Positions 1 through 64,000 of a stretch of DNA of 64,000 nucleotides are shown here, one piece after another (the first letter of the stretch is position 1; each line of letters starts with the position of its first letter). The translations under genes were made by a program, and so were the position numbers. The notes below the pieces were generated by a model, which saw nothing but the letters and a program-made list of their open reading frames with translations, was not told the origin of the DNA and did no database searches. Source of the DNA: Nemertoderma westbladi (Eukaryota; Animalia; Xenacoelomorpha). The stretch lies in contig JAUCBJ010008122.1 of the NCBI GenBank assembly GCA_032718475.1, positions 26,889 through 90,888 on the forward strand. Direction: 5' to 3'.

Positions 1-1624
1 TGACTATGTGTTTGTACAGGTCTTTGGTCATTATTTTGTACTCACCCATTCAGCCATTCCCATTCCATATCGGCGAATTAATATCTCACCGCAAAGTTCA
101 ATTATCAATCAAGGAAAACCTATAATGACACCGTATTCAAACTAAATCACTAACTTAATCTGTCAAGTCCAAGTGCTGCTTGTAGCTGTGCTGTACTGTT
201 TGTATGTACAGTAGGCCAATACCAGTGGAAAAGTGAAAGGAGGAGTTACATTCCCTTCCCACCTTAATTAGCAATGAAGCAAAAAATAGCTCAATAGGCA
301 ATAGGTGACAGACAAGACAACACTTCACCTTGTGATATGCAGATATGGGATTGATCTGTAATGCGGCATGCGGGGTGAAGTTCCCACGGAAGTAGGCTAT
401 TTTCTGATCTTGCAGTTTATCACTCAATAACTAATTAATGTCCGTTGGTACAGTAGCAAAGCATTTACAAATCAGGGGAATTTCCGGTTTTGGGGGGGGG
501 GGGGGGGGGGGGGCACTGCAGCACTGAAACGCTAAAAACGCATGCATGGCATGTGCCTAAAACACTTGTCTGGTGAGAAAACACTAAAATTTTCTCTCAT
601 ATTCACTTCTGCATTGTCTAGGCCTATACAGCTACCGGTATATATCATATATGAAAAGACTCTGATATTTTTCTCAAATTTCCCGTTCAGAATTCTGTTC
701 TTACTCCTGTACTCCGGTATAATAAATAAATTTTATTTTAAATATTGTCACTGTGAAATACTGAAATAATAATAATAATAATAAATAATAAGACTACTGG
801 ACTAGGCCAGTAGGCCTATCACAGTACTGCAGTACAGCAGTATCACACTCCCTACTATCACAGTACAGCAGTACTCAGTCTGCCGGTACCATTCCTGCAT
901 TCTGTCATTACTGCATTAGATTGTTCTTTGCTGCTTTGAGGTTGTACCGGTACCGCTGTACCGGTACCTCTGGGCTGTTAGGCTAGCAGGCTAGGGCGCT
1001 AGGGCAGTAGGGATACACCCTACAGCCCTACACAGCTCCATGCTGCCATGATGCGGTTGCATAGGACATAGGTCTGTAGACTGTAGGTAGGCCTGTACTG
1101 CTGTATGCTGGTAGCGGTAGGTCAGTGTAGGTCAGGTCAGGTAGCGTAGGTCAGTAGGTACCGCTACCGTACGCTACGTAACAGTCTGTCTGTCTGTTAC
1201 TCAGTCCACAGTCGACAGTCACTGACTAACTGAGAGACTACCGTACTGGCTGACTGGACTATGGTCTGATTTTACTGATTGCAGCTGTAGGTGCAGAGGT
1301 TGAGAGGTACAGGTAGTTACAGTGTAGTACGTTACGTAGTAGGCAGCAGGCAGGCAGGCTTACTGACTGTAGTAAGGACGTCAACAAACACTTTCATAAT
1401 GCAGTACCGGTAATGAATCACCAAAATCTCAGGCACCGTACTGCCGCCGTACGCACGCATTTTCCAATTGAGATGTCTTTTCAGCCTATGGAAGTATATC
1501 CTGGGCTTCTAATTTGCTGTTCCTTCAATAAGCTCATCTCATTGGCTAACACTCTCCCATAACCAAAAGGTGTGTCGGTTCAGCCCAATTACCAGAAGGG
1601 TGTAATTGTGACAGTGAAATTGGA

Positions 1625-2932
1625 ATCAATCAATCAATAGTATCAATAGTATAATCAATAGTATAATTTCGATTTACGCAATGTATGACATGAAATTTAC
1701 ATTATAGTTATACTGTAGCATTACAATTTTTCAATGTTACAATGTAACGTTTATTTAGCTAAAATTTGTAATGTTTGTGATAGTAATGTAATAGTACAGT
1801 AGATATAGATTTTAAATGACAAAAAAGAACAGTAGCATAGCTAGTGTTGTTCTATTTTGCCGTTGTGGTGCGTAGATATAAAGAGAAGAGTTCACGCCAT
1901 CATAATATTCATTATTTATAATTTCGGGTTAAATTGAGTTCTGTTTTATCCCATTTATGTCTATTGTAAATATTTATAAAACTAATAAATAATTATTGTA
2001 ATGTCTAGTATTATGCGTACAGATAGCAACGTGTGGGCACACCATTATACAAAATTAATTAATAAACTTTCATACTATTTTACTGATAGAAGAGAGAGGA
2101 TAATGACAAGACAAGATTATTCATTGATGAAGATGAGGTCGATGTTATTTCGTGTGTGTTAATTTATTAATATTAATATTCAAATATAAGTATATACTGT
2201 ATGTGTTAATTCTGGTTGTTTATTAAATATGTCTTGTACTTTCTTGCTAAAGATTTCTTGGATTTATTATTTTTTAAGTCAAACTGTAGTGAATTCCATA
2301 TTTTTGTGCGGCTATATTTTAGTGAATTTTGTGTTGATAGTAACCGAGTTCGTGGGAGAAAGAAATTTAAGGACGCTACTGATCTAGTATTATATTTATG
2401 TATTTTTGATGTCTGTTGAAATATAAAGATGTGATAAAAGGTTGCTTTTTATTGTTATTTATGTCCCACATTAATTTTGCTACTTCAAGTTTGTAAATGT
2501 TTTCTAACGTTAGTATGTTTAGTTGTTTATGTATTGGATTTGAATGTGACTGATAATGGCTAAAAGTGATGGCTCTTACAATTTTGTTTATTTTGACTCG
2601 AATTGGTTGTATATATTTGTTGTGAGTATTGCCCCATAGTATTATACCGTATTGTATGTATGGGTGAATAAGTGTAAAATAAAGTAATTTTAGTATGTTC
2701 TGTGGTAAGATATAACGTAGTTTAAAAAATATACCGCATGATTTTGATATTTTTTTGTATATGTATGCGCAATGGTATTTCCAAGATAGTTTGTTGTCAA
2801 TCCAGATACCCAGAAATTTTGTTTCGTTTTTAATTTTGATTACTGTATTGTTTATTTTAATGGGTTGAACTAAGTTTTGAGTTACATTTGAATTTGAGAA
2901 TAGTAAATATTCAGTTTTCTTTAGATTGAGTG
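1625..2932 (-). mobile_element. 3' part of a CR1/L2-group (Crack/Daphne-like) LINE: end of ORF2 plus 3' UTR, cut off by the LTR insertion
   Basis: Manual minus-strand translation from 2932 reads SLNLKKTEYLLF...KFLGIWIDNKLSWKYH...LLYFTLIHPYIQYGIILWGNT and, after a frameshift near 2410, ...KIWNSL. This continues in frame from ...WLLDNKL at the far side of the LTR element (~16435). A (TTGA)-like short-repeat tail near 1625-1665 is the tentative 3' end. Confidence 0.85.
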
Positions 2933-4115
2933 TGTAAAAGCTTTTGCGTAATTAGCCGGTTATTTTCCCGTAAAGTACTCTGTAGTTGGTTTACCAGGCA
3001 TAAAAAGGCCGTGTCCTTACTGTACTGGTGTTTTAGAGGACATAAAAGTCATTTCTTCTGTATGTGTACTTTAAAGGACATAATCCGTAATTTCGTGACG
3101 CAATAGCTGGATACTCTTGAAAACAGTGTCGCTACCATGACGACGGCTAACAGCTGATATTGCCACGTCGACATTTCTTTGTTTCTTTGTTCTCTCTTAG
3201 TTCAGTCAGCCAATCAGAGCATTTTTATGGCTCTTGTACAGAAATTTCCTAGAAATCACGCAATTCATTATGGGCAGTGTTTACATTCTGTCCTGAGCCA
3301 GTAAAGAACGGCTTTGGAGTATTTGTGCTTTTCTGCTTTAGCCTAACACTAGTAGGCTTAATTATAAGGACATATATCCGTTATCTGGGTAACTCAATGT
3401 TATCTGTTTACATTCTGTTAACTGGCCCATACTGTGCAACTTAACTTAACATTACTGCTTTGCTGTCGGTTATTCATTATATTTGTTGATGAATTATTAT
3501 ATTTGGAATAACGAGAAATACCCCCGAAACCCAATATTCTTGATATACCGAAGGTAAGAGAGAAAGGTTACATATAACGATTGCGACTTATGTTAAAGTG
3601 GTTTGAAGTGAATCTAATGTTATTTGATAGACCCTACATGAGTCGGTCTGTGTTCCTTTTATATGTGACTAAAATCAGTGAAGATCGGCAGATTAGTGTG
3701 CAGTATTGTGCAGCATTGTGTATGAGTGAGACTGATAACGAAGCATTTCCTAAAGAATGCGCCATATATGTGAATTGTAACTAAGCCATATCGTTGTGAG
3801 TAGTTTAAGTCATAACTCTGTTTATATAGATAGAGCGCCACGTCCTAAAGGAACTGTTAATATTCCCCGAAGGTGAATAATATTGTCAGAGATTATATAA
3901 TACTGTCAGTCGAATAATACATTAGGCTTACATAGCAATACGATTAAGCCGTCGAAGTCAATCTCCCGGGTATATCCAACGGGTGAATGATCGCGCACAG
4001 ATTGGTTTCAACTAGTGTAGTGAATCAAATACTTGTTAGAGGCTAAAGCGATTTATTATCTAGAAGACATCCTAATTTGGCGGGTTAAACTGCCAAAGGT
4101 CTGAAAGCGCGAACA
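2933..4115 (+). repeat. 5' LTR (1183 bp)
   Basis: Begins TGTAAAAG, ends GCGAACA. Matches 15230-16429 at offset 12297 apart from a 17-bp duplication in the 3' copy. CCAAT near 3210, TATA-like motifs near 3363 and 3822. Confidence 0.95.
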
Positions 4116-4264
4116 ATAACGGATATTTAGTCTGTATTGCAGTGTAGGCATTAAATACAGTTTAATATTGTTCTGGTAAGAACAATAACGGATATCGCTT
4201 CTTTATTGCAGTAAGCAATAAAGTTGAAAGTACCGGTCAACCGGTAAACCTGAACGGTATACAT

Positions 4265-4380
4265 CTGTAGGTCAGTAGGCCCAACTGCCAGAACCGGTAC
4301 TGCCGTAGGTCCGTAGGTCCAACTGCCAGAACCGGTACTTCTGTAGGTCCGTAGGCCCAACTGTCCAAACCGGTACTTCC
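4265..4380 (+). repeat. Three ~38-bp tandem repeats in the LTR-element leader
   Basis: Unit approximately CTGTAGGTCCGTAGGCCCAACTGCCAGAACCGGTACTT seen three times. Confidence 0.8.
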
Positions 4381-4555
4381 AGTATAAGTACATTAGTATT
4401 ATTCGAATTTGATAATCATATACCGGTAGGTCTTAGTACTTAATCAGGGAACGGCCGCCCTGGTTTTTATTGAGATTTTTACTTATTTCTGTCAAGTTTT
4501 ATTTGTTTGTAGGCCAGTATTGAACAGAAGGCGTGTAAGCCTGATCAGATTGTAC

Positions 4556-5895
4556 AGACAATTTGTAGGCTGAGCTGTTGTCTGATTGCTGTTAAGTCCG
4601 AACGGATTGCAGTGTGTGTAGATCACCTGTCCGATAAAGAACGGTTAGGAAGTAGGGGCAGCCAAAGCTGTAAGGTAAACCCCCAACTAAAGAATAAGTC
4701 GTACTACTGGGTTAGAACGCATGCTACCTAATCATTTCGGAGTCTGCATGTCCTGTAGTTTATTTAGGCTTGAGAGTAGTCTGCCATCGTTTAGTCTGTA
4801 CTTTGTTTGTGTAGCCTGTACAGGTAGCGTATAATATTTATTTAGATAATTTGTAGGCTGGATAGTTGTCTGGCTGTTGTTAAGTCTGAACGGATTGCAG
4901 TGTGTGTAGAGCCTCTGTCCGATAAAGAACGGTTAGGAAGTAGGGGCAGCCAAAGCTGTAAGGTAAACCCCCAACCCCGTATGCTAAGTGACTTTTTTGT
5001 GCGCCGAACGTGACGCGGCGCAGAAAAAAATGTGCGCCTGCGCAGTCGAAAACAGTGCAAAATCCGCGTGCGCAGCAGAAAAACTGCGCGAGATTGGCGC
5101 GCGCAGCAGAAATTCTGCGCGAGATTGGCGCGCACAGCAGAAATACTGCGCGAAATCTCCTACCTCTCCTATGTCCTACCTCTGTAGTACCGGTACTGTA
5201 CCGTACCACCTACCCCAGTACCCGCCTGCCTACTCTACTGGCCTAAGCAAGCCCTAAGCACACCAAGTAGGACGCTTTATTATTTTATTGACATTACAGC
5301 ATTGACATTACACATTGGCGCGCACAGCAGAAATACTGCGCGAAATCTCCTACCACGTACCTGCCTGCCTACTGCTGTACTGGCCTAAAGCACACCAAGT
5401 AGCCTAGCAAGTAGGAGGCTTATTATTTCAGTATTTCTTACAGTCTTATCTGTATTGTCATTACCGGTACCCTGTTACCGGTAGTCGGCAGACTGCCAGG
5501 GGTAGGTCTACTTACCGGCTGACTGGTACTGACTTAGTGCTGTAGTGCAAGTCTGAGCCGTGCTATCAATTTTCTGCGCCTGCGCCTGTCGCGCCGCGCT
5601 CTAAATTTTCTCTGCGCGGCGCTGTGTGGCGCTGCGCGGCGCTGCGCTGCGCTCTCAATTTTCTGCGCCTGCTCCAAATTCTGGAAAAAATTGTGCGCCG
5701 AACGCGTTCGGCGTACATGCCCTACTTAGCAGAATGGCCCCCAACTAAAGAATAAGTCGTGCTACTGGGTTAGAACGCATACTACCTAATCATTTCGGAG
5801 TCTGCATGTCCTGTAGTTTATTTAGGCTTGATAGTAGTCTGTCGGTATTTGGTCTGCATTTTGTTTGAGTGGTTTGTACGCGTAGCGTAATATTT
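4556..5895 (+). repeat. Tandem duplication of a ~288-bp leader module; the second copy is split by a MITE
   Basis: AGACAATTTGTAGGCT at 4556 recurs as AGATAATTTGTAGGCT at 4844. Copy 2 resumes at 5746 (TAAAGAATAAGTCG) after the insertion. Confidence 0.9.
4976..5737. mobile_element. Non-autonomous TIR element (MITE), 762 bp, 8-bp TSD
   Basis: TSD CCCCCAAC at 4968-4975 and 5738-5745. Imperfect TIR CCCGTATGCTAAGT versus CCATTCTGCTAAGT (11/14). GCGC-rich subterminal repeats. The empty site is visible in the first module copy near 4680. Confidence 0.9.
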
Positions 5896-7233
5896 ATTAT
5901 TCAGAGTTTATGCGATTATTCGCAACATTCATTCCCCAAGTTTGTTCCTACAATAATTGTGTTTGTTATACATACCGCTATAGTTAAATTAACCCCGGTA
6001 CTACACGGGCTGCTTGGCGTAGGTAAAGACTGGTGATTTTGTGCACCGGTCACTCCAGCAGATGCCGTGGTTCTTTTAGCTGTTCAAGTATATTTAACTA
6101 CTGATTATATGTTGTACAAGTACTCGTACCTAATTTAGGGTTTAGTGTACAGTGCTTTCCGAAAGTAATTAGTGTAGACATTATATTTGTGTTGTAAGGT
6201 AGTTGATAGGCACGTTCGATTAGCTCTATTAACTTCTAGGTGGGAACACTCCGTGATACATAACGTAGTACCTGTAGCGATACGGCTATAGGTCGTCAGG
6301 CGGTGGTATTTTCCTATCTGGACAACGCAGTGTATTTACTACTACGTATTATTTTCAAATACCGCAGTACCCTGTCCGTTGTAATAACCAGATTTCTAAC
6401 CCTTTGTTAGGCTGGTTTGTAGACTTCTTGTAAAATTACCCTGAAAATTCGTATTTTGTGTTTTTTGTAAATTTTTGTGTTTATTTAGAGATTGTAATCT
6501 CACCCGGATTGTACGTAATTTGTAGTATTAAGTAACTTAGGTAAATTAGCATTATTTGTTTTAGTGTCCTATAAGTAACACTTCACTGAAAGCGCACCGC
6601 TTTGTGTAGTGATTACTTCCCAGAAATAATAACATTTATTTCAAACATTAACAAAACCCATTAAAACAGTAAAACGGGTATATATATATTAAAAATCAAA
6701 TCTAACGAGTTATAAATAGTAGGCCTACCATACAACCATTAGGTCTCAATATCAGTTGGACTACTGCTCAAATAACGGTAATAAAGTAAGTAAAGTAACC
6801 AAGTAACCCTAAAATTCAGAAATTCAATTATTTAAAATAATTGATTAATTGATATACCGGTATTTACGATAGGCCTATTATCTTTATTTCTATAAATTTA
6901 GGCTGAAATTATACCGGTACTTTATAATTAATTCTAGTCCAGAATTATACTTATATATACTACAAACTGTAAGCTGTATACCGGTATTCCCGATAGGCCT
7001 ATTATATATTTATATATATTTGTGCTAAAATTATACCGGTATTCTGTGATAAACCTAGTCTGTAATAATACTTATATATACTATAAGCATACCGGTATTC
7101 TAATATATTATATATATCACGCTACACTGAGTAGCAGTATCGGTAATTAATTACTAGGCTAGCAGTTAATACTGAATTACTAGACTTGCTCAGACTGTAA
7201 TACAGCAGTAGACATTCAACTGTACACATAAAC

Positions 7234-10200
7234 ATGTCTGATACTAAGCAGAACCTGTCAGACAGTTTATTAGATGTAACTATCTGCGACTCAGATAGAG
7301 GCGTAGAACCGTCTAGTCGTAAGTTCAGTTCACCTCCCACTGTGAGGAAGGTCATCCCTCCTGTAGTAATAACAGAACCTAGGCTGGTCCAACATCGTAG
7401 GTCTATCATAGGCACTCGAGCTCAGGTCAAGCGGGACCAAGAAGCAGCAGAACAGCAACAACCCGCGAGCCAAGAACTTACTTCTCAACGGCCCAACAGC
7501 TCCAGTAGTGAGGATACTGTAGAACTGACACCAGAACGCGGAGCAAAGATGATGGATGCGGTTTATTCGGATCCCCTTCTCATCCTTCCTGCAGCCGTAC
7601 TCACTAGGTTATTGATTGCGGTGGAAGAACACCAGATCGATTGGGCGAGAAGTCAGCGATCAACTAGAGATAGTTATGCGGGATACACGAGGGAAGAACT
7701 GAAGTCTATTGTCGAGTCGCAATGGAACTTCCCCGGACCCGGACTCCCGTTTGATTTATCAGAAGCTGCCTGGGAAGACATACACCGGATGGGAGTAGCC
7801 AATGAAACCATCGATCCAGCTGTGTGGAAGAGGTCCGCAGCCGGATACGCACAGGGATTCTTCAGCTCTATGGAGCGAGTAGAAAAACAACTGTTACAAC
7901 AACCTCAAGGACCTCAAGAGCAGGGACAACTGCTTTATCAAGTTAGAGAAAGAATTCTGCGAATCAGGCTAATATTATCAGCCTTTGAAGAGGCTTCTAA
8001 AAGAAGACAAGACCCGTCGTTGCAAGTTGCCGTAAAGACTTGGTTTCAACGGGTGAGTCGCCAGGTTCAAGGAACAGCTCGGTGGAAAGCTCAGCTGGAG
8101 GAGCGCTCAACCCATGGAGAATCAACAGACGCTACTTTTTCCCAAGTGGAAAGTGAAGCGACGGCAGAGAAACCGCATAAGAGGGATGCCATTGACATCT
8201 ATCTGTCAGACTATCAACGTTTTTTAGGTGATGACGAGTTGAGGAGAAGGTTAGAGGGACTTAGCCCTAATAGTGAAGGAACCAAGCTTGTGTTGGATGC
8301 CATCGATGTGGAAATGAGGGCTGCGAACCAGGCTAAATTTGATGAACAACTCCGCATCACCAGAGTCCAAGAAGAACAAGTAAAGAAAAAACGTATAGAA
8401 GACAGAAAGGCAGCGGCAGTAGCAGCAGCAGTGGCAGCTGCAGAAGCAGAAAGAAAAGCGGCAGCGGCAGAGGCAGCGGCAGAGGCAAAAGTGGCAGCGG
8501 CAGAGGCAAAGGCAGCGGCCGAAGCGGAAAGAAAAGTGGCGGAGGCAGTGGCAGAAGCAGAACGGAGAGCGGCTGAAGAAACCACCCAATTAGAATTGGA
8601 AAACATTCAGGAGAATCAAGACTGCATAAATAAACAGTTAACAGCTAGTAATATGCAGATGATGAATCGATCTACTCCCAAAAGACAGGGATATACATCA
8701 TCTGAGGAAGGCGATACCACCGATACTGAAGGCAAAGAAAATAGATCTCGTCTAAGCAGACGTAAAAGAACGTTCCACCGTCAGAAATTGCCTGATTTGC
8801 CTCCAGCTGTTAGAAGGCAACTAAATAACACCAACTTAGGTAGTACAGAGCCCACAGACCAAATAATTAAAATAGAAAGACTCCCTACTATAGTAGATGA
8901 GCCTGAAATAATTAGGCCTGTTCTTGAAATCACCCCTTCGGTGATAGACACACCTGTGCTCCCTGAAGTTACCTCTAAATTCCCTCTGCACAGTACTAAG
9001 CTATCTGTGCCCAGTAGAACAGCCCATGAGACAGTTCAGGTCCTGGACCCCGAGCGAAATATTCATGATTTGTCGCCCGTTGTCCCTCGTCCGCCCGCTA
9101 CAACGTTGGCGACTCCCGCTTCGGCGGTCGAATGGGTGGACGAGAGACGGCGGGGGATGGATCTCCTGCTCGGGCAGATGCAGGAGACTGTTCAGCAATT
9201 CAAGGGCACAGTAAGGGAAAGTAGGCTAGAGTTGCAAGAAGTGCAGCAAAGTATCGCGCTAGAACGCGATAAATTAGTAAATTTACAAAAGGGTATATCA
9301 CCACCCCCTGTAACAATGTGTCAACCCGTTAGGTCTGAAGTATCCCATGCGCAAGGTGTGGAGCCTACACGCATCTATACTGCTAGCGAAGTAGAAACTC
9401 CTATAGTAAACCCTATTAAGGGTAATTATAAACCTGTTGATAATGATATCTCATCTAGACTTGATAATAATCCGAGAAACTTATATACCGATAATTCTCT
9501 ATTCAATAATGCGATGGCTCAAGAAAGTTTTACACGCCAAATGGCTAGAACCGAAGCCCGACAAGCGGTAAAGGTTGGAGAGATCGTCAAGTTCAATGGA
9601 GATGAGATGAAATGGTTACCTTTTAATGAATATTACAAAGATAACATACAGAACTCTGTACTATCTAACGGAGAGAAACTTAGATTCCTCATCGAATGTT
9701 TGGAAGGACCTCCCAAGTCAATGGCGTTAAAATTTATTGGACATCCAGATGGATTAAGACAAGTTTGGGATACACTAAACATCAGGTATGGTAATAGGAC
9801 TAACATAGCTAGGTATTTATATGCGAAATTAATGGCGCCCCGAAAGTTTCTTAGCAGCGGGATTATAGAGTTTTCCGATGAGATTCAGGAGATCTGTAGA
9901 CAACTAGATTGGTTAGGTAAGTCTCATGAATACCAGAATTCTATGGTTGTAGGAGCCTTAGCATCTACTTTGCCCAAGGGTGGAGTAGGTACACGCTGGG
10001 ACAAGAAGGTGTTATATATGATGGAACAACAACAACGAGACCCTACCATGGCTGATCTCATGTCATTCTTGGATAGCGAGGTGAAATTACAGCTCATAAA
10101 GCAGTCCAGAGAGAAGACAGCGGAAAGTAAGGTAAGTGAGAAACCCGTTTCTAGGAGAAGGGTAACACCAGTATGTTATACCGACGACGGTGAAAGCCAA

Positions 10201-12165
10201 ACTTCTCAAGGAGAGGACAGCGGGAAAGACACTGACAGATCTTATTATGTCAATAAAATGCCTAAAGATCAGGTAAGTAAATCCAAGTCTCGACCCAATG
10301 ACAGAAGGGAACCGGTACAAAAAACCCCTCCTACGTCTCCTAAAAGAATTCAGGTGAGAAAGCCCGAGGAAAGAACAAGTGTGCACCACACAGCACATGT
10401 TAAAGTAAGTAACATCAAGCCCAAATGTGTGCTGTGCGACGGGCCCCACCGTTTAAATGCGTGTGATAAATTCCTGAGGAAATCACTAAAGGATAGACGT
10501 GAAGTCATGTGGGATAAGCGGTTGTGTTACAATTGCCTCAGACGAGGACACCAACGGCGAACCTGTTACTCCGACGCAAGGTGTGCAAAGAGCGGCGCAA
10601 AACATCATATCTTGTTGCACACGGCATTCGAACGAAACAGCCCGAGTCAGGTAAGTGAGTCCGAACTACATGTCCAATTCAGTGATGTGAACGACACTGA
10701 TCAATCTGAGATGGAAGGATTCTATACGGACGAGTTCTCCGACCAAAACGAATCCTGTTACCTAATAAACACCACCGCAGTGTATCGAGCACTCATGCAT
10801 GAGAAAGACACAGACAGCGACCTTACCTTAACTACTTCTGATCAACAACCATCTTGGAAAGCGCCAACTTCCAATATAGGAATCCGAGAATTTCCTGTAG
10901 TCCAGTTACGGGTCCACGGACCTCAGAAGAGCTATATAGTGAACGCCCTCCTGGACTCCGGTAGCACAGGAACATTCATCGATAAAGAACTAGCCGAAGT
11001 CATCTTTGCTGGACAACCCAAGTTCCGAACCAAGCTAAACATGTCAGGGATCATGCAGGTTTGGAATTCTACTGTAGCTGCCGACTATTATATAGGTGAG
11101 TTGTCCACTCCACAGGATAAACTAGGAGAATACAGTATAAGGTCAGTAAAAATGGTGGCAATAAAGAACTTCTCTACCACCCAAGTGGAACCTTATAATT
11201 GGGACGAAGATGATCATGTCCAACAACTTAACATCCCTAGATTCGACACCGATTATCCTGGAGTACAAATATTAATCGGTCAAAACGCGCATGAGGCGCT
11301 GGAGACATTAGAGAAACGACCTACTCAACCGCAACCACTTCAGACCTACGCGGTAAGAACTAGAGTAGGTTGGTACCTTACTGGACCTTCCCGAAGAACG
11401 CTCAGAGAAAGACTGCTTCAAGATCGCGTCTGCCAGGTGAGTGAATGGGAAGATGATACTAGTGAGGGAGACGACCCAACTGAGGGAACACCATACTCCT
11501 CAGATAATGACGATATTAGCTCCAATGTAGATCAATGGAGATATTGCCCCAAGAAGTTTAATCCAACTGACATCGCTTCCAGAGGAGCAACTCCTCAAGA
11601 ACTGACAGATACTACAGACCGGTTAGGTGAACCCGACTTCCTGAGTAAGGAGGATGAATGGCCTCCCCATCTTACTCCGGCTGAGATTAGACAAGCCAAG
11701 GGAGCGGAGAAAGTCAAACCTAAAACCCGGACGGGTGGATCGGAGTTATTTGAACCCGGGATAGATCTGTCGGTATTACATATTGCCAGTGACAACGCCG
11801 TGGATCTGGACCTCCCCACCGCGAGTGGATCCTTCATGAAGATCAGAGAGAGCGATTGGAGCTCTGGAACATCAGACGTCTCGCAGGGACTCTCACCTCT
11901 CCTGCAGGGAGCGACGGACCACTATAGCTCCTGGAATCGGCTTTGTAACGCCGTCATATACTTTGAGCGATGTTTCTATCGTCACTATTCCAGGACGAAG
12001 AGGAAACCTGGAATTGTATTCGGGATGCAGCGACTCAATCACCCAGTCGGTCGTTTGTGTTTACCGGAAGGGAATGGAGGACTCTCCGGAAACTGTGGAA
12101 GGCAAGATTCTCTTCCCACGACCACCTCCCTAATCCTTCAAACATCTAGGGACTCCATAACGTAA
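7234..12165 (+). CDS. BEL/Pao Gag-protease polyprotein (1643 aa), internally deleted for RT, most of RNase H and integrase
   Basis: DUF1759-type Gag motif KFNGDEMKWLPFNEYY. Zinc knuckles CVLCDGPHRLNAC, CYNCLRRGHQRRTC and CAKSGAKHHILLH. Aspartic protease ALLDSGSTGTFI, then ILIG and RTRVGW. These are followed directly by the RNase H C-terminal motif QWRYCPKKFNPTDIASRG...WP, the connection motif YSSWNRL and a C-terminal HPVGRLCL. No YVDD RT motif and no DDE integrase. Confidence 0.93.
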   Translation: MSDTKQNLSDSLLDVTICDSDRGVEPSSRKFSSPPTVRKVIPPVVITEPRLVQHRRSIIGTRAQVKRDQEAAEQQQPASQELTSQRPNSSSSEDTVELTPERGAKMMDAVYSDPLLILPAAVLTRLLIAVEEHQIDWARSQRSTRDSYAGYTREELKSIVESQWNFPGPGLPFDLSEAAWEDIHRMGVANETIDPAVWKRSAAGYAQGFFSSMERVEKQLLQQPQGPQEQGQLLYQVRERILRIRLILSAFEEASKRRQDPSLQVAVKTWFQRVSRQVQGTARWKAQLEERSTHGESTDATFSQVESEATAEKPHKRDAIDIYLSDYQRFLGDDELRRRLEGLSPNSEGTKLVLDAIDVEMRAANQAKFDEQLRITRVQEEQVKKKRIEDRKAAAVAAAVAAAEAERKAAAAEAAAEAKVAAAEAKAAAEAERKVAEAVAEAERRAAEETTQLELENIQENQDCINKQLTASNMQMMNRSTPKRQGYTSSEEGDTTDTEGKENRSRLSRRKRTFHRQKLPDLPPAVRRQLNNTNLGSTEPTDQIIKIERLPTIVDEPEIIRPVLEITPSVIDTPVLPEVTSKFPLHSTKLSVPSRTAHETVQVLDPERNIHDLSPVVPRPPATTLATPASAVEWVDERRRGMDLLLGQMQETVQQFKGTVRESRLELQEVQQSIALERDKLVNLQKGISPPPVTMCQPVRSEVSHAQGVEPTRIYTASEVETPIVNPIKGNYKPVDNDISSRLDNNPRNLYTDNSLFNNAMAQESFTRQMARTEARQAVKVGEIVKFNGDEMKWLPFNEYYKDNIQNSVLSNGEKLRFLIECLEGPPKSMALKFIGHPDGLRQVWDTLNIRYGNRTNIARYLYAKLMAPRKFLSSGIIEFSDEIQEICRQLDWLGKSHEYQNSMVVGALASTLPKGGVGTRWDKKVLYMMEQQQRDPTMADLMSFLDSEVKLQLIKQSREKTAESKVSEKPVSRRRVTPVCYTDDGESQTSQGEDSGKDTDRSYYVNKMPKDQVSKSKSRPNDRREPVQKTPPTSPKRIQVRKPEERTSVHHTAHVKVSNIKPKCVLCDGPHRLNACDKFLRKSLKDRREVMWDKRLCYNCLRRGHQRRTCYSDARCAKSGAKHHILLHTAFERNSPSQVSESELHVQFSDVNDTDQSEMEGFYTDEFSDQNESCYLINTTAVYRALMHEKDTDSDLTLTTSDQQPSWKAPTSNIGIREFPVVQLRVHGPQKSYIVNALLDSGSTGTFIDKELAEVIFAGQPKFRTKLNMSGIMQVWNSTVAADYYIGELSTPQDKLGEYSIRSVKMVAIKNFSTTQVEPYNWDEDDHVQQLNIPRFDTDYPGVQILIGQNAHEALETLEKRPTQPQPLQTYAVRTRVGWYLTGPSRRTLRERLLQDRVCQVSEWEDDTSEGDDPTEGTPYSSDNDDISSNVDQWRYCPKKFNPTDIASRGATPQELTDTTDRLGEPDFLSKEDEWPPHLTPAEIRQAKGAEKVKPKTRTGGSELFEPGIDLSVLHIASDNAVDLDLPTASGSFMKIRESDWSSGTSDVSQGLSPLLQGATDHYSSWNRLCNAVIYFERCFYRHYSRTKRKPGIVFGMQRLNHPVGRLCLPEGNGGLSGNCGRQDSLPTTTSLILQTSRDSIT

Positions 12166-12713
12166 CAACATATGGAGTGGGTGTGTGACTCTATTTTTTT
12201 ATATTATTTTATTATTTTTATATTTCTGTATGTATTACTATGTAATTTTATTATAATCGTTTTCTTTAATTTTATTCAGTAGAATGTTATTTTAGCGATT
12301 ATTTAGTAGATTAGTGCAATATATTCGTGTTTATTGCGTACGTAATTACTTATATTATATTTAGTGCGATGGCGAGAAATAATTCTTTTCCTCCTTCCTT
12401 ACTGTCCGTATTACATTACAAATACGTAACTACAGTAAGATGAAATGTCCGTACTTATTAAAGTACAATAAAGCCACTACTATATTCAAGTATTATTGGT
12501 AGGCAGAGTATTAGGAATGCAAAGTTCAGATCCTCGTGTCTCGGCTAAACCAAGCTCTGGGTAGACCTTGGAAACGACTTGCCTCTTCACACTGACATTG
12601 CTTCGTGCGATATTGCTCTCATACCGTATATTAAATAATACATATAGTAGCGTGATGTCCCTTTAACAGTAGCGTACAACGCAAATTAATCTGTTAAACC
12701 CTTTGACCATCTG

Positions 12714-13020
12714 CAATTCTAGTCGATTAAGATATCGCGGCACCCACCGATATACTTGAAAGACAAATTTTAGAATCAGTGGTTAACGTCCCCAGACAAG
12801 TTCTGGAATAAATCGGTGCCCATCTCAAATATTAATTATTTAATATTTGCAAATCTAATAAATCAAAATCTGTAAAATTCAGATCCTTCAACAATTCTAG
12901 TCAATTAAGATATCGTAGCATTTACCGATATTCTTAAAAAGACAATTGTCATAGAATTAAGGATCTTGTGCCCCCAGACATATTCTAGAATCAAAATATG
13001 TCCATTTAATTATTAAATAA
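12714..13020 (+). repeat. Diverged ~178-bp tandem duplication in the 3' non-coding region of the LTR element
   Basis: CAATTCTAGTC(G/A)ATTAAGATATCG...CCCCAGACA..TTCT occurs at ~12714 and ~12892. Confidence 0.75.
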
Positions 13021-13559
13021 TAAAATTTCAGGGAATAATTTAAATTCATGCCTTTTAATGAATTTAATAAATTGCCATTTTTACGCAATTTATAACATTC
13101 CCAAAATTCCATTAATTAATAGATCACGGGAGCGGAGATTTATCTTATCATGCGTATGAGTGTGCGAAAGTCTTCCAAACATAGTCCATAGCCGATAAAA
13201 TTCATAAAGTCATGTATAAAACAGGACATTGACCATTAAAGAATTACTATTAAATAACATCCCAGATCTGTATGCATTGGAATTACCCTAATTCTACCGC
13301 TAGCTTTACATAATGTCACCATAGCAACAACCACGCTAGAATTAGAATTGAGTTAAAAGAACAATAGAAAGCTTGTCCCATTGAATAGCATAGGGAATAA
13401 ATAGCGCACTGCTAGTATCCAAGGATACATAATAATACAGTGACATTCTGGAAGGCATTGACTAACGGACAAATGGCCCGAGTGTGTGTAATTTGTGACA
13501 AGTTGTGTGTGTGGTATTTGTGAGTTTATAGGCGAATGTTACTACTAAGGTGTGTTTAC

Positions 13560-13775
13560 AGTAGCGAGTCGCAATTGTGAAAGTAACCCTAACTCTCCAG
13601 TAAGAACCTGAGGTGTATCTAAGCCTTTGGGACGGACAGTCGAGTGACTTGTGCCGGTTGTCGTTGTCGTTGTGCGGCTACGTCGTTGGCGAAAGTACAG
13701 CGGCGACGACACATCGGCGCTGAGGATCTCGCACTGTCCGGGGGCTAATTGGGGTAGGCAGCGACGCTCACTAGC
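13560..13775 (+). other. Predicted structured cis-acting RNA element
   Basis: Nested complementary arms: 13651-13675 with 13695-13720 (non-WC positions are G.U, one bulge), 13633-13644 with 13728-13740, 13586-13592 with 13749-13755, and 13563-13572 with 13761-13768. Short GAAA-capped stem near 13575-13586. Confidence 0.6.
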
Positions 13776-15229
13776 CTAAATATAAACTCCTTATAATATG
13801 GATAAACTCATATATAGCAGATATGACGGAGTTGATAGAAGATGGTCTTGGTATCAGGGAGCGATATACTCTACTTTCAAGCGTTTGTTGATAGCTTGAT
13901 ACGCGGTGATACTAGTCCAACTACTACGAAGGATGATGGTCGTTATATCGAACCTACGATTTCCTGGAAGTAACTTACGCGTGAATTGGACTATGGAAAA
14001 TTCACCGCTTGCTACACGCATTGTAATGGTACGTATATGGACTTCTTAACCATTGGCCATTCTATCGATTTACACGATACGGACTATGTCGAACATATCC
14101 TACCCAGAGGAGTCGAAACGATAAACCAAAATTCTAATGCGAAAATCCTATTCGAAATCGACTCGAAAGAAAAGACATTAAAGAAACAAATAAACGCGGT
14201 AACTCCAACATATATTTGGAATTCTTGATAGAAGCATTGTAACAACAAATAAATATCATCCGCGTTTCCCCTACCAGACGTGCGTCTTTGGTATTATTAC
14301 GATAAATGCCCTAGACCCAGCAAATAAACGGAAAGACATAAACATCCACGGAAACGTTGTGTTAAACACAGTTGTGCTCGTTATATTTACTGGAGTTTCG
14401 AGCGAAACTTGTTTGACGTATCACCTATGCTCACTCGGCTCGAACGATCCTGGAGTAAACCTACGATCAGAGTCCCGGAATACTCGGTCAAACCTCCTCA
14501 TTCCTTAGTTGGACCTCAGACCTGCGATCCTGGTGGTGTCGCGGATCCTCGCGGACTGTATTCACTGTTCAAAGATCTAGTGCTACCCTAACAATTAATC
14601 GGTAACACTCCGACAGTGATTTCTAGCTAGCCGCCCATCTTACCTAGCCGGATTGTGACGCGGACACCTAATATCACTATCCAACCGTATGGTCGTTCCC
14701 GTTTAACGCGATACAACCCTTCATCAAGGTGAAGGAGAGCGTTGTACGAAACGAGTTAAACGCTATTCTATAAAGATCAAAAAAGAAACCTGCGTTTGTT
14801 CAGATAAACGTAAGTTATAACAGTAAGTCCAATCGATAAACGAATTGGCCTTATCTCAGTTCGATTGGGAAATCTCGAATCTCTAAGAAGATATCAAGCT
14901 TAGAAAACCCTATTCTCTGCGAGAGTTTTGGACGAACGTATCCCATGACAAGCGGAGGAAAATCAGCTCGAGGAGAAGCATATCGAAATGGACGAGACAC
15001 CGACCGTAAACCCAAACCTTCTAATGCAATTGTATTGCACCCTTTACCCAGGAGTTATAGCCTTTCCAGTAAAGTGGCTCGCCCCAAAGAGAAAAGGACT
15101 CTTGCTGGCCTCTGGAAACTGCGTGAACGCCGTCCGCGCAAGAAAAACTAACTGTTTAGAGTATCTTTATATTTTAGAAACTGTGATTTGTTATATTTTA
15201 TAGACTTAAATCCCATTTTCTGGGAGCGG

Positions 15230-16429
15230 TGTAAAAGCTTTTGCGTAATTAGCCGGTTATTTTCCCGTAAAGTACTCTGTAGTTGGTTTACCAGGCATAA
15301 AAAGGCCGTGTCCTTACTGTACTGGTGTTTTAGAGGACATAAAAGTCATTTCTTCTGTATGTGTACTTTAAAGGACATAATCCGTAATTTCGTGACGCAA
15401 TAGCTGGATACTCTTGAAAACAGTGTCGCTACCATGACGACGGCTAACAGCTGATATTGCCACGTCGACATTTCTTTGTTTCTTTGTTCTCTCTTAGTTC
15501 AGTCAGCCAATCAGAGCATTTTTATGGCTCTTGTACAGAAATTTCCTAGAAATCACGCAATTCATTATGGGCAGTGTTTACATTCTGTCCTGAGCCAGTA
15601 AAGAACGGCTTTGGAGTATTTGTGCTTTTCTGCTTTAGCCTAACACTAGTAGGCTTAATTATAAGGACATATATCCGTTATCTGGGTAACTCAATGTTAT
15701 CTGTTTACATTCTGTTAACTGGCCCATACTGTGCAACTTAACTTAACATTACTGCTTTGCTGTCGGTTATTCATTATATTTGTTGATGAATTATTATATT
15801 TGGAATAACGAGAAATACCCCCGAAACCCAATATTCTTGATATACCGAAGGTAAGAGAGAAAGGTTACATATAACGATTGCGACTTATGTTAAAGTGGTT
15901 TGAAGTGAATCTAATGTTATTTGATAGACCCTACATGAGTCGGTCTGTGTTCCTTTTATATGTGACTAAAATCAGTGAAGATCGGCAGATTAGTGTGCAG
16001 TATTGTGCAGCATTGTGTATGAGTGAGACTGATAACGAAGCATTTCCTAAAGAATGCGCCATATATGTGAATTGTAACTAAGCCATATCGTTGTGAGTAG
16101 TTTAAGTCATAACTCTGTTTATATAGATAGAGCGCCACGTCCTAAAGGAACTGTTAATATTCCCCGAAGGTGACTATTCCCCGAAGGTGAATAATATTGT
16201 CAGAGATTATATAATACTGTCAGTCGAATAATACATTAGGCTTACATAGCAATACGATTAAGCCGTCGAAGTCAATCTCCCGGGTATATCCAACGGGTGA
16301 ATGATCGCGCACAGATTGGTTTCAACTAGTGTAGTGAATCAAATACTTGTTAGAGGCTAAAGCGATTTATTATCTAGAAGACATCCTAATTTGGCGGGTT
16401 AAACTGCCAAAGGTCTGAAAGCGCGAACA
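15230..16429 (+). repeat. 3' LTR (1200 bp) preceded by a short PPT-like tract (15222-15229)
   Basis: Same sequence as the 5' LTR, plus a duplicated TATTCCCCGAAGGTGA at 16158-16190. Confidence 0.95.
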
Positions 16430-16974
16430 GAGTGATAACTTGTTGTCTAGTAGCCATTCACTGAGTTTTTGGAGTTCATTATTAACTGTTAATACTAAAG
16501 AGTTTGTATTAGAATGTGTGTGCAGTAGGTTAGTGTCGTCAGCAAAAAGCGTAGTGAGGGATGTGCAGTTTGGTAAGTCATTCATATAAAGTAAAAAGAG
16601 TGTACTGTTTAGTATAGCGCCTTGTGGAGTACCACAGAGGGGGGTTAGAGGGTCGGATTGTATATTATTTAGAACGACTGTGTGTGATCTGTCAGTAAGA
16701 AAGCTCTTGAGTAGATCGTGTGGGAGGCCTCTTATTCCGTAACTGTTTAGTTTTTTTAATAATATCCCGTGGTCTAAAGTGTCAAATGCCTTCTTCAAGT
16801 CAATATAAATTATACAACCAGTATTCTGTGAGTCTAGTGCTTCTTGTAGGCGTTCTGTTATTGTTAGTATGGCATCTGTCGCAGTTAATTTTTTTCTAAA
16901 TCCGTATTGAGAGTCGCATAATATAGAGTATTTGTTTAGGTAGCTCAGTAGTTGTGTATTAATTATCCGTTCGT
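16430..16974 (-). mobile_element. RT core of the CR1/L2-group LINE (middle piece)
   Basis: QYGFRKK, YIDLKKAFDTLDH, GTPQGAILNSTLFLLYMND and FADDT motifs in ORF 16370-17002. Confidence 0.92.
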
Positions 16975-17736
16975 GATGATGATGATGATGATCGGCTTGC
17001 ACTAGGGTGCAGTGCCGGCGGCCCCAGAAACATAGCGCCCCCAGATCTTGCGGTCAGCCATACAATTTCCTAATTCATTCCTGTTCTCAAGTCCTGTGTC
17101 CTTGAGCAGGCGTTTGAGGAAAGTCATTAGCTGTCCACCACGTCTATTCTCGCCAGCAGGCTGCCACAGCACAAGGTTGTGTACAGGTTGATCCTGCCGG
17201 TGGAAACGTTGCCCAGCAAGCATTAGACGGCGTTTCTGCAGGGTGATGCTAGGTCTTGGCAATGAGATGTTACCATATTTATATAACACCTCATTGCTTA
17301 TGTGTGCATCATATGCTATGTTGTGCACCCGGCGAAGCATCCTGGTGTATGTGCCATCCAAGGACCTGGTGTCTTCAGCAGTTAGAGCCCAGCATGGGCT
17401 GCCATAGAGCAGCACAGGCTCCACTGCTGCACGGAAAAGGCGTACCTTTAAAGAGCATGAGATGTCAGAGCTCTTCCAGATCCTGGATAGCTTGTGGATG
17501 GCGGACCAGGCTTTCCCTTTGCGAATTCGGAGATCTTCAGCAGACCTCCGAACCCATGATCCAAGGTACTGTAGCAGAAGTCGTTCACATGACTTACCAG
17601 TCCATCCAGCGATTGAATGTTATCCCGATCAATTTTCTGCTGATCTGAATCCATGTTCACTGTCAGAATTTTGGTCTTTGTGCTATTCACAAAGAGGCCA
17701 ACACTAGATGCAGCCTCCTCTAAGCTAGATAGCAGC
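16975..17736 (-). mobile_element. 5'-truncated RTE-clade LINE with (CAT)n tail and 43-bp TSD
   Basis: GLFVNSTKTK and EPVLLYGSPCWAL...RMLRRV are RTE-type C-terminal motifs. (CAT)n tail at 16975-16992. Identical 43-mers at 16932-16974 and 17737-17779. Confidence 0.9.
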
Positions 17737-18560
17737 TTGTTTAGGTAGCTCAGTAGTTGTGTATTAATTATCCGTTCGTATAATTTACTAAATAGTGGTA
17801 GAATAGATATGGGACGGTAATTATTTTTGTACGTAGGATCTCCAGTTTTGTAAATGGGTGTAATTTTCGCACGTTTTAATATTTTGGGGAAGAAGCCATG
17901 TTGTATTGATAAATTAATTAAATATTTTAAATGGGGAGCTAGATCGTAAGCGGCTATTTTAATTAATTTAATTGGAAATTTGTCATTGGTGGCACAGTTG
18001 TTGTCTAAGTCTAATATATTATATATTACTTCCGTTTCAGTAGTTTCAGATAAGTAAAATGAATTTGCTTTGCGGTGAGTTATAAAACGAGTTGGATTTC
18101 TATTACTTTTTGGAATATTTTCAGATAATTTTGTACCTACGGTGGCAAAGTGTTCGTTAAATATATTAGCAATTTCGTTGGAATTAGTTACTTCTTGTGG
18201 ACCTTTTGATGTAGTGATTATTAATTTTTTGGGTGCATTTAGATTTTTTCGCTTATTTATTGCTTGATTAATGGTTTCCCAGGTTTTTTTCATGTTACAT
18301 TTATACTTTTCAAATTTTGATGCATAATATTGTTTTTCAGCTGATCTAAGGATTTTCGTCAATTGATTACGGTATGTTTTATATTGTTGTTGATTTTGTA
18401 GTGTAGGATTCTTAGATTGAGTTGCGTAAAGTTTATTCTTTTTTATTGTTTTTTTATTGTTATGTGTTTTATTGTTTTTTAGGAATCTCATTCTTTATTA
18501 AGTTTATTTTGGTAGGTGTTTATGTTTGTCGTTCTGAATTTCCATTTCTAATACTATTGT
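17737..18560 (-). mobile_element. 5' piece of the CR1/L2-group LINE ORF2 (5'-truncated)
   Basis: MKKTWETIN, IANIFNEHFATVG and AKITPIYKTGDPTYKNNYRPISILPLFSKLYER, joining the middle piece through the duplicated ERIINTQLLSYLNK. The 5' boundary is approximate. Confidence 0.88.
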
Positions 18561-18636
18561 AACTACAGTAGATGCTCTGTAAATGTCGTTTTTAAACAAG
18601 AAAGAGAACAAATGTTTGATATAATTCAACTGTAAA

Positions 18637-19035
18637 CTATGGTGGCCCTGAGCGGCCAGTTTTGAAATCTTTTTTTTGGTTTCCCCGACTTTTGCAAACT
18701 CATTCGAACGACTTTACAAAACAAATCTAATTTACTAGAGTGGTTTTTACTGTATACCGACAAACGTCCAATCAAGTTTGCTTCCCCGAGGCAAAAACGC
18801 ATTCGGGGCAAACAAAAAAATTACAAAAACAAACTTTTGTTTTCCTGAGTTTTGTAAAGTCTTTTGAACGAGTTTGCAGTAGTCGGGGTTACCGCACTCT
18901 GTTTGTATAGAAACCATACTCCAACCAATTAGATTTGTGTCCCCGAGTTTTTTTTTATAAAGTGGTTTCGAGCAAACGGATTTGCAAACAAAAAAATAAG
19001 ATAGGACTACCGGTAACAAAGCTGACCCACCATAG
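18637..19035. mobile_element. Probable ~400-bp MITE
   Basis: CTATGGTGG (18637-18645) is inverted at CCACCATAG (19027-19035). Diverged internal direct repeats. Confidence 0.45.
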
Positions 19036-19085
19036 AACACATCCTTTTCCCTAAATTTGTGCTATACTGTATGTACTGTAGTAGT

Positions 19086-19916
19086 CAGTGGCGGATCTAG
19101 GATTTCTCCAAGGGGGGGGGGGGGGGGGGGGGGGGGGGGGATTATATATCATCTATTATAGGATCATTCCATGTAAAGTGCGGGACATTCGTACGACCTT
19201 TTGTGCATACTTTAGTACTGTACATCAAGAAAATGAACTAAAATGTTATAATGCTTGTGTTTCTTAGAAAAACCAATTATCGGTTATGTATAAAAAAAGC
19301 AGTTTGGAAAACCTGCAGCAGTTTATGTCTCAGAATTATTGCTTCAAAAAATTGTAAAGTGCGGGACGCGTACGAAAGTGAAATTCTCAACTGCCAACTT
19401 CATTGCTAAAGTTCAGCGAATTGGGTAAAGTTAGTGGGAAATCTTTTGTTCCGTGATGTTCCTAGATATGTAGGGAAAATAAATTAGCCTTTAGTAAGAT
19501 GGTAGGTAACATCAATGAAACAGGGGAGTAGTTTAAGTGCAGCAAAGACATGTAAAGTGTGGGACATTTCACTGTAAAGTGCGGGACACGTGCGATTTTA
19601 TCATTTATAAACACATTAAATCGTTAATTATTACATTTTTCCGGCTAAATCAGTGATAGTTATAAACTTTTCAGTGAGATTGCCACATACTGTATAATTT
19701 GAACTTAAAGATAAATGAATGACAATGCAACTAGCCCTAACCAAAATACTAAACCTAACCTACCAAACCTAGTTGGCCCTGTAAAGCCCCTTACTATACT
19801 ATGTACATGTATATATGTGACTGCCTGTCAAGTAAATGTTCAAGTATTTAAAGTATACAATTCCACTGGAGGTCCGGCCTATAGTAGGCCTACAGTGCAC
19901 ACTGTAATGATGAGGC

Positions 19917-19947
<31 letters not shown>

Positions 19948-22404
19948 AAATTATGGAATGGATTATAGATATAATTAATAGGCCTCCAACATACATCTGA
20001 GCGGGCTTTAATACGCCATTACAGCATTCCAATGTTGCGATACGTAACGAAACAAAGTTTTTCCTTTTCCTTTCTCAAAATTGGCCCCAGCATATAAAAA
20101 AGGGCGCAAAAAACATTGCTTTGCCACTGGCAATGTACGAACACACCCAAATGGATTAGAAAAACAAATCGAGGCCAACATATAGTGCATAGTACTGCAA
20201 GTAAAACAGAAGAGTGGGCACAGCGATAGCAAATTTGTTTGTATCATTTGTTTGTAGCCTTAGCCTAAGCCCTAGTACAGCTTGCTTTATTATTACTGTA
20301 CCTCCAGGCAGTTCAATATTATTTTAGGCTTATGTAAAACTACATTTTAAGTGCGCTGTAGTCCTAATGTAATTCAGATTACATAGACATTAGACCTGGA
20401 ACTGTAGTGCACCCATAAAACCGTTAATAAATAGTAGCGTACCATGTATGGTCTAGGCCGTGGCGCATATGGGAGATTGTATTTGTAGTACGCTCCATCC
20501 AGGAAGGGGTTAATAGCAGGCCTATAAATAATATTCAGAGTTTGAAAAAACTAATAATAATAGGAATTAATAATTTGAGGATATTTACTAAAATATATGT
20601 GATCATCATGAATTTTTTTCATAGTGTCTTAATAGCAGATGATATGAAGTGATTAAATGTCTGTTATGATTATTCCAGTTGAAGTTCTTCCATCTAAGTA
20701 CACGTTTGTGGGGCCTTCCCGCAGCACGAGGCCCAGTTATGAGATACAAATTAAAATTGAGCGACTGTATCACAAAATCAGGTTTTGAGAAATTTACCCA
20801 CACCACCAATCAATCCAACAAAGGGGGACAGTACGTGTTCACCCCTTTTAATGGGGTGAACTGTATAATTGTATAATTTTTAATTATAATTATTTAAATC
20901 TTATACTGTAAAACAATTAATTTCCTTTAAAAGGCAGGTTGAAAATGGTGTTTTTACCGTAATCAACTTAATTAACTAATTAACTGCTATTATCTTAGCT
21001 TCTCGAAGGCCACACGGAAATTCTACTTGGAAAATTTCTAAACTTTTGCCAAACAACATGTGTACCAAGTTTGGATAGATTTCATCAAAGATTGGCCGAG
21101 TTATTAACGTTTAAAATTGAACGCGACAGAACGACAGGTTGATTAATGGTACCACTACGCTAAGGCTCACTCACTTCGTGGCTCGCCCCACACGCTTACT
21201 CTACTTCCTTTGATATTTCTACTTTTTGTCCCGCACTTTACGTAAAGTGTGGGACACCTGTTTACCACATAACACGAAACACCACAAACAAACTAAGTAC
21301 TCCAGATTAAAGATACATATATTTGTGCTTTACAAACGATATATCTTCATTCTATTATAATATGTCTATCCTGTACAAACAAAATAAGGTGTTCAGCGTA
21401 AAGTGCGGGACATTATGATGTAAGCAGATTATGAGCACTGAATATTTAGACACAACTTTGTTTTAATTGACAGCAAATGATTTCATTGGAAAATATTATT
21501 TTTTTGCTTCGAAAAGTACTCTACTACTTTGCCTTCTGCCTAAAGCTACTCATAAAACGCGGTTGTCATATTATGCACTCATTTCACAGTATTTTTGCAG
21601 TTTGAGAGGTAAAGCCGAATAACACCAGATTTCAGAAAGTTAACCAATTTTGATGCGGTTTTTTGTATTAAATTTGTAAACCGCATCATATATTGGTTCT
21701 GAAAATTGATAGGAGAAGCAATAATTCACTTTTTTCAAAATTGACACTGCGGTTGACATTTGCATGGAATGAGCCTTTAGCGACAGCAAATTTGAACACT
21801 AGTGGTCGAATTTCTGGTTGAAAATGATGAACTCAGGGTTTTGTGGGTTTTATATCTTTCAATATTAAATTATTCAATTTTAATTAAGGTTTCAATGACA
21901 AATGCCAATTTTTTTTTGAATTATTATATTAAAAGAAAAATTATTAATAGAAGGACTATTATTAATAGGAGGGCTGGGGCTGTTAATAAGGCTGGTGGGT
22001 ATACTAGGGGTACCACCTACCTTACCTGTCTTACTTTCTTATTTTTCTTTGGACAAGCCTGGGCTGGGATAATGTGAATTCTATCTGGTCTGGATGCTAA
22101 TGTTACTTTAACAAAGTTTGCCTTGTGGCTTGCCTGAGGAGACATTTTCATTAAAGTGAATATACAATAAAATGTAAAATGTGTATAAATGTCATAGAAA
22201 TGGGATCTTTGGGAGGGGGGTCACATGTTTTTATTTGGTTTTCTTATTATTTGCTTGTGTTCGTTAAAATCATAATTAAAAATTCAATATTTTGCATCAG
22301 TTATTAAGTATAGTGACCGTTTCTTTCAAGGGGGGGGGGGGGGGGGGGGGGGGGGCACGTGCCCCCGTACCCCCCCCCCCCCCCCCCCTCTGGATCTGCC
22401 CCTG
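19086..22404. mobile_element. hAT-type non-autonomous element (CAGTGGCGGATC ends) expanded by nested insertions
   Basis: Left end CAGTGGCGGATCTAG plus poly-G; right end poly-G/poly-C plus CTGGATCTGCCCCTG. ACTGTAGT flanks both ends (19075-19082, offset by 3 nt, and 22405-22412). Confidence 0.7.
19160..21776. mobile_element. Nested TIR element with subterminal AAAGTGCGGGAC motifs
   Basis: AGGATCATTCCATGTAAA versus the reverse complement of the right end, AGGCTCATTCCATGCAAA. TAAAGTG(C/T)GGGAC repeats near 19174, 19354, 19553, 19574, 21243 and 21399, and is inverted near 21228. TSD ambiguous. Confidence 0.7.
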
Positions 22405-23462
22405 ACTGTAGTATGATTCTTTACCGACGATATTATTATTAAGAATGACAGCAAATTCATTCTACTCGGTACCGGTAGTGTATTGGTCTTAATTCAATCA
22501 CAATGACTGCATTTACTGAATCATTAGATCCTATACCTTTCTTCCTGTACACCGCACTGATTGACAACAGACTAAAAGCGCCTAAATCCTGTAGATAAAT
22601 TACATTCATAAGCCATCATCGCAAAGCCCTGATTATAAAAAAAAACTATGCCCCGACCATGTAATAATGATGCACACCTAACTTCCAACCAAGACCTACA
22701 ATTTTTTTTTCAAATTTTTTTAATTTCATCACGAGCAGATTTTTATCACGATTACAAATTTTAACCCATTTAGCAAGATCTCTTTTACTTCTTGAGATGT
22801 GGCAGTATGTCCGTTTGACTGTTCGTCAAAATATAACCGACGGCCTGAAAGTCAGACAACAGTTGTCAAGCCATCAAATGCGAAACTCACACTCGAAATG
22901 AATCCTTCGCTTGGGACTTCACTCGTACTGCCTTTTTTCCCGGCTTGTCCCCTTGATAATGCCTTCCGCTGTGAGGCGAAACTTACCGATCAGATGACTA
23001 CATGCAACTGTCGACACTGTAGGTCTTGGTTGCCTTTTTAAATTGTGGTAACATGGCCATCTGGTACAGTACCTACTGATGCAGCAGCAGCTGTACATAC
23101 ATACCGGAAAGGTTTTTATTTAACTAGTTTGACGAATTAAAATTAAGACGATTAATACATATTTTTCGATAATTCAAGCCTTTATTTTATTTAATATCAT
23201 GCAGAATATTGTAATAACCAGTAAAGATACCAAAACCAATAAAGTCGCACCTTTGTCAACATGTACTGATGTGGGTAGGCCTACATAAATTTTTAGCGAA
23301 AATAAGCGAATCACATAATAGATCAGTAAAGCCACCAATAAAGCCACCACACCTTTGTCATTTCATAATAATAATAATAATAGGTAGCGAATTACGTAGA
23401 GTACAGTAGATACTATAGAAATACCCACAACCAATCCAATGCAGCAATAAAGTCGAATTGTT

Positions 23463-24305
23463 TTATAAATCTCGACGGAAAATGTTGTTGTTGGCGTTGA
23501 CTCCCCAAACTTCTCCGTTGTAATTGCTTACGCTGATTTGTCTCAACCCGCCTGCGACCTGCTTCCACACCGGATTTTGATTGTCACAAGAGATATTGTC
23601 AGCTTCGTAGATTTTATCATCCACGCCTGTGGCCCAAAGGACACCGTTGGCTCCTGAGCTGATTGTCCGCAGCTTCAATTCTAGTTTGGAGATCCAGAGG
23701 GGAGTCGGTTCCAATGTGTTGCAGCGGAAGGATTTATCAAGATAGAAGTAGGTATTGGCAGTGTTGACTCCCCAGACGCCGGAATATCCGTAGGATATGT
23801 AGGAGAGACCGCCGGCTATTACGGTCCACCCTGTACCGACGTTGTCGGCGCAGGATATACCCGCTCTCTGGAAGATTTGGCCTCCCGCGTTGATACCATA
23901 AACTCCGTTGTCTATAGAGTTGACGGTGATTAGTGCCAATCCGCCGGCAACTTGGTTCCAACCACTTTCCCCTGTTGGTGTTGTTTCCGAGACATTTCCG
24001 CGGTAATAGATACCTCCGCTGGGATGTATACCCCAAACGATGTCATGTCCGACAGCAATATTCTTCAAAGATCCATCAACGAGTTGCCACCTGGTTCCGG
24101 CTCCGGCTTTCTCATAAGTTCCCACCCTGTAGAAGATGTTGTTTGCGGCATTCACCCCCCACACTCCAGCCCTTCCTACATCAACGTGGGCGAGACCGCC
24201 GTCGATCAGTTGCCAATCTGATCCACTATAGTAAGCGTTTCCCGAGATAAACAACTGTGCGAACACAATGGTAACAATTAGTGCACGGTATTGGAATCGA
24301 TTCAT
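23463..24305 (-). CDS. Secreted tectonin/tachylectin-1/fish-egg-lectin-type beta-propeller lectin, 280 aa
   Basis: ATG at 24305 gives a signal-peptide-like N-terminus MNRFQYRALIVTIVFAQLFISGNA, then about six repeats of W..(I/V).GGL..(I/V).VG...VWG(V/I)N....I(F/Y).R. Uninterrupted ORF; AATAAA signals are not evident immediately downstream, but the region is AT-rich. Confidence 0.9.
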   Translation of the reverse strand: MNRFQYRALIVTIVFAQLFISGNAYYSGSDWQLIDGGLAHVDVGRAGVWGVNAANNIFYRVGTYEKAGAGTRWQLVDGSLKNIAVGHDIVWGIHPSGGIYYRGNVSETTPTGESGWNQVAGGLALITVNSIDNGVYGINAGGQIFQRAGISCADNVGTGWTVIAGGLSYISYGYSGVWGVNTANTYFYLDKSFRCNTLEPTPLWISKLELKLRTISSGANGVLWATGVDDKIYEADNISCDNQNPVWKQVAGGLRQISVSNYNGEVWGVNANNNIFRRDL

Positions 24306-24479
24306 TATTGTTGCAGCTACTGGAGTTGATTTGTCAAACTTGTGTCGCAAATATAACAGATTCAATTCCAAATTCGTTATTGAAATCAATGCGTACAGGT
24401 ACAGTACACACCTATAATGGGAAAATAAGTATAATTATTTTAACTACGTAAAAGTGCGGAATAGGGTCGTGATGGTACT

Positions 24480-24569
24480 GAATGTGCTCTTTGAATGGAA
24501 TGTGCTCTTTGAATGGAATGTGCTCTTTGAATGGAATGTGCTCTTTGAATGGAATGTGCTCTTTGAATG
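24480..24569. repeat. Five perfect copies of the 18-mer GAATGTGCTCTTTGAATG, 175 bp upstream of the lectin ATG
   Basis: Read directly from the sequence. Confidence 0.95.
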
Positions 24570-25671
24570 GACGCGAAACGAAACTGCAAACATCTACTGT
24601 ATGACAATATTATATTTATTAATCAAAAGGTAAACAAACACAAGAGTCTTGAACCCCAAAAACTACAAAAAATATAGAATCAGGACATTAATCCCAAAAT
24701 AGTACTCAGCCCGTTTGAAATCAAAAATACATATCATATCGATATTGAATTGAAAGTGACATAGTCAGTAAGATAATGGTCCATGAAGCGCGCATTGTGC
24801 GTGTATGCCAATGTTTGTTCCTTTTAACTCCGACCCCGCCTGGGGGTGTATATTATAATATTATTTAGAAATGCAAGCATTTCTGAACGAAATCATATAT
24901 CTACTCTACTACCATCAAAACTTACCTTTTTTGGTTATCTACAAAACGCCGATAACAAAAGTAAAACAAACTGAATTTTATTCCGTTGGTTCTTCCATAA
25001 TATATAATAGTATAAATACTAAGTTGTCAAGCAGATGTTTTTCCTACTATAATTTTTTCAAGAACTACATCTATTTGTTGATGTGGCTTCTTCCGATGTA
25101 TAGTTATGAACAGTATTATTATCCAGTACCATTTGTTTGGGAAGTTGGAAACATCCACTGTAGACGCACTCTATGAGGATCGCTGGTATAGTTAGTTACT
25201 GTATAATAAAATGGGCTTCATTCATCTGAGTCTAAATACTTGTAAAGGAAGGCCGCCTGCTTATCCTTCCTTGTCATACCGCTATTATTAGTATTTATAT
25301 CGCTACAGACATATGTTTTTAGATATGTTAGGTTTGATCAAGAAATCAATCTACCGTTGCAAAATATTATTTCACAGAATTAGAGGTTGAAGTCAAAATA
25401 GTTCATTTGGTTTTAAAAAATCGAATTTTATTTTTTTACTTTTTCTAGAACGGAATTTTTTGGTAATTCTGAAACTGTAAACGAACTTTTCATATCTATT
25501 TTAGTTTTGGAGTTATTTGATTTTTTGTACACCTCACTCATTTTGAAATTATTATAAATTTAAGTGGCCAATTTTTGGTAAGATTGCTATTACTTTTTCA
25601 AACAATACCTATCTAGATGTAAAGCATTGTACAGTATCCTAATGCGGAGACCCATGAGACCTCCAACCAAT

Positions 25672-28600
25672 CGCTACCTCAGTTCTAAAACCGTGTAATT
25701 CAAAAATCTTGAAAAGTGCTTTTATTCGATATTTTGTTAGCAAATGTAATGAGCTGCATGATATAGTATGTTTAATTAGTCTGTTGGATGAATTTTTCTT
25801 CCCCAAATAAAGCACTTTCACTTATTACTGTACAAGCTACCACGGAAATGTTCATGTAACTTAAAGGCGTGGACATACACGGTTTTAAATCAGCGTTTTG
25901 GACTTACACGGTTTTAAATATCAGCATTTTGGACTTACACGGTTTTAAATCAGCGTTTTGGACTTACACGGTTTTAAATCAGCGTTTTAGACTTACATGG
26001 TTTTAAATCAGGGTTATGGACTTACACGGTTTTAAATCAGGGTTTTGGACTTACACGGTTTTAAATCAGCGATTTGGACTTACACGGTTTTAAATCAGCG
26101 TTTTGGACTTACACGGTTTTAAATATCAGCGTTTTGGACATACACGGTTTTAAATCAGCGCTTTGGACTTACACGGTTTTAAATCAGGGTTTTGGACTTA
26201 CACGGTTTTAAAACAGCGTTTTGGACATACACGGTTTTAAATCAGCGTTTTGGACTTACACGGTTTTAAATCAGGGTTTTGGACTTACACGGTTTTAAAA
26301 CAGCGTTTTGGACATACACGGTTTTAAATCAGCGTTTTGGACTTACACGGTTTTAAATCAGCGTTTTGGACTTACACGGTTTTAAATCAGCGTATTGGAC
26401 TTACACGGTTTTAAATCAGCGTTTTGGACTTACACGGTTTTAAATCAGCGATTTGGACTTACACGGTTTTAAATCAGCGTTTTGGACTTACACGGTTTTA
26501 AATCAGCGTTTTGGACTTACACGGTTTTAAATCAGCGATTTGGACTTACACGGTTTTAAATCAGCGTTTTGGACTTACACGGTTTTAAATCAGCGTTTTG
26601 GACTTACACGGTTTTAAATCAGCGATTTGGACTTACACGGTTTTAAATCAGCGTTTTGGACTTACACGGTTTTAAATATCAGCGTTTTGGACATACACGG
26701 TTTTAAATCAGCGCTTTGGACTTACACGGTTTTAAATCAGGGTTTTGGACTTACACGGTTTTAAAACAGCGTTTTGGACATACACGGTTTTAAATCAGCG
26801 TTTTGGACTTACACGGTTTTAAATCAGGGTTTTGGACTTACACGGTTTTAAAACAGCGTTTTGGACATACACGGTTTTAAATCAGCGTTTTGGACTTACA
26901 CGGTTTTAAATCAGCGTTTTGGACTTACACGGTTTTAAATCAGCGTTTTAGACTTACATGGTTTTAAATCAGGGTTATGGACTTACACGGTTTTAAATCA
27001 GGGTTTTGGACTTACACGGTTTTAAATCAGCGATTTGGACTTACACGGTTTTAAATCAGCGTTTTGGACTTACACGGTTTTAAATATCAGCGTTTTGGAC
27101 ATACACGGTTTTAAATCAGCGCTTTGGACTTACACGGTTTTAAATCAGGGTTTTGGACTTACACGGTTTTAAAACAGCGTTTTGGACATACACGGTTTTA
27201 AATCAGCGTTTTGGACTTACACGGTTTTAAATCAGGGTTTTGGACTTACACGGTTTTAAAACAGCGTTTTGGACATACACGGTTTTAAATCAGCGTTTTG
27301 GACTTACACGGTTTTAAATCAGCGTTTTGGACTTACACGGTTTTAAATCAGCGTATTGGACTTACACGGTTTTAAATCAGCGTTTTGGACTTACACGGTT
27401 TTAAATCAGCGATTTGGACTTACACGGTTTTAAATCAGCGTTTTGGACTTACACGGTTTTAAATCAGCGTTTTGGACTTACACGGTTTTAAATCAGCGAT
27501 TTGGACTTACACGGTTTTAAATAGCAGCGTTTTGGACTTACAAGGTTTTAAATCAGCGTTTTGGACTTACACGGTTTTAAATCAGCGTTTTGGACTTACA
27601 CGGTTTTAAATCAGCGTTTTGGACTTACACGGTTTTAAATCAGCGATTTGGACTTACACGGTTTTAAATATCAGCGTTTTGGACTTACGCGGATTTAAAT
27701 CAGCGATTTGGACTTACACGGTTTTAAATCAGCGTTTTGGACTTACACGGTTTTAAATATCAGCGTTTTGGACTTACAAGGTTTTAAATCAGCGTTTTGG
27801 ACTTACACGGTTTTAAATCAGCGTTTTGGACTTACACGGTTTTAAATCAGCGTTTTGGACGTATACGGTTTTAAATCAGCGTATTGGACTTACACGGTTT
27901 TAAATCAGCGATTTGGACTTACACGGTTTTAAATCAGCGTTTTGGACTTACACGGTTTTAAATCAGCGTTTTGGACTTACACGGTTTTAAATCAGCGTAT
28001 TGGACTTACACGGTTTTAAATCAGCGATTTGGACTTACACGGTTTTAAATCAGCGTTTTGGACTTACACGGTTTTAAATATCAGCGTTTTGGACTTACAA
28101 GGTTTTAAATCAGCGTTTTGGACTTACACGGTTTTAAATCAGCGTTTTGGACTTACACGGTTTTAAATCAGCGTTTTGGACTTACACGGTTTTAAATCAG
28201 CGTATTGGACTTACACGGTTTTAAATCAGCGATTTGGACTTACACGGTTTTAAATCAGCGTTTTGGACTTACACGGTTTTAAATATCAGCGTTTTGGACT
28301 TACAAGGTTTTAAATCAGCGTTTTGGACTTACACGGTTTTAAATCAGCGTTTTGGACTTACACGGTTTTAAATCAGCGTTTTGGACTTACACGGTTTTAA
28401 ATCAGCGTTTTGGACTTACACGGTTTTAAATATCAGCGTTTTGGACTTACAAGGTTTTAAATCAGCGTTTTGGACTTACACGGTTTTAAATATCAGCGTT
28501 TTGGACTTACACGGTTTTAAATCAGCGTTTTGGACTTACACGGTTTTAAATCAGCGTTTTGGACTTACATGGTTTTAAATCAGCGTTTTGGACTTACACG

Positions 28601-31600
28601 GTTTTAAATCAGCGATTTGGACTTACACGGTTTTAAATCAGCGTTTTGGACTTACACGGTTTTAAATCAGCGTTTTGGACTTACACGGTTTTAAATCAGC
28701 GTTTTGGACTTACACGGTTTTAAATCAGCGATTTGGACTTACATGGTTTTAAATATTAGCGTTTTGGACTTACGCGGTTTTAAATCAGCGTTTTGGACTT
28801 ACACGGTTTTAAATCAGCGTTTTGGACTTACACGGTTTTAAATCAGCGTTTTGGACTTACACGGTTTTAAATCAGCGTATTGGACTTACACGGTTTTAAA
28901 TCAGCGATTTGGACTTACACGGTTTTAAATCAGCGTTTTGGACTTACACGGTTTTAAATATCAGCGTTTTGGACTTACAAGGTTTTAAATCAGCGTTTTG
29001 GACTTACACGGTTTTAAATCAGCGTTTTGGACTTACACGGTTTTAAATCAGCGTTTTGGACTTACACGGTTTTAAATCAGCGTTTTGGACTTACACAGTT
29101 TTAAATATCAGCGTTTTGGACTTACAAGGTTTTTAATCAGCGTTTTGGACTTACACGGTTTTAAATATCAGCGTTTTGGACTTACACGGTTTTAAATCAG
29201 CGTTTTGGACTTACACGGTTTTAAATCAGCGTTTTGGACTTACATGGTTTTAAATCAGCGTTTTGGACTTACACGGTTTTAAATCAGTGATTTGGACTTA
29301 CACGGTTTTAAATCAGCGTTTTGGACTTACACGGTTTTAAATCAGCGTTTTGGACTTACACGGTTTTAAATCAGCGTTTTGGACTTACACGGTTTTAAAT
29401 CAGCGTTTTGGACTTACACGGTTTTAAATCAGCGTTTTGGACTTACACGGTTTTAAATCAGCGATTTGGACTTACACGGTTTTAAATATCAGCGTTTTGG
29501 ACTTACAAGGTTTTAAATCAGCGTTTTGGACTTACACGGTTTTAAATCAGCGTTTTGGACTTACACGGTTTTAAATCAGCGTTTTGGACTTACACGGTTT
29601 TAAATCAGCGATTTGGACTTACACGGTTTTAAATATCAGCGTTTTGGACTTACGCGGATTTAAATCAGCGATTTGGACTTACACGGTTTTAAATCAGCGT
29701 TTTGGACTTACACGGTTTTAAATATCAGCGTTTTGGACTTACAAGGTTTTAAATCAGCGTTTTGGACTTATACGGTTTTAAATCAGCGTATTGGACTTAC
29801 ACGGTTTTAAATCAGCGATTTGGACTTACACGGTTTTAAATCAGCGTTTTGGACTTACACGGTTTTAAATCAGCGTTTTGGACTTACACGGTTTTAAATC
29901 AGCGTATTGGACTTACACGGTTTTAAATCAGCGATTTGGACTTACACGGTTTTAAATCAGCGTTTTGGACTTACACGGTTTTAAATATCAGCGTTTTGGA
30001 CTTACACGGTTTTAAATCAGCGTTTTGGACTTATACGGTTTTAAATCAGCGTATTGGACTTACACGGTTTTAAATCAGCGATTTGGACTTACACGGTTTT
30101 AAATCAGCGTTTTGGACTTACACGGTTTTAAATCAGCATTTTGGACTTACACGGTTTTAAATCAGCGTATTGGACTTACACGGTTTTAAATCAGCGATTT
30201 GGACTTACACGGTTTTAAATCAGCGTTTTGGACTTACACGGTTTTAAATCAGCGTTTTGGACTTACACGGTTTTAAATCAGCGATTTGGACTTACATGGT
30301 TTTAAATATCAGCGTTTTGGACTTACGCGGTTTTAAATCAGCGTTTTGGACTTACACGGTTTTAAATCAGCGTTTTTGACTTACACGGTTTTAAATCAGC
30401 GTTTTGGACTTACACGGTTTTAAATCAGCGTTTTGGACTTACACGGTTTTAAATCAGCGTTTTGGACTTACACAGTTTTAAATATCAGCATTTTGGACTT
30501 ACACGGTTTCAAATATCAGCATTTTGGACTTACACGGTTTTAAATATCAGCGTTTTGGACTTACACGGTTTTAAATCAGCGATTTGGACTTACATGATTT
30601 TAAATCAGCGATTTGGACTTACATGGTTTTAAATATCAGCGTTTTGGACTTACGCGGTTTTAAATCAGCGTTTTGGACTTACGCGGTTTTAAATCAGCGT
30701 TTTGGACTTACACGGTTTTAAATCAGCGTTTTGGACTTACGCGGTTTTAAATCAGCGTTTTAGACTTTCATGGTTTTAAATCAGCGATTTGGACTTACAC
30801 GGTTTTAAATATCAGCATTTTGGACTTACACGGTTTTAAATCAGCGATTTGGACTTACACGGTTTTAAATATCAGTGTTTTGGATTTACGCGGTTTTAAA
30901 TCAGCGTTTTGGACTTACACAGTTTTAAATCAGCGTTTTGGACTTACACGGTTTTAAATCAGCGTTTTGGACTTACACGGTTTTAAATCAGCGATTTGGA
31001 CTTACACGGTTTTAAATATCAGCGTTTTGGATTTACGCGGTTTTAAATCAGCGTTTTGGACTTACACGGTTTTAAATCAGCGTTTTGGACTTACACGGTT
31101 TTAAATCAGGGTTTTGGACTTACACGGTTTTAAATCAGCGTTTTGGACTTACACGGTTTTAAATCAGCGATTTGGACTTACACGGTTTTAAATATCAGCG
31201 TTTTGGACTTACGCGGTTTTAAATCAGCGTTTTGGACTTACACGGTTTTAAATCAGCGATTTGGACTTACACGGTTTTAAATCAGCGTTTTGGACTTACA
31301 CGGTTTTAAATCAGCGTTTTGGACTTACACGGTTTTAAATCAGCGATTTGGACTTACACGGTTTTAAATATCAGCGTTTTGGACTTACATGGTTTTAGAT
31401 CAGCGTTTTGGACTTACACGGTTTTAAATCAGCGATTTGGACTTACACGGTTTTAAATATCAGCGTTTTGGACTTACGCGGTTTTAAATCAGCGTTTTGG
31501 ACTTACACGGTTTTAAATCAGCGTTTTGGACTTACACGGTTTTAAATCAGCGTTTTGGACTTACACGGTTTTAAATCAGCGTTTTGGACTTACACGGTTT

Positions 31601-34600
31601 TAAATCAGCGTTTTGGACTTACGCGGTTTTAAATCAGCGTTTTGGACTTACATGGTTTTAAATCAGCGATTTGGACTTACACCGTTTTAAATATCAGCGT
31701 TTTGGACTTACGCGGTTTTAAATCAGCGTTTTGGACCTACACGGTTTTAAATATCAGCATTTTGGACTTACACGGCTTTAAATCAGCGTTTTGGACTTAC
31801 ACGGTTTTAAATATGCGATTTGGACTTACACGGTTTTAAATATCAGCGTTTTGGACTTACGTGGTTTTAAATCAGCGTTTTGGACTTACACGGTTTTAAA
31901 TCAGCGATTTGGACTTACACGGTTATAAATATCAGCGTTTTGGACTTACACGGTTTTAAATCAGGATTTTAGACTTACACGGTTTTAAATCAGCGATTTG
32001 GACTTACATGGTTTTAAATATCAGCGTTTTGGACTTACACGGTTTTAAATCAGCGTTTTGGACTTACACGGTTTTAAATCAGCGTTTTGGACTTACACGG
32101 TTTTAAATCAGCGTTTTGGACTTACACGGTTTTAAATCAGCGATTTGGACTTACACGGTTTTAAATATCAGCGTTTTGGACTTACGCGGTTTTAAATCAG
32201 CGTTTTGGACTTACACGGTTTTAAATCAGCGTTTTGGACTTACACGGTTTTAAATCAGGGTTTTGGACTTACACGGTTTTAAATCAGTGTTTTGGAGTTA
32301 CACGGTTTTAAATCAGCGTTTTGGACTTACATGGTTTTAAATCAGCGATTTGGACTTACACCGTTTTAAATATCAGCGTTTTGGACTTACGCGGTTTTAA
32401 ATCAGCGTTTTGGACTTACACGGTTTTAAATATCAGCGTTTTGGACTTACACGGTTTTAAATCAGCGTTTTGGACTTACACGGTTTTAAATCAGCGTTTT
32501 GGACTTACATGGTTTTAAATATCAGCGTTTTGGACTTACGCGGTTTTAAATCAGCGTTTTGGACTTACACGGTTTTAAATCAGCGTTTTTGACTTACACG
32601 GTTTTAAATCAGCGTTTTGGACTTACACGGTTTTAAATCAGCGTTTTGGACTTACACGGTTTTAAATCAGCGTTTTGGACTTACACAGTTTTAAATATCA
32701 GCATTTTGGACTTACACGGTTTCAAATATCAGCATTTTGGACTTACACGGTTTTAAATATCAGCGTTTTGGACTTAAACGGTTTTAAATCAGCGATTTGG
32801 ACTTACATGGTTTTAAATCAGCGATTTGGACTTACATGGTTTTAAATATCAGCGTTTTGGACTTACGCGGTTTTAAATCAGCGTTTTGGACTTACGCGGT
32901 TTTAAATCAGCGTTTTGGACTTACACGGTTTTAAATCAGCGTTTTGGACTTACGCGGTTTTAAATCAGCGTTTTAGACTTTCATGGTTTTAAATCAGCGA
33001 TTTGGACTTACACGGTTTTAAATATCAGCATTTTGGACTTACACGGTTTTAAATCAGCGATTTGGACTTACACGGTTTTAAATATCAGTGTTTTGGATTT
33101 ACGCGGTTTTAAATCAGCGTTTTGGACTTACACAGTTTTAAATCAGCGTTTTGGACTTACACGGTTTTAAATCAGCGTTTTGGACTTACACGGTTTTAAA
33201 TCAGCGATTTGGACTTACACGGTTTTAAATATCAGCGTTTTGGATTTACGCGGTTTTAAATCAGCGTTTTGGACTTACACGGTTTTAAATCAGCGTTTTG
33301 GACTTACACGGTTTTAAATCAGGGTTTTGGACTTACACGGTTTTAAATCAGCGTTTTGGACTTACACGGTTTTAAATCAGCGATTTGGACTTACACGGTT
33401 TTAAATATCAGCGTTTTGGACTTACGCGGTTTTAAATCAGCGTTTTGGACTTACACGGTTTTAAATCAGCGATTTGGACTTACACGGTTTTAAATCAGCG
33501 TTTTGGACTTACACGGTTTTAAATCAGCGTTTTGGACTTACACGGTTTTAAATCAGCGATTTGGACTTACACGGTTTTAAATATCAGCGTTTTGGACTTA
33601 CATGGTTTTAGATCAGCGTTTTGGACTTACACGGTTTTAAATCAGCGATTTGGACTTACACGGTTTTAAATATCAGCGTTTTGGACTTACGCGGTTTTAA
33701 ATCAGCGTTTTGGACTTACACGGTTTTAAATCAGCGTTTTGGACTTACACGGTTTTAAATCAGCGTTTTGGACTTACACGGTTTTAAATCAGCGTTTTGG
33801 ACTTACACGGTTTTAAATCAGCGTTTTGGACTTACGCGGTTTTAAATCAGCGTTTTGGACTTACATGGTTTTAAATCAGCGATTTGGACTTACACCGTTT
33901 TAAATATCAGCGTTTTGGACTTACGCGGTTTTAAATCAGCGTTTTGGACTTACACGGTTTTAAATATCAGCATTTTGGACTTACACGGCTTTAAATCAGC
34001 GTTTTGGACTTACACGGTTTTAAATATGCGATTTGGACTTACACGGTTTTAAATATCAGCGTTTTGGACTTACGTGGTTTTAAATCAGCGTTTTGGACTT
34101 ACACGGTTTTAAATCAGCGATTTGGACTTACACGGTTTTAAATATCAGCGTTTTGGACTTACACGGTTTTAAATCAGGATTTTAGACTTACACGGTTTTA
34201 AATCAGCGATTTGGACTTACATGGTTTTAAATATCAGCGTTTTGGACTTACACGGTTTTAAATCAGCGTTTTGGACTTACACGGTTTTAAATCAGCGTTT
34301 TGGACTTACACGGTTTTAAATCAGCGTTTTGGACTTACACGGTTTTAAATCAGCGATTTGGACTTACACGGTTTTAAATATCAGCGTTTTGGACTTACGC
34401 GGTTTTAAATCAGCGTTTTGGACTTACACGGTTTTAAATCAGCGTTTTGGACTTACACGGTTTTAAATCAGGGTTTTGGACTTACACGGTTTTAAATCAG
34501 TGTTTTGGAGTTACACGGTTTTAAATCAGCGATTTGGACTTACACGGTTTTAAATATCAGCATTTTGGACTTACGCGGTTTTAAATCAGCGTTTTGGACT

Positions 34601-37600
34601 TACACGGTTTTAAATATCAGCATTTTGGACTTACACGGTTTTAAATCAGCGATTAGGACTTACACGGTTTTAAATCAGCGATATGGACTTACATGGTTTT
34701 AAATATCAGCGTTTTGGACTTACGCGGTTTTAAATCAGCGTTTTGGACTTACACGGTTTTAAATCAGCGATTTGGACTTACACGGTTTTAAATATCAGCG
34801 TTTTGGACTTACGCGGTTTTAAATCAGCGTTTTGGACTTACACGGTTTTAAATCAGCGTTTTGGACTTACACGGTTTTAAATCAGGGTTTTGGACAATAT
34901 CAGCATTTTGGACTTACACGGTTTTAAATCAGCGATTTGGACTTACACGGTTTTAAATCAGCGATATGGACTTACACGGTTTTAAATATCAGCGTTTTGG
35001 ACTTACGCGGTTTTAAATCAGCGTTTTGGACTTACGCGGTTTTAAATCAGCGTTTTGGACTTACACGGTTTTAAATCAGCGATTTGGACTTACACGGTTT
35101 TAAATCAGCGTTTTGGACTTACACGGTTTTAAATCAGCGTTTTGGACTTACACGGTTTTAAATCAGCGATTTGGACTTACACGGTTTTAAATATCAGCGT
35201 TTTGGACTTACATGGTTTTAGATCAGCGTTTTGGACTTACACGGTTTTAAATCAGCGATTTGGACTTACACGGTTTTAAATATCAGCGTTTTGGACTTAC
35301 GCGGTTTTAAATCAGCGTTTTGGACTTACACGGTTTTAAATCAGCGTTTTGGACTTACACGGTTTTAAATCAGCGTTTTGGACTTACACGGTTTTAAATC
35401 AGCGTTTTGGACTTACACGGTTTTAAATCAGCGTTTTGGACTTACGCGGTTTTAAATCAGCGTTTTGGACTTACATGGTTTTAAATCAGCGATTTGGACT
35501 TACACCGTTTTAAATATCAGCGTTTTGGACTTACGCGGTTTTAAATCAGCGTTTTGGACTTACACGGTTTTAAATATCAGCATTTTGGACTTACACGGCT
35601 TTAATTCAGCGTTTTGGACTTACACGGTTTTAAATATGCGATTTGGACTTACACGGTTTTAAATATCAGCGTTTTGGACTTACGTGGTTTTAAATCAGCG
35701 TTTTGGACTTACACGGTTTTAAATCAGCGATTTGGACTTACACGGTTTTAAATATCAGCGTTTTGGACTTACACGGTTTTAAATCAGGATTTTAGACTTA
35801 CACGGTTTTAAATCAGCGATTTGGACTTACATGGTTTTAAATATCAGCGTTTTGGACTTACACGGTTTTAAATCAGCGTTTTGGACTTACACGGTTTTAA
35901 ATCAGCGTTTTGGACTTACACGGTTTTAAATCAGCGTTTTGGACTTACACGGTTTTAAATCAGCGATTTGGACTTACACGGTTTTAAATATCAGCGTTTT
36001 GGACTTACGCGGTTTTAAATCAGCGTTTTGGACTTACACGGTTTTAAATCAGCGTTTTGGACTTACACGGTTTTAAATCAGGGTTTTGGACTTACACGGT
36101 TTTAAATCAGTGTTTTGGAGTTACACGGTTTTAAATCAGCGATTTGGACTTACACGGTTTTAAATATCAGCATTTTGGACTTACGCGGTTTTAAATCAGC
36201 GTTTTGGACTTACACGGTTTTAAATATCAGCATTTTGGACTTACACGGTTTTAAATCAGCGATTAGGACTTACACGGTTTTAAATCAGCGATATGGACTT
36301 ACATGGTTTTAAATATCAGCGTTTTGGACTTACGCGGTTTTAAATCAGCGTTTTGGACTTACACGGTTTTAAATCAGCGATTTGGACTTACACGGTTTTA
36401 AATATCAGCGTTTTGGACTTACGCGGTTTTAAATCAGCGTTTTGGACTTACACGGTTTTAAATCAGCGTTTTGGACTTACACGGTTTTAAATCAGGGTTT
36501 TGGACAATATCAGCATTTTGGACTTACACGGTTTTAAATCAGCGATTTGGACTTACACGGTTTTAAATCAGCGATATGGACTTACACGGTTTTAAATATC
36601 AGCGTTTTGGACTTACGCGGTTTTAAATCAGCGTTTTGGACTTACACGGTTTTAAATCAGCGATTTGGACTTACACGGTTTTAAATATCAGCGTTTTGGA
36701 CTTACGCGGTTTTAAATCAGCGTTTTGGACTTACACGGTTTTAAATCAGCGTTTTGGACTTACACGGTTTTAAATTAGGGTTTTGGACTTACACGGTTTT
36801 AAATCAGTGTTTTGGACTTACACGGTTTTAAATCAGCGATTTGGACTTACACGGTTTTAAATATCAGCGTTTTGGACTTACGCGGTTTTAAATCAGCGTT
36901 TTGGACTTACACGGTTTTAAATCAGCGCTTTGGACTTACACGGTTTTAAATATCAGCGTTTTGGACTTACGCGGTTTTAAATCAGCGTTTTGGACTTACA
37001 CAGTTTTAAATCAGCGTTTTGGACTTACACGGTTTTAAATCAGCGTTTTGGACTTACACGGTTTTAAATCAGCGTTTTGGACTTACATGGTTTTAAATCA
37101 GCGATTTGAACTTACACGGTTTTAAATATCAGCGTTTTGGACTTACACGGTTTTAAATCAGCGTTTTGGACTTACACGGTTTTAAATCAGCGTTTTGGAC
37201 TTACACGGTTTTAAATCAGCGTTTTGGACTTACACGGTTTTAAATCAGCGATTTGGACTTACACGGTTTTAAATATCAGCGTTTTGGACTTACGCGGTTT
37301 TAAATCAGCGTTTTGGACTTACACGGTTTTAAATCAGCGTTTTGGACTTACACGGTTTTAAATCAGGGTTTTGGACTTACACGGTTTTAAATCAGTGTTT
37401 TGGAGTTACACGGTTTTAAATCAGCGATTTGGACTTACACGGTTTTAAATATCAGCATTTTGGACTTACGCGGTTTTAAATCAGCGTTTTGGACTTACAC
37501 GGTTTTAAATATCAGCATTTTGGACTTACACGGTTTTAAATCAGCGATTAGGACTTACACGGTTTTAAATCAGCGATATGGACTTACATGGTTTTAAATA

Positions 37601-40600
37601 TCAGCGTTTTGGACTTACGCGGTTTTAAATCAGCGTTTTGGACTTACACGGTTTTAAATCAGCGATTTGGACTTACACGGTTTTAAATATCAGCGTTTTG
37701 GACTTACGCGGTTTTAAATCAGCGTTTTGGACTTACACGGTTTTAAATCAGCGTTTTGGACTTACACGGTTTTAAATCAGGGTTTTGGACAATATCAGCA
37801 TTTTGGACTTACACGGTTTTAAATCAGCGATTTGGACTTACACGGTTTTAAATCAGCGATATGGACTTACACGGTTTTAAATATCAGCGTTTTGGACTTA
37901 CGCGGTTTTAAATCAGCGTTTTGGACTTACACGGTTTTAAATCAGCGATTTGGACTTACACGGTTTTAAATATCAGCGTTTTGGACTTACGCGGTTTTAA
38001 ATCAGCGTTTTGGACTTACACGGTTTTAAATCAGCGTTTTGGACTTACACGGTTTTAAATTAGGGTTTTGGACTTACACGGTTTTAAATCAGTGTTTTGG
38101 ACTTACACGGTTTTAAATCAGCGATTTGGACTTACACGGTTTTAAATATCAGCGTTTTGGACTTACGCGGTTTTAAATCAGCGTTTTGGACTTACACGGT
38201 TTTAAATCAGCGCTTTGGACTTACACGGTTTTAAATATCAGCGTTTTGGACTTACGCGGTTTTAAATCAGCGTTTTGGACTTACACAGTTTTAAATCAGC
38301 GTTTTGGACTTACACGGTTTTAAATCAGCGTTTTGGACTTACACGGTTTTAAATCAGCGTTTTGGACTTACATGGTTTTAAATCAGCGATTTGAACTTAC
38401 ACGGTTTTAAATATCAGCGTTTTGGACTTACGCAGTTTTAAATCAGCGTTTTGGACTTACACGGTTTTAAATATCAGCATTTTGGACTTACACGGTTTTT
38501 AAATCAGCGTTTTGGACTTACACGGTTTTAAATCAGCGATTTGGACTTACACGGTTTTAAATATCAGCGTTTTGGACTTACGCGGTTTTAAATCAGCGTT
38601 TTGGACTTACACGGTTTTAAATCAGCGATTTGGACTTACACGGTTTTAAATATCAGCGTTTTGGACTTACACGGTTTTAAATCAGCGTTTTAGACTTACA
38701 CGGTTTTAAATCAGCGATTTGGACTTACACGGTTTTAAATATCAGCGTTTTGGACTTACGCGGTTTTAAATCAGCGTTTTGGACTTACACGGTTTTAAAT
38801 CAGCGTTTTGGACTTACACGGTTTTAAATCAGCGTTTTGGACTTACACGGTTTTAAATCAGCGATTTGGACTTACACGGTTTTAAATATCAGCGTTTTGG
38901 ACTTACGCGGTTTTAAATCAGCGTTTTGGACTTACACGGTTTTAAATCAGCGTTTTGGACTTACACGGTTTTAAATCAGGGTTTTGGACTTACACGGTTT
39001 TAAATCAGTGTTTTGGACTTACACGGTTTTAAATCAGCGATTTGGACTTACACGGTTTTAAATATCAGCGTTTTGGACTTACGCGGTTTTAAATCAGCGT
39101 TTTGGACTTACACGGTTTTAAATCAGCGATTTGGACTTACACGGTTTTAAATATCAGCGTTTTGGACTTACACGGTTTTAAATCAGCGTTTTGGACTTAC
39201 ACGGTTTTAAATCAGCGATTTGGACTTACACGGTTTTAAATCAGCGATTTGGACTTACACGGTTTTAAATATCAGCGTTTTGGACTTACACGGTTTTAAA
39301 TCAGCGTTTTGGACTTACACGGTTTTAAATCAGCGATTTGGACTTACACGGTTTTAAATCAGCGTTTTGGACTTACACGGTTTTAAATCAGGGTTTTGGA
39401 CTTACACGATCTTAAATATCAGCGTTTTGGACTTACACGGTTTTAAATCAGCGTTTTGGACTTACACGGTTTTAAATCAGCGATTTGGACTTACACGGTT
39501 TCAAATCAGCGTTTTGGACTTACACGGTTTTAAATCAGCGTTTTGGACTTACAGTGTTTTAAATATCAGCGTTTTGGACTTACGCGGTTTTAAATCAGCG
39601 TTTTGGACTTACACGGTTTTAAATCAGCGCTTTGGACTTACACGGTTTTAAATATCAGCGTTTTGGACTTACGCGGTTTTAAATCAGCGTTTTGGACTTA
39701 CACAGTTTTAAATCAGCGTTTTGGACTTACACGGTTTTAAATCAGCGTTTTGGACTTACACGGTTTTAAATCAGCGTTTTGGACTTACATGGTTTTAAAT
39801 CAGCGATTTGAACTTACACGGTTTTAAATATCAGCGTTTTGGACTTACACGGTTTTAAATCAGCGTTTTGGACTTACACGGTTTTAAATCAGCGTTTTGG
39901 ACTTACACGGTTTTAAATCAGCGTTTTGGACTTACACGGTTTTAAATCAGCGATTTGGACTTACACGGTTTTAAATATCAGCGTTTTGGACTTACGCGGT
40001 TTTAAATCAGCGTTTTGGACTTACACGGTTTTAAATCAGCGTTTTGGACTTACACGGTTTTAAATCAGGGTTTTGGACTTACACGGTTTTAAATCAGTGT
40101 TTTGGAGTTACACGGTTTTAAATCAGCGATTTGGACTTACACGGTTTTAAATATCAGCATTTTGGACTTACGCGGTTTTAAATCAGCGTTTTGGACTTAC
40201 ACGGTTTTAAATATCAGCATTTTGGACTTACACGGTTTTAAATCAGCGATTAGGACTTACACGGTTTTAAATCAGCGATATGGACTTACATGGTTTTAAA
40301 TATCAGCGTTTTGGACTTACGCGGTTTTAAATCAGCGTTTTGGACTTACACGGTTTTAAATCAGCGATTTGGACTTACACGGTTTTAAATATCAGCGTTT
40401 TGGACTTACGCGGTTTTAAATCAGCGTTTTGGACTTACACGGTTTTAAATCAGCGTTTTGGACTTACACGGTTTTAAATCAGGGTTTTGGACAATATCAG
40501 CATTTTGGACTTACACGGTTTTAAATCAGCGATTTGGACTTACACGGTTTTAAATCAGCGATATGGACTTACACGGTTTTAAATATCAGCGTTTTGGACT

Positions 40601-42701
40601 TACGCGGTTTTAAATCAGCGTTTTGGACTTACACGGTTTTAAATCAGCGATTTGGACTTACACGGTTTTAAATATCAGCGTTTTGGACTTACGCGGTTTT
40701 AAATCAGCGTTTTGGACTTACACGGTTTTAAATCAGCGTTTTGGACTTACACGGTTTTAAATTAGGGTTTTGGACTTACACGGTTTTAAATCAGTGTTTT
40801 GGACTTACACGGTTTTAAATCAGCGATTTGGACTTACACGGTTTTAAATATCAGCGTTTTGGACTTACGCGGTTTTAAATCAGCGTTTTGGACTTACACG
40901 GTTTTAAATCAGCGCTTTGGACTTACACGGTTTTAAATATCAGCGTTTTGGACTTACGCGGTTTTAAATCAGCGTTTTGGACTTACACAGTTTTAAATCA
41001 GCGTTTTGGACTTACACGGTTTTAAATCAGCGTTTTGGACTTACACGGTTTTAAATCAGCGTTTTGGACTTACATGGTTTTAAATCAGCGATTTGAACTT
41101 ACACGGTTTTAAATATCAGCGTTTTGGACTTACGCAGTTTTAAATCAGCGTTTTGGACTTACACGGTTTTAAATATCAGCATTTTGGACTTACACGGTTT
41201 TTAAATCAGCGTTTTGGACTTACACGGTTTTAAATCAGCGATTTGGACTTACACGGTTTTAAATATCAGCGTTTTGGACTTACGCGGTTTTAAATCAGCG
41301 TTTTGGACTTACACGGTTTTAAATCAGCGATTTGGACTTACACGGTTTTAAATATCAGCGTTTTGGACTTACACGGTTTTAAATCAGCGTTTTAGACTTA
41401 CACGGTTTTAAATCAGCGATTTGGACTTACACGGTTTTAAATATCAGCGTTTTGGACTTACGCGGTTTTAAATCAGCGTTTTGGACTTACACGGTTTTAA
41501 ATCAGCGTTTTGGACTTACACGGTTTTAAATCAGCGTTTTGGACTTACACGGTTTTAAATCAGCGATTTGGACTTACACGGTTTTAAATATCAGCGTTTT
41601 GGACTTACGCGGTTTTAAATCAGCGTTTTGGACTTACACGGTTTTAAATCAGCGTTTTGGACTTACACGGTTTTAAATCAGGGTTTTGGACTTACACGGT
41701 TTTAAATCAGTGTTTTGGACTTACACGGTTTTAAATCAGCGATTTGGACTTACACGGTTTTAAATATCAGCGTTTTGGACTTACGCGGTTTTAAATCAGC
41801 GTTTTGGACTTACACGGTTTTAAATCAGCGATTTGGACTTACACGGTTTTAAATATCAGCGTTTTGGACTTACACGGTTTTAAATCAGCGTTTTGGACTT
41901 ACACGGTTTTAAATCAGCGATTTGGACTTACACGGTTTTAAATCAGCGATTTGGACTTACACGGTTTTAAATATCAGCGTTTTGGACTTACACGGTTTTA
42001 AATCAGCGTTTTGGACTTACACGGTTTTAAATCAGCGATTTGGACTTACACGGTTTTAAATCAGCGTTTTGGACTTACACGGTTTTAAATCAGGGTTTTG
42101 GACTTACACGATCTTAAATATCAGCGTTTTGGACTTACACGGTTTTAAATCAGCGTTTTGGACTTACACGGTTTTAAATCAGCGATTTGGACTTACACGG
42201 TTTCAAATCAGCGTTTTGGACTTACACGGTTTTAAATCAGCGTTTTGGACTTACAGTGTTTTAAATATCAGCGTTTTGGACTTACATGGTTTTAAATCAG
42301 CGTTTTGGACTTACACGGTTTTAAATCAGCGTTTTGGACTTACACGGTTTTAAATCAGGGTTTTGGACTTACACGATTTTAAATATCAGCGTTTTGGACT
42401 TACACGGTTTTAAATCAGCGTTTTGGACTTACACGGTTTTAAATCAGCGTTTTGGACTTACACGGTTTTAAATATCAGCGTTTTGGACTTACATGGTTTT
42501 AAATCAGCGTTTTGGACTTACACGGTTTTAAATCAGGGTTTTGGACTTACACGATTTTAAATATCAGCGTTTTGGACTTACACGGTTTTAAATATCATCT
42601 TATTTGCTATTCGAGTATTCGTTAATCAAATACTTTGTTTTGTTGGCTGATTTGTCAACTTCATGTTTTTGGACTTACACGGTTTTAGAACTGAGGTAAC
42701 G
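25672..42701. mobile_element. TIR-bounded non-autonomous DNA element inflated to 17 kb by an internal satellite
   Basis: 25672-25713 CGCTACCTCAGTTCTAAAACCGTGTAATTCAAAAATCTTGAA versus reverse complement of 42660-42701 CGTTACCTCAGTTCTAAAACCGTGTAAGTCCAAAAACATGAA (37/42). Flanks CAAT and CAAC are a possible degraded 4-bp TSD. Confidence 0.8.
25870..42597 (+). repeat. Satellite array, 29-bp monomer GGACTTACACGGTTTTAAATCAGCGTTTT with a 31-bp (+AT) variant, roughly 570 copies
   Basis: Continuous head-to-tail repeat over 16.7 kb with recurring single-base variants. Copy number estimated as length divided by ~29.5. Confidence 0.98.
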
Positions 42702-43161
42702 CAACGGATCTACAAAAACTCAACACCGCCAACAACTTGGGTAACGCTAGACTTTGCTCATTTGGAAATAAAGTAAGGAAAGGATGATATAGTAATATTT
42801 ATTTTCAAGTCGGCGTGAAATCAATGATGACGGGCTATGTGGTGAAATAAAGTGACAGTATCCTTTCAGTATTATTGTACCGTATTCTACAGTAAGTCAT
42901 TCATCAAATACAGTAAGTCATTGAACAGTGAGGCAACAGAACAGTAAGCCATTCATCACAGATTCAGAGAGCACAAGCTACAGTACATAGAGGTCGTAAC
43001 CGGTACCATACCGCGTACGGTACCGGTGCAGTTCATTATGTCGCTACCTACGAATGAATAAGCTGCCTTCAGCCTTAGGCTTATCACTTTCAGGATCTCG
43101 TTTAATATTTCACTCACTCGCTTACGCTCGATCGTTGAAATATTCCCACACGAGCCGGAGT

Positions 43162-43440
43162 GAAATACAGTGCTACGTGTACTTTATATAAAGCGATTAT
43201 GTACAGAGTTAATAAATAAGTATTGGTTAAAATCATATTATATTGAATATTTCTAATTTTTTTATGCAGCATTTTTTTAATTTTGATTTTATCACAGGAC
43301 AATACAAGAAATACAGTGCTACTTTTATATAAATGGAATATTATACAGTAGTTAAAAAAGTATTTGTTAAAATTATACAGTATGATATTGAATATTTCTA
43401 ATTTTATGCGGCATTTTTTTAATTTTGGTTGTTTCCCAGA
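43162..43440 (+). repeat. Diverged ~146-bp tandem duplication
   Basis: GAAATACAGTGCTAC...TATTGAATATTTCTAATTTT occurs at 43162 and 43308. Confidence 0.75.
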
Positions 43441-43517
43441 AAACTAAGTTTATTATATGCTATTGTTACCATTTAATTATATTGTATTTAGGATAAAATT
43501 AAAGCCAGTGAGATATA

Positions 43518-43717
43518 CAGTACAGGCCACCAGAAAACGCAGATTTGTACAATTGTGAACACATTTTATCAAATGTGTACCAGTGTAATGTAATGTTGTT
43601 GAACGGGACAATTGAACATAATTGAACATAATTGAATTGGCAACAACTAAAATTTTTTCGCCAAAGTCACATGTGATCACATTGGATGAAATCTGCTTTT
43701 TCTGGTGGCCTGTACTG
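43518..43717. mobile_element. Tc1/mariner-type MITE, 200 bp, TA TSD
   Basis: TA|CAGTACAGGCCACCAGAAAA...TTTTCTGGTGGCCTGTACTG|TA, with the inverted match extending about 40 bp. Confidence 0.9.
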
Positions 43718-44699
43718 TATTATATTTCATGAGCCACTATTGTCGCGACTGAAGCTTATATAGAACGTTTGTGAATTGCGTAACGTTATATTATCTTACA
43801 TTAATTCATTTGATAATATTATAGTGATTTAGGCGTCATATATTTATGTTAATATTTTTGATTATTTAGTTGAATTATTTCCATAAAGTATCTTCCATTG
43901 ATTTATTATATTTATTTATTTTGAAGTTAAATGTATTTTATAGAATGTGTATTTATTAGGGAATATTTGATTTAATGTTTGGTGAGTTTCTAGTGGTATT
44001 TAGCAGTAGGCCCTAATATTATTGCTTGGTGTACGCTTGCTTGCCTTCGTAATTATTGCGTTAGTTGAGTAGAGATTATTTGGGGTTGTAGGTGTAGCCT
44101 CTGTTGGTTGTATAGGAGTAATCCGGGGGCCAATGTTTTCCTTCTGAGAGAGGGGTGGGTATATTGGATTGCCTTTGTGGTGTGATTAGTGTTTGCTTGC
44201 ATTCGGTTGTATTATACTCTATTGTCGTAAAGGTCAAACGTGCCTATAACAGCCGAATTTACGCTTCAAGGGTCTGACGCTGCCTTCAAAAGTAAAACAA
44301 AGCACATTCCAGAACCAATCAAGATAGCCTGAAACAAAGTAACGCCTGTACAATAGGAATTGTATCAATCAGATGTTGCTAAACAACTGATGGACTTGGG
44401 TAATGCATTCAACATTTCGAATAATAACTGGACAGTTTCTACTTTAACTGAGTATGTTGAACGAATTCAAATGGTAATTAACAATTATTGTGCAGCTCTC
44501 CACCTACCCCCATTAAAGGTCAGACGCCAGACTAAGAATTAGATCGGTTGAACTACACGACAGATCTAAAACTTGCAAACAGCTTCATAATTTGAGGTTG
44601 AAAAACAACAAAAGTAATTCATGCATATACGGGGGCAATCATATAAACGCGATCTATACGCAGGATGGGGAACTGGTTGGTTAAATAAATTGTTGCCAG

Positions 44700-46241
44700 T
44701 AACATAAGAAAGAAGGCCAGCTATATGCACACAAACCCAAGGAAGTTTTGGTCCACCTTCAATGCAAAGCGCTCCAGTATCCCTTCACCAGCAGCTTACA
44801 TCGCAATTGAACCCGATCTGGTCTCAAACAATATTCAAGATGCCTCCTTTGATGAGTCCATTAATCAGATCGTGAATGACCTCAGAGTTTTACAGAACAA
44901 TGCAACCCTTCCTATTATTTCACCAGAAACAATCAGAAAAGCAATTTCTAGTTTGGGTAAAGGCAAATCTCCAGACGCATACTCGCTTGTAGTTGAACAC
45001 TTTTTACTTCTAGACTGCGATCTGATCTGTCGAACTATGGCTGATGTTATTAATATGTGTTTCAAATTAGGTGAAGTTCCACCTTGTTTCGGTAAAACTA
45101 TTGTAAACATGCTTGTACAAGGGCAAAGAAAGGGATCCACTGCTAAGCAAGTCCTATCTCCTCTGTTAGTATTTTTGGTAAGATCTTCGAATCTGTATTA
45201 CTCCACGAATTCATCCAAATTGCTGAAAACATCCCTAGCTCACAGTTTGCATACCGTCGAAAAATCGGGACAGATGTAATAATCAGTGGTGTTCTAGAAT
45301 TCCTTGAAGCACAACGAAAAAAGGGAACCAGTGTCTTCATATGTCAACTAGATATGTCGGGGGCTTTTAACAATGTAGAACTTAGTATACTCTTTAGAAG
45401 ATTAATGAATTATATCAACCCTCACATATTTTACAGTTTAGCTTTGTTGTCTTATTATATGCAAAATGTCGCTCATCTGAAATTTGGTGGTCTCATTAAC
45501 GACCATGGAATCAAGCTCATTGGAGGATTAAAACAAGGATCTTTGCTATCTCCGAATTTCTACACCAAGGGCGTGTTGGAGAAACTGAAAGAATCTGGTT
45601 TTGGAAAAAATCTTACCGATCTGTGGTTGGGATTTGTTGCATACGCTGATGACCTTCTAATCTGTGCAAGATCTGTTGCTGAGCTCGAGGTCATTACAGG
45701 TATAGTTATCGACAAACTGCAAGAATCAAAACTGGGAGTGGAGGACAGCAAAACTCGATGGAACTACTATCTTGGAAGCGGCTGTTTAAAATTTACTTCA
45801 AAAAACTACTTTTCTGAATATCGGGGGTACCTTGATCCCGCCTCACCCGAAACTGAACTTCCTTGGCTTCACATTACCGACTGGTCACGGCAACCACCTT
45901 CTGGAGTGTATCCAGTGTGTTTATCGTGCTTCCGATATTTTTCATCGCCGCTTCGCCATCGTCATTTGGACTGTGATACCGTCGGATTTCTTTGGCGCAT
46001 GATAGGAATACCATCTATCACCTACTCATTTCGGTTCTTGGCGGGATCACTTAGTAAAGTCGAAACCCGTAAATTAGAGATTGAGTATCGGAAGGCCCTG
46101 CGGGGTCTCATACTGGTCGGCCCCTACGTTAACAACCAGATCATTTACAATCTACTTGGGTCCCGCCCTCTACACAATGTGGTATACAAACAGTGCATAG
46201 GTACCATACTAAGAGTAACTCGGGATCCCAAGATAATATAG
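44700..46241 (+). pseudogene. Decayed non-LTR retrotransposon RT (RTE-X/L2-like), frameshifted
   Basis: NPRKFWS and IRKAISSLGKGKSPD in one frame, a frameshift near 45130-45150, then QFAYRR, LDMSGAFNNV, GLKQGSLLSPNFY and AYADDLLI. Confidence 0.85.
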
Positions 46242-46520
46242 GGATCCTGAGTTACTATCTCGGGATCCCGAGTTAGTATCTCGGGATCCCGAGTTAGTAT
46301 CTCGGGATCCCTACTTATTATCTCGGGATCTCGAGTTACTATCTCGGGATCCCGAGTTTGTATCTCGGGATCCCTACTTATTATCTCGGGATCCCGAGTT
46401 ATTATCTCGGGATCCCGAGTTACTATCTCGGGATCCCTACTTATTATCTCGGGATCCCGAGTTATTATCTCGGGATCCCGAGTTACTATCTCGGGATCCC
46501 GACTTATTATCTCGAGATCC
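46213..46520. repeat. 21-bp tandem repeat GAGTTA(C/T)TATCTCGGGATCCC, about 14 units, first unit inverted
   Basis: Read directly; unit junctions form the palindrome CTCGGGATCCCGAG. Confidence 0.92.
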
Positions 46521-47076
46521 ACTTGTTTAATTGATCATTCGGAAACTAGAAACGCGGCGAGGTGGGTAGCGTGAAACGAACCTGCCCCCCCCCCCCACTT
46601 TTGACATTTTTTGAAAAACGTTTGGCCATATATAATAATATACGTACAGATTTGGAATCTTCGCAATTACGCCCACAAACACTAAGGATTCCCCAAAGGG
46701 ATTTGATTTTGGTAGTGCATTTTAAATGAACATTTTATCTACAAAATCACGTCCCTTTAGCGGTTGGTCCGGCTCCATAAACAACAAATAAATAAAAATA
46801 CCCATGCCATAATTTGCGGTATCTGCGTGGATTTTCCGGGGAAAAGATTTACGACTTAAGTTTGAATTAATAGAAATTATATTTATATATTAATTATGTA
46901 ACAAAATTATAATAATACACTGCTTTATTGATTGCATAAAGATGAAACTAGGAAAATGTGCGAATCTCTTTAGTCTTTATGTAGAAATTGCATGTCACAC
47001 CATTGGAATATATGATACATGCGCGTGACATACACTGGCTGGCTTCGCTTGCGTCTCCCGTAGCTTGTCCCATTTC

Positions 47077-50000
47077 CTGGGTCTCCCATCACCTACCATT
47101 CGGGTCTCCCATCTACTACCATTACTCGGGTCTCCCATCTCCCACCATTATTTGGGTCTCCCATCTCCTACTATTATCTCTCGGGTCTCCCATCTCCTAC
47201 CATTAATCGGGTCTCCCATCTCCTACCATTACTCGGGTCTCCCATCTCCTACCATTACTCGGGTCTCCCATCTGCTACCATTACTTGGGTCTCCCATCTG
47301 CTACCATTACTTGGGTCTCCCATATCTTACCATTACTCGGGTCTCCCATCTGCTACCATTACTTGGGTCTCCCATCTCTTACCATTACTCGGGTCTCCCA
47401 TCTGCTACCATTACTTGGGTCTCCCATCTCCTACCATTACTCGGGTCTCCCATCTGCTACCATTACTTGGGTCTCCCATCTCTTACCATTACTCGGGTCT
47501 CCCATCTGCTACCATTACTTGGGTCTCCCATCTCCTACCATTACTCGGGTCTCCCATCTGCTACCATTACTTGGGTCTCCCATATCTTACCATTACTCGG
47601 GTCTCCCATCTCTTACCATTAATCGGGTCTCCCATCTCCTACCATTACTCGGGTCTCCCATCTGCTACCATTACTTGGGTCTCCCATCTTCCACCATTAC
47701 TTGGGTCTCCCATCTCTTACCATTACTCGGGTCTCCCATCTCCTACCATTACTCGGGTCTCCCATCCCCTACCATTACTCGGGTCTCCCATCTCTTACCA
47801 TTACTTGGGTCTCCCATCTCCTACTATTATCACTCAGGTCTCCCATCTCCTACCATTACCCGGGTCTCCCATCTCTTACCATTAATCGGGTCTCCCATCT
47901 CCTACCATTACTCGGGTCTCCCATCTGCTACCATTACTTGGGTCTCCCATCTTCCACCATTACTTGGGTGTCCCATCTCGTACAATTACTTGGGTCTCCC
48001 ATATCTTACCATTACTCGGGTCTCTCATCTGCTACCATTACTTGGGTCTCCCATCTCTTAACTATTACTCGGGTCTCCCATCTGCTACCATTACTTGGGT
48101 CTCCCATCTCCTACCATTACTCGGGTCTCCCATCTGCTACCATTACTTGGGTGTCCCATATCTTACCATTACTCGGGTCTCCCATCTGCTACCATTACTT
48201 GGGTCTCCCATCTTCCACCATTACTTGGGTCTCCCATCTCTTACCATTACTCGGGTCTCCCATCTCCTACCATTACTCGGGTCTCCCATCTCCCACCATT
48301 ATTTGGGTCTCCCATCTCCTACTATTATTACTCGGGTCTCCCATCTCCTACCATTACTCGGGTCTCCCATCTCCTACCATTACTTGGGTCTCCCATCTCC
48401 TACTATTATTACTCGGGTCTCCCATCTCCTACCATTACTTGGGTCTCCCATCTCCCACCATTATTTGGGTCTCCCATCTCCTACTATTATTACTCGGGTC
48501 TCCCATCTCCTACCATTACTCGGGTCTCCCATCTCCTACCATTACTTGGGTCTCCCATCTCCCACCATTATTTGGGTCTCCCATCTCCTACCATTACTCG
48601 GGTCTCCCATCTCCTACCATTACTTGGGTCTCCCATCTCCCACCATTATTTGGGTCTCCCATCTCCTAGTATTATTACTCGGGTCTCCCATCTCCTACCA
48701 TTACTCGGGTCTCCCATCTCCTACCATTACTTGGGTCTCCCATCTCCCACCATTATTTGGGTCTCCCATCTCCTACCATTACTCGGGTCTCCCATCTCCT
48801 ACCATTACTCGGGTCTCCCATCTCCTACCATTACTTGGGTCTCCCATCTCCCACCATTATTTGGGTCTCCCATCTCCTAGTATTATTACTCGGGTCTCCC
48901 ATCTCCTACCATTACTCGGGTCTCCCATCTCCTACCATTACTTGGGTCTCCCATCTCTTACCATTACTCGGGTCTCCCATCTCCTACCATTACTCGGGTC
49001 TCCCATCTCCTACCATTACTCGGGTCTCCCATCTCCTACCATTACTCGGGTCTCCCATCTCCACCATTATGGGTTCCCATCTCCTACTCGGGTATCTCCT
49101 ACTCGGGTCTCCCATCTCCTACCATTACTCGGGTCTCCCATCTCCTACCATTACTTGGGTCTCCCATCTCCTACCATTACTTGGGTCTCCCATCTCTTAC
49201 CATTACTCGGGTCTCCCATCTCCTACCATTACTCGGGTCTCCCATCCCCTACCATTACTCGGGTCTCCCATCTCCTACCATTACTTGGGTCTCCCATCTC
49301 CCACCATTATTTGGGTCTCCCATCTCCTACTATTATTACTCGGGTCTCCCATCTCCCATCTCCTACTATTATTACTCGGGTCTCCCATCTCCCACCATCA
49401 TTTGGGTCTCCCATCTCCTACTATTATTACTCGGGTCTCCCATCTCCTACCATTACTCGGGTCTCCCATCTACTACCATTCCTTGGGTCTCCCATCACCT
49501 ACTATTATTACTCGGGTCTCCCATCTCCTACCATTACTTGGGTCTCCCATCTCTTACCATTACTCGGGTCTCCCATCTCCCACCATTACTTGGGTCTCCC
49601 ATCTCTTACCATTACTCGGGTCTCCCATCTCCTACTATTATTTCTCGGGTCTCCCATCTCCTACCATTACTCGGGTCTCCCATCTCCCACCATTACTCTG
49701 GTCTCCCATCTCCTACCATTACTCGGGTCTCCCATCTCCTACCATTACTCTGGTCTCCCATCTCCTACCATTACTCGGGTCTCCCATCTCCTACCATTAC
49801 TCTGGTCTCCCATCTCCTACCATTACTCGGGTCTCCCATCTCCTACCATTACTCGGGTCTCCCATCTCCTACCATTACTCGGGTCTCCCATCTCCTACCA
49901 TTACTCGGGTCTCCCATCTCCTACCATTACTCGGGTCTCCCATCTCCTACCATTACTTGGGTGTCCCATTTCCTACCATTACTCGGGTCTCCCATCTCGT

Positions 50001-50152
50001 ACCATTACTTGGGTCTCCCATCTCGTACCATTACTTGGGTGTCCCATTTCCTACCATTACTTGGGTCTCCCATATCCTACCATTACTTGGGTCTCCCATC
50101 TCCTACCATTATTTGGGTCTCCCATCTCCTACCATTACTCGGGTCTCCCATT
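47077..50152 (+). repeat. Minisatellite, 26-bp unit CTCGGGTCTCCCATCTCCTACCATTA with 29-bp variants, roughly 115 copies
   Basis: Continuous array with strong C/T strand bias, ending about 50 bp from the MED23 stop codon. Confidence 0.97.
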
Positions 50153-50204
50153 TTCCTCATATTCGCCGTCTCTACCTACCCACATGGTCCCGAGTTCAAC
50201 CCCA

Positions 50205-51511
50205 CTACCCCACCATAGAATCCGCCTGCTTCCCCATTAGGAACCTCAACCGGTTGAACAACTTGGGCTTGAGACTGGGCCGCACCCGCTCGACGTCCTG
50301 TTTGGTTTCGTCTCCGGCGAACATGTACTTGACGTGGTAGAGAAAGTCGGCGACATCGTCCAACGACCCGTCCTCGATTCCCGATCGCTGTTCCACGCGC
50401 GAGATCATATCGTAGACTTCGGAGACGGACTCAAACAGCAACCGGGAGCGTTCGGCGTTGAACCGAATGAGCACCGGGCCGACCAACTCCATCACAAAGA
50501 CCAACTGCGTCGAGTTGAACACAACCGGTTTCAATCGGTCCCGTAACACTACCGGAATATCGCTGATAAATCCCATGTTTCCTAGAGACCAAACAACCTG
50601 GATCAAAGTCATACACAGTCTGGGGAAACGCATGGAGCCAGATTGGTCGCCGAATGGAGCGGTGGGTGGACCCAATGAACCCGACGGGTCACCTGATAGA
50701 CCCAACAAACCCGACGGGTCAGCCACCTCCAACGAACTAGGAAGGTCCCGAATTACGTCTACCAACTTCCCATAAAGGAAATCGAGGTAAGAATCCGGCA
50801 GAGTCGTTAACAACTGAGCGACAGCGTTGATCCACTCCATAGACTCATCCGTCGAGCTCCCATTGGCTGCCACGAGAGCCAATAAGGTGGCCGCGACCTC
50901 TCCGTCGCTCAGCGGGAGGGCCATTAGCTCGACGCACACACAGTGTAGCAGATGGTAAGCGAAGTTGGGGAACTCGTGAAAGCGCCAGTCGACGCCGGGG
51001 GTACACGGGGACCCGTTAGAAGCCAGGGTCTCCACCAGGGGGCTAATCAACCGCGAGAAATACTCGCTAGATGGAGCCCATCTTGGAGTAGTATCTGTCT
51101 GTGGCGTCTTAGAGTAATCGAAAAACTCAGGAGTGACGTAAGCCACGCCTTTGTGACTGTGACGTAATGAGTTTGTTATGACGTGAACGAGTTTGCGGCG
51201 CAACCCCTGTTTCTCCTGGAGGATTCTGTGGTAGTAGTGGAGGGAGTTGTAGAGGAAGGTGATGGGTCTGGGATGGGCGGTGTAGAGGGCCCCGAGATGG
51301 TCGAGTAGGGCGTCGAGGCTGCCGTGCATCGCAGGTAACTCTATGAGGCGGTGGATGATGACGTCAAAGACTGGCAGGAAGCGGAGACATACATTGGAGA
51401 TGTAGGAGGGAAGGTAGTCCGAGTTGGTTGGGGGGTCGGAGGGAGGGTTGCTAGGGGCAGGTTGGTCCGGTGGTGCGGTATCAATAATAGAATCCGTCTC
51501 AGATTTTATTA
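50205..51511 (-). CDS. MED23: Mediator complex subunit 23, exon 2 (C-terminal)
   Basis: YLPSYISNVCLRFLPVFDVIIHRLIEL...LLDHLGALY..HPRPITFLYNSLHYY, DWRFHEFPNFAYHLLHCVCVELMALP and DFLYHVKYMFAGD match recalled MED23 motifs. Phase-1 acceptor TTTTATGTTTAG ends at 51512. Confidence 0.9.
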
Positions 51512-51845
51512 CTAAACATAAAATTGAATTTTCGTCAAATATAAGGCTATAAGAGGATGCCAATTTATATTAAGATAAGAATAATTTTTAGAAATAGAAA
51601 TGCAAAAAGATTCAACATGTACTATATTTACTACAGACAATAAATATTTAGTCTTCATTTTTCATATTATAACTTTAACAAACACCTACCGGTAAATCCC
51701 CCACCATTTTATTTTTTCAAATCAGAATTCATCCAATCCAATGACAACTAATTGGTAACTATGGTAACTCCCAAAAATGAAACTGAAACCTGTTCATTCT
51801 CCTCTCCTTTAATTGATAATGTAATATTGGTTATTGAGACGGAGT

Positions 51846-52030
51846 ATTAATTTGCCGTGATGGGATTCCCCCCACCCCCCATATTAATTTGCCGTGATGG
51901 GATTCCCCCCACCCCCCATATTAATTTGCCGCGATGGGATTCCCCCCACCCCCCATATTAATTTGCCGCGATGGGATTCCCCCCACCCCCCATATTAATT
52001 TGCCGTGATGGGATTCCCCCCACCCCCCAT
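51846..52030. repeat. Five copies of a 37-bp repeat in the MED23 intron
   Basis: ATTAATTTGCCG(T/C)GATGGGATTCCCCCCACCCCCCAT x5. Confidence 0.95.
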
Positions 52031-52783
52031 TATTTCGTACCATTATGACTGAACTGGTCCAATTTTAAATTTTAAACTTATTTCGTTACAACAAGCCATA
52101 GTTTCTATTTACCAGTACTCGAGCAAAGCTAAACAAAGAAAAATAAAATATGCAATAAATTGTATTTATTTGTATTGAATTAATGAGTTTCGCACAACGA
52201 AATCGTGCAGCGCGACACTTTCCGCGGCATTTTCCATCAGTATATTATGGGGCGCCATTCTGGTCAATTCTGGCGAGATGTCATTCTCGCAGCGAGATGT
52301 CATTCTCGCAGCGAGATCTATTACAGTAGGTTCCTGGGAAATGCTGGCCACCTGAATGGTTTTTAAGTTATACAGTAGTGTGTCGAGTTGAGAAGATACT
52401 TTTCTCATGTTTTTTTTCTGACCAAAAATTTCAAAAAACATTTCTCGTAGCCAGTATTGACAATCGATTCCCTATCAAAAATAACGCAAAAAAACTTGGG
52501 GGGGGGGGGTATTTTTTTTTTTAGATCCTACGTTATCGTTGGGGGGGGGGGGGGGGGGGGGGCGTACACCTAACAGGATATTATCTCGTTATTTAATTCA
52601 ATTTTAATTTATTTAGGAGATTTAGTAAATATTGATTTATGTCTAAACAACGCGTTTGAATTATCCGGATATCTCGCGGAAGTATTACTTGCTAAACAGG
52701 ATTACTTTAATACGGCTTGTTGAAAATAAATAAATTGAAATAGTAAATTCTAGCAAGGCCACTAACAGTAAGAAACAACTAAC

Positions 52784-55688
52784 CAGCAGTTGAATCACCT
52801 CGCAATCCCTCGTAATAGAGTCTATCCTGGTAGACATTGACGAAGGGCTGCTGGACGTGGTTGAAATAATCCAGGGTCTCGTGGGGGCGGGCGACGTAGG
52901 ATTCTACGAAGGCTGTAACCCGGTTACGGAACTCGTTAGGAATGAGCAGAAGGAACTGGACCATAATGAAAACAACCTGGGACTCGTTACCCTCGTGCGC
53001 ACGGAAGACCAAATGGAGAAGGAAGTCGTCCAGAGTGAACAAGTTGTAGCGCCAGATGAGATCGTTTAGTATGAAGACGTACTTGGTGATGAGGACTTTG
53101 GTGCCGACCTTGGATGTGAACTCGTGGACGAGATAGTCGCAGAAGAAACGGATGTGTGGGGCCATTCCGACGGAGCGGACGGCCTTCATCGCGGCCGCGG
53201 CAATGGGAGGAATGGATTCTGTGTCGACGAGAAGTCGCCACAGCACGCACAACAGACAGGGAGACTGGGGGACCGAGTAGTAAGCGACTAGTTCCGATTC
53301 CGAGCTCAATGATTCCCATTTACGGTACTCGACGTCAACAGTCTGGAGAATCTGTTCGCGAGACGGGATCGGTTTCATCGTCTGTCGAAGGAAAGTCTGT
53401 AGACTTTGGGGAAAACAAGATAAAACCCAGGAGGTAAAAGCGAAAGGAGTGGAGGTCATTACCTTCTGCAGGATCTCGTGGCACCAACCTACAGTGATCT
53501 CCACACCATTGGAGACCATAGTCTTCGCCAGGGTGAGTACCAGTAGTTTGTTGAGTTCCTCGCTGTCCGTGGCAATGAGACAACTCACGTCCACATCGGG
53601 ACGGGTCAACACCGAGCTGAGTTCGTAGCTGTCCAACCCGAGGAGAACGGAGAGACGGGCGGATTCGAGATGGAGGAGGAGTTGGGGGTGGTTGATGAGT
53701 GGTGCGAGTCGGTTGAGGGCGCCCAGTAGGGGAATCATAGCGCGTGGATGGGAGTGGGGGGAGCGGTGGGTGAAGAGTTCGAGCAGAACGTGGAGGGCCG
53801 GGTAGCAACGGGACTTAGCGAGGTTGCTAAGGAGGTCGGTAGTGACGACCACCTTAATGGCGAAGACATCCGTCTCCGAGTAGCAGAATAATCGGGATAA
53901 TGTCTCTATGAGAGCGGGAGGAGGGTAGACCCATAGGTTGCTGGGTGTTGATTGGCCTTCAGGAGCAGACTGGTTGCTAGGGTATTTTTTAAGGCGACCC
54001 TGTAGATGAAAGACAATGTACATCTTTAGGTAGACGGACATTGAGTCTATTAGCTGTACACTGAGTGGTTGAGTTATATCGAGCAGCGGCGGGGCGTCGG
54101 CCAGACGTATTACTGACGCCTCCAGCGGCCGTTCTGGAACCGGACACACACGGTCTAGGATCAATCCAGCCGCACGTTCGAACTGCCACGAGTTCGTCGA
54201 GTAAATCGAGTTGCAGACGAGTATAAGCGAGTGGATATCGGCGTCGAGGTTCTGGGCGGCCACGACGCTTCTAACGAAATCAACCGATTTACTCAGAGAT
54301 TTCGGTGGGCGAATCATCTCGATACACCCGGGGTTATCCGCCTCTACTTTAGATAAAACTACGCACCACAAGGAGGCGCTGGAGAGTTCCTTCATAGCCG
54401 AAACCGAGTCGCAAGAGTGATTATCTTCGGCGGAAGTTTCACCATCTACGATACGAATTGAATCTCCATAAAGTAACTTAACTAATTCAAAGACAGACAG
54501 ACAATCGTTGACTGGAAGTTTCGGAAGAATCTGAGTGATACAATGAGCGATAAGAGACAGAATTCTACAACGACCAGATACGGAAACTATCGGCTTATCA
54601 GTTTTATTAATATGATTAATTAACCCGATAATTAAGTCTTTCATGCTAATCCACTGTTGTTGTATGTAAGTGAGTAATTGGCTCTCCACTGCATCTAATT
54701 CATTGAGCCATTGGCCTTCCCCAGTTAGGTAACTAAAAAGAATGTCTACGAGGATTTTCTCGAGATGAAGCCACCTGTCTTTATGGATTTTACCAGATGA
54801 TAGCAGTTTTATCAAGGATTCGTAGCTGAACATCTGACTGACTACATACCTTAGTAACGCCTCTTGCGGGGCGAGATGAACTGGACTGTATGGGAGACTG
54901 CCTTTACGGACTATCTGTAAGGTGTCGCTATCGATATGGTAGTTAATACTTATAGGAAAGCTGGGAGCCACAACCGGTTTTAGTTTGTTACGATACGGGA
55001 TAGTTAGGGATTTAGTTAAAGGCCGGAAAGAATCCACTAACTCTAGAATAGGTTTAGCAATAAGTGGGTGAACTTTGTTCTCACTTACTTTACTGTAGTC
55101 GCCCATAATCGGGTAAATACGGATGATTTCTGCGAGTGCCAGGTAGCTTGGCATCAGACAAGTATCGCGGCTAATTAAGTAAGTAAATAAGGTTGATATT
55201 GCTGAGTATTGCGGTTTAGACGAAGGAGTGCAGTTAGATGGTAGAATACAAATAATATTAATAAGAGACTTAACGAGATCGCGGGATTCTTTGTAGCTCA
55301 GTAAGGGTAGGAGTTTGGTGACTACTTCCATTGTTCGTAACCAGACGTCCTTAGCTGTATACACTAATGCAGGGTTGTCTAGCAACGATGTACACACCGG
55401 CTTAGCGGGGACCACTCCCGATTCGGCAGTGTGGCAGAGCAACTCTATTAATAAGGTTCGATTGCCGCGTCGTGGTTGCTCGTTTATTATTCGCATGTAC
55501 GTGTCGATAGCCGCTTCGTGGGTCTCCGGCGGGAGGGACATCCAGATGGTTTTAAACTCCCCTGAGAAACAACTGAGTTTATCGGTTGGCGACGGCCTCA
55601 CAAACATACCACTGAACGCATCTTCAAGGAGGTCCATCTGAAAGGCGTCGTTCATTATAGTTCTTATCCTTTTCTCAAATTCCTCCAT
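52784..55688 (-). CDS. MED23: Mediator complex subunit 23, exon 1; joined product about 1403 aa
   Basis: PPALIETLSRL, DSEELNKLLVLTLA, LNDLIWRYNLFTLDDFLLHL..RAHEGNESQV and EFRNRV..FV are MED23-type motifs. Donor G|GTTAGT at 52783 is phase 1, compatible with the acceptor at 51512 (2905 + 1307 nt = 1404 codons). Confidence 0.9.
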
Positions 55689-56739
55689 TACAGTACCGGT
55701 ATTACAGTATTGGAGATCGTCTCCGTTCAGTCGTTACGTATAACAGTATAACATATAACAGTATAAATACTGCAATATCGAAAAAAACTTTAGAGATTGA
55801 TGACGATTGAAATAGACGCTTATCGGTGTAGCGACGGTAGGAATCAGTGAGATAATATAATAATTCGCCTTTGTTTTATGCTGGCGCTGTACAATACCGG
55901 TACCGGTATCGTTACAGGTATACACTACCCAGCAGGGACGGAGTAACCTATACAGCTATAGACAAACTAGACAATATAAAATAGACAAACTATAAAAAAA
56001 CGGTGCTGCGGTGCCTAGGGGCCTCTGCTCAAGGGGGGCTCCAAAAAATGCATTAAAAATAATACATATAAATAATAAATGCAAATAAAATAATAAAAAT
56101 TTGGACGCAAATAACAGCTGAATACGAGCAAAAATAAAACTGTAACTTGTTCTATTGTGTTTAGTTTATTGTTTTGGTTAAAATAACGTGACACTGTAAC
56201 CTGCTCCTTTCCCTAAATTGAGAATTTAACATTGAGGCGGAATATAAATTCGCCAAAGCGGGTTTTGCGTCGAGTCCCCCCCCCCCCCCCCCCCCCCTGT
56301 CTCAAAAATTATCAGTCAGTCAGTAGGTACAAAAAGTTAATTTAAAGTAAATTTAAATAATAATGATAATACTGTGTTTGAGTTGAGCCCGAAAACTAGT
56401 GGCCTCCTCTACAGTACCTTCCCTTCCCGAGTACTCTACATAGGGGTGTACAGACGCACAAGGAAATACTTTACCGGTTATATTAACTATAACCATTGTC
56501 GCTGTATACAGCTATGCCAATACCTGAGCGCGTATGTTTTTTTAGCAACATTATTTTATAAAGAACAATTTGAGTGCAAATATTTTTTTATCTCTTTATC
56601 CGATTCATGTGCCTGTAAATTCTGTCACTCGCCCATTACAGATAAATTCCATATCTTGGTCTGTTAATCTGCCCCATCTCTCGCAACCCTAGCAAACGTT
56701 TAATCTATTTATTTTATAATTTAGCATGTTCCTATTTTA

Positions 56740-57100
56740 GTCTCGATATTTTTACTCTCGATATTTTTACTCACGATATTTTTACTCTCGATATTTTTAC
56801 TATCGATATTTTTACTCCCGATATTTTTTTTTTTTTTTTTTTTTACTCTCGTTGTTTTTACTCTCGATATTTTTGCTCTCGATATTTTTACTCACGATGT
56901 TTTTACTCTCGATATTTTTTGCTCTCGGTGTTTTTGTTCTCGATATTTTTGCTCTCGATTTGATATTTTTTTTGAACTCGCGATATTATCGATATTTTCA
57001 TATATTTTCGATATTTTCAACACTCGATATATTTACTCGCGTTATTTTTACACTCGATATTTTTCATATCTCGGTATTTTTCATATCTCGGTATTTTTCA
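56740..57100. repeat. Degenerate 16-bp tandem repeat CTCGATATTTTTACT(C)
   Basis: Read directly; interrupted by a poly-T tract. Confidence 0.85.
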
Positions 57101-57889
57101 ATATAACCTTATTTTACAATAATATAACATTAATCCCTTTAGATAATTAATTTTCAATTTTATTATCGATTCATATAGTCGAGTAGACGCTTGGTACATT
57201 TTACTGACGAACCGTTCTCCAGCGTATGACTGCAATTTTATTTGCTCATGATGTTGTTCAACATTATAACAATAAATGTTCGCTATAAAGACTTTGGGAA
57301 AGGTTGAGCAATTTTTTTTATTGCCGTTTGTTTGGAGGATAAAATCATAACAAAATTACCAAAAAAATGTTAATCTATGTAGAGAATGTGTTAGCAACAA
57401 CATTAAACATTCTAGAATATTATGTTTTTATGATTCAAAACACAGTAATAAGTTACATTTAGGTAATGAAAATAACCTTAAAGAGAGTTGGAGGCGACGA
57501 GTGCTTTGACTAAAATAATTAAAAAATATTGTGATTAATAGTGACATTTAGTTTTGAGAAAGATTGCCTTATCTGGATCTACCGCCTTATGTAAGGCGAT
57601 AGATCCAAAAAATCCAAAAGTTGGAAACGCAAGAAAAATGCAGCGATAGCAATATGAGAAAGGACTTTTACCATTTGCGAAACAAGATTGCCACGATACG
57701 AAGAATTAGCTGGAAATTTGAAGATTCCGTTGGATTTGGGAGATGGTGAGCTTGAAGACCTAACTATTTTGGGAACCCGATTCTATCGAAGTTGTTACGT
57801 CAATTTTAAAGGTAATATACTTAATGAACAAATTAGGTTGAACGAGCTGTACTGTATGCCTCGCAGTTAAATGTCCATCCTTACTCTTT

Positions 57890-58400
57890 TCGAATGTGGT
57901 GTTTGTAGGTATCAATGACTTTATAAGCCCAGTAAGATCTTCTAGTCCTTGACTGCTTGTTCTGGCTCTGATGCATTGGTTGGATTGTAGCAACACATTG
58001 CTGATGTCTTGTGATTCCCACCATAAATGTTGTAATTATATTAGTTTATGATCCCGGAATTTTTATATACGATGGGGTTTAGTGTCAGAAGTGTAAATGG
58101 ACTTAGGAGAATTCATACTCAACCAATTGAAACTTTGACCGAATTGCTTTCTGCTGAATTTGCAGACTGGAAGTGGATGGACGTTATAAACGTCCATTTC
58201 AAATGTCATTCATTATACTTGATGGCAATGTCTCATGACTAATCTGATATTCTTGAATACAAATGATGTTGATGTAATATTCCATTGCCAGAGCTGCAAT
58301 AATGTTTGCTAAGCAGTTTTAGAGTGCGTGCTTTCATTGTAGCAATATTTAGTGTCTTTCTAAGTTTCAACAGGTTGGTTCTCATTCTGCTCGACCTTCT
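57890..58400 (-). pseudogene. Decayed RTE-clade apurinic endonuclease fragment
   Basis: Minus-strand pieces LNIATMKARTL, KWTFITS...NSVKVSIG*V*ILLSP (IGGVGILLSP with two stops) and GNHKTSAMCCYNPTNAS resemble RTE APE motifs. Confidence 0.7.
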
Positions 58401-60549
58401 TTCATTCACTGGGGTCGATAAAATGAGTACCTGTTGAATTACTGGGAACAAACCTTGGGATACGAGTAACACCAGTCATACCTTCGGGTAGCAGCTACTG
58501 AAGAGGGAGACAGAAGCATGTTACAGTGGCACGTTATTCTAACCAAAATGATAAACGAAAGTCAACAGAACAGGTTACAGTTTTATTTTTGGGAGTAACC
58601 AGCTGTTATTTGCGTCGATTTTTTCCTGGAGAGGGATGAATTTTGATTGGCACTAAAGGCCCTCCCTATCTTCGAAGAGATGCCTTCAGTCCGACTGTTT
58701 GATTGGCTTTTTTTACTATTGTATAATGCAGATATTGATATATTATTCGAATTCCTAGAACTTTTAATTCCTGCAAAGCTAACCTAGCATTGCGAATTAT
58801 CTTGCACAAAATATAATGAAAGTATTATTTATTTCAGATGTAAAATTTAGAATTAAAGGAAACTGCTTCAGTCACGAATGAATATAAGAAGAGCGGGCTC
58901 GCAAGTATTATTCTGGAGAGCGGCTGTAGATAATATGCAGCCGGCAGCTGCCACTATAGCCTACAAACTTTGGTTGGATGTGGGAGCAATTTGTAAATTG
59001 GGCTTTAGGACTGTGATAACGTGTTAATAAATATAGTATCAAACATTCAACTAAAAGTAATTAATGCAAATGCAGAAGTTGTTTCATCGACAGTCTTTCA
59101 CCTTTCATTTCACGGTCCACTGGTAATACCGGACATCACCTTACAGAAACAACATCTCAGTTTGGGTAACCACAGCTACTTCGTTAAGGATAAACCTGCG
59201 CCATTCTGTCCATAAATGTGTCGGCCACAAAGTCCACATTCGAATTAACATATTTCCAACATATTTTCCACCAGTTCTTGAGGATACATGTCTAGCGAGA
59301 GTTAGGGTGCTGACAGCATATATTCCTGACAGACAGGTATGTCGGTGCATTACTTGGCCACAGTGATGAGCTCCAAATTGCACACCGAGCCTTGTATGTA
59401 TTACAAGTTCACTGCCTGTAACAGTGTTTGCCATAACACTGCAATGTTACAAAATTTGTAACTCATAACTACAAACATAATCCTTATTCCTTACATTTTT
59501 ATTTTCTCGAGCTTGGTTTCTCCTTATTTATGAGTGTGTAAATAGTGTCTAAATAGATAAATATACCCCTGCGTGTTAATTCATTATTGTTGCTATGTAA
59601 AACATCTGTCGTTAAGATAAATAGTGTTCTAGAAAAAATTGCTCAATGCGGACTATGTGAAATATAACATAATTTCAAATGGTTTATACAAGTTAACACT
59701 TTCAGCAAAAAAAACTGCAGTCATACCCAATTTGAACGGTGGTCGCCACTGTCTACTTGACTAATATGTGTAGTTCCTATTTATTGAAATAATGATTAAA
59801 TTTCCCAGTTGCCTCGCTTGGGGGCGTAATGACTTAAAAAAAAAATATTTTTTTATGTGAAATAAATCAAAATATCCCACCACCCCCACCTGAAAAAATT
59901 TTGGGGTGGGGCCTCAAATTTGTCTATGCCTCGGGGCCACACTTATGCTTAATCCGGCTCTGCTACCCAGCTCCGGCTATCGTTGGGTGATACAGTCAGT
60001 AATAGTACAGTAGTAATATCAGAATAGTAATATAATAGCGTACTGATGTACTGTAGATGGGAGGGCATGGAATGTCAGCATGTACAGTAGTAAGTATACA
60101 TACCTGGGGGACTTCCGGCTAGCAGATGGGCCTTTGCGTTGAGGAACAATTAGTGAACCGTCTTCGTCTAGTCGCCCCCTAGCGGTCGACAGATCAACTA
60201 TAGAACTCCGTCTGTCAGTCTGTGTGTAGAATTGCTAAACTTTTTATAGACTTCTGTACTACGTACTGTACAGTGTACATGTGTACCAAATTTGGTACCA
60301 TTTCATCAAAGATTGACCGACGGTTGGGATAATAAACCCAACTGTATTCTAACTTACATAAGCGTACGGGAAACATTTCCACTGGAGGCGGGGGGGGGGG
60401 GGGGGGGGGAGGGCAAATTTTCGCCCGCTTTGCCAATTCCCCCCCCCCCCCCCCCCCAACAAAAAAAATTAATAATATTTCAAAAATTGTATAATTTGTG
60501 GACCTACAGTAATATGGTGTCGCGTAGGGGCCACCAAGAATATTAAGTT

Positions 60550-61742
60550 TGTTCGCGCTTTCAGACCTTTAGCAGTTTAACCCGCCAATTTTAGGTGTCA
60601 TCTTGTTTATAAATCGACTTTAGCCTATAACAATTATTTAATGCACATGAAGTAACATTAGCCGAAGCCAGTCTATGCGCGATCATTCACCCACGGTTAA
60701 GGGAGACTGGATTCGGATGCTTTGAAGGGATTGCGGTGCAGACCTACGGTATTATTCGATTGATAGTTACTATATAATCTCTGACAATATTATTCACTTT
60801 CGGGGAAATATTAACAGTTCCTTTAGGACGTGGCGCTTTAAGTATAAAACAGAGTTATGACTAAACACAACGAGATGGCTATTGATTTTCGTAAATGGCG
60901 CATTCTTTAGGAGATGCTTTATTATCTGTCACACTGCTGCATACAACTTCACACTGCTGCACACTGATCTGCCGACCGTCACTGAATTTAATCATATATA
61001 AGGAGGATGGCAACTGACACATGTAGGGATTATGAAATAGCATTTAATGCACACTAAAACCACTGTAATGTAAGTCGCAATTGCTACCGGTAACCGGTCT
61101 CTCTAACCTTTGGTAATCAAGAAGATTGGGGTTTTATGATTATTTATCGATATTCTCCAAATATAACAACATATCCATCAACTTCTAACAATTAATAACC
61201 GACAGTAAATAGCAGTAAAATAATGCGGTGAACCGTAATGCATTGAGTTGGTAAATGCAGTCAGTTTGTGTGTTCGTTTGCAGATGCAGTTTGATGTTTC
61301 ATCAGTTTGGTAATAGATTTACGTTTTTATAATCAAAGCCGTCTAATGTTGGCTAAAGTCTGAAACTTCCAACACAGAAGCACAGAATAATTTCCAAGCA
61401 GTTGTTCTCGCTCAGAAAGGTAAACAAAGACCGTCATGCATTGCGCGGTTTTCCGTAGGCCTCTGTGCAAAATAAAATGAAAATCGCTCTGATTGGTCGA
61501 GCGAGCCGAACAAAGAAAGTTAAGAAAGCTCCACATCGACAGCAAATCAGCTGACAGATTTCGTCATCTGAACTACACTCTATTTAGAGTATTTGGCGTA
61601 TTGCGGCATAAAATGGCTTGTTATGTCCGCTAAAACACCTACAGGGTACATTGCGGAGAAAATGGCTTGTTATGTCCGCTAAAACAACTAAGCAGTTCAT
61701 TGCGGAGAAAAATGACTGGTTATATCCGCAAAAGCTTTTACA
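60550..61742 (-). mobile_element. Solo LTR (1193 bp) of a sister family of the 2933-16429 element, inverted
   Basis: Reverse complement starts TGTAAAAGCTTTTGCG and ends AAAGGTCTGAAAGCGCGAACA like the main LTR, with collinear but diverged interior. 5-bp TSD AAGTT at 60545-60549 and 61743-61747. Confidence 0.93.
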
Positions 61743-63859
61743 AAGTTAGTCAAAACATTTATCTATCACTTTATTTCATATCTTTAGCGGTTTATTTTAT
61801 TGTTAGTTAGGCCAAATCTGTTATTCGTGATAATTGAACAGTGGATTAGTTAAGTTTCGGTCAAGGAGTAGGATAAACCATGAGGGTGAAAATGAATACA
61901 CTTTTGAAATGACGTTTAAAAACGCAAAGTTATGGTACACTTGCATGAAAGTAGATAATATAAAGGAGGCATTATACTGTAAATAGTATAAGGCATACTG
62001 TAATGAAAGCATTATAATTGGCAAGGACATTGCGGATGTGTTAATATACAGTAGTTCCTATTGTAATACTGTAGGAATATTGATTATATAAGTGAATGTA
62101 CTGTACATAACAAGGAAGAAAATGCGGGCGTAGTGAGCGGAAATTTTATAATCAATGTTGAGATTTTGCACATTTAAATCTACTTTTTTTAACCAATAAT
62201 ACTTTGATAACTATAATGATTACATTACCTAATTAACATAACATAATAATAATAATAATAATTAATATATATTAGCATAATAATTAACATTTCCTGTCGG
62301 TGGTATATAACAGTGGCTACCACTCTGCAGTAATATAATACTGCAGGAAATCGCTTAACATTAAAAAATTTCGCCCCTCTTTATGGCTGTAAATTATTTG
62401 CTGGGAGGGCAATTGCTCTCTCTGCCCCCCGGTCCCGTACGCCTAGGCTAACCTATACTCTGAAATACTTACTAACACGTTCAAATTAATAAACTTAAAT
62501 AATACTTAAAAATCTTACCTTTTTTACCTTGGGAGGCTTTACCTTTTGGAGACACCTCCAGATTTTAGAAGATTGCAAGAGTTTTGTTTGTATATATAGG
62601 CATTGAAATTATGCATGGGTGTATATGTATTAATAAGTTCTTAAGATATTTTTCATGGCAAAAATATAAATTTGAATTTCCCGCCAATTTTATTCAGATT
62701 TTTCGGTAGCATTTTTCTAAACCTACCTACTCCGTCATTTTTCAATCAATTCCTTTGAAATTTTCAGTGAATGGTGTTGACATATTGATCAATAAAACAT
62801 GTAGACATAATTTTCAAATTTTGATCAGAAGTGTAATCTAAACTAAAAAATAAAATTTTCTTTATAACGGGCCGATATTTTTTCACATTATCGGCCCAAA
62901 ACATAATGTCTACACTACACTCTCGTGGAGAACATTATGGTACATGCAAAGGGACCCAAATGTTAGCTAATTGAGTATCAACTTCCTTGGAGCAAAATGG
63001 CTGCTAAATTACTGTAATATTAAATATTGACCGGAAGAAATTAGCTTCTTAGTGTGGCCGTGTTTTTTAATTAAAAAATAAACTAAACTCTATTTCATAT
63101 GAACTAATTTGTGGTGGAGATCGCTATTTTCACTTGCGGTTATGTGCGCCACTATCTGCGGCCTGCAATCTGACAGTATCACCTGTATGTCGAGTCGGTT
63201 ATATTTGTAGATATGGGTGGTATTTATTAATATTTATATTAGGTTTTTACTTCTATTTGATAACCGTTTACGACCAATAACATACTGTACAACTAACTGT
63301 ACTGTAGTACGGAGTCCAAATGAAATTGTTATTATCACTGTATATAAATGGATTGCTATATTGCTATATTATATGATTCAATATTAATTCTGAAAGATTG
63401 TAGATGTAAAGTGCTGTAGTGCTTTTTGTATGTTTCTTTACATGTACTTTACACCTATAAAATGTGTTCAAAATCATCTTATATAATTTACACCATACAG
63501 TACAGTAGGCCTACGCCTACAGTAGTATAACCTGACAACACCATGACCCAATATGAAATTTTCTGAAGACACCCCCCGCATATTTTTCTAACAATTTTCA
63601 ACTCACCGTGTCCATGACAACATGAGCCAGAGTTTTAGATTTTCAATTTTCACTTGAATTTATTTTTATTAGATGTTTATTTTATAAAAAAGCGTATTGT
63701 GAAATTGCACAGCTAGCCAAAATACTGTATGACAACTCATTGATCAAATTACTCATAACCAGCCAATTGTTTCATTTCTTTTTTTGCCTCAAACTGGTAA
63801 TTTGCTTCGCAACTAGGCGTTGGTGTATCATCACATTTTATCAAACAACAATAATAATA

Positions 63860-64000
63860 ATGAAACACAGCACAGAGATATGCGTATTGATTGTATTAGC
63901 AGGTTTACACGGATCTGTGTCCTTGGACAACGGTCTACAGCGAACACCTCCTATGGGCTGGATGTCGTGGGAACGTTTCCGATGCAAGATTGACTGCGAT
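63860..64000 (+). CDS. NAGA: 5' end of a glycoside hydrolase family 27 enzyme (alpha-N-acetylgalactosaminidase/alpha-galactosidase A type), runs off the window
   Basis: Manual translation [47 protein letters not shown]: signal peptide plus the LDNGL..TPPMGW..WERF.C GH27 N-terminus. NAGA versus GLA cannot be settled from 47 aa. Confidence 0.85.

Follow-up and report, generated by a model that had tools for sequence, protein, structure and literature searches.

Self-priming of reverse transcription has been described for gypsy elements of the Tf1/sushi and Tcn1 types (accessible portions of PMC6317226, PMC7175516, PMC4600332, PMC6934838 and PMC3601003), and in Tf1 the primer is freed by RNase H, according to the part of PMC7175516 that is available. 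For the TAR lineage of plant Ty1/copia elements (Houba, Osr-1), the available text of PMC6317226 predicts self-priming from a match of at least 10 bp located 0–5 nt after the LTR. According to the ICTV description, Belpaoviridae are primed by host tRNA, at an 18-nt site for tRNA-Arg or tRNA-Gly (PMC8742986). The words primer, tRNA and PBS do not occur in a BEL/Pao survey (PMC3118150), neither tRNA nor PBS occurs in the accessible portion of the Sinbad paper (PMC554778), and the accessible portion of PMC8220671 has nothing on priming. In the openly accessible main articles, we found no report of self-priming in BEL/Pao. For the C. elegans element Cer7, a tRNA-like primer encoded by the element has reportedly been proposed; this would be a mechanism of another kind.

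We analysed a stretch of 64,000 nt from Nemertoderma westbladi (the window), in which a retroelement with LTRs, Gag and protease occupies positions 2933–16429. Like Tf1 and Tf2 of Schizosaccharomyces pombe, Tj1 of S. japonicus and the Tf1/sushi and Tcn1 elements as their accessible descriptions present them, it has no tRNA site and about 11 bases complementary to its own LTR (PMC7175516, PMC4600332, PMC6317226). This complementarity is longer than 10 bp and starts within 0–5 nt past the LTR, as in TAR, although TAR elements are copia elements of plants and their self-priming is a prediction only in the text available (PMC6317226). The Tf1/sushi groups are Ty3/gypsy, whereas Gag, protease and the RNase H end of the window element are of BEL/Pao type; its Gag and protease do not fit a Ty3/gypsy (chromovirus) ancestry. 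Its LTRs, Gag with Cys-His boxes, protease, RNase H and purine tract resemble those of Belpaoviridae (PMC8742986 and the accessible portion of PMC554778). It differs from the ICTV description in lacking the tRNA site, which is also missing in seven of eight comparison families, and this copy differs further in having neither reverse transcriptase (RT) nor integrase core. The element can probably be likened to Tf1 in taking a primer from its own LTR, yet it stands outside the Tf1/sushi group.

Structure and coding content of the element

Both LTRs begin with TG and end with CA, and the 5-bp target site duplication (TSD) GAGTG is present on both flanks (Table 1). As no substitution separates the two LTRs, the insertion is recent, and their identity indicates that a recent reverse transcription of the element succeeded. 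The 1654-codon frame matched DUF1759 with an E-value of 3.4e-13 and also contains Cys-His boxes and a protease motif. A comparison profile built from 24 long BEL/Pao-type proteins matched the window protein over profile positions 81–696 (E 6e-78) and 1249–1317 only; RT motifs (about 893–972 of the profile) and the integrase core were not found in the six frames of the element, which thus does not have the complete pol order PR-RT-RH-IN. With RT and integrase core missing, the copy is non-autonomous. A protein search with the window protein returned only four distant matches, carrying Pao-type Pfam domains, and in a quick Gag-protease tree with the unnamed relatives whose profile retrieved the comparison loci, it stood on a long branch and none of them was supported as its sister. 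Judged by its sequence, the element is BEL/Pao-derived, a non-autonomous derivative rather than a complete family member.

The leader (4116–7233) is unusually long, at 3.1 kb, and has internal duplications (4556–4687/4844–4975, 4680–4842/5738–5898 and 6853–7100). Downstream of the long frame, 12165–15229 is a degenerate 3 kb with short frames and no Pfam match, which may be the remains of an extra gene. Elsewhere, the window contains long satellite arrays (about 25700 onward, 47000–50300 and 46170–46580) whose repeat units measure 29, 26 and 21 bp, Med23 in two long frames with few introns (50205–55733, minus strand), a tectonin-domain gene (23463–24434, minus strand) and an RT fragment (45147–46241, plus strand).

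Table 1. Positions of the features discussed, numbered from the first base of the window.
Feature	Position	Strand	Remarks
TSD GAGTG	2928–2932	+	second copy 16430–16434
5' LTR, 1183 bp, TG...CA	2933–4115	+	versus 3' LTR: zero substitutions, a single 17-nt indel
CCAAT box	3210–3214	+	kept in sister LTR; possible upstream promoter element
5' strands of nested helices common to sister LTR	3335–3377	+	
Helix H1	3335–3344 with 4040–4049	+	
Helix H2	3346–3353 with 4011–4018	+	
Helix H3	3355–3362 with 3943–3950	+	
Helix H5	3370–3377 with 3764–3771	+	
TATA-like TATAAGGA	3363–3370	+	6/8 to TATAWAWR; sister LTR 8/8
Candidate self-primer ATATCCGTTAT	3374–3384	+	predicted 3'-OH after 3384
Hairpin near LTR end	4077–4096	+	kept in sister LTR, one G-C to G-U change
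Tandem pair of 69-nt leader units, hairpin in each	4111–4248	+	4111–4179 and 4180–4248
Putative primer-binding site, copy 1	4116–4126	+	adjoins LTR, without TGG
Putative primer-binding site, copy 2	4185–4195	+	
Frame of 1654 codons	7201–12165	+	Gag (DUF1759), Cys-His boxes, protease, then RNase H end
Purine-rich tract	15222–15229	+	adjoins 3' LTR
3' LTR, 1200 bp	15230–16429	+	contains the 11-mer, 15671–15681
Sister-family solo LTR, 1193 bp	60550–61742	−	5-bp TSD; about 75% identical

The match at the primer-site position

The first bases after the 5' LTR do not contain the TGG of a tRNA-type start, nor an ICTV-type 18-nt site for the 3' end of tRNA-Arg or tRNA-Gly, and no tRNA genes were found in the window. 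The sequence at this position, ATAACGGATAT, occurs at 4116–4126 and 4185–4195 and its reverse complement at 3374–3384 and 15671–15681; the primer site pairs perfectly with the LTR from offset 0 and no further than 11, and the duplex has about −12 kcal/mol. Our analysis reproduced all the coordinates of the initial annotation (the end of the 5' LTR at 4115, the 11-mers and the second junction), as well as its statement that TGG is missing and that pairing extends over exactly 11 bp. The chance of such a match is about 5e-4 (4e-4 to 8e-4): at least 11 bp against the window LTR was reached by 5 of 11,084 internal positions and by 10 of 28,300 other window positions, and the 11-mer was present in 16 of 20,000 LTRs from a second-order Markov model. 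When offsets 0–5 and splice junctions were allowed, none of 400 pseudo-sites reached 11.

The second junction copy, presented earlier as standing in an otherwise diverged copy, is real and is more correctly the place, at 4180, where the second of two tandem leader units of 69 nt begins. These units agree at each of their first 16 nt (LTR end and 11-mer), through site base 11, and diverged afterwards. The hairpin at 4166–4187 folds as initially described, with 2 of 200 shuffles equally good. In one X1 contig 4110 is joined to 4180, which indicates that single-unit copies exist. By eye, the 11-base stretch that follows an LTR-like end has two differences from the window site in one single X1 contig and five in another; neither variant unit pairs perfectly with either window LTR, and both are unlinked to LTRs. 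The unit with five differences, which follows a leader unit and not an LTR, agrees at 8/11 positions with the primer site predicted for the sister family, versus 6/11 with the window site, also by eye. The predicted site itself was not found as such. Among the joints listed for X1, which is made up of contigs only, none of seven has GT-AG ends; this weighs neither way.

Own-LTR matches in other BEL/Pao loci

Profile scans gave 78 metagenome loci and 7 loci in genome contigs, and a scan of viral contigs gave none. Of these 85 fetched loci, 75 were excluded as lacking an independently fixed LTR end; the comparison set is made up of the 10 loci in which both LTR ends are fixed by the repeat itself (set by eye in L022 and L085, where the two LTR copies part), forming eight families after L016 was grouped with L085 (96%) and L079 with L080 (78%). 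An own-LTR match of 11–15 bp at the primer site was found in nine of the ten loci, or seven of the eight families, and for each of these matches at most 1 of 400 pseudo-sites did as well. Against the LTRs of other families, the best match of the primer sites was 9. The tenth locus, from the eighth family (L054), has a TGG site and a best own-LTR match of 4.

In eight of the nine loci (six families), the matching LTR bases lie on both sides of a GT-AG intron with a pyrimidine-rich acceptor, so that the match crosses the junction, and in the remaining one (L063) it is contiguous, as in the window element. The splice filter of the pseudo-site test was set after the junction results were known; all GT/AG pairs gave the same best junctions. 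Between L079 and L080, three bases before the donor differ, and so do their three partner bases in the site. The primer sites of these relatives mostly begin with GT at offsets 1–4, and that of the window element with AT at offset 0. We also considered a splice-made primer for the window element and rejected it, since among all GT and AG pairs no junction match exceeded 8 bp. In the relatives, a match created only by splicing indicates that RNA does the pairing and that the primer is inside the transcript in these families, and as it falls where minus-strand synthesis must start, self-priming would be its simplest reading.

In 16 further loci the LTR end was inferred from the pairing, which is circular and allows no null, and these were left uncounted; seven of them had a candidate of at least 11 (L001, L003, L010, L033, L041, L042 and L046), and the remaining nine gave 10 or nothing. 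One of these nine, L022, was later counted once its end had been fixed from the two LTR copies. GT-AG introns lie inside the LTRs of L016, L022, L024, L026, L055, L079, L080 and L085, with the exon junction pairing with the primer site; such introns may survive reverse transcription if the 3' LTR copy is left unspliced. L079–L085 are animal-type BEL/Pao elements within bacterial genome bins, likely through host contamination. In L012 and L043, whole elements stand head-to-tail with one LTR in common, unless these are assembly artefacts.

Start site, folding and the source of the primer

In one alignment of two sequences, the window LTR and the sister solo LTR, all three perfect helices of at least 7 bp common to both are nested, with their 5' strands in 3336–3377. 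The nested chain includes three double changes. Of 300 local column shuffles, 0 gave such a chain or as many double changes, whereas 32 contained three helices. A second alignment of the pair adds H3, with three double changes in 7 bp. When each LTR was folded alone, pairing was 0.92/0.98 for H1 and 0.95/0.83 for H5, and 0.00–0.03 for H2 and H3. A block at 3833–3882 is 96% identical between the two families, which are about 75% identical overall. The hairpin near the LTR end may be U5-IR-like; in Tf1/sushi self-priming, such a stem beside the primer site is reportedly required. The shared helices suggest an RNA that holds 3335–3377 together with 4049, either one whose 5' end lies upstream of 3335 or the copy in the 3' LTR, if polyadenylation occurs late.

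No ORF is common to the window and sister LTRs, and AATAAA is absent from the window LTR. An Rfam search of 2900–7300 for a group I intron or known ribozyme gave one weak unrelated match (E 0.77), and by eye H1–H5 do not fit the P3/P7 order of a group I core. A hairpin of 5 bp, in which 3384 forms a U-G pair, was likewise discarded, as it is not kept in the sister LTR. A strong splice-donor consensus at 3551–3559 is present in the sister LTR too, but the rest of the LTR after it offers no convincing acceptor. Motifs like GGACATA and like CACGCAAT are repeated in U3, at 2997–3105, 3256 and 3368–3399. The reservations attached to the initial annotation hold: TATAAG is present at 3363, the module around the 11-mer recurs at about 3068–3105, and the sister solo LTR has AAATCTATTAC.

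Our preferred reading, to which we give a probability of roughly 0.6, is that the window element primes minus-strand DNA from an internal piece of its own LTR RNA. The packaged RNA would begin upstream of about 3335, which would place the primer inside it, just as the spliced relatives have it, and 3374–3384 would anneal to 4116–4126. By analogy with Tf1, the RNase H of an RT that an autonomous relative provides in trans would cut after 3384 and free a 3'-OH. RT would then copy 4115 back to 3385 and jump to the 3' LTR. The primer site would be regenerated when the plus strand is copied from the primer, which would explain joint change of primer site and LTR. H5 includes the first four primer bases and primer pairing crosses H1–H3, so that primer pairing and the helices are likely alternative folds; the long-range helices may thus gate primer pairing. 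In global folds the 11-mer is unpaired with copy 1 of the site (0.00–0.01), most of which pairs with neighbouring bases instead. That the 3' LTR stops at the true LTR end would nevertheless fit priming at copy 1 if the duplication pre-existed. Apart from the TATA-like box discussed below, several observations count against this reading: the near-zero pairing with copy 1, the low values of H2 and H3 in the single folds, the conflict of primer pairing with H1–H3 and H5, the long branch of the window protein, the different first bases and offset of its primer site, the imperfect pairing of the X1 variant units with the window LTRs (by eye) and the recurrence of the module around the 11-mer.

A transcript that begins at or within a few bases of 3374, so that its first 11 bases serve as primer and the TATA-like hexamer is no TATA box, is a less likely form of self-priming than an internal primer, and on its own unlikely. 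The pairing length of 11 and its abrupt end speak for it, as does Tf1, which uses its first 11 bases according to the accessible portion of PMC7175516. Global folds begun at 3374 pair the 11-mer with copy 2 at 0.9–1.0, and this pairing declines to about 0.57 from 3330, 0.47 from 3300 and 0.06–0.39 from 3250. Against such a start, the sequence some 30 nt before 3374 contains nothing TATA-like, the primer is internal in the spliced BEL/Pao relatives whereas that of Tf1 is the 5' end of the transcript, and the shared helices involve bases upstream of 3374. Thus, of the interpretation first offered for this locus, tRNA-independent priming gains support from the other BEL/Pao families, and the strict Tf1-like start at 3374 becomes its less likely form.

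The main objection to an internal primer comes from the TATA-like box, which lies 11 nt upstream of the 11-mer. With the usual TATA spacing, transcription would begin at about 3393, and the 11-mer of the 5' LTR would not be transcribed. The 11-mer would then belong to U3, and its copy in the 3' LTR would pair with the primer site in cyclisation, as a dimer contact or as a switch; the primer would be another RNA, or the 3' copy of a second, sacrificed RNA. H1–H5 could form in the 3' LTR, and the site is semi-palindromic (8/11), both of which count for this reading. In the relatives, however, the matching segment lies well within the transcript, at the point where minus-strand synthesis must begin, and the window element has no tRNA-type site from which to prime. 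The long-range helices soften the TATA objection, as they tie 3335–3377 to the 3' part of the LTR, but they leave the start site undecided, since the copy in the 3' LTR could form them instead. In Tf2, a downstream start omits the primer and an upstream start is competent (Persson et al. 2016; accessible portion of PMC5341516). Two such starts could reconcile the TATA-like box with self-priming, although the downstream start of Tf2 lies beyond the LTR in that account (PMC5341516) and two starts within the window LTR are only a guess. Taken over all its variants, a U3 position of the 11-mer also seems unlikely to us.

We consider it decidedly unlikely that the match arose by chance, the site binding an unrecognised host RNA such as a tRNA fragment or having decayed in a non-autonomous copy. 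Scanning many elements will yield some events of 5e-4, and leader and LTR match perfectly over 11 bp at one more place (4396–4406 with 3910–3920), which has no known role and is itself probably due to chance. The match at the primer site, however, lies exactly at the LTR end, the same signature recurs in seven of the eight other families, the 11-mer is kept in both leader units, and the LTR identity indicates recent successful reverse transcription. Very improbable is a reading of the 11-mers as oppositely oriented DNA sites for a transcription factor: they include TAACGG, which we take to be a Myb-type site, and lie within a repeated U3 module, but this leaves the position at the LTR end and five further matching bases unexplained, the motif is changed in the sister LTR, and the junction-spanning matches of the relatives do not exist in DNA.

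Overall, self-priming by the element's own LTR RNA is likely when all its forms are taken together. The odds lie a little above even that much of BEL/Pao has swapped tRNA priming for a self-primer internal to the transcript, mostly splice-built and, in the window element, unspliced and gated by a conserved fold. A self-primer in these elements would mean that self-priming arose independently for a third time, in addition to Tf1/sushi gypsy and TAR copia elements, and its geometry, internal and often splice-made, would differ from that of the other two. Self-priming would couple reverse transcription to host RNA processing and may release the elements from the supply of tRNA and from silencing by tRNA fragments. 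It would also account for BEL/Pao elements overlooked by PBS-based annotation.
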